A stretch of 64,000 nucleotides of DNA from a virus (lineage: Duplodnaviria > Caudoviricetes): IMG/VR virus record IMGVR_UViG_3300027333_000001; one strand, 5' to 3'. How positions within the stretch are numbered: the stretch's first letter is position 1; each line of letters starts with the position of its first letter. The position numbers were made by a program, and so were the translations under genes. Shown in pieces: positions 1-64,000 of the stretch. Under the pieces are notes generated by a model that did not search any database, was not told the origin of the DNA, and saw only the letters and a list, made by a program, of their open reading frames with translations.

Positions 1-2
1 AT

Positions 3-1652
3 CCAAAGGAATCACTAAAAAGAGCAAGTCTTGCATATTGTGGTGGTGATTTAGAATTAGCAGATCGTATTTACCAATATGCAGTCAATGGCTGGTTTAT
101 GTTCTCATCACCTATCTTGTCTAATGCTAGACTAAATGGTGATAAAAAAGCAGGCTTGCCTATTTCCTGCTTTTTGTCTTTTGTTGATGATTCACTAGAA
201 GGTCTTATTGACCATTCTAATGAATTAAGATGGATGAGTGTTTTAGGTGGTGGTGTAGGTGGACATTGGTCTTCTGTGCGAACAGTATCAGATAAAAGCC
301 CCGGTCCTATTCCTTTCATTAAGACCATTGACAGTGATGTTGAAGCCTATAGACAGGGCAAAACAAGGAAGGGATCTTATGCCTGCTATTTAGATGTCAG
401 CCATCCTGATATTATTGAATTTCTTAATATCCGTGTACCTACAGGTGGCGATACAAATAGAAAGTGTTTCAATCTCAATAATGCAGTCAATTTATCTGAT
501 GCTTTTATGCAAGCTGTTTTAGATGATGCAGATTGGAATTTAGTAGATCCACATAATAAACAAGTAAAAGAAACTGTTAAGGCAAGAGAATTATGGCAAA
601 GAATTTTAGAAGTGAGATTTAGAACAGGTGAACCTTATTTCTTTTTTAGTGATACTGCTAATAAACATTTGCCACAATCCCTTAAAGACAAAGGTCTTAA
701 AATTCATGGCTCAAATCTCTGCTCGGAGATATATTTACCCACAGATAAAGACAGATCAGCTGTGTGTTGCTTATCTTCATTAAATATTGAGTATTTTGAC
801 GAATGGAAGGACACCAGCATTATTGAGGACTGTATTACTTTCCTAGATAATGTCTTGCAGTATTTTATTGATACTGCTCCAAAGCAATTACATAAAGCTA
901 TCTACTCTGCTATGCACGAAAGAAGTTTAGGTTTAGGTGCTATGGGTTTCCATTCTTATTTACAAAGAAAGAATATTGCCTTTGAATCAGCTATTGCTAA
1001 AAGTGTTAATATGAAAATCTTTAAGACTATTAAAGAAAGAGCAGTTAAGCAAACTGAAGAACTAGCTAAAACAAGAGGTGAGTATTTAGATGGTGTAGGT
1101 ACAGGTAGAAGAAATAGTCATTTATTAGCTATTGCACCTAATGCAAATTCAGCTATTATTTTAGACACATCACCAAGTATCGAGCCGTGGAAATCTAATG
1201 CCTTTACACACAGAACAAGAGCAGGCAGTTTCTTAACAAAGAATAAATACCTAGATAAGATTTTAGTAGAGAAGAATTTACCTAAAGAAGAATATGATTC
1301 TATTTGGCAATCTATCATTTTAAATCAAGGTTCTGTACAGCATTTAGATTGTTTAACAGATTACCAAAAAGATGTATTTAAGACAGCATTTGAACTAGAT
1401 CAGATGTGGCTTATTGAACATGGTGCAGATAGACAAGTACATATTTGTCAAGGTCAATCTTTAAACCTATTTTTTCCATCAGGTAGTGATAAAGCATATG
1501 TAAATGCAGTACATATTATGGCTTGGAAAAAAGGTCTTAAAGGTTTGTACTATTTAAGAACGAATACAGGTGTTGTAGCTGAAAAGGTTTCAACCAAAAT
1601 AGAAAGAAAAGCACTCAAAGATTATGATGAGTGTATTGCTTGTCAAGGATAA
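3..1652 (+). CDS. nrdA: Ribonucleoside-diphosphate reductase class Ia alpha subunit (5'-truncated by the window)
   Basis: Frame is open from the left edge (PKESLKRAS...WFMFSSP). Motifs PISCF, GSNLCSEI, LGLGAMG, AIAPNANS, GLKGLYY and C-terminal CIACQG. Confidence 0.95.
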   Translation, partial: PKESLKRASLAYCGGDLELADRIYQYAVNGWFMFSSPILSNARLNGDKKAGLPISCFLSFVDDSLEGLIDHSNELRWMSVLGGGVGGHWSSVRTVSDKSPGPIPFIKTIDSDVEAYRQGKTRKGSYACYLDVSHPDIIEFLNIRVPTGGDTNRKCFNLNNAVNLSDAFMQAVLDDADWNLVDPHNKQVKETVKARELWQRILEVRFRTGEPYFFFSDTANKHLPQSLKDKGLKIHGSNLCSEIYLPTDKDRSAVCCLSSLNIEYFDEWKDTSIIEDCITFLDNVLQYFIDTAPKQLHKAIYSAMHERSLGLGAMGFHSYLQRKNIAFESAIAKSVNMKIFKTIKERAVKQTEELAKTRGEYLDGVGTGRRNSHLLAIAPNANSAIILDTSPSIEPWKSNAFTHRTRAGSFLTKNKYLDKILVEKNLPKEEYDSIWQSIILNQGSVQHLDCLTDYQKDVFKTAFELDQMWLIEHGADRQVHICQGQSLNLFFPSGSDKAYVNAVHIMAWKKGLKGLYYLRTNTGVVAEKVSTKIERKALKDYDECIACQG

Positions 1653-1658
1653 GAAAAA

Positions 1659-1874
1659 ATGAAGAAGATTATCTCTGCCTTATTACTTTATGATCTCAAT
1701 AAAGATTTTTTAGATGCACATGAAAATGAAGATGTATCTGATGTGGATTTAAATGAACCTGTTATTATTAATAAGGCAGGCATGATCTTAAGAAATGAAA
1801 AACCACTTATTAAGGTCTTACAGTCAAAAGACTTGGTAAATGTTTATTACCAATTGGGAAATGAAAATGAGTAA
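1659..1874 (+). CDS. Small hypothetical protein between nrdA and nrdB
   Basis: 71-aa ORF with AAGGA-like RBS, tightly coupled to both neighbours; no recognisable motif. Confidence 0.5.
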   Translation: MKKIISALLLYDLNKDFLDAHENEDVSDVDLNEPVIINKAGMILRNEKPLIKVLQSKDLVNVYYQLGNENE

Positions 1875-2841
1875 ATTACTAGAAACCACAATCACATATA
1901 AACCATTCCATTATCCATGGGCTATGGAATATGCTGAAAAACATGAAAAAATCCATTGGGGTACTTGGGAAGCTAAACTTCAAGAAGATGTTAAGCAATG
2001 GAAAAATGGTGGATTGACAGATCAAGAGAGAAAACATATTACTTCGATTTTAAGAATTTTTACACAAAGTGATTGTGCAGTAGCAGGCAACTACTGTGAT
2101 CAATTTATTCCTGTGTTTAAGAATAATGAAATCAGAAATATGCTTTTAAGTTTTGCTAATAGAGAAGGCACTCATCAACGAGCATATGCTTTATTAAATG
2201 ATACTCTTGGTCTAGCTGAAGAAGAATATTCAAGTTTCTTATCATATACTGAAATGAAATCTAAAATTGAGTTCATGCAGGAAACAGGTATTCACAATGA
2301 CCATCCTACTTTAAAAGCTATTGGTACTTCACTTGCTCAATCTGTATGCAATGAAGGTATGTCTTTGTTCTCAGCTTTTGTTATGTTATTAAATTACCAG
2401 CGATTTGGCAAAATGAAAGGTATGTGTGAAATTGTTGAATGGAGTATTCGTGATGAATCACTTCATGTAGAGGCAATGACTAAATTATTTCAAACCTTTT
2501 GTGAAGAAAATCCTAGAGTAGTAAATAATGACTTGAAAAAGCAAATCTACACTAACTTTACAAGAGCAGTAGAACTTGAAGATGCTCTTGTAGATTTGAT
2601 TTATGAGAATGATGAGAGTGTGATTTGTACTCTTAAAGGTAAAGATATTAAAACCTATATTAGATACCTTGCAGATAGACGATTATTACAGCTTGGACTT
2701 AAACCACAATTTAATCAAAAAGAAAATCCTTTGGAATGGTTGGATTGGATTATTAGTGGAGATAGCTTTAAGAACTTTTTTGAAGGTGTTGTGACAGATT
2801 ACAATGCAAGTGGAATGACAGGTGAATGGGGTTGGGATTAA
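1867..2841 (+). CDS. nrdB: Ribonucleoside-diphosphate reductase class Ia beta subunit
   Basis: Di-iron motifs FTQSD, REGTH, NEGMSLF, RDESLH and C-terminal NFFE...TDY. Start moved to ATG 1867 on RBS spacing. Confidence 0.93.
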   Translation: MSKLLETTITYKPFHYPWAMEYAEKHEKIHWGTWEAKLQEDVKQWKNGGLTDQERKHITSILRIFTQSDCAVAGNYCDQFIPVFKNNEIRNMLLSFANREGTHQRAYALLNDTLGLAEEEYSSFLSYTEMKSKIEFMQETGIHNDHPTLKAIGTSLAQSVCNEGMSLFSAFVMLLNYQRFGKMKGMCEIVEWSIRDESLHVEAMTKLFQTFCEENPRVVNNDLKKQIYTNFTRAVELEDALVDLIYENDESVICTLKGKDIKTYIRYLADRRLLQLGLKPQFNQKENPLEWLDWIISGDSFKNFFEGVVTDYNASGMTGEWGWD

Positions 2842-3929
2842 GATTTTAAATAGATAACATACTCGCAATATTTCCAATTCTTAATTCTTTTAATACCTAC
2901 AATTTTAGCTGATGTAGGCTCTGCTAAAACTTCATAATAAATTGCCCACGGATCACCCATGTAATGCGAATGAATATAATCTAGTGTTGGTCTTGCATCT
3001 AAGGCAATATCTTCTTTAGGTGGTCTTACCCAAATAAGCAGAATACTGCCACCATAAACAACTTCATGTTCAGGATACCTATAGCTGTCAACAGCATCTT
3101 TTAAAGAAGACCAGCTTTTAATGCCACGAACAAGTATTTTAAAATATCTTTTAGCTTTCTCACTTAAATCTTTTTCTAAAATAACTTCTTCTTTACTGCC
3201 ACAAGTGGTTTCAAAAGAATCTTCTAGTTCAGAATAAAAAAGTTCATTCACTAATGCTCTATACAGATAATGGTATTGACCTTTAGGAAACCTATTACCA
3301 ATCTCTTTAATTCTCTTAATAGAAGAGAATGTGTGTTTATTAAAAGTTTGGTGTCCTTTTAAAGAGTACAGAAATCTTAAATCGTCTATGGATAAAAATT
3401 CGCTTTGTTCATATTCTTCATCATCATCACTAGGATGAATAAGTGATTTCAATTTTAAAAAAAGATTTTTCTCAGGTTGTTTTTCTATTTTTGTACCCCA
3501 AGAAATCCATGAAGGTACTTCAGATAAAAGACCTTTCAAAGTGTTAGATGATACACTTCCATCATAATAATAGTCTGTCCATTTATAGTTATATGTCGAT
3601 CCATTTTTAGACACTACTAGAAGATACATATTACCTAATGGTGGATTGATAGGTTTTAAGACACAGGCAAAATAGCTATCATGTGCTATGCAATAACCAC
3701 CTTCTACAATTTCATCATTTTTGATACCAAAAACTTTACCTCGACCATCTCTAAATTCAGAACAATATTGTTCTGTCCAGCTATTAAGATCTCTTTCTGC
3801 TCTTGATAGTCTTGGATATTTCTTTTTTAGATCACTATTTGTCTTTAGGAAATCTAACTCAAAAAAATCATCACCATAAGTTTCTTCTATTATTTCTTTA
3901 AATTTATTAAATAATGTTATATCTGACAT
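2838..3929 (-). CDS. Hypothetical protein with possible C-terminal R-S-E ADP-ribosyltransferase-like domain
   Basis: 363-aa ORF with SD. LYRAL...SWSS...YEVL in ART-like order; the domain call is inference only. Confidence 0.55.
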   Translation of the reverse strand: MSDITLFNKFKEIIEETYGDDFFELDFLKTNSDLKKKYPRLSRAERDLNSWTEQYCSEFRDGRGKVFGIKNDEIVEGGYCIAHDSYFACVLKPINPPLGNMYLLVVSKNGSTYNYKWTDYYYDGSVSSNTLKGLLSEVPSWISWGTKIEKQPEKNLFLKLKSLIHPSDDDEEYEQSEFLSIDDLRFLYSLKGHQTFNKHTFSSIKRIKEIGNRFPKGQYHYLYRALVNELFYSELEDSFETTCGSKEEVILEKDLSEKAKRYFKILVRGIKSWSSLKDAVDSYRYPEHEVVYGGSILLIWVRPPKEDIALDARPTLDYIHSHYMGDPWAIYYEVLAEPTSAKIVGIKRIKNWKYCEYVIYLKS

Positions 3930-3975
3930 GACTGCACCTTTCTGTTTTAAGAAAGGTTTCTACATTTAAAACTTA

Positions 3976-4779
3976 TTAATCTTCCCAATCATCTTCACTT
4001 TCAAAAGATGGTCCCCATTTTGTCATGTGCATACTTGAAATCTTATTTGTCAGATATGCTATTTTTTCTTTAATAAGTTTTAAAACATTACCATGCTTAA
4101 ACTCATCAGATGTAATCACATACTGAAAAGAACTCATATTTTCTTTCTTTGTTTTTAAAATCTCATCTACACTGTGATCTACTTTATCTAATGCACTTTG
4201 TAAATCTTTCTTAAACTCATCTACATTGTGCATTGGGATTTTATGGTTTTCATATGTCTTATTTAAGAGTGGTAAAATCTCTGTACTAAGGTAGTCAGTG
4301 TAATACTCATTATTTCTTGCACCTGCTACTAAACCATTTAAATATGACTCTTGTGCTAAATGTTCATTATAGATTTCATCAAAGATAGGTTTAACAGAAA
4401 ACTTTTGACACAGATCATAATATGTATTCTCAATCTCTGTATGATTGTTAGCTTTCTCTTTAAGAGAATTTTTAAGATACTCATTTACATAATATGAGTT
4501 ATCTTCAATATCCCAATATTCCATTTTGAAAAATCTTTTGTTTGGCAAAACATAAATGTAAGCAACACCTACTTTTTCAAAACCATTGTTTTTGTCATAT
4601 AGATGAATTGTGCCTAAACAGCCATCACTACTGTTCATTGTAGTCATTAAACGATATGAACCATCTCTATGAGTTCTAGGTACAATGTATCTAGGATTGA
4701 TGGTTATATCTTTAGAAACCTTGCCATGAAACAAGGTTTCAGAAACTTTATTTAAACTTGAAAATTGCATTGGTAACAT
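3976..4779 (-). CDS. Hypothetical protein
   Basis: 267-aa ORF with AAGGA SD; no recognisable motif. Confidence 0.6.
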   Translation of the reverse strand: MLPMQFSSLNKVSETLFHGKVSKDITINPRYIVPRTHRDGSYRLMTTMNSSDGCLGTIHLYDKNNGFEKVGVAYIYVLPNKRFFKMEYWDIEDNSYYVNEYLKNSLKEKANNHTEIENTYYDLCQKFSVKPIFDEIYNEHLAQESYLNGLVAGARNNEYYTDYLSTEILPLLNKTYENHKIPMHNVDEFKKDLQSALDKVDHSVDEILKTKKENMSSFQYVITSDEFKHGNVLKLIKEKIAYLTNKISSMHMTKWGPSFESEDDWED

Positions 4780-4886
4780 TTAGAAATCCTTTTTATTTAA
4801 GATACCATTGAAACACTTAGGATTGAGATTTATTGCAACCTTATTAAAAATTCTTATGTATTGTCTTTTGAAAGGATGACAAAAAA

Positions 4887-5198
4887 ATGAAAGTTCGTAT
4901 TGTGAAAATTTATGAAGATCAAAATGATCCTGCTTTTATCTTTATTGAGGCAGATATATTTAAATCTAAACACCAGCCTATACCTGATGAGAGAATTATA
5001 AATAGATTACAAAAGAAAGATGCTTATGCTAAAAGCAGTCCTGCGAAAACACTAAAAAATAATAATCTTATTATTCCCATAGAGCAGGATGAGATGATCA
5101 TAGATGAAAATATTGATCTAAGTGATTTAGGTGTCTTTAATTATTCCTACTTATACTTCTATATGCTTATTCAAAATTTCTTTTCAAGACTGCTTTAA
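4887..5198 (+). CDS. Hypothetical protein
   Basis: 103-aa ORF with AAAGGA SD. Confidence 0.5.
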   Translation: MKVRIVKIYEDQNDPAFIFIEADIFKSKHQPIPDERIINRLQKKDAYAKSSPAKTLKNNNLIIPIEQDEMIIDENIDLSDLGVFNYSYLYFYMLIQNFFSRLL

Positions 5199-5215
5199 AA
5201 AAGTTTATCACATCT

Positions 5216-5247
5216 TTGAAAGTAAAACTAAAGACTTATAATATAAG
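5216..5247 (+). promoter_or_regulatory. Sigma70-like promoter upstream of the helicase operon
   Basis: TTGAAA-N17-TAATAT, overlapping TATAAG. Confidence 0.55.
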
Positions 5248-5286
5248 AATACAAATTGTTTTTTACATCTAAAGAAAGATAAACAA

Positions 5287-7377
5287 ATGCCATTTTATGT
5301 AGCTAAAGTCATGGGGCAAGTTTTTGCTAATGCTCCTTATTATGTTTTAAGGTGTATCGTTTATTCCGATACAAAATCCGAAGCTAAAACCATCAAAGGT
5401 AAAATCATTGGTAATACAGAAAGAGATAGCTATATCCTTTTTGAAGGTAAAGAAATTCAAGAAACCTATCAAGGTGTTACTAAGCCAGCTATTGAAGTTT
5501 TAAGATCACCTATTGATCCAAAACAACTTAAAGGTCTTGCTTTAAATGAATGGCAAAAGCAATCTAGTCCTGAAAAGAATAAAACCTATTCCATCGCAAG
5601 CAATCTTGTTTCCTGTGGTATTAATCCTAAAATCTTAAATTCTATTTGGTCTATCATTTCAAGAAATCCACAAGAGATTTTAGATAATGCTTGGCTACTT
5701 GTAGATTATGGTATTCCTTTTAAGACAGCTGATCAAATTGCCTTAACTCTTAATCCTACTTCTTATGATCTTAAAAACACTAATCGTATGAAAGCCTGTG
5801 TAAAAGAAGCTATTCATCAATCTGTTATAGATGGCAACTGCTATTTAGACAGTAAAAGTATTTTTGAAAGTGTCTTAACTAACACAGGTGAAACTGATCC
5901 AAGTAAAATTGCTTTGCTTATTAAAGAAATGGTCAATGATAAACAGATCATCATTGAGAAAGCATATCATGGTAATGCTATTTACCTTCCTAATATTCAT
6001 CGTATGGAAACAGATGTAGTAAATTATTTAACAAATCCAGATAGACGAAAAGGTCAAAGAGAAACTATTAGCTATATTAAATCACATAGTAAATACGATT
6101 TAACAGAAGATCAAATTGAGGCTATCCAAAGAGGACTTGAACAGCCTATCTCTATTGTATCAGGTTTGCCCGGGACAGGTAAAACTACAATCCTTTCCGT
6201 GTTATGTTCTATCTTAAAAGAAAAGAAAGAAACTTTATTATTAGTAGCACCTACAGGTATTGCATCTAAACGATTAGCATCTGTTGTTAAAATGGATGCT
6301 ATGACTATTCATAGAGCATTTGGAGCAGGTGGTGTGGATGATGATAAGAGTATTTTAAGCACTTATGAAGGTCTTATTAAAGATACTGATTCAAGTGTAG
6401 GCAGTGTCTTATCAAGAGATAACACTAGAGAACATTGGAATTACACACCTAATAATCCTAGACAAGAAACTATTCTTATCATTGATGAAGCATCTATGGT
6501 AGATCTTCATTTACTTTGGCGATTATTAAGAGGCATCACTTTAAATTGTAGAGTGATTTTTGTAGGTGATGTTGCTCAACTTCCACCTGTAGGAGCAGGA
6601 TTTACTTTAGCTGATATGATGGCAAGTAATAAAATCCCATCTGTGCATTTAACAAAAATCTTTAGACAAGGTGAAGGCTCAGGTGTTGTGATTGCATCTC
6701 ATGATGTTTATAATGGTCTAGTACCTACATCTAATAATGAATTTATCTTTTTAAATAACTACTCAAACCATGACATTTTAGAAACTCTTAAATCTTTATG
6801 CCTGCAACTTGAAGAAGAAGAAATTGATTACCATATTATATCACCTACTCATCATGGTGATTTAGGATGTACAAATCTTAATAAAGTTTTAAGAGCAAAA
6901 CTTAATCCTACTATTTCATCATCTGTATTAAGAATAGGCAATGATGAGATTAGAGAAAATGATAAAGTCATGATTACTCAAAACGATTATGATTTAGGTG
7001 TCTTTAATGGTGATCTAGGTAAAGTGTTTACGATTAGAAAAGATTGTGTAGATATTATTTTAAGAAGTGGAACAGGTAGCAATACAATGATTTCCATTCC
7101 AAAAGATAAAGTATCCAGCTTAATGAGATTAGCTTATGCCACTACAGTACATAAATCACAAGGTCAAGAGTATCAAGTGATTTTAATGCCATTGGTAAGA
7201 GAATTTGGCAACAGCTTAATTCAGAGAAATCTTATTTACACAGCGATTACAAGAGCAAAACAGAAAGCCTATTTAATAGGAGATATAGATGCACTTGCTT
7301 TAGGTGTTGCGAATACAAGTACAAAAGTAAAATATTCAAGATTAAAAGATAAACTTATTGAAAATAAGTGTGTTTAA
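5287..7377 (+). CDS. recD2: RecD2-like SF1B DNA helicase
   Basis: GLPGTGKTT, LVAPTG, IIDEASMVD, VGDVAQLPPVG, IFRQ, FNGDLG, AYATTVHKSQGQEY and YTAITRA. Confidence 0.9.
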   Translation: MPFYVAKVMGQVFANAPYYVLRCIVYSDTKSEAKTIKGKIIGNTERDSYILFEGKEIQETYQGVTKPAIEVLRSPIDPKQLKGLALNEWQKQSSPEKNKTYSIASNLVSCGINPKILNSIWSIISRNPQEILDNAWLLVDYGIPFKTADQIALTLNPTSYDLKNTNRMKACVKEAIHQSVIDGNCYLDSKSIFESVLTNTGETDPSKIALLIKEMVNDKQIIIEKAYHGNAIYLPNIHRMETDVVNYLTNPDRRKGQRETISYIKSHSKYDLTEDQIEAIQRGLEQPISIVSGLPGTGKTTILSVLCSILKEKKETLLLVAPTGIASKRLASVVKMDAMTIHRAFGAGGVDDDKSILSTYEGLIKDTDSSVGSVLSRDNTREHWNYTPNNPRQETILIIDEASMVDLHLLWRLLRGITLNCRVIFVGDVAQLPPVGAGFTLADMMASNKIPSVHLTKIFRQGEGSGVVIASHDVYNGLVPTSNNEFIFLNNYSNHDILETLKSLCLQLEEEEIDYHIISPTHHGDLGCTNLNKVLRAKLNPTISSSVLRIGNDEIRENDKVMITQNDYDLGVFNGDLGKVFTIRKDCVDIILRSGTGSNTMISIPKDKVSSLMRLAYATTVHKSQGQEYQVILMPLVREFGNSLIQRNLIYTAITRAKQKAYLIGDIDALALGVANTSTKVKYSRLKDKLIENKCV

Positions 7378-7437
7378 TTTTTGTTATTTCATATAAGTAT
7401 GTATGCCAATGCAAAACAACAACAAAGGAAAAGTCAA

Positions 7438-7776
7438 ATGGCAAACCAAGAAGAAATTCAAAAGCTAAAAGAAAAGTTAGCAGAACTCAAGTCCACAATT
7501 AAAGTAAACCAAATCACTATTTCAAGAGTAGTGAAAGGTCGTGCAGGTGATACCTTTATTTCTATGAATGCAAACTATGGCAGTAAAGAAGATAGTGAAA
7601 ACCTTGAAGGTCTTTCTATCTCTGATGCAAAACTAGCATCTTATCTTTTAGGTATGCAAGTAAATGTGATTGCACATGAACAAGCCTGTGCATCAGGTAT
7701 CATTACTTCATCTCAACTTGACAATGCAAAACAACATCTCAAATCAAATTTCAATAAACTTATGACTGGTGAATAA
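7438..7776 (+). CDS. Hypothetical protein
   Basis: ATG 7438 after AAAGGAAA; in operon with the helicase. Confidence 0.6.
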   Translation: MANQEEIQKLKEKLAELKSTIKVNQITISRVVKGRAGDTFISMNANYGSKEDSENLEGLSISDAKLASYLLGMQVNVIAHEQACASGIITSSQLDNAKQHLKSNFNKLMTGE

Positions 7777-7778
7777 GA

Positions 7779-8483
7779 ATGATTATTGATGAACAATGGA
7801 TTGAAAAGGTTTATCAAGACCTTACAAATATGGATATTCAACTTGATCATGATCCTTTAGAATTTGGACCCGATAGGCTCAACCTAAAGACAGCTGAAGT
7901 TAGAAATCTCTTATCAAGAGTAGAAAAGCTATTTATTGATGTATCTCAAAACTTGCATAAGTATAAAAGAGATTTATTAGTAAAGAACACAGAATTTACG
8001 ATTGCTAGAAATCGTCTTATGGCAGAAGATCCTCATGTTCGTGCAGGTAGATCACAATCAGAAAGAGAAACACTAGCAGGCATTCGCTTAACAGATATGA
8101 CAGTAGAAATGAAACATCTTGAAGTAGCAGTTCAAGATTTAGATGAAATTCTTAAAGTCATTAAAGCTAAACGAACAGACTTGAAAGATATTCAAGGCAG
8201 GTTGAAAGACCAACTTAAACTTTGTCAAGAAGGATTAGGTTTAGGTAGACGATGGGGCAAGTCAGATAATGTTGTGAAAGTCATTGAAGAATTTAATGAC
8301 AATTACAAACCTATGGTTGATGATACTACTCTTGATGCTGTCTTAAATAGAGAAGAAGTAAAACCAACACCTGCACCTAAACATACTGCACAGGATATTG
8401 ACACATTCTTTTCTACAGATATTGAAACCACAAAAAAGAAAATTGATGATTTGGATATTGATGATCTTTGGAATATTGACTAA
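7779..8483 (+). CDS. Coiled-coil protein with acidic tail, possibly a UvsY-like recombination mediator
   Basis: Long heptad region and acidic C-terminus; function inferred from context only. Confidence 0.4.
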   Translation: MIIDEQWIEKVYQDLTNMDIQLDHDPLEFGPDRLNLKTAEVRNLLSRVEKLFIDVSQNLHKYKRDLLVKNTEFTIARNRLMAEDPHVRAGRSQSERETLAGIRLTDMTVEMKHLEVAVQDLDEILKVIKAKRTDLKDIQGRLKDQLKLCQEGLGLGRRWGKSDNVVKVIEEFNDNYKPMVDDTTLDAVLNREEVKPTPAPKHTAQDIDTFFSTDIETTKKKIDDLDIDDLWNID

Positions 8484-8519
8484 TATATAATCATTGTCTT
8501 TTTATGAAAAGAGTAAGCA

Positions 8520-8936
8520 ATGATTTCAAAAATTGAAGTAGGCAACAAACATATTTATTTTTCTGCTTTAGAGTTAGCTAAAAATCCAAACCAATTTGAA
8601 AATGGATTATTAAAAAAAGTAGTCGTCTTAAATGATGAAATCCTATATCAAGACATACTGTCTAAAAAAGATATTAAAATCTTTAATGAGAATGAAGAAC
8701 TTTGCACAGAAGAAATCTTAATCTTAAATGACAGCAAACTACCAGAAATTGATCCTGCACAGCAATATGTTTTATTTACTAGCAATCCTCTATTAATAGA
8801 CAATCTGCATATAGATGAACTTTATTTTTTAGGTGCAGGTTCTATCTTAATAGCTTTAACAGAATATAAAGATTGTCTTTCATATATAGGCAATATGAAA
8901 CAAGCTAGGAAAGATTATTTACTTGGTAGGTTTTAG
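8520..8936 (+). CDS. Hypothetical protein
   Basis: 138-aa ORF in the operon. Confidence 0.5.
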   Translation: MISKIEVGNKHIYFSALELAKNPNQFENGLLKKVVVLNDEILYQDILSKKDIKIFNENEELCTEEILILNDSKLPEIDPAQQYVLFTSNPLLIDNLHIDELYFLGAGSILIALTEYKDCLSYIGNMKQARKDYLLGRF

Positions 8937-9523
8937 CCATTATTTAAAGGTGCATAATAGACATTATCTTTTATCTCAAAAGAACTGATAACCAATCGTC
9001 TAGCAGTAAATAAAGAAATGGAATGTCTAAGGTTTTTATCTATACAAGGTAGTCCATGTTTATTATTAGAAACACTGCTAATAAAATAATTGCCTTGTGT
9101 ACTTGTGCCTATGTTGTTATTAGTGTTTTCAAAAAAATAAAGCATACAGATCTTATTTAAAAGGTGGAGCAATATGTAGATTACTAGCTTGATGCCAATT
9201 AGCTTTTCTTCTAGGATCAATCATTAGTCTAGATAAAAAGAAAGCAGTTGCTCTTCTAAAATTTTCTGGATGTATAGGTTTAGAAGTATTTTGATATGGT
9301 GAAGATATTAAGAAAATGAAATCAGCATTCCTGCGAACATCATTAGATGACATCTCAAAGTGAAAGAGCATTATATATTCCTTTTATTTTTTTAATCTTT
9401 TTTTTGTAAAATGTGGAAATCTTAATTTTAATAATATAAGATCATACAAGACCAAGCAAGATAACGAAATGTTAATAAAAGCAAAGTCGAGTTTTTCTTT
9501 TAACAACTCTCAAGGAGTTAGCC

Positions 9524-10234
9524 ATGAGTGGCTTTTCAACTTTTGAATTAGGTGGCAATTCCACCATCCTTTCAGCAAAATCAGCAAGATGGAAACCTCA
9601 AAAAGGTAAGTATCGTGTCAGTTTTGTTACTCTCCCCGGCATCGAAAATGGTCATCCTGATCACAATGCAAAAGCACCTCTTTTCAAAGGTGGTCGTAGA
9701 TTGTATCACAAGGATGTTGGTTATTTCATTGATCACGGTCCTGAATATGCAAAACTTGCAGGTGAACCATCAAAGGTAGCAATCGCAACAGTGATTGTTT
9801 TATGGCCCACAGATGCAAATGGTGTGATTGATATGAATCGCTTAAAGAAAGGTGAATTTGATCCAAAGTCTTGGATTTTCTCTCTCGATAAGTATCGTCA
9901 ATTAGAAGCAATTCAAACTGAATTTCCTTTGACACAACATGATATCACTATCACTGTTACTGATCCACAGTTTCACAAGATGTCATTTGCACCATGTAAA
10001 GACAATTTGTTTACTGCGATCAAAGCAAAAGAACCAAATCTTTATGCAAGTGTTGTAGAAGTCGTTAAAGATATTTACTCAAGATTGCAAGATGATGTTG
10101 CACAAGACTTAACTATTGATCAAGTAAGAGAAAAGTTAAGTGGAGCAGGTGGTGCTACAAGTCCTGTTGCCAAGAGTGGATTTTCAAGTAACTTTAGTGC
10201 AGATGATGTTCTAAGCAATGTACTTGATGATTAA
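9524..10234 (+). CDS. Putative single-stranded DNA-binding protein
   Basis: AAGGAG SD, own promoter (GTGGAA-N16-TATAAG at 9413-9440), beta-rich core, flexible linker and acidic tail; recombination cluster context. Confidence 0.45.
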   Translation: MSGFSTFELGGNSTILSAKSARWKPQKGKYRVSFVTLPGIENGHPDHNAKAPLFKGGRRLYHKDVGYFIDHGPEYAKLAGEPSKVAIATVIVLWPTDANGVIDMNRLKKGEFDPKSWIFSLDKYRQLEAIQTEFPLTQHDITITVTDPQFHKMSFAPCKDNLFTAIKAKEPNLYASVVEVVKDIYSRLQDDVAQDLTIDQVREKLSGAGGATSPVAKSGFSSNFSADDVLSNVLDD

Positions 10235-10387
10235 AGTCTAGTTTCCTTTTGGTCTTTTAATAGACCTTTTGTGTTCGCTAGTTTTTTGTTTGTAAGAAAG
10301 CCATGATCTCTCAAAAGATTGTGGCTTTTTTATTTTGTATTTATATTTTTGTCTTTTATTAAACCTACCGATGATAAAGGACAAAAA

Positions 10388-10894
10388 ATGATTAAGTTTG
10401 CCAATAATAATAAAACTGCAAGTATTGATGAAATCTTATCTGTATCTAATCTCACAGATAAAAAAAGAAAACAAGCTAAAGAATCCGATTTAAGAGATGG
10501 TACGATTGTAGTCGCTTATCTTAATAATGGTCTTATTGCACCAAGTGGTTATCCTCAACACGGAACTAAAGGTACTATTTATGCAGTAGAAACTATGGCA
10601 GGTAAAAAAACTGCTATGGACGGATCTGCTTTTGTTAAATGGAATGGATCAAATAAAATTACTTTAGCACCTTTAACTCATATTAAAGTAGCTAGTAAAA
10701 AGGTTGCCAACCTTGATGACTTCTCTTTCATCTCTAATAATTCTTTATCTCAATTTATTGTAGCTAAAGCCTCTATGGAAGATGTACTTGTACATAAAGC
10801 TACTAAAGATTTATGGTCTTTAAAGGTAGGTGAAGATGGTAGCTTTGATATTGAAAGATTATTTGACGATGCTGGTGATCCATTAAAGATTTAA
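10388..10894 (+). CDS. Hypothetical (likely virion) protein with KTAS/KVAS motifs
   Basis: ATG 10388 after AAAGGA; NNNKTAS near the N-terminus and KVASKKVA internally. Confidence 0.55.
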   Translation: MIKFANNNKTASIDEILSVSNLTDKKRKQAKESDLRDGTIVVAYLNNGLIAPSGYPQHGTKGTIYAVETMAGKKTAMDGSAFVKWNGSNKITLAPLTHIKVASKKVANLDDFSFISNNSLSQFIVAKASMEDVLVHKATKDLWSLKVGEDGSFDIERLFDDAGDPLKI

Positions 10895-10933
10895 TAAATA
10901 TCTTTTTATTGAACTTAATAAAAGGATATCCGA

Positions 10934-11248
10934 ATGAAATTAGAAGAAATCTTAAAAACACAAAACCATATGGCTTTTCTTAAAGTGCATTTAGAAGAAC
11001 ATAAACTTAAAATCTTAATGAGTAATATCAATATTTCACATAACATAAGAACATATAGCTTTGATATAAATACAGATTGGTTTTTTAAGATTGTCTATGC
11101 AGATGGTGGAGTTAGAGTAATTACTCTTAAAAATAAAGAAAAAAACTTTGATCTCATTCCTAGATTTTTTGGTTTGGATCTCGATGCTAAAAATATTAAA
11201 ACAATCTGTTCTTATGTAAATCAAATTATTTGTTCTGGCAAACTCTAA
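10934..11248 (+). CDS. Hypothetical protein
   Basis: 104-aa ORF with AAAGGA SD. Confidence 0.55.
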   Translation: MKLEEILKTQNHMAFLKVHLEEHKLKILMSNINISHNIRTYSFDINTDWFFKIVYADGGVRVITLKNKEKNFDLIPRFFGLDLDAKNIKTICSYVNQIICSGKL

Positions 11249-11639
11249 ATCCTGTTAATAAAAGTGGATTGCCAATCAGATCATCTTCTAATCTTTCAGA
11301 ATAGTCGCTTTGAACTTCAAAATGATCTTTATATTGATACCATTCTGATGATGTTAATAATCTAATACCATTTGCACTTGTATTCTTTTCATAATACATA
11401 CCTGTTTCATTTTTCCATGCTTCGTAGACAGGTTGCAAACCATAAACTTCACTTAGCTTATTACAAAATAAAAGATATTCAGAATTATCAAGAATGTTAT
11501 GCACAGGTAGAGTATCTTCTTTATAGATAGAATGATTATGTAAAGTACCGAGAACTTGGATAAACAAACCTTGTGTGATTAGTTTTTTTGTAATAATGAT
11601 ATTAGGAAAAGTAATAACTTCTATCATAAAGGAACTCAC
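11226..11639 (-). CDS. Hypothetical protein
   Basis: 137-aa ORF; start uncertain. Confidence 0.45.
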   Translation of the reverse strand: MSSFMIEVITFPNIIITKKLITQGLFIQVLGTLHNHSIYKEDTLPVHNILDNSEYLLFCNKLSEVYGLQPVYEAWKNETGMYYEKNTSANGIRLLTSSEWYQYKDHFEVQSDYSERLEDDLIGNPLLLTGFRVCQNK

Positions 11640-11640
11640 T

Positions 11641-11970
11641 ATGTTTTCAATGGAAATGGGTCGTCAAATCCTATTGCTTATCCAACAGGGAAAGACAATT
11701 AAAGAAGTAGGCGAGATTTTATCTTTACCTGCTAGAACTATACATAGGCATAAAAAGAAATATCAAGAACTCACAAATATAGATATGTCTATAGAATATA
11801 ATCAGCATTTATTTGCATACAAGTTATATCTAGCAGGAATGCCTATGAAAGATATAGCTAGATTTTTAAACTATAAACGATATAACAATGTTTTGTCTAT
11901 CATCCAAAAATATAAGAAATCTAAGATCAAAATCGATCTTAAAATTCACACAATAGGAATCATAGAATGA
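11641..11970 (+). CDS. Tandem helix-turn-helix DNA-binding protein
   Basis: Two HTH-like segments (GKTIKEVGEILSLPARTIHRH; GMPMKDIARFLN); ATG 11641 after AAAGGA. Confidence 0.65.
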   Translation: MFSMEMGRQILLLIQQGKTIKEVGEILSLPARTIHRHKKKYQELTNIDMSIEYNQHLFAYKLYLAGMPMKDIARFLNYKRYNNVLSIIQKYKKSKIKIDLKIHTIGIIE

Positions 11971-12605
11971 TCACATTAGGTTTAGATCCATCATTAAGAG
12001 CATTTGGTTGGACTTTAATAAATGACAATGCAGAAATTATGGACAAAGGTTTATTAGGCACAGATGCTGATATGATCTTTGTAGAAAGATATATGTATTT
12101 AAGACAGGAAGTTTTAGCTTTAATACATAATATCAAAACTCAATATCCAAATGAGAACTTAACAATGGCAGTGGAATCACCATATTTTAATGACTTGTTT
12201 TCTGAAGGTATGTATGGTCTTTTCTTATATGTAAATGAAGCTATTAAGTTAGGCGAAGTAGATGTTATGTTTTTATCACCATTACAGGTAAAGGCTCATG
12301 CACATAAATATTTAGGTAGACCAAAAGGCTGGAAAATGCAAAAATCAGATATGGTTTTAGCCTGTAAAAAAGCAAATCCAAATGTTAAGAAACTTAATAA
12401 CCACCAAGCAGATGCCTATTGGGTAGCTAGAACAGGACAAAGGTTTTGGAAATTTGTAAATGAGATTATTACAGATGCAGATTTAGATGATGTAGAGAAA
12501 AGTCAGTTTGCTAGATTAGATTTAAATAAAGCAGGACAGGTAAAAAGCAAAGGCATCATGTATAAAGAAGATGATCGTTTTTTTAGGTGGTCTTTAAAAA
12601 GTTAA
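11967..12605 (+). CDS. ruvC: RuvC-like Holliday junction resolvase
   Basis: LGLDPSL, MAVESPY, PLQVK and NNHQADAY catalytic pattern. Confidence 0.75.
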   Translation: MITLGLDPSLRAFGWTLINDNAEIMDKGLLGTDADMIFVERYMYLRQEVLALIHNIKTQYPNENLTMAVESPYFNDLFSEGMYGLFLYVNEAIKLGEVDVMFLSPLQVKAHAHKYLGRPKGWKMQKSDMVLACKKANPNVKKLNNHQADAYWVARTGQRFWKFVNEIITDADLDDVEKSQFARLDLNKAGQVKSKGIMYKEDDRFFRWSLKS

Positions 12606-12661
12606 TAAATTATTTATCTAATATTCTTTTGTAGATTTTCTTTCTACAAAGGACTAAAAAA

Positions 12662-13555
12662 ATGTTAAAGTCACAACAATTAAATGCTTTAGTAAAAGCA
12701 TCCTATGTTCATCCACAAGGACATAAATTAAGAAAAGCCTGTTATAACTACATGATGCTCTCTTCAAGAAGAGCAAATGCAGGTATGACATTTGAAGAAA
12801 TGTTGCCAATGATTCAAGAATTGCCATTAGAGCAACAAGCACAGATCAAAGAAAGTATTATTAAAGCAAGTCTTAAACTTGATGTAGATAAGATCACTAA
12901 TTATGTCAAAGCACATGGTGGCAATACTGTAGCAAATTTCTTTCAAAGTGAAGATATTTCTATGAAAGAAATTTTAACTACCAAAGTACCTGATGCAATT
13001 GCATCAGGTTTGAAAACACTAACAAAGTCTTTATTAAAGACTTTGGTTTTTTGTGTAGATGCTATTACTTTAAGAAATAGTGATACATATCTTGAAGAAA
13101 TGGATGAGAAATACGATTTGCATTTATCCTATAATTATGAGCATAAGGCATTGGTCTTTTTGCCAAGATTATTAGTTCTATTTGCTTTTGCATTATTTAT
13201 GAAAAATGTTGCTAATGGTACATCATCTGTGTTTGAATTTTTAGATACCTATGGTCAATATGCAGGTGCAGTATTTACACCTACATTTGTCTTATCAGCA
13301 TTATATGCTTCTTTCAATCCTAGAAGTGCAATGAAATTTTTAGATAGGATGTATAGTGCTATCTCTACACCTTTAACTACATCATGGGATATTATTTCAC
13401 ATTTCTATGAAAATCTAGGTGTAGAATCGGGTATTTCTTGGATTTCAAGTAAACTAAAAAACATTTGGAATACTATTATTGGCGAAACTTCAGAAGATAT
13501 GTTCGCCAATGCACAATTTAAAACAGCATATCTACAAGCATTAAAATCTTATTAA
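12662..13555 (+). CDS. Hypothetical protein with predicted transmembrane segments
   Basis: Hydrophobic stretches (LVFLPRLLVLFAFALFM; GAVFTPTFVLSALYA); basic-x-A motifs near the N-terminus (KASY, RRANA). Confidence 0.55.
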   Translation: MLKSQQLNALVKASYVHPQGHKLRKACYNYMMLSSRRANAGMTFEEMLPMIQELPLEQQAQIKESIIKASLKLDVDKITNYVKAHGGNTVANFFQSEDISMKEILTTKVPDAIASGLKTLTKSLLKTLVFCVDAITLRNSDTYLEEMDEKYDLHLSYNYEHKALVFLPRLLVLFAFALFMKNVANGTSSVFEFLDTYGQYAGAVFTPTFVLSALYASFNPRSAMKFLDRMYSAISTPLTTSWDIISHFYENLGVESGISWISSKLKNIWNTIIGETSEDMFANAQFKTAYLQALKSY

Positions 13556-13559
13556 AAAT

Positions 13560-13588
13560 TTGCCAATTCCTTATTAAAATCCTATAAG
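13560..13588 (+). promoter_or_regulatory. Sigma70-like promoter of recA
   Basis: TTGCCA-N17-TATAAG. Confidence 0.6.
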
Positions 13589-13623
13589 ATGAGATACCTT
13601 TCAAGTCCATAGGAGTTATCAAT

Positions 13624-14850
13624 ATGGCAAAAGCTAACCTTTCCAAAATCGCAGGTGTTTTAAAAGCATCTCTTAAAGAAGATTTTGTAGTTCAACTTGA
13701 CGATTCTAAAGTCAATTCCACAACACCCCATGTTTCCACAGGATCAATCGCTTTAGATTATCTTATTGGTGGCAAAGAAAATGAAAGAGGTGTTAAACCA
13801 TGCCCCGGACTTCCTAGAGGTCGTATTACTAATATCTATGGCAATGCAGGTGCAGGTAAAACTACTATTGCATTACAAACTGCCGCCCAAGTTTGCCAAG
13901 CTGGTGGTACTGTTCTTTACATCGATTGGGAAAATGAAGTAGAACCTAAATATGCTCAAGCATTAGGTGTACCTGTCACTGATAAAGATAAATTCATGCT
14001 CGTTCAACCTGATACTCTTGAAACAGGTTTAAAGTACATGGCTATGTTTGCAAGAGAAGGTGTTGATCTTATTGTGATTGACAGTGTTGGCGCCGCAGTT
14101 CCACAAGCTATGTTTGAAAAACAAGATGGTGAAACACAAATGGCAGTTGGTGCTAATGCTCGTGTATGGTCTGTTTATCTTCCTAAACTAAAAAATATCA
14201 TTGCAAAGCATAATACCTGTGTGATTGGTATTTCTCAATTAAGAGAAGCTATTGGTGGCATGACATCCTTTGCGGGTCCAAAAACTACACCACAAGGTGG
14301 TAAAGCATGGCAGTATTACTCAACCTTGCAAATCAAATTATCTGTTGTTCAAAAAGAAAAAGGCAAACTTTGGGATGGTCTACAAGGTAAGATGATTGAA
14401 ACTGTAACAGGTGCAGTAGTAAGGGCACATTTAGATAAATGTAAAGTATCTGATAGTGTTCACCATGAAGTAGATTTCTTCTTAATGAGTGGCAAAGGTG
14501 TAGATAATGAAAGAACTATTATTGATCTAGCTATTAATAGTGGTGTGATCAGTAAAAAAGGTGCTTGGTTCTCATGGCAATCACCAACAGGTGAATTAAG
14601 ATCTCAAGGTCTTGCAGGTTTTAAAGAACAATTACAAGCTATGGATGGTGGTCTAGTCGCTTTGTTTACTCAAGTTAAACCTTTCATCTCTCAAAATAAA
14701 GATGGTGGTGTTGCTCCAGCAGATGCAACAGCAACTGCATCAGAAGAAAAAGCACCAGCTAAAAATAGCAAGCTAGATAAAATGGCAAGTGCTAACCTTG
14801 ATGATATGTTTGGTGATGATGATGAAGAATTTTTTGATGATGAAGAATAA
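13624..14850 (+). CDS. recA: RecA recombinase
   Basis: STGSIALD, GNAGAGKTT, YIDWEN, IVIDSV, ISQLRE, TPQGGKA and KGAWF; acidic tail; no intein. Confidence 0.93.
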   Translation: MAKANLSKIAGVLKASLKEDFVVQLDDSKVNSTTPHVSTGSIALDYLIGGKENERGVKPCPGLPRGRITNIYGNAGAGKTTIALQTAAQVCQAGGTVLYIDWENEVEPKYAQALGVPVTDKDKFMLVQPDTLETGLKYMAMFAREGVDLIVIDSVGAAVPQAMFEKQDGETQMAVGANARVWSVYLPKLKNIIAKHNTCVIGISQLREAIGGMTSFAGPKTTPQGGKAWQYYSTLQIKLSVVQKEKGKLWDGLQGKMIETVTGAVVRAHLDKCKVSDSVHHEVDFFLMSGKGVDNERTIIDLAINSGVISKKGAWFSWQSPTGELRSQGLAGFKEQLQAMDGGLVALFTQVKPFISQNKDGGVAPADATATASEEKAPAKNSKLDKMASANLDDMFGDDDEEFFDDEE

Positions 14851-14911
14851 ATAAATGAGATAAAACTTGCTCAATATCTTATAATATAAAACAATCATAA
14901 GAGCAGGTTTA

Positions 14912-16312
14912 TTGAAAATGAAAATAAAAGTAGAGAACTTTCAATCTATAAGTAAAGCAGAAATAGAAGTAAAAGGTCTAACTGTAATCACAGGTCAAAA
15001 TAATACAGGTAAATCTGCTTTAGCTAGATCAATCATAGGTGCATTTACAAATTTAAGAGGAAATGCTTTTGTTAGACAAGGTACTCAAGTTGCTAAAGTA
15101 GATATATCCTTTGATGATGGTAATCGTCTTATTTGGTCTAAAGGTAAAAATACAAACCAATATGAGATCAATAGTAAACTCATTCAGAAAGTAGGCAGTG
15201 ATACACCTGATGAAGTTTTAAATTTAGGTGTTAAAGCAGTCAATGTAGATGGCAAAGAAATTCATCCACAATTTGCTAAACAATTTCAACAAGTGTTTTT
15301 AATAGATTTGCCACCATCATCATTAGCAAGTGCCTTATCCGATGTAGATGTTATTCAAAAGCTAGAACAAGCTACTGCTAGTTTAAGAACAGATATAAAA
15401 AATCAAAACTCTTTAAACAATGCGAAAAGAGATGAATATAATAAAGAGAAGATTAAGCTAGAACAATTTGAAGGACTAGATGAACTTGAATTACAAGCAC
15501 AGCGAATAGAATTATTAGAAACACAAATAGAGGCAGTGGCAACCAAGTTATCCGTCTTGCAGGAAATTAAGATTAAGAAAGATAAGCTAGAAAAGATAGT
15601 CTTAATACTTAATGATTTATTACATATCTTATTCACAAAAGACAGTGAAGAGATTTTAGTATTAGATGAGAAGATCCGAACAGCGAATGGAATTAAAGTT
15701 AAGAGAGATGTTTTAGAAAACATATTAGATTTAAAATGTGATTTAGATGAGATTTCATTTTGTGAATTGAATGTAGACCTTATGCAGATGGCAAACCAAT
15801 TAAAAGATATGGTCAAAATCTCAAAGGTAAAAAATGTTTTAACGAAAGTGTTGGATTTAGAAAATGATTTGGTAAATACAGGTTTAACAAATATAAGCAT
15901 AGAACAAGTCATAGATAGGTTATCCGTGCTTGAATCTAATCAAAGACAAAGAAAGGTCTTAAAAGAAATGTTAAACAATCAATCCGATTTAAACTCAATT
16001 TTCTTTAGTGATTTTGATCTGAACCTAGTGGATCATTTAGAAAACTTAGTATCTTTAAGAAAGCAAAGAACAAAGGTAAAGTTATTGACTTCTATTTTAG
16101 AAGTAGGTTTAAAGAATATTCATATTAGTGATATGCCAGCATTAGACGATTCTTTATTTGAGATCAAAAAACAAAAGGAAATGTTATTTAAAGATATTCA
16201 AAATATAAATGAAGATTTGATAAGTGTTTCAGAGGAATTAGAAAATTTAAATGAACAGATAGGTGATACCTGTCCATTATGCCAAAGTGGTTTACATGAT
16301 CATTTGGCTTAA
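14912..16312 (+). CDS. Rad50/SbcC-like SMC ATPase, N-terminal half (Walker A, coiled coil, CxxC hook)
   Basis: KVENFQS, ITGQNNTGKS, Q-loop, long coiled coil, ending at CPLC; no Walker B or signature motif. Confidence 0.8.
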   Translation: MKMKIKVENFQSISKAEIEVKGLTVITGQNNTGKSALARSIIGAFTNLRGNAFVRQGTQVAKVDISFDDGNRLIWSKGKNTNQYEINSKLIQKVGSDTPDEVLNLGVKAVNVDGKEIHPQFAKQFQQVFLIDLPPSSLASALSDVDVIQKLEQATASLRTDIKNQNSLNNAKRDEYNKEKIKLEQFEGLDELELQAQRIELLETQIEAVATKLSVLQEIKIKKDKLEKIVLILNDLLHILFTKDSEEILVLDEKIRTANGIKVKRDVLENILDLKCDLDEISFCELNVDLMQMANQLKDMVKISKVKNVLTKVLDLENDLVNTGLTNISIEQVIDRLSVLESNQRQRKVLKEMLNNQSDLNSIFFSDFDLNLVDHLENLVSLRKQRTKVKLLTSILEVGLKNIHISDMPALDDSLFEIKKQKEMLFKDIQNINEDLISVSEELENLNEQIGDTCPLCQSGLHDHLA

Positions 16313-16506
16313 TATAAATTGTAATGATGTGCGAGGAAATGCACAGGATTTATTTTTACAGAGTACGATATATCAAACAAAAAACACAGGACCGCATGGC
16401 ATAAATTTAATGCACAATCCTAGAAATGCTATTTCTTTATATATGAGTAAAGCATTGATTAAATCACAGTGGATAAATACGAATGATGTCTATATAGGTA
16501 TAAAAA

Positions 16507-17076
16507 CTATTTAAATAAGTGTTTCATAAGGGATTTTTTAAGTTCTTTATATTTTTCTAATTTTTCTTTTGTCTGCTCAATAAGATTATCTAGATCAGAT
16601 AAGCAAGTGGCTATTTTATGCTGTTCTTGAAAGATAGGTGTTTGAATCGCTATTATACTAACATCTTTTTTTTGAAGATTTGGTATCCCCGTACCTACTT
16701 TTCTTGACATAATATCTTTTTCGATATGCTTCAAAAATTGAAAAAGGTATTGAGTGTCAATATTTGATTTAATATTTAATAGTGTATAGCAATGACCACC
16801 TGCCCAAAAATCTTCTCTCATAAGATTTACAAATCCTGTAGATGCACCACCTTCACTAATCGTAATCGTATTAGCTGGTGTGTTATAAGAATGGTAGTAA
16901 CCTGATGGTTCTACACCACCATTTATAAATTTATATCTATTTACTATGCTTTGTTTTTCAAATAACTTTGTTTTATTGATTTGATCGCCTTTGATAATAC
17001 TTCCAACATCACCAAGTTTCTTCTCTTCCCAATCAGGAAAATTACTACCATCATTCCTCTTAAACCTTAATGTCAT
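16507..17076 (-). CDS. hsdS: Half-size type I restriction-modification specificity subunit (single TRD)
   Basis: LRFKRNDGSNFPDWEEKKLGDV N-terminal conserved region, one TRD, PIFQEQHKIATCLSDLD and KKSLMKHLF C-terminal region; about 190 aa. Confidence 0.85.
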   Translation of the reverse strand: MTLRFKRNDGSNFPDWEEKKLGDVGSIIKGDQINKTKLFEKQSIVNRYKFINGGVEPSGYYHSYNTPANTITISEGGASTGFVNLMREDFWAGGHCYTLLNIKSNIDTQYLFQFLKHIEKDIMSRKVGTGIPNLQKKDVSIIAIQTPIFQEQHKIATCLSDLDNLIEQTKEKLEKYKELKKSLMKHLFK

Positions 17077-17081
17077 ATTAC

Positions 17082-18533
17082 TCAATCCTCTAAAAGAATA
17101 TCTAAACCTAATTCTACAAGATGTTCATTCACTTTACTTGTTAAAATCTTTAAGTCTTTATTGATCTGATTGATCTGTTTTAAAGTATCTACTAAATCAA
17201 TCTCTTCTTCTTCCTCAATATTACTTATATACCTTGAGATATTTAGATTAAAATCATTATTTTTAATCTCATCTAAACTAGCCAAATGAGAATATTTAGC
17301 TATCTCTTTTCTTCCTGCATAAGTGTCTATGATTTTTTCTATATGCTGATCAGTGATAAGATTGGTTTTCTTTTCTTTAATGAAATCATTAGATCCATCT
17401 ATGAAAAGAATATCTGTATTTTGCCTATTCTTTTTTAAGACTAAAACACAAGTACCAATACTTGTATTTGTAAAGAGATTTTCAGGTAATCCTATAATAG
17501 CATCTACCAAATTCTCTTCTATTAAATGCTTTCTGATCTTTTCTTCACTAGCACCACGAAATAAAACACCATGTGGCAAAAGCACAGCTGAAATACCATC
17601 ATCTGAAAGGTGGTGTGCTGAATGCTGGACAAAAGCAAAATCTGCTTTTGTTTTAGGTGCTAATAGACCACCAAATCTAATATCATTATTAGGAGTCCAT
17701 GATAAACTATATGGTGGATTAGCAACGATTGCATCAAACTTTAAATTTAAATGTAAAGGTTGCTTTAAAGTATCACCATGCTTAATATCAAAATTATTTA
17801 AATGAACATTGTGCATAACCATGTTCATTCTACATAGGTTATATGTAGTCTTCATAATTTCTTGACCATAGAAATTATCCACAGGTATCTCTTTGGCAAC
17901 ATTTAAAAGTAAAGAACCTGATCCACAGCTTGGATCATATACATTTCTTAAAGATGTCTTATTTAAACAAACAATTTTAGATAAGACTTTGGAAACTTGT
18001 TGTGGTGTGTAGAACTCACCAAAATTTCCACCATTAAAATACTCATAGACATCACCTAAAATATCTTTTTCACCTGTCAATGATGGCATCTTATTCAAGT
18101 TATTTAAGATATGTAAAAGATCACTTTTACCAAGAGATGAGAGATTGATATTCTCAAATAAAGAACTGTCTATTTCTTTAAACACATTCTTTAAATCATC
18201 TACAATGTCTAAACCTTTATTTGCTTTTTCTACTAGAAAGCTAAATAAGAGATCTTCATTTAAGAAGAAACCTAAATCTTTAAAAGCATCTTCTTTAGAT
18301 GAGTATGTCACCATCTTTTCAGAAATATGTTTATAGAAGATAAAAGCTAAAATGAAATCTCTAAATTCCATATCAGATAATGAACCTCTAATAGAATATG
18401 CAATATCTAATAGCTTTTCTACTTTGATTTCTTCTGCATTAGATAATGCTGATTTAGTAGCAGGTTTAGATAATGCAGGTGTTTCAGATTTAACTTCTAG
18501 TGTTTCATCTTCAAATAGAGAAACTTGTTTCAT
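17082..18533 (-). CDS. hsdM: Type I restriction-modification N6-adenine methyltransferase subunit
   Basis: GEFYTPQQVS, VYDPSCGSGSLL, YGQEI, VANPPY, LPHGVLFRG and FNLNISRY; extra N-terminal MKQVSLF plus linker. Confidence 0.92.
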   Translation of the reverse strand: MKQVSLFEDETLEVKSETPALSKPATKSALSNAEEIKVEKLLDIAYSIRGSLSDMEFRDFILAFIFYKHISEKMVTYSSKEDAFKDLGFFLNEDLLFSFLVEKANKGLDIVDDLKNVFKEIDSSLFENINLSSLGKSDLLHILNNLNKMPSLTGEKDILGDVYEYFNGGNFGEFYTPQQVSKVLSKIVCLNKTSLRNVYDPSCGSGSLLLNVAKEIPVDNFYGQEIMKTTYNLCRMNMVMHNVHLNNFDIKHGDTLKQPLHLNLKFDAIVANPPYSLSWTPNNDIRFGGLLAPKTKADFAFVQHSAHHLSDDGISAVLLPHGVLFRGASEEKIRKHLIEENLVDAIIGLPENLFTNTSIGTCVLVLKKNRQNTDILFIDGSNDFIKEKKTNLITDQHIEKIIDTYAGRKEIAKYSHLASLDEIKNNDFNLNISRYISNIEEEEEIDLVDTLKQINQINKDLKILTSKVNEHLVELGLDILLED

Positions 18534-18568
18534 GTTTTTCAATCCTTTTCTTTTTCTTTTTATAAATC

Positions 18569-18820
18569 TTACAAAGACATATACTGTTTTACAGTGTTAA
18601 GAATATCATTATAATCATCATCTAAGGTATATTGACCAAAAAATATCTCATCTTCATCTATATCTTCATCTTGTGTGAAAATGAATATTTTCAATAAGTT
18701 CTGATGCTTGCTAAATTCAATATCTGCATGAGTATTTTTTCCAAATACTTCAAAACAATTTGGATGAATATCTACAACTTCAAAGTCTGCTGATAAATCA
18801 TAAAATAGTTTGTCAATCAT
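18569..18820 (-). CDS. Small hypothetical protein
   Basis: 83-aa acidic ORF with AAAGGAAAA SD. Confidence 0.55.
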   Translation of the reverse strand: MIDKLFYDLSADFEVVDIHPNCFEVFGKNTHADIEFSKHQNLLKIFIFTQDEDIDEDEIFFGQYTLDDDYNDILNTVKQYMSL

Positions 18821-18895
18821 TTTGAGTTTTCCTTTTTTGTGTTAAGTAGTAATAAACATAACTGTTGAGTAGTGATTTCTTTACTAGACATTTTT

Positions 18896-19087
18896 TTAAT
18901 CTTTAACTTTGAGAGTGAAAACACCTTGTCCTGTGACAACATCAATCTCAACAAAGTGACTTAAAAGGTGTAGTGCATCAATCACTTCTTCATCATCAGA
19001 ATTGTTTTCAACAAAAGACAACAAGGTGTCTTCACAGATCAAAGTGTCCTTATCGAACATTTGAATAATGGTATTTTGACTAAGCAT
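18896..19087 (-). CDS. Small hypothetical protein
   Basis: ATG 19087 after AAAGGA, downstream of a conserved bipartite motif. Confidence 0.55.
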   Translation of the reverse strand: MLSQNTIIQMFDKDTLICEDTLLSFVENNSDDEEVIDALHLLSHFVEIDVVTGQGVFTLKVKD

Positions 19088-19132
19088 TTTGCTTTGTCCT
19101 TTCTGATTTATTTCAATCATTCATTTATATGT

Positions 19133-19164
19133 ATAAACACTTGTTCTAAAGAATAATTGCAAGT
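19133..19164 (-). promoter_or_regulatory. Bipartite motif ACTTGCAAT-N14-AGTGTTTAT (putative phage promoter)
   Basis: Exact match to a motif repeated 6-7 times in the window, always upstream of a small gene in the same orientation. Confidence 0.65.
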
Positions 19165-19184
19165 CCACTTAAAAATCTTATAAG
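19157..19184 (+). promoter_or_regulatory. Sigma70-like promoter of the Mre11 operon
   Basis: TTGCAA-N16-TATAAG; shares the palindromic TTGCAA with the divergent motif. Confidence 0.55.
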
Positions 19185-19216
19185 TATTTTTGATAAACAT
19201 AAAGGATTGAAAACCT

Positions 19217-20182
19217 ATGATTAAACTCGTTTGGCGAACAGATGTGCATTTTAGTGATTACACACCATCTAAAAGAACAGGCAATTGGACGGATGATGTT
19301 TCAAAGAAATTAGAATGGATTGGCAAATATACACATGATCATAATATAGATGCAGTTATAGATGGTGGTGATTTCTTTGATATTAAAACACCATCTAAAA
19401 ACTCACATTCTCTTGTAGGTAGAACAGCTAAAATCCATAAAGGTTATGCTTGTCCTGTCTATACTCTTGTAGGCAACCACGATGTCAAATATGGCAATAT
19501 AGACTATATAGATGAACAGCCTTTAGGTGTCTTATTTAATGCAGGTGTCTTTGATCAGTTTGGATATGATAAAGAAATTATCTTTGAGAAAGACAATGTA
19601 AAAGTAAGACTTGTAGGTATTCCATATCATGGTACTTCTTACGATTGGGATTTAATCCGATCTATAAAGAAAGGTGATGAAGATTATTTATTAGTAGCCT
19701 GTCATTTATTAGCCAGCGAAAAAGGTGGTGTAGGTGCTATGTATGAAGGTGAAGATATAGTGCCTTATAGTGATTTATTACATCAAGGTGTAGATGGTTG
19801 GTTCTTTGGTCATTGGCATAAGGATCAAGGCATAGTTATTAAAGATAAAACTACAATCGTAAATACAGGTAGCTTAACTCGTGGTGCTTTACATTTAGAT
19901 GATTTGGAAAGAAATCCGTGTATTGTAGAAGTGATTGCAGATAAACAAGGCATTTCATTTAATAGGATTGACTTACCTGTAAGAGATGTCTTAAGTGCTT
20001 TTAAGGTAGAGGAAACAATAGCTAAAAGAGAAAATAAAGATAAGATGGAAGAGGTTGTAGAAAAGATGAGATCACTGTCTATTGAAAATCATGGCATGAG
20101 TTTAAGAGATAGGATTATGCAAGTAAAAGATGTAGAAGATATAGTGAAACAAATCGCAGTAGAATATTTAGAAAAAATATAA
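19217..20182 (+). CDS. Mre11/SbcD-like metallophosphoesterase nuclease
   Basis: TDVH, GGDFFD, VGNHD, GHWH and NTGSLTR motifs. Confidence 0.88.
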   Translation: MIKLVWRTDVHFSDYTPSKRTGNWTDDVSKKLEWIGKYTHDHNIDAVIDGGDFFDIKTPSKNSHSLVGRTAKIHKGYACPVYTLVGNHDVKYGNIDYIDEQPLGVLFNAGVFDQFGYDKEIIFEKDNVKVRLVGIPYHGTSYDWDLIRSIKKGDEDYLLVACHLLASEKGGVGAMYEGEDIVPYSDLLHQGVDGWFFGHWHKDQGIVIKDKTTIVNTGSLTRGALHLDDLERNPCIVEVIADKQGISFNRIDLPVRDVLSAFKVEETIAKRENKDKMEEVVEKMRSLSIENHGMSLRDRIMQVKDVEDIVKQIAVEYLEKI

Positions 20183-20220
20183 GAAAAGCATCCAATCACT
20201 ATTAAAAAGGTGTATGCTTT

Positions 20221-21222
20221 ATGGATTTGAATAGTAAAATACTTTCAAGTGTAATTCTTGAAAGTGAAGATGATATGAATGTTCTTTATTGGTCGCATTT
20301 AAAGGTAATGAGAGAATGTCCACAAAAATTTCTGTGGTCAAGAGGAAATCCTGAAATTGATTTAGGTGCAGGTTATGGCAAACCTAAACCTTTACCTGCT
20401 GAAGAAGAAAGAGCAAGTGAACATTATGCTTTAATGGGAAGTGTCTTATCAAGAGTAGTTGAACTTTTATATAATGATGAATTATGGAAAGAACCTACTT
20501 TATTAAGAGAAAGAGTAGAAGAAATTGCTCGTAAAGAATTTATCCTGCAGGAAGGTGGCAAATATCTTGATTGGCGAAATATGCCTAGAGAAGAGGCTAT
20601 TGCTACTTGTATAACAGGTGCAGTCAACTATCTTAAGATTATGAAACATAATAAGCTATTGGGTCCTTATGCTAGATCAGAAGTAAAAATGGAAACATGG
20701 CTAACACCAGCTATTAAAGATTTAAAGATTTGTGGTATTGCAGATTTAATCTTTAGAGATGGTAATGATAAAGTACATATTTTAGATGGTAAAAATGCAG
20801 GCACCCCGGGCAAGTATGAAGATGATGATCAGTTAAGATGGTATGCCTTATGTTATAGATTAGCTTATGGTGTAAATCCTGATCGTTTAGCTTTCTTTTA
20901 TTTCAGATTTCCACCAAATGAAAAACCTGATATTAAATTTGATGGTGATTGGAATGGCATGGTAGAAGTATCATTTACAGATGATGATATTAAAAGACTT
21001 GCCAAAGAAGCATTAGAAACACAAAAGGCAATTCAAAAGAAAAACTTTGAGCCAAATCCTGTACCAAAGCATTGTGTAAATTGTGCATATGAAAGTGTAT
21101 GTGAACCTAGACAAGCACAAAAGAAACATAACTCAGCTAAAAGAGGATTAGGCAAAACAAGTACAACAGATCCATTTGATAATAATAACAGTTTGCCTGT
21201 ATTAGATTTTGGTAAAAAGTAA
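20221..21222 (+). CDS. PD-(D/E)xK Cas4/AddB-like nuclease with probable Fe-S cluster
   Basis: ECPQKF, GIADL..ILDGK, QLRWY and CVNCAYESVC (1+3 Cys pattern). Confidence 0.8.
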   Translation: MDLNSKILSSVILESEDDMNVLYWSHLKVMRECPQKFLWSRGNPEIDLGAGYGKPKPLPAEEERASEHYALMGSVLSRVVELLYNDELWKEPTLLRERVEEIARKEFILQEGGKYLDWRNMPREEAIATCITGAVNYLKIMKHNKLLGPYARSEVKMETWLTPAIKDLKICGIADLIFRDGNDKVHILDGKNAGTPGKYEDDDQLRWYALCYRLAYGVNPDRLAFFYFRFPPNEKPDIKFDGDWNGMVEVSFTDDDIKRLAKEALETQKAIQKKNFEPNPVPKHCVNCAYESVCEPRQAQKKHNSAKRGLGKTSTTDPFDNNNSLPVLDFGKK

Positions 21223-21273
21223 ATTTAATAATATAAGTCATTTGTCATTTCTATTGTGTAAAGGATCTTGTAT

Positions 21274-21552
21274 ATGACAAATGAAGAAATTAAAGTTTTG
21301 ATTGATAAGAAAACAGAACTTGAAAGAAAAAAAGAAAGACTTTTAGGTAAAATGGAAAGTGCAAAAAATGCTTTATCTGAACTAGATGATCGTTTAATCG
21401 CAATGAACATTAAACCAAGTCAGTTAGAAGAAGAAATTCAAAAACTAACTGATCTAAAAGATGAAATGCTAACCACCTTAAATAAAGAAGTTCAAGATGC
21501 AGAACTTTCTCTCAACAGAATAGAACAACGAATCAAGGAGATTTCACAATGA
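21274..21552 (+). CDS. Small coiled-coil protein
   Basis: Heptad-rich, about 92 aa, coupled to the clamp gene by an ATGA overlap. Confidence 0.6.
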   Translation: MTNEEIKVLIDKKTELERKKERLLGKMESAKNALSELDDRLIAMNIKPSQLEEEIQKLTDLKDEMLTTLNKEVQDAELSLNRIEQRIKEISQ

Positions 21553-22736
21553 AAATTGTAGTATCAAAAAACGATTTAAAAGAAGCATTAAACCTTGCTC
21601 AAAATGTATTAGGATCAAGTGCAGATATTACATCTCACTTTGTATTTGAAATTGATGATAAAAAGAATGTTAGTATTCTTTCATGCGAACCACCTAGACT
21701 ATTCTCTAAAGTACCTTTAACAGGATCAACTGCTGAAGGTGAAGGTCAATTTACAGTAGACGGTAAAAGACTTTTACTTGCAGTAAGCAATATTGCAGAT
21801 ACAGAAACTTTAACCTTTACTGAAAATCAAGGTACTGTTAAGTTAGCTACTACTAAAGGTACTTTGACTTTTTCATCTCTTGATCCATCTTCTTTCCCAA
21901 GCTGGTTATCTCAATATGCAGAAGCAAAAGAAGTTAAAAAGATCGCAAGCGAATTATTGCATGAAGGTTTAAATGCAGTTAAGAATTTCATCTCTGTAGA
22001 TGAAACTAGAAGACCTGAATTATGCCAAGCATCCATTAAAGATGGTTTGCTTTATGCAACAGACAGCTTTTCTATGTGTCTTGTAAAAAATCCTGTGTTT
22101 TCAGATTTTGAATTGAAAGTACATTTCAAGGATTATCCTGCACTCTTAAAATTCTTAAAAACTCATCAAGGCTATGATGTTACTTTAAGCGAAACAGATA
22201 AAGCATATTTCTTTACTGCTGAAGGCTCTTTATTAGGTTTGATGAAAACACCATTTACACCTTTCAAGATTCCGGGCAATTATGCACAGTCATTTGATTG
22301 GACACCAAGACGAGTTTGGATTTTAAATAAACAAGATTTACTACAATCTATTAACTTTCTAGGTGCAGGTGCTGATAAGAATGATTTCATTATGGCATTT
22401 GAACATCCTGAAGGTTCAATGACAGAACCAACATTGTCTATGGATTCATCTAATAGCAATGATCCATTGGTAGTAAGTATTAAACAAGCTATTCCTGAAA
22501 CAGAAGCATTAGATTTCCCAATGAAGATGTATTTTGACAGTGTGAAAGCAGAAGATAAGAAAGAAGATGTTGCCAAATTCAAGTTCAATTTCTTATACCT
22601 AAAGAAAGCAATTGAGAATTTAGGAAATGAAGTAGTCTTAGGCAGTACAAAAGAAGGTACTTATGGATATATGCTTTTAAGAGATAAGACAGCTTTAGAT
22701 ACAGATATTGTATCTATTATTGCATGGGTGAGATAA
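21549..22736 (+). CDS. dnaN: DNA polymerase sliding clamp (beta/DnaN-like)
   Basis: MKIVVSKNDLKEAL start, DPSSFP, SVDETRRPEL, YATDSF, FNFLYLKKAI; clamp-like size. Confidence 0.75.
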   Translation: MKIVVSKNDLKEALNLAQNVLGSSADITSHFVFEIDDKKNVSILSCEPPRLFSKVPLTGSTAEGEGQFTVDGKRLLLAVSNIADTETLTFTENQGTVKLATTKGTLTFSSLDPSSFPSWLSQYAEAKEVKKIASELLHEGLNAVKNFISVDETRRPELCQASIKDGLLYATDSFSMCLVKNPVFSDFELKVHFKDYPALLKFLKTHQGYDVTLSETDKAYFFTAEGSLLGLMKTPFTPFKIPGNYAQSFDWTPRRVWILNKQDLLQSINFLGAGADKNDFIMAFEHPEGSMTEPTLSMDSSNSNDPLVVSIKQAIPETEALDFPMKMYFDSVKAEDKKEDVAKFKFNFLYLKKAIENLGNEVVLGSTKEGTYGYMLLRDKTALDTDIVSIIAWVR

Positions 22737-22742
22737 TTATCA

Positions 22743-22770
22743 TTGATCCTTTCTCTTAATTTATTATAAG
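22743..22770 (+). promoter_or_regulatory. Sigma70-like promoter of the Rad50 C-terminal half
   Basis: TTGATC-N16-TATAAG followed by AAAGGA SD. Confidence 0.55.
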
Positions 22771-22792
22771 TATAGAGAAAGGATTTTTAAAA

Positions 22793-23404
22793 ATGAATAT
22801 AAAGACAAGACTGCATACACTTAAAGCACTTAAAGACACAGTAGAAAATAAGATCAATAAGCTGGACAAAGAAATTAAAGACAGGGATATTCAAATTCTT
22901 AATATGCAATCTGCTAATCTTCTTTTAGAAAAGATTAGTGAAGAAGAAGTAGAGAAAGGCATCAATACATATATTGCTTTACTAGATGAAGGATTAAAAG
23001 CTATTTTTCCTGAACAAGAAGTTGGATTGAAAGCTGAAATAGATAAAGTTCGTGGCAAGGTTTCCGTGCGATTGAAAACAACCTTTAAAGGTGCAGATGG
23101 ATTAGAAATTGAATCTGAAAGTTTAGATGCTTTTGGTGGAGCAGTGGCAACCATTCAATCTTTATTATTAAGAGTAGCATTAATCTTAAAGAGAGGACTA
23201 AGACCTTTATTAGTTTTAGATGAAACCTTTGCACCTGTAGATGAAAATAGAATACCTTTGTTAGTAGATTTCTTAAAGGTATTATGTAATAAGCTAGATA
23301 TGGATATATTATGTGTTAGTCATAATAGTGTCTTAACAGATAATGCAGATATAGCATATAGGATTAAGCCTACTGCAAATGGTGCAGTCTTTGAAAAGAT
23401 TTAA
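22793..23404 (+). CDS. Rad50/SbcC-like SMC ATPase, C-terminal half
   Basis: Short coiled coil, signature-like AFGGA, Walker B LVLDE, D-loop APVD and H-loop VSH. Confidence 0.8.
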   Translation: MNIKTRLHTLKALKDTVENKINKLDKEIKDRDIQILNMQSANLLLEKISEEEVEKGINTYIALLDEGLKAIFPEQEVGLKAEIDKVRGKVSVRLKTTFKGADGLEIESESLDAFGGAVATIQSLLLRVALILKRGLRPLLVLDETFAPVDENRIPLLVDFLKVLCNKLDMDILCVSHNSVLTDNADIAYRIKPTANGAVFEKI

Positions 23405-24180
23405 AGACCATAGCTTGCTTTAGTAGCATTGTAATTATTAAGAATTATTGCATCGCTGATGGCATCATTCCATATATGGAAAGCACCTAATCTAAAAGTA
23501 CCGTCAGCTCCACTTAACATATTTGTACCTGACCTATAGCCTATATTGTAATAATATCCTACACCTGCGGGTCCATTATTATATGGTGTTTGTCTATTAT
23601 TTTTAGCAAAAGTTCCTGCAGGTTGACCATTTATATATCCCTTTAATGTTGAGCCATCATAAGTAAAACCTATATAATGCCAATTATTAACACTAATTGT
23701 TGCAGTAGAAAGTAATGTTGTTGAAGTCACAACTGAAGTATATTGCCAAACTCCAAATCTTACTTTATTTCCACTTACCATTTCTATTTGTGTATCATAC
23801 CATCCACCCGGTGCATCAGGTGTTGTAGAACCTTGTTCAGATAAAATAGTACCTATTATTGAGCCTATTGGATATATCCATATAAAAAGAGAAATTGTAA
23901 CACCTGTATTAGCTGGCGATAAATAAGGATTTAAACTTGTGCTTGTAGTAACATACTTACTACTACCATTATCAAAAAAGAAATAACTAGGTGTACCACT
24001 TGTATAAGGTACAGAGCCTACAACAGTACCATTAATAGTTCCATCCAAATCTGTAATTGTTGTACCTGATCCACTATATGATGATGAGTTTTGAAAATCC
24101 CAATATGTGATCATACTAGAACCTGTAATAAATACAGGTTCAGAAGATGGTTTTATTATTCCGTGTGTCGCTTTAAGCAT
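23401..24180 (-). CDS. LamG/concanavalin-like beta-sandwich protein (tail-associated, paralog of 59635-60897)
   Basis: MLKATHGI N-terminus; NNWHYIGFTYDGSTLKGYING LamG signature; end-to-end similarity to 59635-60897. Confidence 0.75.
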   Translation of the reverse strand: MLKATHGIIKPSSEPVFITGSSMITYWDFQNSSSYSGSGTTITDLDGTINGTVVGSVPYTSGTPSYFFFDNGSSKYVTTSTSLNPYLSPANTGVTISLFIWIYPIGSIIGTILSEQGSTTPDAPGGWYDTQIEMVSGNKVRFGVWQYTSVVTSTTLLSTATISVNNWHYIGFTYDGSTLKGYINGQPAGTFAKNNRQTPYNNGPAGVGYYYNIGYRSGTNMLSGADGTFRLGAFHIWNDAISDAIILNNYNATKASYGL

Positions 24181-24284
24181 ATACTTATATCCTTTCTCTT
24201 TTAGAAAAAAAATAAAACAGATATAAACCAACTGCTTTTATTGTATCATATAAAGCACCACTCATATCATAGGCATACGAATAT

Positions 24285-24665
24285 ATGAAAACTGAAGGTT
24301 CTGTTAAACATAAGCTAAAGCAAGTCAAATATAGAATAGTTCAAAAAGCTATTCGGACTTCTTTATCTAAAAAACCATGTAATTGTACACATTCAGGTTT
24401 GGTGAGAGGTGCAAGTGGTGATGATTTGTTTTATGTATGTTTATTAGATAGTGATAAACCTAAACTTTGGGAAGGCACTATTTGTGACCAATCTGTACCA
24501 CCTAACTGTCCTTTCTTTAAAGTAGAGAAAACAAAAGAAGAAGTAGAACAGGAAATAGAAGATTTACTGCAAAGTGGTGACATGGGAAAAATAGCAAGTA
24601 TATATCCTGATATCGCTGCCCTATTATGGGTTTTAGATGAAAGCAAAGAAGAAGATGAGCAATAA
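24285..24665 (+). CDS. Cys-rich hypothetical protein
   Basis: 126 aa with five spaced Cys. Confidence 0.55.
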   Translation: MKTEGSVKHKLKQVKYRIVQKAIRTSLSKKPCNCTHSGLVRGASGDDLFYVCLLDSDKPKLWEGTICDQSVPPNCPFFKVEKTKEEVEQEIEDLLQSGDMGKIASIYPDIAALLWVLDESKEEDEQ

Positions 24666-25104
24666 AATACCTTTTGAGATTGTGAAAATAGAAAACAAAA
24701 AAGCACCTTTGTTTTTAGAGTTGCCTGTTCCACCATATTGTTATCCTATCTTAGTAGGTGGCAGTAAAACTACTACTTTAAAATGGATGGAAAAAGCTAC
24801 TCAAAACAATACTGTTCTTTGCTGGTCAGTTAATAACTCTACTTTGGAATCTATATCAGATGAATGTATTAAAGCTATTAAAGAAAGAGCCAAAACAGAT
24901 AATTGGAACTCATTCGCAAGCACAGAGGAAGATGCAGTAAAGAAACTCAAATTAGAAGGTATTGAAAAGGTAAAAAGAATAGGCGATATGGTAGTGCCAC
25001 AAGAACATGATTTATTAGGTACGATCATTATCTTTGAAAACAAGTTTTATCCTGTGATACATAATGCTATCCGTGCAATATGCTTTATTGAAAATAAGGA
25101 GTGA
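24655..25104 (+). CDS. Hypothetical protein
   Basis: ORF coupled to the upstream gene; ATG 24655. Confidence 0.55.
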   Translation: MSNKIPFEIVKIENKKAPLFLELPVPPYCYPILVGGSKTTTLKWMEKATQNNTVLCWSVNNSTLESISDECIKAIKERAKTDNWNSFASTEEDAVKKLKLEGIEKVKRIGDMVVPQEHDLLGTIIIFENKFYPVIHNAIRAICFIENKE

Positions 25105-25105
25105 T

Positions 25106-25459
25106 ATGCCTATACCTACAGATGAAGTGAAATATGAGAGAGATTTAAAAGAACTTAAATTTTATTGGGAAATTTTAAATCAAGTGTATTACTCAACCAT
25201 ATCAAGACTGCATTTATTAAGACATGAAAATCCATATTTCATGTCACAGATGATGTATGGTATCAATATGGCAACAGATAGTATTTTGACTGCATATAAT
25301 AAAGACAGTCAAGTCTTAATCTGTAAACACTGCAAGCAATTATATATTAAAGACTTCCCTTGTCTTAATAATAATAAAATGCCTTGTGATCCAATAGAGT
25401 ATCATAAAGACATGACATTTGAAGATATGTATGACTACACATCCAAGAAAAGAGGATAA
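25106..25459 (+). CDS. Hypothetical protein with CxxC
   Basis: ATG 25106 after AAGGAG; CKHC motif. Confidence 0.55.
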   Translation: MPIPTDEVKYERDLKELKFYWEILNQVYYSTISRLHLLRHENPYFMSQMMYGINMATDSILTAYNKDSQVLICKHCKQLYIKDFPCLNNNKMPCDPIEYHKDMTFEDMYDYTSKKRG

Positions 25460-25464
25460 GAAAA

Positions 25465-25770
25465 ATGAGTGAACTTAAAGGCAAGTTATTAGAGCAACAA
25501 AAAAAGTTCTTAACGATTGCGACAGATTTAGGCAATTTACTTGAAGAGAAAAATCAAGCCTATGGAAATGCTTTTGTAAAGATCACAGAAGTCTTAAAGA
25601 TTTTATATCCTGAAGGCATTAAACCTGAACAGTATCAAGACTTAGGATTAATCATTCGTATATTAGATAAGCTATCAAGAATAGCTAAAGATAATGATCC
25701 ATTTGGTGAAGATCCATTTAAAGATATAGCTGGATATGCAATTTTAGCACAGGCAATTAGAAAGAAATAA
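25465..25770 (+). CDS. Nucleotide-modification-associated domain 1 (DUF1599-like) protein
   Basis: EEKNQAYGNAF...RILDKLSRI...DIAGYAIL pattern recalled for this family. Confidence 0.65.
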   Translation: MSELKGKLLEQQKKFLTIATDLGNLLEEKNQAYGNAFVKITEVLKILYPEGIKPEQYQDLGLIIRILDKLSRIAKDNDPFGEDPFKDIAGYAILAQAIRKK

Positions 25771-25812
25771 TTCAGCATTGATATAATATAAGTATCTCTG
25801 AAAGGATACTTT

Positions 25813-26181
25813 ATGAAAAATCAAAATCTTTATACACACCTATTCAATTTAAGACAGATGCTACATTCTATTATGCAATATGATAATTGTAGATCTTTAC
25901 AATATGCAGTAAAGCTAAATATGATTACTCATCTCAATGCTTTCATGGATCAATTGCATACTCAAGAACATCTAAATCCTATTACTCTTATCTTTGAAGA
26001 TGAAACAGTAAGCAAAACACCTTCTATTAAAGAAGTATTAGATGTGCAAAATCAGATTTTTTCATTTGCACAATTAGTAAAAGATTTGGCAACACTAGAT
26101 ACTAACTTTAATGTGGTTGCTCTTGTCTTTGATGAAATGAAAACTCATTTGTCTAGTTCTTCATATATGCCAAGCGAATGA
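25813..26181 (+). CDS. Hypothetical protein
   Basis: 122 aa with AAAGGA SD. Confidence 0.55.
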   Translation: MKNQNLYTHLFNLRQMLHSIMQYDNCRSLQYAVKLNMITHLNAFMDQLHTQEHLNPITLIFEDETVSKTPSIKEVLDVQNQIFSFAQLVKDLATLDTNFNVVALVFDEMKTHLSSSSYMPSE

Positions 26182-26609
26182 CAAATATGATTGATTTGTT
26201 TTGCCATTAAAAAAACTTTTTCTGTGGATTTGATTACAGACACTTCTTTAAGAGCAAAAGACCAATCATCAATCACAGCACCACTAATTTCAATATACCT
26301 GTGTAAATAGGATAACATTTGTTTTGAATGTACTTTTACATTTTTCTCTACATATTCTGTTATGTATGTTTCAAAAGCCACATTATTTAAATACCAAGTC
26401 CAAGTATCTTCATCTTCCCATATAATATGAAAGATAAAAGTTAATTGTCTTATGTCATTTCTGTTCTTTGGTCTTTTAATTTTTAAATCTAATTGATACA
26501 AGACATTTTTGTGATCTTCAAAATCTAAGTCTTGTGATCTATAGATATAGTTATAATTGCCTATAAGAGAATAGTGTATTGCTTGTTCAAAAAAGAAATT
26601 TAGTTTCAT
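26145..26609 (-). CDS. Hypothetical protein
   Basis: 154-aa ORF. Confidence 0.5.
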   Translation of the reverse strand: MKLNFFFEQAIHYSLIGNYNYIYRSQDLDFEDHKNVLYQLDLKIKRPKNRNDIRQLTFIFHIIWEDEDTWTWYLNNVAFETYITEYVEKNVKVHSKQMLSYLHRYIEISGAVIDDWSFALKEVSVIKSTEKVFLMAKQINHICHSLGIYEELDK

Positions 26610-26646
26610 ATCTTTGTACTCCGTGTATTATAAACAAAAAGATAAA

Positions 26647-26675
26647 TTGAAAATTGCATCTTTTAATAATATAAG
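26647..26675 (+). promoter_or_regulatory. Sigma70-like promoter
   Basis: TTGAAA-N17-TATAAG. Confidence 0.55.
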
Positions 26676-26710
26676 TGAAACTGAAACCACATTCAAAGGA
26701 TTAAAAAATC

Positions 26711-27217
26711 ATGAATAAATGGAAAGCTGAAAAAATCGATCAAGATGTGATCGAATATGTTGTAGGAAATTGCCATCCTAAATTGGTAGATATTCTACAT
26801 GAAATCCAAATCGTCTTTAAAGACAAAGCAGGCAAGACAGGTGGCAAATATAATTTAGGTAAAATCCTAAAAGCCCCGGGTATCCTTACTGTACTTGGTG
26901 ATAAAGAATATCAATTTATTCTCGAAATCGGATATGATCTATGGTCTAGCTTAGACAACAGCCACCAAATTGCTCTTGTTGATCATTTACTTTGCCATAT
27001 CGTTGCTGAAGAAAATGAACAAAATGGTGAAATGACTTATACCATGCGAACACCTGATGTGTCTTATTTCTCTGAAGAAATTGATCGCAATGGTAATTGG
27101 AAATCCGAAGTCTATGCTTTATTTGAAGAAGATCAAAAGAAGAAAGATGAAGATGAAAAAGCTAAGAAAGCTAAAAAAGGCAAGCAAACATCTTTAATTG
27201 AAGATACTGATGATTAA
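26711..27217 (+). CDS. Phage metallopeptidase-like protein with variant zinc motif (HLLCH)
   Basis: LVDHLLCHI where HELxH is typical, followed by PDV..F.EEI.RNG; charged tail. Confidence 0.6.
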   Translation: MNKWKAEKIDQDVIEYVVGNCHPKLVDILHEIQIVFKDKAGKTGGKYNLGKILKAPGILTVLGDKEYQFILEIGYDLWSSLDNSHQIALVDHLLCHIVAEENEQNGEMTYTMRTPDVSYFSEEIDRNGNWKSEVYALFEEDQKKKDEDEKAKKAKKGKQTSLIEDTDD

Positions 27218-27231
27218 ATAAATTTAAGCAA

Positions 27232-27263
27232 ACTTGCAATAATTCTTATTCTCATGTGTTTAT
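27232..27263 (+). promoter_or_regulatory. Bipartite motif copy ACTTGCAAT-N14-TGTGTTTAT
   Basis: One mismatch to consensus; precedes the SD and ORF 27299. Confidence 0.6.
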
Positions 27264-27298
27264 GTAGTATCTAAACAAACTCAACAAAGGAAATTCAA

Positions 27299-27550
27299 AT
27301 GATGAATGAACTTGTAACTCTCTGTAATACTAATGAACACCTTGCACAAAGATACCATTGGTCTTTAAACAATGATGTTATGCACTTGATTGGTGATGGC
27401 ATCACAGGCACTTTCACTACCAATGAAAGAACTAGCAATATCGTTGAATATGAACTTGTGATTGATGGCAATCTTATTGTTAAAGATCATATTGTAGACA
27501 GTGATGATGTTGCATACGATTTAATGAAGGCAATCAGAAAAGAAATCTAA
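27299..27550 (+). CDS. Small hypothetical protein
   Basis: 83 aa with AAAGGAAA SD. Confidence 0.6.
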   Translation: MMNELVTLCNTNEHLAQRYHWSLNNDVMHLIGDGITGTFTTNERTSNIVEYELVIDGNLIVKDHIVDSDDVAYDLMKAIRKEI

Positions 27551-28074
27551 TATCCAAGTTCGATCAATCGATCATACCATTTTAAAAGTGTTTTAAATTC
27601 TTCTACTATTAACAAAAAATCCATATATAAAGTATGTAAGACTTTCTCATATTTCACATACTTGGTATTTGTAGTGTACTTTGGCACTGATGCAAAAATC
27701 AAGACAAGTTCTTTATTCTTAGCTATGATCTTTTCCAATACTGCTTTATCTCTTATTAATGTACCTACACTTGCTCTCTTAAAATAATTCACACCTAAAG
27801 TAGATCTCAATGCTTTCATCATTGACTCTTCATCTACAGGTGCAAACTGCCATCTGTATGTATCACCTTCTATTGAATCAATCTGCTTTCTTAAATTCTT
27901 CTGAAAAGTCTTTAAAAACTCACTCACATTATTTAATTTTTCAATCACTATGCCTGTCTTATCCATTGTGATCTGTGGATTATTTGATGCCATGTTCTTT
28001 TTAAGATTTCCTACCATTATGTCAAATAATGGCATTGAGATTTCTATGTTCTTTAATTCATCTTCTAGTTTCAT
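27547..28074 (-). CDS. Hypothetical protein, WYxRLIxLGY paralog family
   Basis: Ends KTLLKWYDRLIELGY; ATG 28074 after AAGGA. Confidence 0.6.
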   Translation of the reverse strand: MKLEDELKNIEISMPLFDIMVGNLKKNMASNNPQITMDKTGIVIEKLNNVSEFLKTFQKNLRKQIDSIEGDTYRWQFAPVDEESMMKALRSTLGVNYFKRASVGTLIRDKAVLEKIIAKNKELVLIFASVPKYTTNTKYVKYEKVLHTLYMDFLLIVEEFKTLLKWYDRLIELGY

Positions 28075-28146
28075 TCTAGTCTTCCTTCTTAATAACAAAT
28101 TTATACTTAGCATCTTTATAAATCTATTATTAAAGGACATACCTAA

Positions 28147-28713
28147 ATGAAACCTGATCTTACTAATATTGATCCTTATGGATATAGTGCAGTTCCTAGT
28201 CATATCTCATATCTTGTGTATACTGCAGGAAAAAACATTTCAGTTTTACAGCTCTTATTGGCTAAAATGTCTGATACTGCTAAAATTTTCTCTTATCCAC
28301 AAATCCCTGAAGATAAAAGACAAATCATGACAGATAAATTATCTGCATTTTTAGACAAAAACAAACAATTTAAAACTCAAATGGAAAGTTTTCAGTCACT
28401 TCTTAAATGGAAGAACATTCATGGTGTTGTAGATCATAATGATCCAAATCGTTTTCTTAAAAAATCCTACTTTCGTAGGATTGCTGATCATGGTGGTCTT
28501 GATGCAGATGTAGAAAAGATTAAAAAGCAAATAGTAGAGATGGACACCTGTTATCCTAAATTTGAAAAAATCCAACAAACATTATTCGTTGAGCCAGCTT
28601 TTAGAAAGTATTATGCACCATTAGGATATAAGTATAATCAGTTTGTTGAAATTCATAAAGAAATGAAAGAACTTCTTAAATGGTATGAACGACTAATCCA
28701 ACTAGGTTATTAA
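28147..28713 (+). CDS. Hypothetical protein, WYxRLIxLGY paralog family
   Basis: MKPDLTNIDP...KELLKWYERLIQLGY; close paralog of 48343-48918. Confidence 0.65.
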   Translation: MKPDLTNIDPYGYSAVPSHISYLVYTAGKNISVLQLLLAKMSDTAKIFSYPQIPEDKRQIMTDKLSAFLDKNKQFKTQMESFQSLLKWKNIHGVVDHNDPNRFLKKSYFRRIADHGGLDADVEKIKKQIVEMDTCYPKFEKIQQTLFVEPAFRKYYAPLGYKYNQFVEIHKEMKELLKWYERLIQLGY

Positions 28714-28869
28714 AATTGCCTTTATGTCTGTTTCAATGCCTTTGTATTATATAAAGCAAAGAAGAAGTGTGTCAGCTTTACATAATGGTGTTGTAATTCC
28801 TATGACCTGTTTAATTTTCACACTTTCTTAAACAGACAGGAAACGAACAGATATAAAGGTTTTACTCTT

Positions 28870-29202
28870 ATGAATAATGATGATAAATTAGAAGATGATG
28901 ATCTATTTGATGATGATGATGAAATCGATTACGATGAACATCTTGAAACTGCTATTGGACATATGGACTTCTACCAAGATGTTATTATGATCATTAAGAA
29001 AAATGGTAACACTATTGTTATCCCTTCTTTTGATGATAAACTTTCTAAAGACCAACACGACTATATGGAAAAAATCTTTGTTATCAATGATCCTTCTTTT
29101 ATCCTTAGATTTTTTATGTGGATTGAACTACTACTCAAATACCTTTTCCTTTACCTTAAAGAACAATTTGAAAAACTTAATATTGACGATAATAATACCT
29201 AG
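28870..29202 (+). CDS. Acidic hypothetical protein with hydrophobic C-terminal segment
   Basis: 110 aa; Asp-rich N-terminus; FILRFFMWIELLLKYLFLYL. Confidence 0.5.
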   Translation: MNNDDKLEDDDLFDDDDEIDYDEHLETAIGHMDFYQDVIMIIKKNGNTIVIPSFDDKLSKDQHDYMEKIFVINDPSFILRFFMWIELLLKYLFLYLKEQFEKLNIDDNNT

Positions 29203-29491
29203 ACCAATCATATACTTCTGTTGTGCTTTCACATCTTAATCCATCTACTTTACAACTATCTTCTTTATTCACCACAGGCAATCCACATTTTACACATGGC
29301 TTATACTTACGATAAATATATTGATCCAGCCTTTCACTCATTTCTCTTAATGTAGATAACACTTCTTTATCCGTGCTTTCTCTTAATAACTTTTGTACTT
29401 TCCCATTCATCTCTGCATATAAAGAAATTGCATCTTTCATTTGTTCATTCCAATCTTTCAAATTTGAAAATCGTGTTATCTTATTTTTCAA
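29177..29491 (-). CDS. Hypothetical protein with C-terminal Cys cluster
   Basis: CVKC...C...C; start uncertain. Confidence 0.5.
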   Translation of the reverse strand: MKNKITRFSNLKDWNEQMKDAISLYAEMNGKVQKLLRESTDKEVLSTLREMSERLDQYIYRKYKPCVKCGLPVVNKEDSCKVDGLRCESTTEVYDWSRYYYRQY

Positions 29492-29553
29492 TATTTTGTT
29501 TATTGAAAAAATATTAATAGAATATTCTTAAATTTTCCTTGAAAGGACATAAA

Positions 29554-30330
29554 ATGAGAAATCAATTTTTATCTCGCAGAGCATCAGATGATATCCTAGA
29601 GCAACAAATTGCAAATTACATTCTTAATTTATTAGAAAAAGATGCAATTAGAAAGTTCCGAAAAAAAACAATGCCTTTGAAAAATGGAAATGGTTTTGTT
29701 TTTTACTATGGTAATACTAAAGGTGTTGTCCAACAACATCAGAATAAAGTTGTATATTCAGTATTATCTCTTGGTGATTCTGAAATGCCTGAAGGTGAAG
29801 TTATTGACTATGTTGTTTATAATCTTCCTGTAAACACTATGGGTGATATTTATCCTAATTCCCCTGAATATAAATTTTTACAAAAAGCTATGTTCGATTT
29901 CTTTGAAGATATGAACACAGTTCCTCGTAATACACAGTGGTCTCTATCTCCATCATCCATTCCACGATTTGCATCAGATGATGTCCTAGAACAACAAATT
30001 GCAGATTACATTCTTAATTTATTAGAAAAAGATGCAATTAGAAAGTTCCGAACAAAAACAAGACCATTGAAAATGGGAAATGGTTTCTCTTTTTTCTTTG
30101 GTAATATCATAGGAACTGTATCCAAAAAAAATAAACAGGTTGTCTTTTATGCTAAATATCCTGAAGGTGATCCTAACTATGAATATGAAGACCAATTAAT
30201 CTTGAATCTTCCTGTCAATACTATGGGTGATATTTATCCTAATTCCCCTGAATATAAAGTTTTACAAAAATCTATGTTTGATTTCTTTATAAATATGAAC
30301 TTAGGTCGTACAAAGTATTCACCCAATTAA
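29554..30330 (+). CDS. Hypothetical protein made of two ~130-aa tandem repeats
   Basis: ATG 29554 after AAAGGA; ASDD(I/V)LEQQIA...NLPVNTMGDIYPNSPEYK occurs twice. Confidence 0.7.
   Translation: MRNQFLSRRASDDILEQQIANYILNLLEKDAIRKFRKKTMPLKNGNGFVFYYGNTKGVVQQHQNKVVYSVLSLGDSEMPEGEVIDYVVYNLPVNTMGDIYPNSPEYKFLQKAMFDFFEDMNTVPRNTQWSLSPSSIPRFASDDVLEQQIADYILNLLEKDAIRKFRTKTRPLKMGNGFSFFFGNIIGTVSKKNKQVVFYAKYPEGDPNYEYEDQLILNLPVNTMGDIYPNSPEYKVLQKSMFDFFINMNLGRTKYSPN
29581..30300 (+). repeat. Intragenic direct duplication, period about 390 nt
   Basis: Near-identical blocks at 29581-29670 vs 29971-30060 and 29821-29916 vs 30205-30300, with divergent middles. Confidence 0.85.
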
Positions 30331-30445
30331 ACCAACCTTATTGCATCTTTCATTTGTTTTGCTCCTACTTTTTATTTCTTTCTGCATCTTTTAAGATCAA
30401 AAATATGCAGATAACTCATTCAAGGTGCAGATAAAAATAAATCCA

Positions 30446-31762
30446 TTATTGTTTTTTCTTATCCACCACCATCTTTACACTTGTCAATAATACACCTATA
30501 CTCACTGCATTACTCACTATCTCTAATGCTCTACTTTTCGGAAATGGTATCTTTAACTTTTTTTCATCTATAACCATTCCACTATTCTTTTTCACTATCT
30601 CTAAACTTGATCTCAATGCCTTATCTAAAACTTCATTTCCTGTTTCTATGCTTGCCAAACTTAATATCAATCCATCCTTTAATATCCCTGATCTCACTGC
30701 CTGCACTAATGAGATTATTAACTTTTCACATATTGCTCTTCTATGTTTTGCTTCCAGCTGTGTTACACCACCTACCTTTACTCTTAATAAACTACCTTGC
30801 AAATTGCTTATCCTTTGCTGTATCTGTTCTGCTTTATAAAATATCTTTTCCTGTGTTAATTCATATTGCAACTGATCTATTCTTTTCACTGTGCTGTCTA
30901 TCTGATCTTCATATTGCTCAACTAACATTTCCTTTTCTTTAAAGCATATCTCTAATGCACTGCCAAAATCTTCTTGATAGTCAAATTTCTTTAATCTAGT
31001 CACTATCTTTCCACCTGTGAAAGATGCCAAATCTTCTAACCATGATCCTTGATCAAATATCTTTGGACACTCTACTGCATAACATTCTATATTCCCTTTA
31101 TTGCGATTGAGATTGATTGTCTTTAAAGCATCACCTAATATTAAAGGTGCTACTATTACTACAGGTCTACCTTCTATCTGATTTTCTAAACATTCTTTAA
31201 TATCATCTAATGTCAATAATGGATAAGTAAAGAAAGCTACCATTGCTCCTTTAACACTCTTATCTTCTGTATATCCACTATATGTAGTTTTTGCTATAAA
31301 CGATTCACTGTGTAAAACTTCAAAGCTGGTGTTCTCACCTAACTCTATTGATATATGTGCATTACTATCACCTAATAAAAAGTCATATACAATTTCAGGC
31401 AGTTCTTCATTTAATACTTCTCTTGTCATTAGCTTTAAATCCTCTTTACTTGGACTACATTGCATTTGGTTTAAATTTACTAAATGCACAGGCAAGTCTT
31501 TATATGGATTTTTGATATAAGACAGGATAAGACTAGCTAGAATAAAGACAGCTGTTTTACAGCCATCTCCTTCACCACAGGTTTGGAAAAGAAAGTATTG
31601 TAGAGTTGGATTAGATTGCCATGCTAGAATAGTGGATTTAGCAGATGGATTGATAAGTATTTCATTATTTCTATAGAGAGCGATATTTTTATGGTTTGAT
31701 CCGTGAGAGATAGCAAGTAGTGTAGCTATTTCTTTAATGTCCTTTGCTAAGTTTTTCATCAT
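30446..31762 (-). CDS. Divergent, shortened GroEL/Cpn60-like chaperonin
   Basis: GEGDGCKT (cf. GDGTTT), LEDLASFTGG, QQRISNLQGSLLRVKVGG and NAVSIGVLLTSVKMVVD align with GroEL landmarks. Confidence 0.75.
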   Translation of the reverse strand: MMKNLAKDIKEIATLLAISHGSNHKNIALYRNNEILINPSAKSTILAWQSNPTLQYFLFQTCGEGDGCKTAVFILASLILSYIKNPYKDLPVHLVNLNQMQCSPSKEDLKLMTREVLNEELPEIVYDFLLGDSNAHISIELGENTSFEVLHSESFIAKTTYSGYTEDKSVKGAMVAFFTYPLLTLDDIKECLENQIEGRPVVIVAPLILGDALKTINLNRNKGNIECYAVECPKIFDQGSWLEDLASFTGGKIVTRLKKFDYQEDFGSALEICFKEKEMLVEQYEDQIDSTVKRIDQLQYELTQEKIFYKAEQIQQRISNLQGSLLRVKVGGVTQLEAKHRRAICEKLIISLVQAVRSGILKDGLILSLASIETGNEVLDKALRSSLEIVKKNSGMVIDEKKLKIPFPKSRALEIVSNAVSIGVLLTSVKMVVDKKKQ

Positions 31763-31843
31763 GTTAATATATCCATTGCTCTTAATAATCCTTTTATATT
31801 TTACAAGAGTTATAAATGTAAACACACAAAAGGATTTTTTAAA

Positions 31844-32116
31844 ATGTTTCGTAGATTACAAAACAATATTAGAAAAGCTAGTCCAATGGATGCTTATGCA
31901 CAGGTTTCTGATATTGCACAAGAAATTCAAGAATTAGTTGAGAATGGTTCTTCTCTTATTGAAAGAGAAGAGAAAGCTATTAGAAACGAAATGATTGAAA
32001 CACCAGCTATTCGTTCTTTAAAGAATCAAATTGATTCTGATTTATATGACATTTATCAATTGGCTAAGGCTTTAGAAAAAAAAGCTATCCTCATCCAAAA
32101 ATCTATGAAAGGTTAA
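31844..32116 (+). CDS. Small helical protein with basic RKAS leader
   Basis: MFRRLQNNIRKAS; AAAAGGA SD. Confidence 0.6.
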   Translation: MFRRLQNNIRKASPMDAYAQVSDIAQEIQELVENGSSLIEREEKAIRNEMIETPAIRSLKNQIDSDLYDIYQLAKALEKKAILIQKSMKG

Positions 32117-32122
32117 CCCATC

Positions 32123-32554
32123 ATGGCAAAGTTATTGACTGCTAATGAAAAAACACCCGGGTCTCCAAAGGGCGTGACTAGCTTCAAATATTCGGAAATG
32201 GAATACTATGACCGTATTCCTAAAGAACTCATTCCAAATGCTGATAAGGTTTTACAAAATCTACAAGTATTAAGAGATGTAGTAGGTAAACCAATTTTTA
32301 TCATGAGTGGGTTTAGGTCTCCAGAGAGGAATGAAGCCGTTGGTGGGGCGAAGAAATCGCAACATTGCGAGGGAAATGCCTGCGATATAAAAGTAAAAGA
32401 CACAGCACCTGAAGAAGTGGCAAAGTTGATTGAGAAATTAATTGCTGAAGGTAAAATGTGTCAAGGTGGACTTGGGACTTACTCTAGATCGACACCATCT
32501 GAGGGCTGGGTACATTATGATTGCAGAAATGTAAAAGCTAGATGGAATGGATGA
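32123..32554 (+). CDS. Peptidase M15A-family zinc peptidase (probable endolysin)
   Basis: SGFRSPERN, SQH..GNACDI and WVHYD zinc-ligand pattern. Confidence 0.85.
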   Translation: MAKLLTANEKTPGSPKGVTSFKYSEMEYYDRIPKELIPNADKVLQNLQVLRDVVGKPIFIMSGFRSPERNEAVGGAKKSQHCEGNACDIKVKDTAPEEVAKLIEKLIAEGKMCQGGLGTYSRSTPSEGWVHYDCRNVKARWNG

Positions 32555-32591
32555 TTAATAATTGATTTATTAAATTGCATTTGTTAAGATT

Positions 32592-32634
32592 AAAATAAAA
32601 AAGCCTTAATATGCTTTGCAGAGCATATTAAGGC
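32592..32634 (-). terminator. Intrinsic terminator (minus strand)
   Basis: Perfect 13-bp stem GCCTTAATATGCT/AGCATATTAAGGC (32603-32615 / 32622-32634), 6-nt loop, followed on the minus strand by TTTTTTATTTT. Confidence 0.85.
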
Positions 32635-32672
32635 ACATCCCAATAAACCTGAGAGAGAGGTCTAAATGAGTT
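32592..32672 (-). ncRNA. Candidate ~80-nt small RNA
   Basis: Lies between a TTGACA-N17-TAGAGT promoter and a terminator; no ORF; internal 7-bp hairpin with a CUCUCUC loop. Confidence 0.45.
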
Positions 32673-32678
32673 CAGATA

Positions 32679-32707
32679 ACTCTAAAGATATTGCTATTAT
32701 TTGTCAA
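32679..32707 (-). promoter_or_regulatory. Sigma70-type promoter pointing into the terminator
   Basis: TTGACA (32707-32702), N17, TAGAGT (32684-32679). Confidence 0.6.
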
Positions 32708-32719
32708 GACAGAATTAGT

Positions 32720-33868
32720 CTAAAACAAGCTAACCATCTTTCTCTTATCACAATATATACTGCCTGCTACCACTACTCTCTCTTCTTTCAAAATAGACAA
32801 AACCCCAATCTCATATCCACTCTCTAAATATCCTATTAGCTTTTTATATAAGGCATCTTTGTTTTTAGCATTTTTGAATTTTATGCTTTTTTCAATATGT
32901 AGTTTTTTATTATATAAGGCTATATAACCTTGAGTAAATGTCCATCCTGCTTTTAAATGTGATAACACATCATTTGTGTGAACTGTTTTCTTTTCACCTG
33001 TCAATAGAAAGATCATTTCTTTATTCGCTTTACATTCTTTCATTGCTTTACAATGCTTTTCTTTAACTTCAGGTCTTGAATGTCTTTCTTTCAATGATTT
33101 ACTTTTCTTTTCTTTAAATTCAGGTCTTGACCAATTTTCTTTCTGTGCTTTACTCATCTTTTCTTTAACTTCAGGTCTTGCCAAAGTTTCTTTCAATGAT
33201 TTACTTCTCTTTTCTTTAAATTCAGGTCTTGACCAATTTTCTTTAGATGATTTACTCATCTTTTCTTTATATTCGGAACTTGAATGACTTTCTTTCTGTA
33301 CCTTACTTTGCTTTTCTTTAAATTCAGGTCTTGACCAATTTTCTTTGGATGCTTTACTTTTCTTTTCTTTATATTCAGGTCTTGACCACATTTCTTTAAG
33401 TGCTTTACTCAGTTTCTCTTTAATTTCAGGTCTTGCACAAGCATCTTTAAGTGCTTTACTTTGCTTTTCTTTGCTTTCTTCACTTAAGCCACCACCACCA
33501 AATCTGCCACCTGTCTTTAAATTATAGCATACCTTTAATTCATCTCTATATCTCTTAATTACATCTTCTGTGATGAGTAATCCTTCTGCCAAATAAGCAT
33601 CCTGTGCAGTAGTAAAGAATTGCAATCTGTAATGTTGAAAGTTTAAATATCCGTGTTTCTTAATAGCATTTTTAAATGCTATGCCTGATCCAATATAGCC
33701 ATCATTAAGGTCTTTTGTTGTGTGCTTACCTAGATAGAATTTATTGTTAATGGTGTTAATAGTGAGATAGGTAAAATGATAGAAACCATCTGGATCAGTA
33801 AAGGGAATGACAGAATTAGGACTATAAGTATTAAGAATTTGATTAGTAAAGGTTTGAGCATCACTCAT
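32720..33868 (-). CDS. Free-standing GIY-YIG (Seg-like) homing endonuclease with NUMOD3-type repeats
   Basis: FTYLTINTINNKFYLGKH...YIGSG, catalytic-type E in AYLAE, CYNL; about eight 17-aa RPExKEKxSK repeats. Confidence 0.85.
   Translation of the reverse strand: MSDAQTFTNQILNTYSPNSVIPFTDPDGFYHFTYLTINTINNKFYLGKHTTKDLNDGYIGSGIAFKNAIKKHGYLNFQHYRLQFFTTAQDAYLAEGLLITEDVIKRYRDELKVCYNLKTGGRFGGGGLSEESKEKQSKALKDACARPEIKEKLSKALKEMWSRPEYKEKKSKASKENWSRPEFKEKQSKVQKESHSSSEYKEKMSKSSKENWSRPEFKEKRSKSLKETLARPEVKEKMSKAQKENWSRPEFKEKKSKSLKERHSRPEVKEKHCKAMKECKANKEMIFLLTGEKKTVHTNDVLSHLKAGWTFTQGYIALYNKKLHIEKSIKFKNAKNKDALYKKLIGYLESGYEIGVLSILKEERVVVAGSIYCDKRKMVSLF
33040..33480 (-). repeat. Tandem 51-nt / 17-aa repeats in the endonuclease DNA-binding region
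   Basis: Recurrent TTCAGGTCTTG(A/C) on the + strand every ~51 nt. Confidence 0.85.
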
Positions 33869-33871
33869 ATA

Positions 33872-33903
33872 AATATCCTATTGGTCTAGTTTAGGATATT
33901 ATA
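33872..33903 (-). promoter_or_regulatory. RBS-sequestering hairpin plus lone TATAAT upstream of the GIY-YIG gene
   Basis: 9-bp perfect stem AATATCCTA/TAGGATATT; the 3' arm contains the AGGA SD; TATAAT at 33903-33898 overlaps the 5' arm. Confidence 0.65.
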
Positions 33904-33918
33904 CAAGCTAGATATAAA

Positions 33919-36510
33919 TTACATCTTATTTACAGTTTCAATGAATTTTTTAGCAATCGTTTGAATACCTTTACGAGTAGTAGCAACACCTGTCACTAAA
34001 GCACACATTTCAGCAAACCATTCAAGAACATCTTTCATCGCATAATTAGAAGGACAGACAATAGTTCTAGCAAGGCTGTCTTCAGAAATTTCTTGTTTTT
34101 GTTTAGTTTCAAGGTTTTGGAAAACATAAACAGCACCTTCACCTCTTTTACCTTTAATTTCTATGCAAACACTATCATCTTCTGTAGCATATCGTACTAC
34201 AAAATGTACTTTGTATTCAGAAAGAAGAGATCCTATGACAGGTAAAGAATCTTTAATACAAGAATCCTTTGTAGTCATTTTAAAAAGATTGATCATTTCT
34301 TGATTTTTCAAAAAGTTAGGTAACTCTTCATTATGGAATTTATGTCCAAACTCATGCACAATATCAGAAATTCTTTCTTTAGAATCTTTTTTTCTATATG
34401 GATCAGTGTAGAAAGCAATAATACCTGTATCTACTTCATAAGATGCGGCGGCATCACTAGAATCTGCTAATCCTCGTTTTTTAAGATCTGCATATTTACC
34501 AACAAAGACACGATCTCTAAGAACATTTTTAAATTTAGTAAGTGGTGAGTTCTTAATAATGTGGATTGCTCTTTCAAAATCATTTTTAATAAGTAGCAGT
34601 GTTTTTTCATTAATCTCTGAAATAAAGATAAGTTTAAAATTACCTAACTTAAGGATAACTTCAGATACTTCTCTTGCACCTTCTGATTCAATATATTCAT
34701 TGTTTAAGTTTAAATCAATAGGATATTTAGCACCTCTCCATAATCTAATGCTTGGATCATAATATCCAAATTTCCATTCCTTTTCTCTTTTCTCTAATTT
34801 AGAGATTTCAAATTGGATATTGTTTTTCTCTTTTAATTCTTCTTCTTTGTAATTATTAGGATACTTATTCATCTTATAAAGAAGTTGAGTTAGTTTAGAG
34901 ATTTGAAAAATAGTAGCCTCTTTAGATAATTCCTGTGGCAATTTACCTGAACCATAACAATTATCTGATTTCATCCAATTACTAAAGGTATATCCATGTG
35001 CATGGATTGTGCCATCTTCATTTAAAGCCTGATGTCTAAGACAGGCTTGGCAAGTTCCATATGCAGGATGGAACTTCAAAATAAATTTAATCTTTTCATT
35101 TAAAGGTAATTCAGCAGGTGGTATTAATTCTTCTTCTTTATATGTACTAACAAAATTAGGAAGTTCAATAGTTTTTCTTCTAACATCAGTAGTTAATATA
35201 TCTATGCCACTCTTACTACCAAAAGGATGGAAAATATATCCTTGATTGGCAGTGAAAGATGCTTCAAGTGTAAAATAGATATCAAAATCTAGACTGCCAA
35301 TCATGTCTATTTTCATAGTGAATAAACTTGACCATGCTTTTCTTTGTATATCTCTAACCATCTTGTTTTTTAAACTATCTGCAATATCCTTTCCTTTTGC
35401 GATTTCAAGATCTATCTCAAAAACAATCTTTTTGTTATCATCACTTAGTTTATATTTATAGTAGTCTATTAAGTGTTCATACTGTCCTGTTGAATAAATT
35501 ATATCTTGTGTGTATCCACGAATAATTTGAACAATACCTGTTGTAGAAATCACCTTCTCTTTTTCTTCTTTTTTAGTAGGTGCAGGTTTAGTTTTTTTAC
35601 CTGCACTAGGTTTTTCGTCTGTACTGACTGATGATTCTGTATGAAATAAATTTGAATCAGGTTGTGTTCCGATAATATTAAGTTGAGGTTTGTAATTAGA
35701 CAGGTGTTCATAAAAAGATCTAAATTTCATTAATGAAAATTGTGAAACATCGGAGTATTCTTTAATTTCACCGATTGTAAGATTTGCATAATCAGTAAAA
35801 AGACTGTTAATTGCAGTAGACCATGAAGAATCAGGAACATTCCAGCTATCTTCAAAAAGACTTACATCAATCTTCGGAATAAAAATATTAGAACCTTCTG
35901 TATTACCATAAAAGTATCTACCATTTAAAGCTATCTGTTCAAATTGATTGTTTGCTAATTCTTCATCACCTGCCCTTGCAACATATGAAAGAAGAGGTTT
36001 AGGTATGATTGCAGGTTCTGTTTTAAAATTAAAAGCTGATCTTTTTGATTCACTTTTTATCCAATAACTATCTGTGTTACTTGCATTTAACTGAAATCGT
36101 TCATATTCTGATGTGAAGTATTTTTTCTGTTCAGCAGTCAACTCTAGTACACCAAGATCTTCTTTTTTACCTTCTAAAAAGAGTTCAAAACTCAAGGCTT
36201 TTCTTTCAGGTGTCATATTTTTTAATGGTACAGATTTAGATGTAACAGTACCTAAAGGTGATTTAGATGTTTTATATTTTTTATCTCTATAAAATTCATC
36301 ATATTGAGGTACAATTACAGGTGTTTCCAACAATGGATACTCATTCAATTCTTCTATTTTTTTAGAGATGGCAGATTTGGCTCTTGTTAGTGGAAGTAAT
36401 TGATATCGTCCAAAACAATCTGCTAAAAACAAACGAAATCCTTTATTCGCAAGGATTATATCTTTAAGTTTCATTTTATCATCAAAAATGAGAGTAGATT
36501 TTTTTTTCAT
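33919..36510 (-). CDS. Large protein with a Zn-finger-like motif and C-terminal zincin (HExxH) domain
   Basis: CQAC...HAHG...CYGSG; IVHEFGHKFH; C-terminal SNYAMKDVLEWFAE. Confidence 0.65.
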   Translation of the reverse strand: MKKKSTLIFDDKMKLKDIILANKGFRLFLADCFGRYQLLPLTRAKSAISKKIEELNEYPLLETPVIVPQYDEFYRDKKYKTSKSPLGTVTSKSVPLKNMTPERKALSFELFLEGKKEDLGVLELTAEQKKYFTSEYERFQLNASNTDSYWIKSESKRSAFNFKTEPAIIPKPLLSYVARAGDEELANNQFEQIALNGRYFYGNTEGSNIFIPKIDVSLFEDSWNVPDSSWSTAINSLFTDYANLTIGEIKEYSDVSQFSLMKFRSFYEHLSNYKPQLNIIGTQPDSNLFHTESSVSTDEKPSAGKKTKPAPTKKEEKEKVISTTGIVQIIRGYTQDIIYSTGQYEHLIDYYKYKLSDDNKKIVFEIDLEIAKGKDIADSLKNKMVRDIQRKAWSSLFTMKIDMIGSLDFDIYFTLEASFTANQGYIFHPFGSKSGIDILTTDVRRKTIELPNFVSTYKEEELIPPAELPLNEKIKFILKFHPAYGTCQACLRHQALNEDGTIHAHGYTFSNWMKSDNCYGSGKLPQELSKEATIFQISKLTQLLYKMNKYPNNYKEEELKEKNNIQFEISKLEKREKEWKFGYYDPSIRLWRGAKYPIDLNLNNEYIESEGAREVSEVILKLGNFKLIFISEINEKTLLLIKNDFERAIHIIKNSPLTKFKNVLRDRVFVGKYADLKKRGLADSSDAAASYEVDTGIIAFYTDPYRKKDSKERISDIVHEFGHKFHNEELPNFLKNQEMINLFKMTTKDSCIKDSLPVIGSLLSEYKVHFVVRYATEDDSVCIEIKGKRGEGAVYVFQNLETKQKQEISEDSLARTIVCPSNYAMKDVLEWFAEMCALVTGVATTRKGIQTIAKKFIETVNKM

Positions 36511-36571
36511 AGAGCATATCCTTTTTTTAATTTAATCACTCATTAAAAAAGGATATGTATAAATAATTTAT

Positions 36572-36865
36572 TTATTTACTTGCCATATCACTAGCTTGTA
36601 CTGCCATATCCACAATAACCATATCACCAGCTACAGACATATCAGTAGTAGATGCCATATCAATAATACTGCTATCACTTTCAACTGCCATATCACTTTC
36701 ATTGCCTGCTGTCATATCAATACTAGACAAAGCAATATCTGTAATAATCATATCGATTAAAGTAGCATCTGTAGATTGCATATCTGATTGAGTAGCAGGT
36801 GTTTCTTTCTTTTCTTCACCACCACAGGCAGTAAGAATAAGCATAACGAGTAGTAAAGTTTTCAT
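36572..36865 (-). CDS. Small lipoprotein with Asp-Met repeats
   Basis: Signal peptide with lipobox LTAC followed by nine DM dipeptides in an acidic low-complexity region. Confidence 0.75.
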   Translation of the reverse strand: MKTLLLVMLILTACGGEEKKETPATQSDMQSTDATLIDMIITDIALSSIDMTAGNESDMAVESDSSIIDMASTTDMSVAGDMVIVDMAVQASDMASK

Positions 36866-36927
36866 AATAAACTCTCTTTATATATTTGATGTTTAAGTTT
36901 ATTAAAAGATTAGATATAAAAGAAATA

Positions 36928-39768
36928 TTAAAAGAGAGTATTTTCTTCAGTGGTTTGAATATCAAGAGATAAGAATTTGGATTGAGTAAGGATAAGAGTT
37001 TCTTTAATGACAGCAAGGATATTTACATAAAAGTCAATATCATTAAAAGAGAGAGTTTGACCTGTTCTACTTTCAAGCCAATCTTTAGCAGGACGACTTG
37101 CACCTATTTTAAATTCCCAAATGGATTTACTAGCTAAGAAATATTGAGAATCGTTGATCTTAATACGATCAATATCAAAAGAAACTTTAGAAATAACAAT
37201 ATCTGTTTTCATTTGAGTAGTGTCAAAAAAGACATCTTTGATTGAAGATATAGGTTGAGAAGGTTTAAGACTTAAATGGATTTTTCTAAGAGATGCACCA
37301 AAAGAAATAAAATAATGTAGATGTTCTTTATCTAAAGGGAAAGGAATTCTAGGATAATTTAATTTGAGCATTTGATTATTTTCTTTAAGGTATTCTTGAT
37401 CATTAAGGACACCATAAATATAGTCAATGACATCAATAGGATTGACATTAGGATCAATTTCTAAGAACTGTTTAAAGTCACTTTCATTAAAGTTATGTGT
37501 AAAGGTTTCTGAACTTAAATCAAAGTTATCTTCAAGTGGAATATAAAGAGGTGCAAAATGGCAAGAGGATTTACCAGCAAAGAAACCTGAATCGCAAAAG
37601 TTATTAAAAACAAAGGTATGGGAAAAATCATGAGAGTCTCTAACACTAGAAGAATAACCAATGTAGAAATTGCTCTTGAGTGTTTTTAGATCAGTAACTT
37701 TTTTAGCTTTGCTATTAATACCATTACACCAATGGATATGTCTATTATCCATTGGACGATAAGCGAAATCCAAAGTTTTATTAGGATCATAGACAGGTAA
37801 AGTATTGATGAATTGATCATCTGCACCTGTCTTAACACCACAGGCTTTGACTTTAAAGAAAGAGTCAATATTAAAAGAGTTGGAAAAATACTTTGAACTT
37901 GATTCATGAGTAGGAATGAAAAGGAAAGAAGAATTAAGTTCAAAGTTTAGTTTTTGGAAATTGGATTTAGTTTTAGGATTGAGAATATGGTTTAGGCAGA
38001 AATCTTTCTTATCTTCTTTTTTACCAATGATTTCATAATAATAAGTATCAGCTAAAGTATTCTTTTTAGAATCGGATTTCTTTACTAAGAAATACATAGC
38101 AACACCAATGGTAATATCAAAAACATTCTCATCATTCTTTTGATCACCATGTAAATTGATAATATAGATTTCGTCAAAAGATAAGAGTAGAGATTGTCTT
38201 AGTTTTTCATAAGATACATTTTTAAGAAATGAGTTATTGGTGATGAATGAAACAACACCTTTTTTATTTTGTTCTATGAAGTGTTGAGCCAAGCGAATGA
38301 ATTTGAGATAGTCATCATTAAGAGCATCATTAATATTTCTATCTGTTGGTTTATATTCAAGCATAAGATCATTAATATAATCTGATCTATTTGTAGAAAG
38401 ACCATTATAAGGTGGATTACCTATGATGCAGGCAAACTTTTTATTTCTGATGTCTAAGACTTTTTTAGACATACTATTGATTTCATATAAGTAATCCGAG
38501 TATTGAAAAAGGTCTTGAGATTCAAATTTTTTAGGTGGATCTAAAGTGTTGGTAAGAAATAAATTAAGAGCAGGTGTGTTTTCATTAAATATAAAACCTG
38601 TGTTTCTTAAGGTTTCTACTAATCTCATTTGAGCAATGATGAAAGGTGTCATCATAATTTCAAAACCATAAAGATTATTTAATAGTTTAGAATTTACAAG
38701 AGTATTCCATAAAGCAGTGTTTTGATTATATTCGGAATAAGCTACTTTCAGAATAGAATTGAGATAATTGCTAGTGCCTGTAGCTGGATCTAAAATATTG
38801 ATGTCATCTAGATAACCTTTAGAATATCCGATATGCTTTAATAGAGCATTTGTAGATTTTACTTGATACTCTACAATATAGTCAGGTGTGTACCAAGCAC
38901 CAAATTCTTTTCTTAATTTGGCATCATAGTGTTCAAGAAAAGTTTCATAGAAATGAATGACAACATCACCTGAATATTCCCAAACAATATTAGTCAAATC
39001 TATTTGAAGTAGTAGTGCTTGAATATCATTATAGATTTCAGTAATACGATCATCAATCTTTTTTGAGGATAAGATACTAAAGGCTTCTTCTAAGAAAGAA
39101 GATCCGATTTGAGAAACTGAATTGAGATACCTAACAATAAAAAGACCATAAGTGATGGTTTGTGCATAGAAATCTGAAAACCTAGAAACATCAAGATCAG
39201 GCATAAGTTTTTTATATGCTTCAAATTCTTGTTCTAGTTTTGTAACTTCTCTATCTTTTTTATTAGATAAGCAATTAGATACGATTTCTTTTAGCATTTT
39301 AGTTTTAACAGCTAAAAGGATTGCCAAGTCAGATGGTTTATTGCAAACCAATGGATCAGCTTTAAAATCTTGTACTGTTTTTTCTAACATTTGAACTGCT
39401 TTATTTCCTGTGTATAGAGTAGAAGGCATTAAAGTAGTTTTAGTACTTAAATTTCCTTTTTCATCTAAAAAAGAAAGTGTGTATTGTAATTGACCTTTTT
39501 TATACACATCTATTTCACGATAATTTGTAATGATATGGTTATTGTTATCTCTTATAAGAGATAGAGATTTATTATTAAGTGAACTTAAATCACTTTCAAA
39601 GTTTTTAGTTTCAATCGATGCCAAATAACGATTTCTACTTTTTAAGATTAAAATCTCTGGACTGCTCAATTCCTGCAAACTTAAATTCTCATCTATTGAT
39701 GAAAGCATTTTTTTCAAAGACTCTTTGAAAGCATTCTTACGAATATTTGATTGGTATTGCAATAGCAT
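36928..39768 (-). CDS. Type IIG/ISP-like N6-adenine methyltransferase with C-terminal TRD and degenerate N-terminal nuclease domain
   Basis: FAQTITYGLF, HFYETFL, GAWYTP, ILDPATGT, IIGNPPY, FITNNSFL, YRPMD, YIYGVL and PRIPF. Confidence 0.85.
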   Translation of the reverse strand: MLLQYQSNIRKNAFKESLKKMLSSIDENLSLQELSSPEILILKSRNRYLASIETKNFESDLSSLNNKSLSLIRDNNNHIITNYREIDVYKKGQLQYTLSFLDEKGNLSTKTTLMPSTLYTGNKAVQMLEKTVQDFKADPLVCNKPSDLAILLAVKTKMLKEIVSNCLSNKKDREVTKLEQEFEAYKKLMPDLDVSRFSDFYAQTITYGLFIVRYLNSVSQIGSSFLEEAFSILSSKKIDDRITEIYNDIQALLLQIDLTNIVWEYSGDVVIHFYETFLEHYDAKLRKEFGAWYTPDYIVEYQVKSTNALLKHIGYSKGYLDDINILDPATGTSNYLNSILKVAYSEYNQNTALWNTLVNSKLLNNLYGFEIMMTPFIIAQMRLVETLRNTGFIFNENTPALNLFLTNTLDPPKKFESQDLFQYSDYLYEINSMSKKVLDIRNKKFACIIGNPPYNGLSTNRSDYINDLMLEYKPTDRNINDALNDDYLKFIRLAQHFIEQNKKGVVSFITNNSFLKNVSYEKLRQSLLLSFDEIYIINLHGDQKNDENVFDITIGVAMYFLVKKSDSKKNTLADTYYYEIIGKKEDKKDFCLNHILNPKTKSNFQKLNFELNSSFLFIPTHESSSKYFSNSFNIDSFFKVKACGVKTGADDQFINTLPVYDPNKTLDFAYRPMDNRHIHWCNGINSKAKKVTDLKTLKSNFYIGYSSSVRDSHDFSHTFVFNNFCDSGFFAGKSSCHFAPLYIPLEDNFDLSSETFTHNFNESDFKQFLEIDPNVNPIDVIDYIYGVLNDQEYLKENNQMLKLNYPRIPFPLDKEHLHYFISFGASLRKIHLSLKPSQPISSIKDVFFDTTQMKTDIVISKVSFDIDRIKINDSQYFLASKSIWEFKIGASRPAKDWLESRTGQTLSFNDIDFYVNILAVIKETLILTQSKFLSLDIQTTEENTLF

Positions 39769-39807
39769 TTTATTCTCCTTTATGAAATGCTATTGTATCT
39801 TATAGTA

Positions 39808-40245
39808 TTAAGACTTGCTTTTTAGTTTTTTCACTTCTTTCTTAAAGTCCAAAAACTTGTCCTTTTCAGTTTCTAATAACCTTTCCAATTCTTTATCAAG
39901 TTTCTTTGATAATTCTTTTTCAAAGTATTCTGCAAGTTTTAAAAAGAACTCAGGTGCATCTTCTTCCCAACAAAAACTGTTTATGAAATCTACATTTGCA
40001 ACTGCATATATGGATTTGTATGGTAAAACCACATCTTCTACTTTGCCATTGAAACTAAGTTTTGTCTTAACTTTGTTTTCTTTAAATTTGATTGGTCTTG
40101 GAAACTTTAAACTTAAAGATAACTTCACTTGTTCTTTATCCATTAAGTGTTTAGGTAAAACCACACCATCAATTTTGCTATTGACACTTATCACAATTTT
40201 TCCTTGTGATAAAAATTCTTGAAGGACTTCTTTTTTGTCTTCCAT
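39808..40245 (-). CDS. sspB: SspB-like ClpXP adaptor
   Basis: GVVLPKHL, LSLSLKF, KLSFNG and LPYKSIYAV match the SspB beta-fold pattern. Confidence 0.7.
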   Translation of the reverse strand: MEDKKEVLQEFLSQGKIVISVNSKIDGVVLPKHLMDKEQVKLSLSLKFPRPIKFKENKVKTKLSFNGKVEDVVLPYKSIYAVANVDFINSFCWEEDAPEFFLKLAEYFEKELSKKLDKELERLLETEKDKFLDFKKEVKKLKSKS

Positions 40246-40258
40246 TTTTTTCTGCTCC

Positions 40259-40561
40259 TTATAGGTTTTCTAATTCTGCTAATTGCTTGGTTAATGTTCT
40301 GATCTTCTTTGCTAATGAAACTGAACTTGTAAACTCTCTTGATGAGTTTGTTTCAAACATACAGAAAAGATCTTCATCTTCTTTTACATCCACTTTGAGA
40401 AATGATCCACATTCATCTTGTTCACAAGACACCACTAAATTTATTTTGTGATGACTTCCAATTCTCATTTGGATTCTCTTGTTTGGTGTAATTTCAGAAA
40501 AATCGATCTCGAATTGGTTGAGGTTTAATTTGAGATCATTTAAGAGTTGCAACTTTTTCAT
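40259..40561 (-). CDS. Small hypothetical protein
   Basis: 100 aa, AAAGGA SD, downstream of a bipartite motif. Confidence 0.6.
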   Translation of the reverse strand: MKKLQLLNDLKLNLNQFEIDFSEITPNKRIQMRIGSHHKINLVVSCEQDECGSFLKVDVKEDEDLFCMFETNSSREFTSSVSLAKKIRTLTKQLAELENL

Positions 40562-40590
40562 TTAAAGTTCCTTTGGTTTAGAGTTATCCT

Positions 40591-40622
40591 ATAAACACTT
40601 AAAATTTAATTTTGTTGCAAGT
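40591..40622 (-). promoter_or_regulatory. Bipartite motif copy ACTTGCAAC-N14-AGTGTTTAT
   Basis: One mismatch to consensus. Confidence 0.62.
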
Positions 40623-40667
40623 TCGTTTAAATATTCTTTAAATTTTTATTCTTATTAAAAAGAGCAG

Positions 40668-40940
40668 GTGGACATGAAACATAAATTCCATAAGAAACAA
40701 AAAGCATATCATCTTAACAGAGGTGAATTCCTTTATATCCCAACCAACCTATCCAGCTATTTATATGAATATGAAATCACAAGTCCTAGATCAAAAGGAT
40801 TCATATATATAAAGATCAATGACAGGCAAATAGAAAAAATCCCATGTGGTCTAGCTATTACTATAAAAGAAGGATTTAAAATAGAATACGATTTATTCAC
40901 AGATACTACAGAAGATGATGTAAGATTTGATATAGATTAA
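40668..40940 (+). CDS. Small hypothetical protein
   Basis: 90-aa ORF. Confidence 0.5.
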   Translation: MDMKHKFHKKQKAYHLNRGEFLYIPTNLSSYLYEYEITSPRSKGFIYIKINDRQIEKIPCGLAITIKEGFKIEYDLFTDTTEDDVRFDID

Positions 40941-40971
40941 TATAAGACATATATTTGATAAGGAAAAAGTC

Positions 40972-41556
40972 ATGTATGAAATCACTAACAAATCTATCTT
41001 TAATGTAGATGCACAGGTAATCGTCAATGCAGTCAATACTGTTGGTATCATGAGTGCTGGCATTGCACTAGAATTTAAACTGCGATTTCCTGATATGTAT
41101 AAAGACTATTATGATCGCTGTGCTAAAGGTCAAGTAGAATTAGGCAAACCATATCTTTATGGCAATGTTTTAAACTTTCCTACAAAAGACCATTGGAAAA
41201 CACCTTCTAAAACAGAATGGATTGATCAAGGTTTACATCATTTCGTTCGCAATTATAAATCTTTAGGTATTAAATCCATTGCTTTCCCAAAGTTAGGCTG
41301 TGGACGAGGTGGTTTAGATTGGATCAAAATCCAAAAGATGATGATTTATTATTTTGAACCATTACAGGATATAGACATTACAATTTGCCTTGATACTGCT
41401 GAACCTGAAGGACTAGAAAGAAAGATGATGGATTTTGTAATGAGTAGAAATCCTGAACTGCATTTTGAAAGATTTAGAGATTTGAGATTTATTTTAAATG
41501 ATAAAGATGCTTATGAACAGGTCTTTAATAAAGCATTTGAGAAAGCTACTAAATAG
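40972..41556 (+). CDS. DarG-like macrodomain (ADP-ribose hydrolase)
   Basis: IVNAVNTVGIMSAGIALEFK, NFPTKDHW and SIAFPKLGCGRGGLDW. Confidence 0.85.
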   Translation: MYEITNKSIFNVDAQVIVNAVNTVGIMSAGIALEFKLRFPDMYKDYYDRCAKGQVELGKPYLYGNVLNFPTKDHWKTPSKTEWIDQGLHHFVRNYKSLGIKSIAFPKLGCGRGGLDWIKIQKMMIYYFEPLQDIDITICLDTAEPEGLERKMMDFVMSRNPELHFERFRDLRFILNDKDAYEQVFNKAFEKATK

Positions 41557-41803
41557 CAGATATACTGTCTATATCTAATATATCTTCTTTACTGCAAGTT
41601 CTAATATCTAATAACATTGTACTGAATATAGAATAATGACTTACCTTAATGGTGTTCTCATCCAGCATTTCAATCACAATCTCATATTTGTATTGCTTAT
41701 CCTTTTGTGGATATGACAAAACAATATTGTTATCTGCTGTGATTGTGTATTGCCTATCTTTTAACAGGTTTAGTAGTCTTTGCATTTTACTTGATCCATA
41801 CAT
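41549..41803 (-). CDS. Small hypothetical protein
   Basis: 84-aa ORF. Confidence 0.45.
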   Translation of the reverse strand: MYGSSKMQRLLNLLKDRQYTITADNNIVLSYPQKDKQYKYEIVIEMLDENTIKVSHYSIFSTMLLDIRTCSKEDILDIDSISAI

Positions 41804-42218
41804 ATTCTAAGTTGGTAGGTGTTTCTTTAAATAAATCTGCATAATGTGTAGGCAACTTTTGAATGAGTTTTGATCTATGACTTAAATGCAATTCTTCATT
41901 ACCTAACCATACAGGCATTTCTTTATTTTGAAAGTTATTGACCATAGATACAAATCTTTCTCTCATTGTATCTTTATATCCTCTTGCAATCCATTCATCA
42001 CAGATCGCAATCGCATATTGACATAAAGCATATTCATAACCATTCCACATGATTACAATAGGATGGTTTAACCAAGCACCTTTTGTTAAAGTACCTGTTT
42101 GTCTTTTCATATTTGTAGTCAAGATTTGAAAAGCCTCAACTCTTTGCTTTCCTAATCTTTGTCTATCTAGTGTTTTTGCAGTAGCTGTGAAATCAGCATA
42201 TGGTAAAAAGGTCTGCAT
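41787..42218 (-). CDS. Pyrimidine-dimer DNA glycosylase-like (DenV / MSMEG_6728 family)
   Basis: MQTFLPY, LDRQRLGKQRVEAFQIL, NHPIVIMW and PVWLG..ELHLSHRSKL. Confidence 0.75.
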   Translation of the reverse strand: MQTFLPYADFTATAKTLDRQRLGKQRVEAFQILTTNMKRQTGTLTKGAWLNHPIVIMWNGYEYALCQYAIAICDEWIARGYKDTMRERFVSMVNNFQNKEMPVWLGNEELHLSHRSKLIQKLPTHYADLFKETPTNLEYVWIK

Positions 42219-42300
42219 ATAGATAATCCTTTCTTTAAGATTTTCTATTTTTAAAACACTAGATGAGATAGAAAAATTGCATCTTAAAAATAATTTCTGA

Positions 42301-42332
42301 ACTTGCAATAACTAACTACCATAAGTGTTTAT
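42301..42332 (+). promoter_or_regulatory. Bipartite motif copy ACTTGCAAT-N14-AGTGTTTAT
   Basis: Exact consensus; precedes ORF 42382. Confidence 0.65.
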
Positions 42333-42381
42333 AGCTATGTGTGAATGATCGCACTCTTAACAATAAGAAAGGTAGCAAGCT

Positions 42382-42732
42382 ATGAGTTTCAATCTAAATA
42401 GCATTTTGGTAAGCACTCTAATCTCTAAAGGAAACAAAGAAATCACTAATTACTTCTACAAGGTAATTGAGATCAATGGTGATATGATGACTGTGGTTGC
42501 AATTACATCTAAAATGGATAGAGCAACCTTTATAGGTAGAGATGGCAAAGTGAAATTTCATATGAATGGTCTTGAAACACCTTCTGAAAGATATCCACTT
42601 GAGTTAGAGCAACATCGTATCTTTACCATTCAGTATAAAGGAAAAAACACTACTATTAATGGTAGTAGAGTTAAGGTATGGGATGAACAACCTCTACCTT
42701 TTAAATTCAAAACTAAAACTTTCTGTTTCTAA
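42382..42732 (+). CDS. Small hypothetical protein (distant paralog of 48034-48336)
   Basis: Shared N.FY.VIEI.G...VV and V..WD..PL pattern. Confidence 0.55.
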   Translation: MSFNLNSILVSTLISKGNKEITNYFYKVIEINGDMMTVVAITSKMDRATFIGRDGKVKFHMNGLETPSERYPLELEQHRIFTIQYKGKNTTINGSRVKVWDEQPLPFKFKTKTFCF

Positions 42733-42749
42733 AAAAAGGAAAATGAAAA

Positions 42750-43052
42750 ATGATCAAATCTGATCTTTTAGATAAAGTTTATCTTGCATTTCAAAACCTA
42801 GATGGTTGGCAAGACAGTGTATTAGAACTTAATGTTCTTGATGGTTATAATGGCAACCTGCACCTTGTTGCAAGTTTGGACTTAGAAACCAAAAATTCAT
42901 CTTCATATGTCAAAATTGATATTGAGATTTTTGATGAAACTCTTAATAAATATGTTGTTGAAACACAGCAAATTGTTACTCTTGATGGTGATGATACAGA
43001 TGTTGGTTTGGTTTTAGATTTCCTACAAACACAAATTGGTTATGCAATATAA
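42750..43052 (+). CDS. Small acidic hypothetical protein
   Basis: 100 aa with AAAGGAAA SD. Confidence 0.55.
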   Translation: MIKSDLLDKVYLAFQNLDGWQDSVLELNVLDGYNGNLHLVASLDLETKNSSSYVKIDIEIFDETLNKYVVETQQIVTLDGDDTDVGLVLDFLQTQIGYAI

Positions 43053-43421
43053 TCACTTAGTCAAATCTTTTACGATCACTGCTATATCTTCATAAGGCTT
43101 TGGCAAAATGCCTGATATCAATCTTAATTTCGCAAGCATATCCACTCTCTTATTATCCCATTCTTTATAAGCTTCCTCTAGCTTAAATACACTTGCATGA
43201 TATTCTGTAATCAAAGCTAATACTTCAGGATCAGTAGTTTTAAGTGGTGGAATATAATATGGTGCTACTCGTCTTCTACTTGCACCACTGCCTTGAAAAC
43301 AAATCGTATCTTCCATTCCCTTTAAATGTTTAATCTCAAGTGATGGTTCTGTGATATAAGAATAAGTAGTCCAAGCATCCAACTCTTTTTTAGTATTTAC
43401 TTCAATGATTTTCTTCTTCAT
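43053..43421 (-). CDS. Hypothetical protein, distant member of the K(K)E-leader paralog array
   Basis: MKKKIIEVNTKKELDAW; weak similarity to 43843-45523. Confidence 0.5.
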   Translation of the reverse strand: MKKKIIEVNTKKELDAWTTYSYITEPSLEIKHLKGMEDTICFQGSGASRRRVAPYYIPPLKTTDPEVLALITEYHASVFKLEEAYKEWDNKRVDMLAKLRLISGILPKPYEDIAVIVKDLTK

Positions 43422-43444
43422 TTGTTAGCATCCTTTTTTGGATA

Positions 43445-43846
43445 CTATACATATTTTTTTATTAAGTTTCCTATATCATCTAATGAAAAAGTTGCCTTGC
43501 CATCTATATACTCATCTTTTAAATCATAGATCTGAATTTCATAAATGTTCTGAAAATAATAATCATCACCTTCAATATTATCTTCTTCATATCTTTCTTC
43601 ACCATCTTCATACTTATCAAACATATCTACTGTTTCATGCACATATATTTGAATAGGATGATTAGGAAATTCTATATGATATGTAGGCATCATTTCTTGT
43701 TCATTGATTTCATCTCTCCACCAATCTTCAAGTCTTCCTTTATCACGGAGTTCTTCAAATGGTTCAGGATTTGCTACTAATGTCATAGCATAACTTAAAT
43801 TTAGGTTTAATAAAATCCATTCTATGGAATGTTTAAATTGCATCAT
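43445..43846 (-). CDS. Acidic hypothetical protein
   Basis: Up to 133 aa; start uncertain. Confidence 0.5.
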   Translation of the reverse strand: MMQFKHSIEWILLNLNLSYAMTLVANPEPFEELRDKGRLEDWWRDEINEQEMMPTYHIEFPNHPIQIYVHETVDMFDKYEDGEERYEEDNIEGDDYYFQNIYEIQIYDLKDEYIDGKATFSLDDIGNLIKKYV

Positions 43847-44394
43847 AGGATAATACTGTAAATCTTCCTTAGTTGGTCAAGTTCAGAATTTAATTCTCTT
43901 CTCTTTTGTGCATTTGCTCTACCTTTTGGTAAAGCATCTAATTCTTTAGTCAAGGTTTCAATCTTGACTAACAAGTCTTGCACTTTGCTTGGATCAGCTT
44001 TGTATTCTGCATATAATAATTCTTCCTGTGGTGTGAGTAAATTATATGCTCTATGCACAGCTCTAGGATCTTTACATAAAGACTTTCCTGCTTTAATAAG
44101 TTCCCATCGGTAATGCTCAAATTGATCTTGTGCTTTTTTTAGATTTTGAGTTGCTTGTGCAAATGCTTCTAACTTAGGAAGAAGTTCAGGTACTTCATTT
44201 TTACAAAGTTCTAAATCTTTTGTTGATACATAGAAAGAACCTAGATTTCTTCTTCTGAACCATGATCGATATTTATATCTAGCTTCGTCCCATTCAAAAT
44301 CTTCACAATCGAAGTTGTGTTGTCTACCACTACTATGTGGTTCAAGTAGAGTATAGACTACTGCTTCCTTTTTGGTAATACTTCTAATTGCCAT
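43843..44394 (-). CDS. Paralog array member A
   Basis: MAIRSITKKEAVVY...KIETLTKELDALPKG. Confidence 0.65.
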   Translation of the reverse strand: MAIRSITKKEAVVYTLLEPHSSGRQHNFDCEDFEWDEARYKYRSWFRRRNLGSFYVSTKDLELCKNEVPELLPKLEAFAQATQNLKKAQDQFEHYRWELIKAGKSLCKDPRAVHRAYNLLTPQEELLYAEYKADPSKVQDLLVKIETLTKELDALPKGRANAQKRRELNSELDQLRKIYSIIL

Positions 44395-44399
44395 TTATC

Positions 44400-44942
44400 T
44401 TATCCTTTTACAAAATTGTAAAGATCCTGTAATTGTGTAAGTTGTGCTTGTAAATCTTTTTTAGATTTGCCTTTTGGTACTGCATCAATTTCTTTAGTCA
44501 AGGTTTCAATCTTGTTTAACAAATCTGTCCTTTTAGCTGGATCAGCTTGATATTCTGCAATCATCTTTTCTTCTTCATCTGTGAGAACTTCATAAGCTAA
44601 GTGCATTTTAGCAGGATCTTTGATGTGTGTTTTGAGAGCATTAAGATACTGTTCTCTTACTCGATTGATTTCATCAATAGTATCTTTCATTAACTCAAGT
44701 TTATCATTTAGCTTGTTTGCTAAATCAAGGTATTCAGGAAATGAGTTTGCGACTTGTCTAGTATCTACAGTGAGACTCCAATTCTTACAGGAAACAGAAT
44801 AACGATTGAAAGAATAATGGTATTCATTGATTTTTCCCCAATCATACTTAAACCAATAGAATCCTTTTTCACGACCTTGTGTTTGATCTTCTAATAGCTG
44901 GTATGCTAATTCTTCTTTTTTAGAGATTTTTCTTTTTGCCAT
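44400..44942 (-). CDS. Paralog array member B
   Basis: MAKRKISKKEELAY...KIETLTKEIDAVPKG. Confidence 0.65.
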   Translation of the reverse strand: MAKRKISKKEELAYQLLEDQTQGREKGFYWFKYDWGKINEYHYSFNRYSVSCKNWSLTVDTRQVANSFPEYLDLANKLNDKLELMKDTIDEINRVREQYLNALKTHIKDPAKMHLAYEVLTDEEEKMIAEYQADPAKRTDLLNKIETLTKEIDAVPKGKSKKDLQAQLTQLQDLYNFVKG

Positions 44943-44944
44943 TT

Positions 44945-45523
44945 TTAAATTTCTCCTATGAGTTTGAGATTTTTTGTGATTTCTTCAAGTTCATCTTTTA
45001 CTGTTTTTCTTAAAGGTGCAGATGCACGATCTTTTGGTAGACCTTCAAGTTTTTCTTGTAATTCAATTGCACGAGCCTTAAGAGCATTGATTTTATCTGT
45101 ATTGCCTTTTAATTCATTACAAATAGCTTCTTCTTCATCTGACATGATAAGATATTCAGTTTCAAAATTAGCATTTGGATTGACAAAAGTCTTTTTAATA
45201 TCCTCAACAAATTTCTCTCTAAGAGAATCGAATGTATTAATGGCATTATCAGCAATTTCACATTGTTTAGCCATTTCTTCAAAAACTTCTTTGTATTCAG
45301 GCATAGCTTGTAAAAACTTAGCAAAGTCGCCATAATTTAGTTGATATGGCTTAATAAGTCTTGACCAAACTCTACGATAACCAAATGCACCTGAATAGGT
45401 TGAATACATTTGATACCAATCACCACTTTTGGTTCGATAACCATTTTTAGCACCACCTGTAATTTCTTCTAATACAGGATATGCAAGTTCTTCTTTTTTA
45501 GAGATTTTTCTCTTTGTAGCCAT
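44945..45523 (-). CDS. Paralog array member C
   Basis: MATKRKISKKEELAY...ELQEKLEGLPKD. Confidence 0.65.
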   Translation of the reverse strand: MATKRKISKKEELAYPVLEEITGGAKNGYRTKSGDWYQMYSTYSGAFGYRRVWSRLIKPYQLNYGDFAKFLQAMPEYKEVFEEMAKQCEIADNAINTFDSLREKFVEDIKKTFVNPNANFETEYLIMSDEEEAICNELKGNTDKINALKARAIELQEKLEGLPKDRASAPLRKTVKDELEEITKNLKLIGEI

Positions 45524-45546
45524 TTTTGTTTTCCTTTTTTGTTAGG

Positions 45547-45723
45547 TTAATCCCATTCATTTCCATCATAGTAATCCATCTCTTGGATTTTTGACCAAAT
45601 ACCTTCTTCTTTAGGTTCAGTTTCGTTCTGATGTTCTTCCTCAGTAAACATAGGTGTGATGTATTCGATCGAGTTAGAAAATTCTAGGTTACTGTCTAAT
45701 GTAATAAGTACTACTTTTCGCAT
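45547..45723 (-). CDS. 58-aa acidic ORF missed by the ORF track
   Basis: Hand translation MRKVVLITLDSN...YYDGNEWD*; fills the gap in the operon. Confidence 0.5.
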   Translation of the reverse strand: MRKVVLITLDSNLEFSNSIEYITPMFTEEEHQNETEPKEEGIWSKIQEMDYYDGNEWD

Positions 45724-45757
45724 AACTTAAACTCTCTTTCTTCTGTTTTTGATAGGT

Positions 45758-46078
45758 TTAGCCATTTTCTTCTTCCTTTGGATTTTCTTCTTCTGTATAT
45801 GGTTCTGTTGTCCATCCTAATTTATCATTTTCAAAGTTAGTGCAGAGTGTATAACCTATTGATAAGGAATAAGACATTAAAGCATTGATCACCTGATTTG
45901 TGTTTAGATCATCATTTAAAGTAGGTGCTGGTGTGTTTGTCAATTCAGTTAAGTATTGACAAATCTCATTAAAAACATCTTGTGCTAAGATGCCATCCAC
46001 AAAATTTTCTCTTGAGAAAAAATATGAGTGTTTAGTAGATGCAATGACAAAATGCAAACTTGCAATAATGTAATCCAT
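45758..46078 (-). CDS. Small hypothetical protein
   Basis: 106 aa with AAAGGAAA SD. Confidence 0.55.
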   Translation of the reverse strand: MDYIIASLHFVIASTKHSYFFSRENFVDGILAQDVFNEICQYLTELTNTPAPTLNDDLNTNQVINALMSYSLSIGYTLCTNFENDKLGWTTEPYTEEENPKEEENG

Positions 46079-46198
46079 TTAAAGTTTCCTTTGGTTAGTG
46101 GTAATATTCTTATATTATTAAGAGTGAGTTACTACATGAATAGTTTATTTATATTGTTTCTTTTAATAAAACTATTTCATAAACAAAGGATAAGCATC

Positions 46199-46621
46199 AT
46201 GTTTAGAAGAAAAAATAGAGTAGCCTCTCAAAGAGATAAAAGTATTCTTAAAAATTTAACACCAAATGTTGAAAAGGTTACGAAAGCTATTGTTGCAATG
46301 AAACCTCTCAAGACTGAATTGAATCAGATTCAAATGTCGATTCAAATGTCACCAGAAACACAAATGTTAGCCAAAGAAATTCTTAAATTTCAAACAGTTC
46401 TATCTTCAAGTTTCAGTAAATTGGATAACGATGAGGAACTTTATGAGAAATCGATGTTACAAGGTTTTGCATCTGAAATTGAAGATTTAAAGAGTCAATT
46501 GAATAATTTGTTTGTAATCATGCAAGACTTAGAACAATGGAATAAGCGATTTGCATATACTTATGACAGTATTAGAATAAATGCAACGGATACACTAATG
46601 GTACTTACAGAAGAAGATTAA
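46199..46621 (+). CDS. Helical protein with basic RVAS leader
   Basis: ATG 46199 after AAAGGA; MFRRKNRVAS. Confidence 0.6.
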   Translation: MFRRKNRVASQRDKSILKNLTPNVEKVTKAIVAMKPLKTELNQIQMSIQMSPETQMLAKEILKFQTVLSSSFSKLDNDEELYEKSMLQGFASEIEDLKSQLNNLFVIMQDLEQWNKRFAYTYDSIRINATDTLMVLTEED

Positions 46622-46625
46622 TTTC

Positions 46626-46877
46626 CTATTGGTTTGTTTTCTTAAAAAGATCTCTATCTAGTCTTTTAATCATATTGAGTTCTAGTAAGTGGTTTACTAA
46701 ATGGTATTGATAAAATCCAAACCTATGACAAATCTCATTAAGATCATTTAATGTAAAATCATCAGCTGGTAACATATCTTTAATTTCATGTTGCCATGAT
46801 CTTACACGATCTAAAACAGGATCTGTGTGTTTAGGTTTGAGATAGTTCTCATAAAAGAAAATATCATTGTTATTCAT
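46626..46877 (-). CDS. Small hypothetical (possible winged-helix) protein
   Basis: 83 aa; FTLNDL...LLELNMIKR. Confidence 0.45.
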   Translation of the reverse strand: MNNNDIFFYENYLKPKHTDPVLDRVRSWQHEIKDMLPADDFTLNDLNEICHRFGFYQYHLVNHLLELNMIKRLDRDLFKKTNQ

Positions 46878-47218
46878 ACTGTGGTTTCCTTTAGTTCTGC
46901 TAAAGATAGTAAATATGATCTCATTTGATCAATTTGATTAACTTTAAAAGATTGATTTGTAGTTTCAGAAGATGAAACTAAGACACCATTTTGAAGATGC
47001 TTAATTTTATGTTCAATTTCTAAGATCTGTGGTTGCTCTAACCAAAAAATGATGTCTAAAGATTCAGATTTACCTTTATTACAGATGAATTTGCCACCTG
47101 CAATATCAGGATTTACAATTGCACCTTCCATATCATAAAGAATATCTGAAAAGTGTTGATTGATGAATGGTATCAAATGAATGATTAAACCTGTGTTGGT
47201 TGGTGTAATTTTTCTCAT
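46874..47218 (-). CDS. Small hypothetical protein
   Basis: 114 aa; ATGA coupling. Confidence 0.55.
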   Translation of the reverse strand: MRKITPTNTGLIIHLIPFINQHFSDILYDMEGAIVNPDIAGGKFICNKGKSESLDIIFWLEQPQILEIEHKIKHLQNGVLVSSSETTNQSFKVNQIDQMRSYLLSLAELKETTV

Positions 47219-47293
47219 TTGGACTTGCCTTTTTTAAGGATGATGTTTTTGATGATGACTTGATCTAACATAGTCTTTTTTCCTTTTTTGTTT

Positions 47294-47605
47294 TTAAACA
47301 GTTTGTCTGGAGTGAATGAGATTTAGAATGTGAACATAACATTTATTGAAATGTTCTTTTGTATCAATGAAAGAAGGTCTTGGTAAATTACCACCTATGA
47401 GATAAATTTTATCTTGATCTTCCCATACTTCTAATTGAATTTCTGTGAACATATCAAATGCAATATAAATATAACACTTGCCATGTGTACCATAGAAAGC
47501 ACCATGTGCTTTTTCTGCTTGGTAAATGTTTAAGTTTGGATATTGAGTTTTGATTTGATTAATCAAAGCTGTTGTGATTGTTTTTGCTTTATATGATAAA
47601 GACAT
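47294..47605 (-). CDS. Small hypothetical protein
   Basis: 103 aa with AAAGGAAA SD. Confidence 0.55.
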   Translation of the reverse strand: MSLSYKAKTITTALINQIKTQYPNLNIYQAEKAHGAFYGTHGKCYIYIAFDMFTEIQLEVWEDQDKIYLIGGNLPRPSFIDTKEHFNKCYVHILNLIHSRQTV

Positions 47606-47638
47606 TTAGATTTTCCTTTTGTTTAGGTTTTGTTGTTT

Positions 47639-47671
47639 TTAAACACTTGTCATTTAAGTTCCATTGCAAAC
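47639..47671 (-). promoter_or_regulatory. Variant bipartite motif GTTTGCAAT-N15-AGTGTTTAA
   Basis: Degenerate copy overlapping the end of the upstream ORF; precedes ORF 47605. Confidence 0.4.
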
Positions 47672-47949
47672 TCATAAAAAAAAGTTTTAATCTTTTTTGC
47701 TACATCTTCCATTTGACCTTGATGTGTAAGAGATAAAACTTCTTTATATGTAATCTCATCTGCTTGGTTTCCATAGTTATAATACTCTTCACTAATTCTC
47801 ACTAGATTTTCTCTAATAGAAATAGAAAAGAACATATTTCTATTATGGATAACACCATAAGCTACAAAATCATTCTTTAATGCAATAGTCAAGTTGAGAT
47901 TATTTGCAGACAATTCTTTATTAAGATTATTAATCATGCGATTTAACAT
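47650..47949 (-). CDS. Small hypothetical protein
   Basis: Start moved to ATG 47949 on SD spacing. Confidence 0.55.
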   Translation of the reverse strand: MLNRMINNLNKELSANNLNLTIALKNDFVAYGVIHNRNMFFSISIRENLVRISEEYYNYGNQADEITYKEVLSLTHQGQMEDVAKKIKTFFYEFAMELK

Positions 47950-47979
47950 AATCATTTTCCTTTTTGTTAAGTTCAATAT

Positions 47980-48011
47980 ATAAACACTTATGCTTAAAGA
48001 AAATTGCAAGT
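47980..48011 (-). promoter_or_regulatory. Bipartite motif copy ACTTGCAAT-N14-AGTGTTTAT
   Basis: Exact consensus. Confidence 0.65.
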
Positions 48012-48033
48012 TCAGAAAAAAAGGTTTTGATAG

Positions 48034-48336
48034 ATGACAATAAAGACAGGTGATATTCTCTTTGCTAGAAGTGATACTTATGATGGCAATACAAATAATC
48101 ACTTTTATGAAGTGATTGAGATCATAGGTAAAGCTATTTTAATAGTAGAGATGATAGGTGCATCTAATGTGCATATATATGAAAATAAGAAAGCTGGTAC
48201 AGAAATAGCAAATCCTGCATTTAGAACAGGATTTAAAAGTAGAATTAGATGGTATGGCAAGAGTGCAAAGATAGATGGTGTTTCTGCTGTCTTATGGGAT
48301 AAGACACCTCTTTATTATAGTTTCTATGATTGGTAA
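48034..48336 (+). CDS. Small hypothetical protein (distant paralog of 42382-42732)
   Basis: GDILF...NHFYEVIEIIG...WDKTPL. Confidence 0.55.
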   Translation: MTIKTGDILFARSDTYDGNTNNHFYEVIEIIGKAILIVEMIGASNVHIYENKKAGTEIANPAFRTGFKSRIRWYGKSAKIDGVSAVLWDKTPLYYSFYDW

Positions 48337-48342
48337 GAAAAT

Positions 48343-48918
48343 TTAATATCCAAGTTGGATTAATCTCTGATACCATTTAAGAAGTTCTTTGATTTCTTTA
48401 TATACTTCAACGAACTCATTATACTTATATCCTAATGGAGCATAATATTTTCTTAAAGCAGGTTCAACAAAAAAAGTTTGCTGAAGTTTTTCAAATTTAG
48501 GAAAACAATCTTCCATCTCTGTTATTCTTTCTTTAAGTTTTTTTACATCCGTGTCAAGACCATCATGATCGGCAATTCTACGAAAATATGATTTCTTAAG
48601 GAAACGATCTGGATCAGCATGATCAACAATTAAAGTTTGAAATAAAACCATTTTCTTCCACATCATCTTATGAAATCTTGCCATTTCAGATTCTAGATCT
48701 CTATTTTTTTTGACGATAGAATTTAATTTATCAAGCATAATCATTCTTTTATCTTCAGGAATTTGAGAATAAGCGAAAATGAAATCGCTTTCTGTCATTT
48801 TTCTAAGTAGAGTATCTAAAGTCCATTGATTATGCTTGGCTGTGTTAGCTATGGCATCGAGATGAGAAGTGACCCAATTATAACCATTAGGATCAATATT
48901 AGTAAGATCAGGTTTCAT
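48343..48918 (-). CDS. Hypothetical protein, WYxRLIxLGY paralog family
   Basis: MKPDLTNIDP...FLKKSYFRRIADH...WYQRLIQLGY. Confidence 0.65.
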   Translation of the reverse strand: MKPDLTNIDPNGYNWVTSHLDAIANTAKHNQWTLDTLLRKMTESDFIFAYSQIPEDKRMIMLDKLNSIVKKNRDLESEMARFHKMMWKKMVLFQTLIVDHADPDRFLKKSYFRRIADHDGLDTDVKKLKERITEMEDCFPKFEKLQQTFFVEPALRKYYAPLGYKYNEFVEVYKEIKELLKWYQRLIQLGY

Positions 48919-49032
48919 TTGCATATCCTTTTTTGTCTTTCTAAAAAAGGATATATATAAATCAAATATTAATACTTATTTGATATAAATTTGGTTTGTA
49001 GAAATTTCAAACAAAAAAAGGATGGTCGAAAA

Positions 49033-49572
49033 ATGATTAGTTCTAAGATCGCTTCACTTGAAGCAAGAATCGCTAGATTAGAATCTAGTTTAAAAAATAA
49101 GACAGCTTCATCTTCTGAATGGGAAGATCCAAATTATTTAATTATGCACATTCAAGAATTTGCAAGTGATCATGTTTCACCTGCTTGGATGAAAAAATGG
49201 TGGACAAAAGAAGTGCCTGCATCTATGAAAAATAATTTTTCTGTCGCAGTAGAGATGATGAAAACATATCCAAGTATGTTGCAATACTTTAGTGAAAGTA
49301 TCCAAAACAATGTCAAATTAGGAAAATGGATGACTTCATCTGTTTATGGAAAACCTGCTAATTTTAAATATCTTGGTGAAGAATTAAAAAATGATTATGG
49401 TTTTGTTCTTTATCTTTTAAAAAGACTTCCTAGAAAAGACCACGATAAGATTCTTTCTTTTGCAGGAAATGGTTTAAAGGCAGAAATGGCTCGTATCGAA
49501 AACCTACCTTATCGCCAACAAGAAGAAGAAAAAGAAAATGCTCTTAATAGAATTCAGGCATTATTAAGATAA
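49033..49572 (+). CDS. Protein with shared ASLEARIARLESSLKNKTAS leader
   Basis: ATG 49033 after AAAGGA; leader shared with 49975. Confidence 0.65.
   Translation: MISSKIASLEARIARLESSLKNKTASSSEWEDPNYLIMHIQEFASDHVSPAWMKKWWTKEVPASMKNNFSVAVEMMKTYPSMLQYFSESIQNNVKLGKWMTSSVYGKPANFKYLGEELKNDYGFVLYLLKRLPRKDHDKILSFAGNGLKAEMARIENLPYRQQEEEKENALNRIQALLR
49072..49106 (+). repeat. 35-nt exact repeat (copy 1) within the shared leader
   Basis: GCTAGATTAGAATCTAGTTTAAAAAATAAGACAGC, identical at 50014-50048. Confidence 0.9.
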
Positions 49573-49901
49573 GATTTAATCCATTCATGTTCTGTACCTA
49601 GACCACAACAATATTTACTATCTTCTAAAGTCCATTGAGTTCTAGATTTGCCTCTTTTAGATTTAAGTGCTTTCTCAGCTTTCATAGCAATAGAACGATT
49701 TGGATAAGTACCATATAATGCTTTAGGTACCCATGGTCTATATTTAGATGTGTATTTAGCACCACCTTGTATTTCACCATTATGCTGTCTTAATCTTCTT
49801 TGATAATCAGTAGTGCAACCTACATAATAAAAGCCTTCAAGTTCTTTACCTGTCTTGCTATATCTTTTTTGTTGGGATTGGATAACATAAACATACCACA
49901 T
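49554..49901 (-). CDS. Small GIY-YIG nuclease (SLX1/UPF0213-like)
   Basis: WYVYV, YYVGCTTDYQRRLRQHNGEIQGGAKYT..RPW, AMKAEKALK. Confidence 0.85.
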   Translation of the reverse strand: MWYVYVIQSQQKRYSKTGKELEGFYYVGCTTDYQRRLRQHNGEIQGGAKYTSKYRPWVPKALYGTYPNRSIAMKAEKALKSKRGKSRTQWTLEDSKYCCGLGTEHEWIKSYLNNA

Positions 49902-49974
49902 TTTTTAATGCTCCTTTCAATAGTGTTTTTATATCTTATCTTTTTATATAACATTTTCTTAAAGGATAAACATA

Positions 49975-50421
49975 ATGTTTAATTCTAAATTAGCTTCTCT
50001 TGAAGCTCGTATTGCTAGATTAGAATCTAGTTTAAAAAATAAGACAGCCACAGGTTGGAGTCCACAATCGGGTGCACCTGCTACTGCCAAAGATATTTTA
50101 TCTTTGATGAGTAAATTGTTTGATCAACAATATTCTTCTCAACCTGAAAATGTAAAGTATCTTTCTAAGACAGTAGCTACAGGTACATATTCAGTAGATT
50201 TTTCAGGTGAAAAAGAACCTGATGCTGGTAATTTTATGGATATTGACTTTAAGTTAGAAATTGAAGAACCATTTGCACAGTTAACTTTCTTTGTAGGTGG
50301 TAGTCGTGTAAGCACGATGGACATTCCTTTACTCAGCACTAAAGCAATTATTCATGAATTGTATTATGTAGATGGGAAATTAAGAAAGATTTATGAAAAA
50401 TGGATGTATGGTGATTATTAA
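49975..50421 (+). CDS. Protein with shared ASLEARIARLESSLKNKTA leader
   Basis: Leader as in 49033; the body is unrelated. Confidence 0.65.
   Translation: MFNSKLASLEARIARLESSLKNKTATGWSPQSGAPATAKDILSLMSKLFDQQYSSQPENVKYLSKTVATGTYSVDFSGEKEPDAGNFMDIDFKLEIEEPFAQLTFFVGGSRVSTMDIPLLSTKAIIHELYYVDGKLRKIYEKWMYGDY
50014..50048 (+). repeat. 35-nt exact repeat (copy 2) within the shared leader
   Basis: Identical to 49072-49106. Confidence 0.9.
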
Positions 50422-50446
50422 ACCAATTTAAAAATAAGGATTAGTT

Positions 50447-50887
50447 ATGTTAAGACAAAGACTTTCAAAAGTACAAAATAAAATGTCTGCGAAATGGCAA
50501 CCTGCAGGTATCGAAATACTTATTGACCTTTTTGGTGATATTCATTGGGTGCCTAAAGATGATGTGTTTTTCTCTATTACAAGAGATCCTGTTGTAATTA
50601 GAGATAATGCAGGTAAACAACGAACAATAGAAGATAAAGGAACACTCTCTGTTGTAACATGGAGGAAAGGTGTTTTTAATACTGTCAAAAGTTTCCCTTA
50701 TCATATGAAAGAAGTTAATCCACTTACAAAGACACCTGATATGATTGAATTTACTATTTTTGCAGATACAGGCAAAAAGACTATGACTTTTCAATCAAAA
50801 CATTTATCTCATTTAGGTTTTGGAGGAACTTTATTTGAAAAGATCAGAAATTTCATCGATGAAATTTATGAATATAAAAGTTTATAA
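50447..50887 (+). CDS. Hypothetical protein with basic leader
   Basis: MLRQRLSKVQNKMSA; AAGGA SD. Confidence 0.55.
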   Translation: MLRQRLSKVQNKMSAKWQPAGIEILIDLFGDIHWVPKDDVFFSITRDPVVIRDNAGKQRTIEDKGTLSVVTWRKGVFNTVKSFPYHMKEVNPLTKTPDMIEFTIFADTGKKTMTFQSKHLSHLGFGGTLFEKIRNFIDEIYEYKSL

Positions 50888-51262
50888 TTGTATCATTGCT
50901 CTAATTTAGATTTAGATGTTCTTATTCCACAAGTACATTATCTTATAGATAAACCTGTTGTCTTTGCATCTACACATAAAGAATTTGCTTTAACTTTTAT
51001 TAATAAATGGACAGATGCAGATTTTGATTTAAGTCGCTTTAATGATGATCCATTTACCTTTACTGAAAAACAGACAGGCAATTTGGATAATTTCTTTAAA
51101 GGTAAAACAGGATGGCTATATGTTTTAGATCCTAAAACATTTATTAAATTTAAAGACACGGAATATATAAGCTATGTTGAGCCTGTGATATTAGAAAAGA
51201 TAAAGATAGCAGATGCTTTAAGAGAACTAGAACAGTCAAAGATAATTTTATTAAAAATGTAA
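50888..51262 (+). CDS. Hypothetical protein, possible H-Y-E type ADP-ribosyltransferase fold
   Basis: (L)YHCS...VFAS...GWLYVL...EYIS pattern; inference only. Confidence 0.4.
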   Translation: MYHCSNLDLDVLIPQVHYLIDKPVVFASTHKEFALTFINKWTDADFDLSRFNDDPFTFTEKQTGNLDNFFKGKTGWLYVLDPKTFIKFKDTEYISYVEPVILEKIKIADALRELEQSKIILLKM

Positions 51263-51320
51263 AAAGAGAAAAAGAAGATATAAGTGAAACTGCATTACTC
51301 TCATAAAGGAAAAAGAAAAA

Positions 51321-51899
51321 ATGCAGACACTACAATTCAAAGTAAAAAAAGATCGAGTATCTTTAGATGTCACAGGCAGTGTTTTAACACTTGGCTTTAA
51401 ATGTGGAAACTTTGCCATCACTATAAATAGACAAGGTAGTCTTGATATTATCAATAATCAAATTTGCTTGTCTTATGATGATCAAACATTATCATTTGAA
51501 GGATTAGGTGTAGAAAATGTATCTCTTACACCTAATGTTATTTCAACAGTAAAAGAACCTGTGATTAAGACAGTTAAGACAGTACCTAAGCCAAATCATT
51601 TAAGATATGCTTTTTCACCAGATAGATTACATCCATTGACAGCGAATGTATTAAAGGCTTGTTCTTTAGAACCTTTATCAAGAGATCAAATCTTTCAAAA
51701 GATTTTGGATCAAAATACCTATGCACAATTCATCTATATGGATAAGTATCGTAGAAGTTATGACTATTATAGACCTTTACTTTGGACACTAGAAAAAGTA
51801 GGTTTATTGTCTTGCAATTTTGAAGGTGGTCGTCAAGTACGAAACCATAAGTTTTCTACTACTAAAAAAGGCAAAGAATTTTTATCTTCTAATTTTTAA
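51321..51899 (+). CDS. Protein with C-terminal winged-helix domain
   Basis: LWTLEKVGLL...FSTTKKGKEFL wing pattern. Confidence 0.5.
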   Translation: MQTLQFKVKKDRVSLDVTGSVLTLGFKCGNFAITINRQGSLDIINNQICLSYDDQTLSFEGLGVENVSLTPNVISTVKEPVIKTVKTVPKPNHLRYAFSPDRLHPLTANVLKACSLEPLSRDQIFQKILDQNTYAQFIYMDKYRRSYDYYRPLLWTLEKVGLLSCNFEGGRQVRNHKFSTTKKGKEFLSSNF

Positions 51900-51965
51900 A
51901 TGAACCTAAACTCTAAGTGTTTTTGATTCACCTAAAAAACCTTCACTATAAAGGATATTTTCTTT

Positions 51966-52286
51966 ATGTTTACTATGGACAATTTTATAAATGGCTTTGG
52001 TTCTTTCTCTGCACATTGTGCTATCACTGATGTAGTAACCTATGGTGGAAACCATGAATATAGATGGGATTATGGTGTAACTGAATGGAATATTACAGCA
52101 AATCTATTCTACAGAGATTTAATATTAGATTTAGAATGCACTAACAACAGAATCAGGATTACAAATATCAATACACAATTGTTTTTATCTTTTGGGGAAA
52201 ATCAAAACCTTGAAAGTTTTCTTAACAGGATTGAAAAAGAACTTGAGCATAAATATCAAGAATACAAATATGGTTCTTTGATTTAA
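51966..52286 (+). CDS. Small hypothetical protein
   Basis: 106 aa with AAAGGA SD. Confidence 0.55.
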   Translation: MFTMDNFINGFGSFSAHCAITDVVTYGGNHEYRWDYGVTEWNITANLFYRDLILDLECTNNRIRITNINTQLFLSFGENQNLESFLNRIEKELEHKYQEYKYGSLI

Positions 52287-52289
52287 TTT

Positions 52290-52727
52290 ATGGATGCTTA
52301 TACTATCTTAATGCTAATGGTAGCATTACTTTTCCCACAAGATACTTTTTTTCATCCTGTTAGACATTGTGGTTTATATGCTTTAGCTGAAGCGATTAGC
52401 TTAGAAAAAGATAAAGAAATCCAAATTGTTTTAATAGCTGGAGCTTTGGCTGAAACAGACTTTGGTACTGATTTTTTAAAGTATCAAAATAGTAGTTTCT
52501 ATGTGCCTAACTCAAAAACAAAATTTTGTGGTGTTTATAATCATCTGTGGAGGATTAAAGAAAAGTGTAATAATGAAGATTATGCTTTACACACAAAATG
52601 GTTGGCGAGAAGCATTGATAAATATGGTCTAGCTAAAAGATATATGTCTTACATACAGAAAGTAAAAGAAACAATAAGAAAAACTGCAAAGAAAAGTTTT
52701 TATAAAGAATATAAAAAATGTGATTGA
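52290..52727 (+). CDS. Membrane-anchored or secreted hypothetical protein
   Basis: Hydrophobic N-terminus; ALAETDFG faintly resembles a transglycosylase motif. Confidence 0.45.
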   Translation: MDAYTILMLMVALLFPQDTFFHPVRHCGLYALAEAISLEKDKEIQIVLIAGALAETDFGTDFLKYQNSSFYVPNSKTKFCGVYNHLWRIKEKCNNEDYALHTKWLARSIDKYGLAKRYMSYIQKVKETIRKTAKKSFYKEYKKCD

Positions 52728-52759
52728 ACTTGCAATAAACTTAAATCCCAAGTGTTATA
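52728..52759 (+). promoter_or_regulatory. Bipartite motif copy ACTTGCAAT-N14-AGTGTTATA
   Basis: Second box is one T shorter; precedes ORF 52825. Confidence 0.55.
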
Positions 52760-52824
52760 GCTTATGTAGTTGATTGATCTAAAAAACAATCTTTCTTTTT
52801 TCCCTTTATAAAGGACTTCTGATT

Positions 52825-53193
52825 ATGAATGCTGTTCATATCCTCAATGTTATCTCTAGTATTGTTCCATCACTTTGTGTTTTCGCACAAACAGCACCTA
52901 TTATGGTAGATAATGTATATTTACCATATGTAGATGATGAAAGATACTTAAATGCAACTATCGATTATCCATATGGTTCATCTGTGTATCACTTCCAATT
53001 AAGTCTTTATGTTGATAGTGAAATTATTAACATTGAACTTGATATGAATCATTCATGGATTAATGGAAAGATACTTGATCAAAATTTTTCACATAGTGAA
53101 AACTATGTAGATGTGATTAAGACAGTGATTGAAAAGAAAATCGATGATGAGATTAAAATCGAATGTGAAAAAGAATGGTCTTATGAAGATTAA
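52825..53193 (+). CDS. Small hypothetical protein
   Basis: 122 aa with AAAGGA SD. Confidence 0.55.
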   Translation: MNAVHILNVISSIVPSLCVFAQTAPIMVDNVYLPYVDDERYLNATIDYPYGSSVYHFQLSLYVDSEIINIELDMNHSWINGKILDQNFSHSENYVDVIKTVIEKKIDDEIKIECEKEWSYED

Positions 53194-53228
53194 TAAACCT
53201 AAACCTAACAAATAAGGAAAAACAAAAA

Positions 53229-53561
53229 ATGACAAACTTAATAAATTGCACACCACATGATGTAAAGATTATTGTAAATGATCAAGAAATCACTTTAAAA
53301 CCATCAGGTACTTTACCAAGAGTACTACAAGATAAAGTAGCAGGTATTTCACTATCTTTTGGTGGTTTATCCATACCTACTGTTAATACAAAAATAGGTG
53401 GCATTATAGGTTTACCTGATGCAGTAGAAAACACTTATTTAATTGTATCTGTGTTTGTCTTAGAAGAAGGTAAAAAGGCAGGTAGAACTGATCTACTTGC
53501 ACCTGATACCTTAAGAGATAGTCAAGGCAATATTATAGGCTGTAAAGGTTTCTTATTTTAA
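53229..53561 (+). CDS. Conserved phage hypothetical protein (INxTPH...RD..GNIIGC family)
   Basis: Motif pattern recalled from widespread phage hypotheticals. Confidence 0.6.
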   Translation: MTNLINCTPHDVKIIVNDQEITLKPSGTLPRVLQDKVAGISLSFGGLSIPTVNTKIGGIIGLPDAVENTYLIVSVFVLEEGKKAGRTDLLAPDTLRDSQGNIIGCKGFLF

Positions 53562-53830
53562 AGTGCTTTCTTAAGCATGGATTCAGCTTGATCTAAAAGC
53601 ATAGATGCCTTTTCCATAAGATCATGTGCTTGACTAACAAATTTATTAGATGTCAATGGTTCAGCATATAGATCACCTAAAGCATCAGGTGATGTCATAA
53701 TCAGATGATTATCTTCAAGAATTTGTTGGATTTTTTGAAAATCTTGAATAGTGGCTTTAATTTCTTGAATTGCCATTGGTGAGAGTTCATTTGACATAGG
53801 ATTAAATAAAGAACTTCTTCTTCTTAACAT
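53558..53830 (-). CDS. Small helical protein with basic RRRSS leader
   Basis: MLRRRSS; helical body. Confidence 0.55.
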   Translation of the reverse strand: MLRRRSSLFNPMSNELSPMAIQEIKATIQDFQKIQQILEDNHLIMTSPDALGDLYAEPLTSNKFVSQAHDLMEKASMLLDQAESMLKKAL

Positions 53831-53938
53831 GATGAGATACCTTTTTTTGATAGTTTAAGTTTCTATTAAGATATAATTATAAAATGATTATTATAAGATA
53901 AGTATCTCTATTATGAATAGACAGGCAGGTATCAAAAA

Positions 53939-54688
53939 ATGGAAGAGTTTATATGCAGTATCTGTGGTGAAAAACCACAAACAGAAGAAATCGCAATGAA
54001 ATGGAATCAAGACCTAAAAAAAGGTTGGTGTTTATGTACAGGATGTAGAGATAAATATCGTGGTGAAAAAACACATAAAAACAAAATAGAGAAAGATAGC
54101 TATAACTATTTCACTACTACCATAAGACAATTGCTGGTTAGACACGGATTTAGTTTAAGTGAAAGAACAGTAGGTAGTTTGAAATTAGAGAATTATGTAA
54201 AATGGAATTTGCGAGCAACAGCACCAAATGAGTATTTTATTAAAATCAATTTAGATATGGAAAAAAGAGATGTGAAAGACTACATCTATTTTTGGACAAT
54301 GAAAACTTATGATCCTGAAGGCAATTATGTTAAGCAGGCTGAATGTGATAAACCTAATGTGCCAATGGTCAAGGATTTCTTAAATGACTTTTTAAAGCAT
54401 ATAGGCAGTAATCCATATCAGTATTTCAGATCTACTTTAAAATCTGTATTGTCTAAACACAGGTTAGTAATCTTAGAGTCCTCCGAAACAGATGATTTAT
54501 CTACATATAAAGGAATGTTTACGAATAACCAATACAGGTGGGAAGCACAGGTAGAGAAAGATTTTAAATGGAATGTAAAACTTATTGCCTTAAAAGGTAA
54601 AGCATTAGTAGTAGAAGAACATGATGGTGGAACTTTTGCCATATCACCATTGAAAGAGTTTTTTAATAAAATAGCTAGGAAATATTAA
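53939..54688 (+). CDS. Hypothetical protein with N-terminal zinc-binding Cys cluster
   Basis: CSIC...CLCTGC. Confidence 0.55.
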   Translation: MEEFICSICGEKPQTEEIAMKWNQDLKKGWCLCTGCRDKYRGEKTHKNKIEKDSYNYFTTTIRQLLVRHGFSLSERTVGSLKLENYVKWNLRATAPNEYFIKINLDMEKRDVKDYIYFWTMKTYDPEGNYVKQAECDKPNVPMVKDFLNDFLKHIGSNPYQYFRSTLKSVLSKHRLVILESSETDDLSTYKGMFTNNQYRWEAQVEKDFKWNVKLIALKGKALVVEEHDGGTFAISPLKEFFNKIARKY

Positions 54689-55235
54689 ATTTGTTTTTAA
54701 TAGATGCTAAACGAAGTCTTAAAGAAGATCGTTTACAGGTTTTTGGTCTAGGATTTTGCTCGCCATCAAAATAAGTAGTCACAATAATTGCTTTACCTTT
54801 TTTCACTTTAAAAGCTAAAAATAAGTTTCCTAATTTTCTATCAATAAAATTGATATCTGCACCTATGCGAATTGCAGATTCCCAAGTAAGATACTGTGCT
54901 GAATTTTGTGATTTCTCATTATAGTATTGCTTTACAAAGTTTCTAAGAGCAATACGAATATCGCCTGTCGTAACACCTCTTAAATCCATACGATATTGAG
55001 CATGAGAAGATAATTCAATTTCACTAATAAGTTTATTATGTTCTAAAGGTTTTTCCACTATTCTTGGATAAACTACACTTGCCTCTAAATTATCTAAATC
55101 TTCAGCATTTTCTACCTTATCAATAAGGATATTTTCAATATATCCTTCATTCAATTTATCATCTACTCTTTTCACTACTTTGCAGATACCACCCGGGTAT
55201 CCCAACATAGGATCTAAATCAGATACTCTTTTCAT
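54675..55235 (-). CDS. Protein with possible DUF4258/BECR RNase-like domain
   Basis: SSHAQYRMDLRGVT...AIIVTTY; C-terminal RLRLAS. Confidence 0.45.
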   Translation of the reverse strand: MKRVSDLDPMLGYPGGICKVVKRVDDKLNEGYIENILIDKVENAEDLDNLEASVVYPRIVEKPLEHNKLISEIELSSHAQYRMDLRGVTTGDIRIALRNFVKQYYNEKSQNSAQYLTWESAIRIGADINFIDRKLGNLFLAFKVKKGKAIIVTTYFDGEQNPRPKTCKRSSLRLRLASIKNKFNIS

Positions 55236-55290
55236 TTTATGTTATCCTTTCTTTGTATCATATATACTTAAAATTATTTAAGGATTAAAA

Positions 55291-55533
55291 ATGCCTAAAG
55301 TTTTGTTTGTTGTCCAAAATGAAGAAGTGATTTCTATTTTAGAAGAATCACTTCACATGATCTTACCTGAATCGTATGACTATATTTTATGGTTGCCTAA
55401 AGAAACATGGTTTGGCAACCATGTTAGATTTATGGTAGATCGAAAAGTAGAAAGAATTTCAGATCTCAATCCTAAGAAATATAAATATGACAAAAACGAA
55501 TGGGATGTCTTTAAAGAAAAAATAAGACAATGA
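55291..55533 (+). CDS. Small hypothetical protein
   Basis: 80 aa with AAGGA SD. Confidence 0.5.
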   Translation: MPKVLFVVQNEEVISILEESLHMILPESYDYILWLPKETWFGNHVRFMVDRKVERISDLNPKKYKYDKNEWDVFKEKIRQ

Positions 55534-58500
55534 CTATTCTTCTATAATAAACTTTTCACCTGTCAAAGATTCAAGTGTTCGGATCATCTTTTCCATATTG
55601 ATGCGAATAACTTTACCTGTCTTTTTATTAAAAGAATAATATTCCCATTCACCTTCTTCATTATGTGATGATAGTCTTGTATTATTGCCACCACTATCTT
55701 GTACATAAATTTCAGTATCTGAAACATCTACTTTGGCATAAACATGAGCATGATCTGCTACTGTAGATGGATGATTAATTTGTTTTTTAAGCTGGATATA
55801 TCCATTAGATACTATATTGCCTGTATCATTATCTACACTTAAAACTTGTGTAGGATTAACCAATGCACTTGCATCTGTTATACTTGTAGGTGTAGCTAAA
55901 CTAGCATAAGACCATGAAGAATTATCCAAAACTAAAGTATATGGATTATCCTCACTAGAAAAACCACCACCATAAGGCAAGACATCATTATATGTAAATC
56001 CTGTGGCAAATTGATTTGTGGAAAGATAAATCTGAAAGTCTTTATTTGGTGATGTGTTATCATTATCTGTTCTAATAGTAAAATAGTAAGTAGAGTTCTG
56101 ATCTAGCACAAGACTAGCATTTGCTACTGTACTGCCATTTGTATATGCACTCGCTTGACTTGCTATATATCTTTTATATCCCTGTGTAGTATCTTCCTCT
56201 AAATAATCTGTACCACTATCCTGCAATAAAACTAAATCCACTGATTCTCTTGTAACACCACCATCGGATGTTTTAAAAATATAAAAATACTCTAAATCAT
56301 TTCTTGAAGTAGAGTTATATTTAACAAAGACATATGCAGTTTGAGTAGAAACATTTAGACCATCATAAACAGAAATATTGCCACCATAGGATTTTATATT
56401 GCCTGTGAACTCATTATTAGCATTTAATAAAGGAATGTTTGCAGTATTGGATAAATCAGTAGATGCCAATTTACTATTAACAAAAGCACTACCATTATAT
56501 CTTAATGTTTGTCCTGTCACTTGAGAACTAACTGTAACATCTGATAAGTCATTTAAGACCATTGCAGATAATTCAGTTTGCACATAGGCTGTAGTTGCCA
56601 CTTTGGTTGAATTATCATTTGCAGATTGAGTAGTAGCTGTTGCACTTGAACCTAATGCAATCGCACCATTTAAAGTAACTGTACTATTCACTACAAGTTT
56701 ATTGACTACTGCATAAGTATCTACATCTAATCTTGTTAATGTTGTTAAGTCAGATGCTTTATCAAAATTAGCTAAAGATGAAGTTCTAGTATCATAGATA
56801 TATGTACTTGCTGTTAAAGAATTACTTGTAGGTACATTCGCAATAATTTCATAAGTAGTTTCTACAACATTCGTATCCATACCACTGCCAGCTAAATCTA
56901 CATAGCTTAATCCTAAACCATCATTGCTATCTGATACAGCTAAAGCAAAATCAGGATTGCCATCTTGTACTCTATTCCAAGATGAAATATAATAAGTTAA
57001 GTTTGGATCTCTTTTAAATGAAGCATTAGGTGTGTCATTCGGATTTGTATATTGAGAAAAGCCATTTGCTTTATATACAGAATAATCAAAAGTATATGTA
57101 GTTGCACCACTCATAAAGCTAGTGATTTTTTGAAGATAATGTGTGCCACTGTCTTGTATTAAAGTTAAAGGAATGACTTGTCTTGTTTCTCCACCATCAG
57201 GACTTGTAAAGACATAAAAGAAATCATCCATACCACTTCTATTATCAAATTTCACATAAATATAGGCATCATTTAAAGATGCAGGTGTGAACATATCTAT
57301 GGTATCAGATACATTATCTACTTTAAATTTATCTTCACCTGCTACTGATTCCACTAATAAATAATCACCATTAAAGGTATTATCGCCTGTGAATGTATTA
57401 TTATTTGCAAGATAAACATCACCACCTCCACCACCTGCATTATCATTAATCCAAACACTACCATTATATTTTAAAACTTGACCTGTGGATAAAGTACCTA
57501 ATGTTACATCTGTCAATCCATCTAAGGTTGTCGATACACTACCTGCTACTGTATAGATTTGATTATCTAATCTGTCTAAAGCATCTGTTAAACTTGTAGC
57601 TGAACTTAAATAGTTTGTTGAAATGCCACCACCTGTGACCCATACACCACTAGCATCAACGAAACCACCAATAGAACTTTCAATATTATTAACTTCAGTT
57701 TGGGAAGATGCACCTATATTAGTTCTAGCAGTAGCTGGATCATTTAAACCACTTAAATTATCTACTTTATAAACAATAGATGAAGTATCAAACATATCTG
57801 AAGATGATAGTCTTGTGTTTAAAAAGACTGCTCCATTATATCTTAATATTTGACCTGCCACCAAAGCACCTGCATCAATAGAAACATCAGATAAATCATC
57901 TAAAGATGCCACTGATCCTGATGAAGTGCCATTAATCCATTTACTTGTACTTGTATCATATTTTAAGACTTGATTATTTGATGGTGTGCCTGTAATCACT
58001 ACATCGGATAAATCATCTAAGATCATAGCTGATAATTCTGTTTGCACAAATTCTGTTGTAGCAATTTTAGTAGTATTATCATTTGCACTAGCTGTAGGTG
58101 CAGTAGGTGTTCCTGTTAATGCAGGACTTGCTAAAGGTGCATAAGTTCCTGAAATGCCACTTACCTGAGTAGCTGTTATTCCTGTTATTAAAGATCCATC
58201 AATCGCAGGTATTTGAGCAGATCCATTTAATTGCACAATGTTATTTGCAGATGTACCTGCATTATATGTAGATGCACTTCCCAAACCTAAATTTGATCTT
58301 GCTGTACTTGTGCTAGAAAGACCACTTAAATTATCTGCTTTTAATAAGAAATCTGTTTTATGACTTCCATCCAGCAAATCAGCATCAAGACTTGAACCAC
58401 TGCCATCTACTGTTAATAACTTTGTTAGTACATCGGATGCAGTGTAGTCAGTAGTTTTAACAAGATCAGAACCATCGCTTAAATTACTAGAACTCAAAGC

Positions 58501-58911
58501 ACTATTGATCCAAATGCTACCATTATATTTTAAAATTTGATTAGGACTTGGACTAGAAATCGTAACATCTGTTAATCCATTTAAAGTAGTAGCACCTGAT
58601 CCTCCACCACCAATTTCTTCAATTAGATTTTGAACGAAAGCAGTAGTAGCAAGTTTAGTAGAATTATCAATAGATGCTTGTGTATCAGCAGTAGCAGAAG
58701 ATCCAAGATAAATAGTAGGATTAGAAATGACAGTCAAATCTGTTTGTAGGATAAGACCTTTTTTAAAAGTGATAACATCATTAAAGGTTTTCTCACCATT
58801 GATATTTTGATCACCTGAAAGAGTAACAAAAGAAGATTGTTTTCTATTAAAGGTAAATTCGATTTGGGAAAGTCTAGTTTCAAGACTTGCTAATCTTTGA
58901 GTAATTTCCAT
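55534..58911 (-). CDS. Tail fibre / receptor-binding-like protein
   Basis: LxDLSDV and DNSTKxATTA repeats, two copies of an internal globular domain, C-terminal HNEEGEWEYYS...RINMEKMIR domain typical of fibre ends. Confidence 0.75.
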   Translation of the reverse strand: MEITQRLASLETRLSQIEFTFNRKQSSFVTLSGDQNINGEKTFNDVITFKKGLILQTDLTVISNPTIYLGSSATADTQASIDNSTKLATTAFVQNLIEEIGGGGSGATTLNGLTDVTISSPSPNQILKYNGSIWINSALSSSNLSDGSDLVKTTDYTASDVLTKLLTVDGSGSSLDADLLDGSHKTDFLLKADNLSGLSSTSTARSNLGLGSASTYNAGTSANNIVQLNGSAQIPAIDGSLITGITATQVSGISGTYAPLASPALTGTPTAPTASANDNTTKIATTEFVQTELSAMILDDLSDVVITGTPSNNQVLKYDTSTSKWINGTSSGSVASLDDLSDVSIDAGALVAGQILRYNGAVFLNTRLSSSDMFDTSSIVYKVDNLSGLNDPATARTNIGASSQTEVNNIESSIGGFVDASGVWVTGGGISTNYLSSATSLTDALDRLDNQIYTVAGSVSTTLDGLTDVTLGTLSTGQVLKYNGSVWINDNAGGGGGDVYLANNNTFTGDNTFNGDYLLVESVAGEDKFKVDNVSDTIDMFTPASLNDAYIYVKFDNRSGMDDFFYVFTSPDGGETRQVIPLTLIQDSGTHYLQKITSFMSGATTYTFDYSVYKANGFSQYTNPNDTPNASFKRDPNLTYYISSWNRVQDGNPDFALAVSDSNDGLGLSYVDLAGSGMDTNVVETTYEIIANVPTSNSLTASTYIYDTRTSSLANFDKASDLTTLTRLDVDTYAVVNKLVVNSTVTLNGAIALGSSATATTQSANDNSTKVATTAYVQTELSAMVLNDLSDVTVSSQVTGQTLRYNGSAFVNSKLASTDLSNTANIPLLNANNEFTGNIKSYGGNISVYDGLNVSTQTAYVFVKYNSTSRNDLEYFYIFKTSDGGVTRESVDLVLLQDSGTDYLEEDTTQGYKRYIASQASAYTNGSTVANASLVLDQNSTYYFTIRTDNDNTSPNKDFQIYLSTNQFATGFTYNDVLPYGGGFSSEDNPYTLVLDNSSWSYASLATPTSITDASALVNPTQVLSVDNDTGNIVSNGYIQLKKQINHPSTVADHAHVYAKVDVSDTEIYVQDSGGNNTRLSSHNEEGEWEYYSFNKKTGKVIRINMEKMIRTLESLTGEKFIIEE

Positions 58912-58929
58912 GTTAAGTTAATCCTTTTG

Positions 58930-59634
58930 TTAAACCATAGTTTGAGCAAATGCTTGCCAAGTGATATTAGAGAAAGTACCTGTTCTACCTACAGCAGTGT
59001 CAGTAGTTAAAGTAGCATTAGATGTAGCTAAAAGTAATAATCTTGAACCTGCTATATTAGCTAAAGGTGCAGTAGGTCTAGTGAAATTAGAGGTATAGAC
59101 AGCAGTACCTTTTACCCATCTGAAATTAGTCATCCAACCACCAAAAGAACCACCTACTGAAGGTGTAGTTTCATTACCGATAACTAAATTATTTGTAGTG
59201 TTATTGAAATTGTAATTGTTTACTAAAGTAGAACCAAATTGAGTGCCATCTTTAAAAACTTTAATATTATTAGAGGCATCTCTTGTGATTGCGAAATGCA
59301 CCCACTTGTTTTTATAGTCAGTTGTATTCATAGCAGAGCCAAAACCATTAGCACCACCATTAATCCAAAAGTAGAATTGACCACCTTCAATACTAACACC
59401 CATAAATGTAGATGGATAATTTCCGATAGCAAATATTCTAGGGAAAGAATTACTATCTGTTTGATATTGAAACCATTCGATAGTAAACTCACCTGATTGA
59501 GGATACATATTACTATCTTGACCATAGCTGATATTTGAGTTAGATGCACCTGTAAATTTCATAGTACCTACAAGAGCAAGGTCAAATGTTGATGTAGAAG
59601 AAGGCTTTAAAATGCCATGTGTTGCTTTTAACAT
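58930..59634 (-). CDS. LamG/concanavalin-like tail-associated protein
   Basis: MLKATHGI; FTIEWF, KWVHFAITR, FGGWMTNFRWVKGTAVYTSNF. Confidence 0.75.
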   Translation of the reverse strand: MLKATHGILKPSSTSTFDLALVGTMKFTGASNSNISYGQDSNMYPQSGEFTIEWFQYQTDSNSFPRIFAIGNYPSTFMGVSIEGGQFYFWINGGANGFGSAMNTTDYKNKWVHFAITRDASNNIKVFKDGTQFGSTLVNNYNFNNTTNNLVIGNETTPSVGGSFGGWMTNFRWVKGTAVYTSNFTRPTAPLANIAGSRLLLLATSNATLTTDTAVGRTGTFSNITWQAFAQTMV

Positions 59635-60897
59635 TTATTTTCCATAAGATGCTTTAGTAGCATTATAGTTGTTTAAGATTGTATCTGAACTAATAGCATC
59701 ATTCCAAACATGAAAAGCTCCAAATCTGAAATTAGCTCCAGCTCCACTTCCCATATTTATACCTGTAGGATAACCTAAAGCATAATATAGACCTTTAGTT
59801 AAAGTATTATATGGTGTTTGTCTTATTCTAGTAGATGATCCTGCTGATTGACCATTAACATAAGCATTTAAACTAGTACCATTATAGGTATATCCTACAT
59901 AATGCCATGTGTTTAAAGATGCAGATACAGAAGAAGTTATTGTAGAGCCCGGATTCAATTCAGATGATTGAAAAGAATAAGTACCTTGAGATGGTCTTTT
60001 CCATACAACAATAAGACCTTCACCACCACCATATTCTTGATACCTTGCTCTAAAAGAATATTTAATACCTGCTGTTAAAGATACATTACCATATACGGGT
60101 CCACTCATACCATGTCCACCATAATAACTTGTTACAAGACTTCCACCTATAAAGACATCACCACCATCATCAGAATTAACACCGAAAGAATAAGTACCTG
60201 TTTCAGCAGGTATAAAAGTAGCAGATACTTCAACAGAAAAAAAATCACCACCATTAGGTACAGTAGCACCTGCATTTGTTAAAGTAACATAACTAGAATG
60301 GTTTAAAGATGTAGTACCTGCCATAGTACCTTCCCAAGCTAAAGTAGTATTACTATATGCTGTATTAAATAGCTTATCGAAATCACTTGTTATTGTAGGA
60401 TATTGTCCATATTGAGAAGTAGAACCATTGCCACCATGAGTACTATATATTTTAACATTAGTTATATTAGAATATGGAAATACCCCAAATCGAGGTGTTC
60501 CACTTACCCATTCTATTGTAGATAAATACCAACCTGAATTTGGTGTTGTAGAACCTAATTCAGATACAATCACACCATTAGATGTAGGATAACACCATAC
60601 AAAAACAGATATGTTATCACTTGTGTTAGCAGGTGATAAGGATGAGTTTAAGTTGGTAGTTGATCTTAAATAATTACTAGCACTAAGATCAAGAGATAAG
60701 TATTTAGGTGAAGCATTAGTAAAAGAGTTTGTACCAACAAGTAAGCCATTATTTGTGCTATCTAAATCAGTGATAGTAGTACCTGATCCACTATAAGAAG
60801 ATGAGTTTTGGATATCCCAATAAGTGATCATAGATGCACCTGAGATAAAGGTATATGTAGATGTTTTAGACAAGATACCATGTGTTGCAGTAAGCAT
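59635..60897 (-). CDS. LamG-like protein with an inserted PA14 domain
   Basis: ATG 60897; LamG halves match 23401-24180; insert has YSFGVNSDDGGDVFI and RARYQEYGGGEGL. Confidence 0.75.
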   Translation of the reverse strand: MLTATHGILSKTSTYTFISGASMITYWDIQNSSSYSGSGTTITDLDSTNNGLLVGTNSFTNASPKYLSLDLSASNYLRSTTNLNSSLSPANTSDNISVFVWCYPTSNGVIVSELGSTTPNSGWYLSTIEWVSGTPRFGVFPYSNITNVKIYSTHGGNGSTSQYGQYPTITSDFDKLFNTAYSNTTLAWEGTMAGTTSLNHSSYVTLTNAGATVPNGGDFFSVEVSATFIPAETGTYSFGVNSDDGGDVFIGGSLVTSYYGGHGMSGPVYGNVSLTAGIKYSFRARYQEYGGGEGLIVVWKRPSQGTYSFQSSELNPGSTITSSVSASLNTWHYVGYTYNGTSLNAYVNGQSAGSSTRIRQTPYNTLTKGLYYALGYPTGINMGSGAGANFRFGAFHVWNDAISSDTILNNYNATKASYGK

Positions 60898-60907
60898 AAA
60901 AAACCTA

Positions 60908-63900
60908 TCAAGTAGCAGATAAATCACCAAAGAGATACCAAGTAGTAGATGTAGTTTTAACAAGAGTAGCACCACTATATTGACTTGCTACATATCTATT
61001 ACTAGATACAGAATATAAAGTATCTGTAGTAATAGCAACATTGACTTTACCTGTACCTAATCTTGCAATTAAGATTTGAGTACCAACAGGGAAAGCAACA
61101 GAAGAATTTGCAGGTATTGTTAAAGTCAAATTACTTGCAGAGTTAAATTCAATCATTTTACCTTCATCACCAATAACTAAAGTATAGTTTGTAGTTTTTT
61201 GATCTGTAGTAACTCTTGTAGCAGTTTGAACATAAGCAGTAGTAGCAATAGCAGTAGAATTATTTAAAGCAGTTTGTGTAGTAGCGACAGATGTAGAAGA
61301 TAAAGTAATTTTACCTGAGCCACTAAAAGCAATATCACCTGTAAAGGTTTTAGTTCCACCAACAGATTGAGATGTAGTAGTATCAACAAAAGCTGAACTC
61401 GCTTGGGTAGCTATCGTACCAAGACCTAAGTTAGTTCTAGCTGTGCTTGCATTATTTAAGTCAGATAAGTTATTAGCTACCTGCAAGAATGTGCCTGTAC
61501 TTTGAGTAGATGCAGTACCTAATCCCAAAGTAGTTCTAGCTGTGCTTGCATCTGCATCATCAATTAAAGAACGACCAAAAGTTGTAATGGTTGTTGTTGT
61601 AAAGGTATCAACATTTGTTGCATAAATAAGAGTATCAGCACTTGTTGAAACACTAGCCAAACCTGCTAATGTAGCATCATAGGCTTGTACATTTGTACCT
61701 ATTGCCAAACCTAAATTAGTTCTAGCAGTACCTGCATTATTTAAATCAGATAAGTTATTAGCTACCTGTAAAAATGTACTTGTGCTTTGAGTAGATGCAG
61801 TACCTAATCCCAAAGTTGATCTAGCAGTACTAGCATCAGCATCATCTAATAAAGTTCTAGCAAATGAACTTAAAGTTGTAGTAGTGAAAGTGTCTACACC
61901 ATTAGCATAAATAAGAGTATCAGCACTTGTTGTAACAGATGCAAGACCTGCAAGTGTAGCATCATATGCTTGCACATTAGTACCTATTGCCAAACCTAAA
62001 GTTGTCCTAGCTGTGCTTGCATCAGTATCATCTATAAGACTTCTTCCAAATGAACTAAGAGTAGTCATGGCAAAGGTATCTGCACCTGTGGAATAAATAG
62101 TTTGATCTGCAACAGTAGTTAATCCAGCTAAAGCATTTAAAGTAGCATCGTATGCTTGTACATTTGTACCTATTACTAATCCTAGATTTGACCTTGCTGT
62201 TGTAGTATCTGCAAGTCCACTTAAATTTCCTGCCTTTGTTAATAAATCTGTTACATTTTCTACAGAGGCAGTACCTAAACCTAAAGTAGTTCTAGCTGTA
62301 CTTGCATCGGCATCGTCAATAAGACCCCTGCCAAATGCACTAATATCTGTTGTAGTAAAGCTATCAACACCATCAGCATATATTAATTTATTAGCACTTG
62401 TTGAAACACTAGCTAAAGCATTAAGTGTAGCATCATAGGCTTGTACATTTGTACCTATTACTAATCCTAAAGTTGATCTTGATGCACTAGCATCAGCATC
62501 ATCTATAAGACTTCTACCAAACGAACTTAAATCTGTTGTAGTAAAGCTATCAACACCATCAGCATATATAAGTTTATTCGCTGTTGTAGATACAGATGCC
62601 AAAGCAGTTAAAGTAGCATCTAAAGGTTGAGCATCTGTAATGCCATATCCTGATAAAGAAGTAGGATTAGTACCTGCTGTAACACGACCATAGGTATCTA
62701 CTGTTACAGATTTATATGTATCTGCATTAACACCACTTGTAGCTAAATCAACAACAGGAATGGATGCAGTACCTGAAATAGAAATACCTGTGCCTGCACT
62801 AACACTTTCTACATAAGCACCTGTAGTATCTGTACCTAAAGTAATCGTACCTAAAGAAGTAGTCATACTGATAGGTGATGTACCACCATTAAAAGAAACA
62901 GAACCTGTGACATCGCCTATTAAGGATAAAGTCATAGCAGATGCCCAAGCAGTAGCTGTACTTGCATTACCTGTTAAACCACCATCTACAATTAAATCAC
63001 CATAAACATGAACATCACCAGCATTATCAACACTAAAGATCGTATCACCTACATTATCTTTAAGATCAATACTGCCAGCTAAAAGACCTGCATAGGAAAC
63101 AGTACCACCTGTGGTTAATAGATTACCAACACTTGTACCATCAATACTACTAGCAGTAATAAAGGCAAATTTATGTTGGGATTCACTCCAAAACATACCT
63201 GCATTATCTTGATTACCACGATCAATAATAACACCTGAATCATTAACAGGATTAGCATTACCGATTTCATCATTAAGAACGATAAGAGTATCTTTAACAG
63301 AAAGGTTTTCAGAATGTAGAGTAGATAAAGTACCATTAATAGAGAAATTGCCATCAATAGAAAAATTACCTGAGATGTCAAAATCGCCTATTTGAGAAAC
63401 ATAACCTACAAGATTAATAGTATTGCTAGTGATAGTAGTAACAGTAGATGAAATATCAGTAAGACTAGAACTTGAATCAAAGGCATCCGTAGAGATACTG
63501 CCATTAATAGTAGTGTTATTAGAAATATAAACACCATGATTGAGAGTAAGTTCAGAGATATTATCTACAAGAATAAGGTCATCGATATTTAAAGTACCAT
63601 TAACAGAAGTAGTAGCACTAGCAGTATTAACAGAAAAAACGACTTGGCTTTCATCATTAAAGACAGTCAGATTACTGTTATTATTAATATTTAAATCGCC
63701 ATAAACATCAGCACCTTGATTTAAAGAAGTTGTTTCAAGATTAGTAGTACCTGTGATATTAACATCGCCTGATTGACTGTCTAAAGTGATAGTAGGATTA
63801 TCATCATGGTTTAAAGTCAGAGTGACAGTATCTAAACCATAGCTATTAAGTTTAAGATTATCATTAATATTTACGATACTGTCAAAGTTTGTAGGACTAT

Positions 63901-64000
63901 TGAAAGTTAAAGTACCACCTTCAGTGAAAGATGAGATATTATTGGTTTGTAGAGAAGTAGCAGTGAGTTCGCCTGTTGTATCGACCACAACATTAGTGAT
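60908..64000 (-). CDS. Long tail fibre protein (5' end beyond the window)
   Basis: Frame open to the right edge; ARTxLGL and IGTNVQAYDATL repeats; C-terminal NYTL...LTIP...FPVGTQI...QYS.ATL.K...W.LFGDL module. Confidence 0.8.
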   Translation of the reverse strand: MTNVVVDTTGELTATSLQTNNISSFTEGGTLTFNSPTNFDSIVNINDNLKLNSYGLDTVTLTLNHDDNPTITLDSQSGDVNITGTTNLETTSLNQGADVYGDLNINNNSNLTVFNDESQVVFSVNTASATTSVNGTLNIDDLILVDNISELTLNHGVYISNNTTINGSISTDAFDSSSSLTDISSTVTTITSNTINLVGYVSQIGDFDISGNFSIDGNFSINGTLSTLHSENLSVKDTLIVLNDEIGNANPVNDSGVIIDRGNQDNAGMFWSESQHKFAFITASSIDGTSVGNLLTTGGTVSYAGLLAGSIDLKDNVGDTIFSVDNAGDVHVYGDLIVDGGLTGNASTATAWASAMTLSLIGDVTGSVSFNGGTSPISMTTSLGTITLGTDTTGAYVESVSAGTGISISGTASIPVVDLATSGVNADTYKSVTVDTYGRVTAGTNPTSLSGYGITDAQPLDATLTALASVSTTANKLIYADGVDSFTTTDLSSFGRSLIDDADASASRSTLGLVIGTNVQAYDATLNALASVSTSANKLIYADGVDSFTTTDISAFGRGLIDDADASTARTTLGLGTASVENVTDLLTKAGNLSGLADTTTARSNLGLVIGTNVQAYDATLNALAGLTTVADQTIYSTGADTFAMTTLSSFGRSLIDDTDASTARTTLGLAIGTNVQAYDATLAGLASVTTSADTLIYANGVDTFTTTTLSSFARTLLDDADASTARSTLGLGTASTQSTSTFLQVANNLSDLNNAGTARTNLGLAIGTNVQAYDATLAGLASVSTSADTLIYATNVDTFTTTTITTFGRSLIDDADASTARTTLGLGTASTQSTGTFLQVANNLSDLNNASTARTNLGLGTIATQASSAFVDTTTSQSVGGTKTFTGDIAFSGSGKITLSSTSVATTQTALNNSTAIATTAYVQTATRVTTDQKTTNYTLVIGDEGKMIEFNSASNLTLTIPANSSVAFPVGTQILIARLGTGKVNVAITTDTLYSVSSNRYVASQYSGATLVKTTSTTWYLFGDLSAT
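61370..62640 (-). repeat. Tail-fibre shaft repeats
   Basis: Four IGTNVQAYDATL units plus several DDADASTARxxLGL and LQVANNLSDL units. Confidence 0.85.

What the first reader, a model, noticed from the sequence alone, without database searches (positions are those of the whole stretch)
49033..50060. A portable N-terminal leader (ASLEARIARLESSLKNKTAS) fused to unrelated proteins, also on a tail fibre
Seen: ORFs 49033 and 49975 share a 26-aa leader, with 35 nt identical (49072-49106 = 50014-50048). Similarity stops abruptly after KTA and the bodies are unrelated. The 1125-aa fibre-like ORF (start 58911) begins RLASLETRLSQIEFTFNRKQSS, the same amphipathic helix ending in the same register at K-x-[AS]-S. 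Known: T4 internal proteins carry a short N-terminal capsid-targeting sequence removed by prohead protease gp21, and phiKZ head proteins are cut by gp175 at S/A/G-x-E. Inference: this is a modular virion-targeting and/or protease-cleaved tag with a basic (K/R-x-A-S) specificity, which the phage recombines onto new cargo.
Basis: partly seen in the sequence, partly recalled or inferred. Interest (0 to 1): 0.8.

Follow-up and report, generated by a model that had tools for sequence, protein, structure and literature searches.

The report
Portable coiled-coil leader on phage proteins
An uncultured freshwater jumbo phage and its relatives put the same 20-residue N-terminal helix, built like a three-stranded coiled-coil "peg", plus its own promoter, in front of dozens of otherwise dissimilar small proteins; it is a real, mobile protein tag, but whether it loads them into the virus particle is still untested.

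Summary
ORF A (49033-49572) and ORF B (49975-50421) share 22 of 27 N-terminal residues and 35 identical bases, and then diverge completely.

A profile of the leader finds 43 protein clusters among 1.84 billion representatives. Every match starts at residue 1 of a 30-261 aa protein. The bodies fall into about 30 sequence-unrelated groups.

Codons vary freely while the peptide stays fixed, so selection acts on the peptide. The leader travels with a conserved promoter and ribosome-binding cassette. I found one recombinant joined inside the 35-base block and one leader "scar" at a gene's 3' end.

The helix carries two tandem trimerisation motifs of the [K/R]-h-x-x-h-E type. In the whole window only ORF A, ORF B and the fibre N-terminus have this tandem motif. 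A flexible basic linker ending in A-S follows.

Leader genes use a promoter type shared with the endolysin operon and a fibre gene, so it is probably late. Leaderless homologues of the same bodies use a sigma-70-like promoter.

My best reading is a portable trimerising or docking tag. Cleavage and capsid targeting remain untested, and the fibre parallel argues against an internal-capsid signal. This scan has noted comparable leaders in other jumbo phages before.

The parts
48962..49032 (+). Class-2 promoter-like cassette and Shine-Dalgarno (AAAGGAT) in front of ORF A
   Evidence: A nucleotide HMM built from 30 distinct leader-gene upstream regions hits 48962-49014 (E 6e-4). The alignment of upstream regions is and the composite regex.
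49033..49110 (+). Leader of ORF A (aa 1-26, MISSKIASLEARIARLESSLKNKTAS): coiled-coil core plus basic linker
49033..49572 (+). ORF A, 179 aa: leader plus DUF4116 body
   Evidence: Pfam PF13475, 3.2e-8. Homologues are P0006, P0044 and L012.
49072..49106 (+). 35-nt block identical to 50014-50048 and site of the recombinant junction seen in contig L025
49554..49901 (-). Small GIY-YIG nuclease gene (115 aa, catalytic domain only) between the two leader genes. It is syntenic in relatives.
   Evidence: Pfam PF01541, 8e-12. The same arrangement is seen in L008/L009, L010, L012, L026, L029 and L030.
49909..49974 (+). Class-2 promoter-like cassette and Shine-Dalgarno in front of ORF B
   Evidence: nhmmer hit 49909-49958, E 1e-3.
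49975..50052 (+). Leader of ORF B (aa 1-26, MFNSKLASLEARIARLESSLKNKTAT)
49975..50421 (+). ORF B, 148 aa: leader, flexible linker, then an alpha-beta5-alpha body
   Evidence: AF2 model: helix 3-23, residues 21-26 pLDDT below 50, body pLDDT 70-93. Family members are P0001-5 and P0043.
58831..58911 (-). Leader-like N-terminus of the 1125-aa tail fibre (two R-h-x-x-h-E motifs, then F-N-R-K-Q-S-S)
   Evidence: It is 94-97% conserved in four close relatives.
55534..58911 (-). Tail-fibre gene
   Evidence: PHROG tail-fibre families, down to 3e-28.
47294..47605 (-). Leaderless homologue (68% identity) of the body of leader protein P0010, behind a class-1 (TTGCAA-N17-AAGTGTTT) promoter
48034..48336 (+). 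Leaderless homologue of the body of leader proteins P0012, P0028 and P0039
   Evidence: BLASTP 1e-8. hhalign 91% and 78%.
42382..42732 (+). Leaderless paralogue of 48034, behind a class-1 promoter
18896..19087 (-). Leaderless homologue (about 55% identity) of the body of leader proteins P0011 and P0020, behind a class-1 promoter
31844..32116 (+). Class-2-promoter gene starting MFRRLQNNIRKAS, possibly a truncated leader, lying 6 nt upstream of the endolysin gene 32123-32554

Best explanation
The leader is a portable protein tag kept by selection on the peptide. Residues 5-20 form a short heptad helix with two tandem trimerisation motifs (K5-L-A-S-L-E10 and R12-I-A-R-L-E17, of the Arg(g)-h(a)-x-x-h(d)-Glu(e) type). 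A flexible basic linker follows (h-x-B-B-x-A-S), and the variable body starts after it.

The tag is encoded in a roughly 150-nt cassette (a phage-specific promoter, AAAGGAT ribosome site and leader). Homologous recombination moves and exchanges this cassette among small accessory genes in hypervariable slots of a clade of roughly 350-kb freshwater jumbo phages.

Shown: the portability, the N-terminal position, the peptide-level constraint, the cassette, and traces of recombination.

Inferred: the tag makes its cargo a parallel trimer. Because even the outward-facing small residues (A7, S8, A11, A14) are invariant, the tag probably also docks the cargo onto one conserved phage partner late in infection. 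The tail fibre starts with the same kind of N-terminus. I rate a trimerising or docking peg as more likely than a T4-style propeptide that a head protease removes.
For: Spread and position:
- A profile of 12 leaders against 1.84e9 representatives gives 43 clusters at E<1e-3. Every match starts at residue 1-3 of a 30-261 aa protein.
- The bodies form 30-36 groups with no BLAST or hhalign link.

Peptide-level selection:
- 27 distinct leader DNAs give pS 0.56 against pN 0.11. Arg12 is CGT in 17 and AGA in 10, and Leu16 is TTA or CTN. The amino-acid regex used to pick these leaders biases pN downward.
- Invariant residues are K5, A7, S8, L9, E10, R12 and L16. A11, A14, R15 and E17 are nearly invariant.

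Trimerisation motif:
- The motif definition and its role in short coiled coils come from PMC3653964.
- The tandem motif is unique in the window to ORF A, ORF B and the fibre N-terminus.
- AF2 gives a free helix followed by a low-confidence linker in two different families.

Cassette and recombination:
- The upstream 65 nt is conserved across 30 distinct leader genes.
- Contig L025 has ORF B's upstream region and 5' leader, then switches inside the 35-nt block to a 100%-identical ORF A body.
- The P0010 gene ends in a 25-nt copy (22/25) of leader codons 12-20.
- One slot is empty in the window, holds P0010 in L001, and holds P0012 in L005.

Gain and loss, and promoter class:
- Four window genes are leaderless homologues of leader-borne bodies.
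- One 350,574-bp scaffold holds both a leaderless copy and a leader-bearing copy of one body.
- The leader promoter type also precedes the gene just upstream of the endolysin, and a 1557-aa fibre-like gene.
- 0 of 41 leader genes have the sigma-70-like class-1 promoter that precedes three of the leaderless homologues.
Against: - No measurement of oligomeric state exists. [quoted passage not shown]
- With Leu at most a and d positions and only about 2.5 heptads, stability and stoichiometry are uncertain.
- The leader helix has only about 55-60 pLDDT in the monomer models.
- No partner has been identified.
- The late timing of the class-2 promoter rests on two co-occurrences, and on a regex written after seeing the data.
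- The fibre likeness is statistically weak as homology (E 0.05-0.3) and was found only in close relatives.
- Two of the 'unrelated' bodies have the same predicted alpha-beta5-alpha arrangement. Part of the diversity may therefore be one fast-evolving family rather than fusions.
Confidence: 0.5

Rival explanations
1. The leader is a capsid-targeting propeptide like the T4 CTS. It binds the prohead core or scaffold, carries the cargo into the head, and is cut off by the prohead protease at basic-x-A|S. The cargo is then injected with the DNA.
For: - It is the same logic as the T4 CTS: a short N-terminal tag on unrelated proteins in plastic loci (PMC5694885).
- The linker is conserved in kind. 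54 of 63 distinct tails have basic-x(0-2)-[AS][STAG] ending 7-11 residues after E17, and it is predicted to be disordered.
- The promoter is probably late.
- The same body exists as an early-promoter leaderless copy and a late-promoter leader copy. These could be two routes to having the protein present at the start of infection.
- P0029 joins two bodies through KKSKTAAS, the linker part alone.
- Four of five other class-2 genes start with a short basic peptide ending in [AS]-S.
Against: - No head protease, capsid protein or cleavage site of this phage could be examined.
- The leader does not end in [LI]-x-E (T4). Its only S/A/G-x-E site (S8-L9-E10) lies inside the helix.
- A tail fibre, assembled outside the prohead, carries the same kind of N-terminus.
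- A strict trimerisation motif is not a feature of known CTS peptides.
Confidence: 0.2
2. The leader is only an oligomerisation handle for cytoplasmic effectors. Trimerising small binding domains raises their avidity for host or rival targets. There is no docking partner and no link to the virion.
For: - The trimerisation motif is present.
- The bodies are small, orphan and fast-evolving, and they lie among replication and accessory genes.
- Leaderless homologues show that the bodies fold and presumably act without the tag.
Against: - The solvent-facing b, c and f positions (A7, S8, A11, A14, R15) are as invariant as the core. A self-contained coiled coil does not need that.
- The tag is strictly coupled to one promoter class, shared with lysis and fibre genes.
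Confidence: 0.2
3. These are not fusions to unrelated cargo. They are one hyper-divergent protein family whose conserved N-terminal helix is the only part still recognisable.
For: - The AF2 models of the ORF B family and the P0027 family have the same helix, five strands, helix order.
- Both models retrieve largely the same PDB entries: FP domain 4l9c_A (Z 7.3 and 8.0), DR_1245 4h5b_B (6.5 and 7.0), and several type III secretion chaperones.
- Most carriers are 115-170 aa.
Against: - ORF A's body is DUF4116, which is helical.
- The P0012/48034 group and the P0011/18896 group did not link to the ORF B family or to each other by BLAST or hhalign, but neither was modelled, so a different fold is only inferred from their sequences.
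- Leaderless homologues and a leader swap on an identical body show that the leader is gained, lost and exchanged.
- The Z scores are in the range of common arrangements.
Confidence: 0.1
4. The shared sequence is a DNA-level by-product with no peptide function, for example a recombination or homing site linked to the neighbouring GIY-YIG gene.
For: - There is a 35-nt exact repeat.
- A GIY-YIG gene lies between leader genes in several relatives.
- A recombinant junction lies inside the repeat.
Against: - Synonymous sites are near saturation while the peptide is invariant.
- Many leader genes have no GIY-YIG gene beside them.
- The nuclease has no DNA-binding domain of the homing type.
Confidence: 0.02

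Closest known systems
Phage T4 capsid-targeting sequence (CTS) of IPI, IPII, IPIII and Alt, removed by prohead protease gp21 (Mullaney and Black 1996, as summarised in PMC5694885)
   Same: Both are short N-terminal tags shared by otherwise unrelated, non-essential, fast-changing proteins. Both are modular and transferable. Expression is probably late here too.
   Different: The T4 tag is 10-20 residues, ends in the protease motif [LI]-x-E, and is not a heptad coiled coil. Here the tag is a double trimerisation motif with a basic A-S linker. A tail fibre has a similar N-terminus. Neither packaging nor cleavage is shown.
[quoted passage not shown] 2005 as cited in PMC3653964)
   Same: R12-I-A-R-L-E17 matches the motif exactly in the g-a-d-e register. 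K5-L-A-S-L-E10 is a Lys variant one heptad earlier. The total length is about that of the designed short trimers.
   Different: The oligomeric state was not measured. The outward-facing positions are also invariant, which the motif alone does not explain.
PeSL mobile regulatory cassettes of T4-type phages (Arbiol et al. 2010, PMC2839356)
   Same: Both are small conserved promoter-bearing cassettes that flank variable orphan genes in hyperplastic regions and act as recombination points for gene shuffling.
   Different: PeSLs are sigma-70-like early promoters plus terminator stem-loops, and they are non-coding. Here the cassette has another promoter type and extends into the coding region as a protein tag. 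No enrichment of terminator-like hairpins was seen.
Conserved N-terminal anchor domains of phage tail fibres and tailspikes with exchangeable distal parts
   Same: Both pair a conserved N-terminus with a variable remainder. The window's own 1125-aa fibre starts with the same tandem motif and a similar linker.
   Different: The carriers here are 90-260 aa, and most have no fibre-like repeats or receptor-binding folds. Attachment to the particle is not shown.

Membership tests
T4-type capsid-targeting propeptide (CTS) | The same short N-terminal peptide sits on otherwise unrelated proteins of one phage | tested here: met
   Two carriers occur in the window and three in 44 kb of the 350-kb relative. 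There are 43 clusters overall, all N-terminal.
T4-type capsid-targeting propeptide (CTS) | The tag ends at the cleavage motif of the phage's own prohead protease, and the same motif marks capsid and scaffold maturation sites | not testable with these tools
   No head genes lie in the window or in the loci that could be fetched. The whole 350-kb record could not be searched. The T4 motif [LI]-x-E is not at the leader's end. The end is basic-x-A-S.
T4-type capsid-targeting propeptide (CTS) | Carriers are present in virions with the tag removed | not testable with these tools
   This needs proteomics.
T4-type capsid-targeting propeptide (CTS) | Late expression together with head genes | tested here: inconclusive
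   The leader promoter type also precedes the endolysin operon and a 1557-aa fibre-like gene. No expression data were available.
R-hxxhE trimeric short coiled coil | Arg(g)-h(a)-x-x-h(d)-Glu(e) in a heptad frame with hydrophobic a and d positions | tested here: met
   R12-[IL]-A-R-L-E17 is invariant or nearly so. The a/d positions are L6, L9, I13, L16 and L20.
R-hxxhE trimeric short coiled coil | Forms a parallel trimer | not testable with these tools
   This needs AUC, SEC-MALS or a structure.
PeSL-like mobile regulatory cassette | A conserved promoter cassette at the borders of variable genes, with recombination between copies | tested here: met
   cassette; recombinant; 3' scar; variable slot.
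PeSL-like mobile regulatory cassette | Sigma-70-like early promoter plus terminator stem-loop | tested here: not met
   The leader cassette has a different motif (AATAWT-N4-TTTAT-N10-TAATAGA). The sigma-70-like TTGCAA-N17 class is found at 0 of 41 leader genes. Terminator-like hairpins are not enriched.
Tail-fibre N-terminal anchor | Homologous N-terminal domain shared with a bona fide fibre | tested here: inconclusive
   HMM E is 0.05-0.3. The tandem motif and linker register are shared and unique in the window.

The most novel reading that the evidence does not exclude
The leader is a plug-in trimeric peg that docks a fast-evolving arsenal of small proteins, many with a type III-secretion-chaperone-like alpha-beta5-alpha fold, onto or into the virion. 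The socket logic would be the same as the tail fibre's N-terminus uses. The phage could then deliver one effector by two routes: a leaderless copy transcribed early from a host-type promoter, and a leader-tagged copy made late and carried in the particle to the next cell.
Probability: 0.25. Interest if true: 0.8.

Novelty: new variant of a known kind. Interest (0 to 1): 0.6.

Why it matters
Jumbo phages carry hundreds of orphan genes, and how they organise and deliver accessory proteins is largely unknown. A short, sequence-defined, transferable tag that marks a whole class of such proteins gives a handle for finding them in metagenomes. It also gives a testable hypothesis: trimerisation, docking or packaging of tagged proteins.

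If the tag works as a self-contained trimerising or virion-loading peg of about 25 residues, it would be a compact tool for displaying or packaging foreign proteins, as the T4 CTS has been.

The pairing of leaderless copies on a host-type promoter with leader-tagged copies on a probably late promoter suggests a rule for how phages re-deploy the same domain at different times.

Tried and rejected
- tblastn of ORF A and blastn of 48001-56000 against 50,697 cultured-phage records gave no match.
- IMG/VR scans with ORF A, ORF B and the leader alignment confirmed no relative.
- No whole genome is held for the window. The 350-kb relative could not be searched as a record. The number of carriers per genome and the head module therefore remain unknown.
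- Complex prediction with three copies of ORF B returned 'no answer' (score 0.00, controls not run). It counts neither for nor against trimerisation.
- Foldseek of the ORF B model against PDB and BFVD gave nothing at E<=0.001.
- VIA-align gave only middling Z values of 5-9.
- The ESM Atlas feature search on the leader gave no usable hit.
- Pfam and PHROG scans of 41 carriers gave only DUF4116 and weak coiled-coil hits.
- tblastn of the fibre's first 80 residues against cultured phages matched only the region after the helix, weakly.
- I considered a Tat or Sec signal and rejected it, because there is no hydrophobic segment.
- I considered the L27/Prp-type F-A|S site and rejected it, because there is no Phe-Phe.
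- I considered phiKZ-type S/A/G-x-E cleavage. The only such site lies inside the helix.
Nothing supports it beyond synteny.

Full report
**What is there.** The window is about 30% GC DNA from an uncultured jumbo phage. It encodes ribonucleotide reductase, a RecD-like helicase, RecA, DNA methylases, an M15 endolysin and several tail-fibre genes. It is nearly identical in gene content to parts of a 350,574-bp ENA metagenome scaffold. Earlier notes of this scan on the same genome also call it a roughly 350-kb freshwater jumbo phage.

ORF A (ATG 49033, 179 aa) and ORF B (ATG 49975, 148 aa) share 22 of their first 27 residues (E 3e-11) and nothing else. The 35-nt identity 49072-49106 = 50014-50048 is exact and maximal. 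ORF A's body is DUF4116, and ORF B's body has no family. A small GIY-YIG gene lies between them on the other strand.

**How widespread the leader is.** Word-indexed searches found the leader on other bodies. A profile of twelve leaders (A2) run against 1.84 billion cluster representatives gave 43 clusters at E<1e-3. Every match begins at residue 1-3 of a protein of 30-261 aa, and no long protein appeared.

With further carriers from JGI contigs, the bodies form 30-36 groups that neither BLAST nor hhalign connects. Leader genes often lie two or three in a row, and in different slots in different relatives. One slot is empty in the window (25770-25813), holds P0010 in L001, and holds P0012 plus two genes in L005.

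**The peptide is what is selected.** Among 27 distinct leader DNAs, pooled pS is 0.56 and pN is 0.11 for codons 5-17. Arg12 is CGT in 17 and AGA in 10, and Leu16 is TTA or CTN. The regex used to collect them biases pN downward, but the HMM-collected proteins show the same invariance. K5, A7, S8, L9, E10, R12 and L16 are invariant. A11, A14, R15 and E17 are nearly so.

**What the peptide looks like.**
- The hydrophobic residues L6, L9, I13, L16 and L20 follow a 3-4 spacing.
- R12-I-A-R-L-E17 is an exact instance of the trimerisation motif Arg(g)-h(a)-x-x-h(d)-Glu(e). That motif specifies parallel three-stranded topology in short coiled coils (PMC3653964).
- K5-L-A-S-L-E10 is a Lys variant one heptad earlier.
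- The fibre starts with R-L-A-S-L-E and R-L-S-Q-I-E in the same spacing, followed by F-N-R-K-Q-S-S. The leader has L-K-N-K-T-A-S at the matching place.
- The tandem pattern occurs only in these three places in all six-frame ORFs of the window (shuffle mean 0.003).
- As plain homology the fibre match is weak (E 0.05-0.3). Only close relatives of the fibre were found.
- After E17 comes a linker that is variable in sequence but constant in kind. In 54 of 63 distinct tails, a basic residue followed within two positions by [AS][STAG] ends 7-11 residues on.
- AF2 models of two families show a free helix, a linker below pLDDT 50, and then a folded body.

**A mobile cassette.** The 65 nt upstream are conserved across 30 distinct leader genes: AATAWT, four bases, TTTAT, about ten bases, TAATAGA-like, then AAAGGAT and ATG.

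Three observations show exchange and movement through the leader:
- Contig L025 carries ORF B's upstream region and 5' leader. Inside the 35-nt block it switches to a body 100% identical to ORF A's.
- The P0010 gene ends with an in-frame 25-nt copy (22/25) of leader codons 12-20.
- P0029 joins two bodies through the linker part alone.

This resembles the PeSL cassettes of T4-type phages (PMC2839356), except that here the cassette reaches into the coding region.

**Gain, loss and promoter class.** Four window genes are leaderless homologues of leader-borne bodies: 47294-47605, 18896-19087, 48034-48336 and its paralogue 42382-42732. Three of them sit behind a sigma-70-like motif, TTGCAA-N16-17-AAGTGTTT. 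That motif occurs seven times in the window and at 0 of 41 leader genes. The 350-kb scaffold holds both forms of one body.

The leader promoter type also precedes 31844, which lies 6 nt upstream of the endolysin gene. In L030 it precedes a 1557-aa collagen/CBM fibre-like gene. I infer that it is a late promoter. This is an inference from co-occurrence and from a regex written after inspection.

**Weighing the readings.**
- The coiled-coil reading explains the invariant K/R, hydrophobic and Glu positions, and it explains the likeness to a trimeric fibre.
- It does not explain the invariant small residues on the outer face, which point to a conserved partner.
- A T4-like capsid-targeting propeptide remains possible. 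The linker, the probably late promoter and the early/late duality all fit it.
- However, it could not be tested. The leader lacks known protease motifs at its end, and a fibre would not share an internal-capsid signal.
- Both modelled bodies have the same helix, five strands, helix order. They retrieve overlapping PDB sets: FP domains, DR_1245/YbjN-like proteins and type III secretion chaperones, at Z 5-9. Some of the 'unrelated' bodies may therefore be one fast-evolving fold class.
- ORF A's helical DUF4116 body is distinct, and the P0012-type and P0011-type bodies show no sequence link to the others. Leader swaps on identical bodies also occur.

**Context.** This scan has already noted shared N-terminal leaders on unrelated proteins in several other jumbo phages. 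The kind of thing is therefore recurrent. This one differs in being a trimerisation-motif helix with a basic A-S linker, and in having leaderless twins under another promoter class.

The complex prediction gave no verdict.

Noticed in passing
window, many sites (e.g. 47669-, 48009-, 19162-, 42303+, 40620-, 27234+, 4838-): There seem to be three promoter-like classes. Class 1 is TTGCAA-N16-17-AAGTGTTT(ATA), before small orphan genes. Class 2 is AATAWT-N4-TTTAT-N10-TAATAGA, before leader genes, the 31844/endolysin pair and a few others. Class 3 is TAATATAAG, before replication and recombination genes (recD-like, recA, rad50-like, mre11-like, methylase).
   Followed up: partly
window 31844, 29554, 46199, 53830(-), 10388: Genes with the class-2 promoter but no coiled-coil leader start with short basic peptides ending in [AS]-S: MFRRLQNNIRKAS, MRNQFLSRRAS, MFRRKNRVAS, MLRRRSS and MIKFANNNKTAS. 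They look like leaders that lost the helix. The KTAS of 10388 is kept in a 56%-identical homologue.
   Followed up: partly
window 49554-49901 (-): A 115-aa GIY-YIG protein with the catalytic domain only lies between leader genes here and in L008-L010, L012, L026, L029 and L030. In L014, L018, L019 and L024 it lies a few kb away, next to a roughly 1700-aa gene. Its role is unknown.
   Followed up: partly
window 25770-25813 versus L001 9819-10403 and L005 3250-5197: This is a hypervariable slot. It is empty in the window. It holds a 583-nt leader-gene cassette in one relative, and a different leader gene plus an N6/N4 methylase in another.
   Followed up: yes
L001 10365-10396: The leader gene P0010 ends with an in-frame partial copy of a leader (..IARMESSL, 22/25 nt). 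This looks like a scar of recombination between tandem leader genes.
   Followed up: yes
window 43843-45523 (-): Three tandem paralogues of 180-192 aa all start MA(K/T/I)R(K)IS/TKKE. Their function is unknown.
   Followed up: no
window 48343-48918 (-) and 28147-28713 (+): These are paralogous helical proteins of about 190 aa, both starting MKPDLTNIDP and both behind class-2-like promoters. The first is transcribed divergently from ORF A and stays next to it in L012, L029 and L030.
   Followed up: no
window 23401-24180 (-), 58930-59634 (-), 59635-60975 (-): LamG-type proteins all start MLKATHGI(I/L)K.... One copy lies far from the fibre operon, among replication-region genes, and is flanked by leader genes in relative L024.
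   Followed up: no
P0029 (261 aa, metagenome protein): This is a two-body leader protein. A P0024-like body and a P0027-like body are joined by KKSKTAAS, which is the linker part of a leader without its helix.
   Followed up: partly
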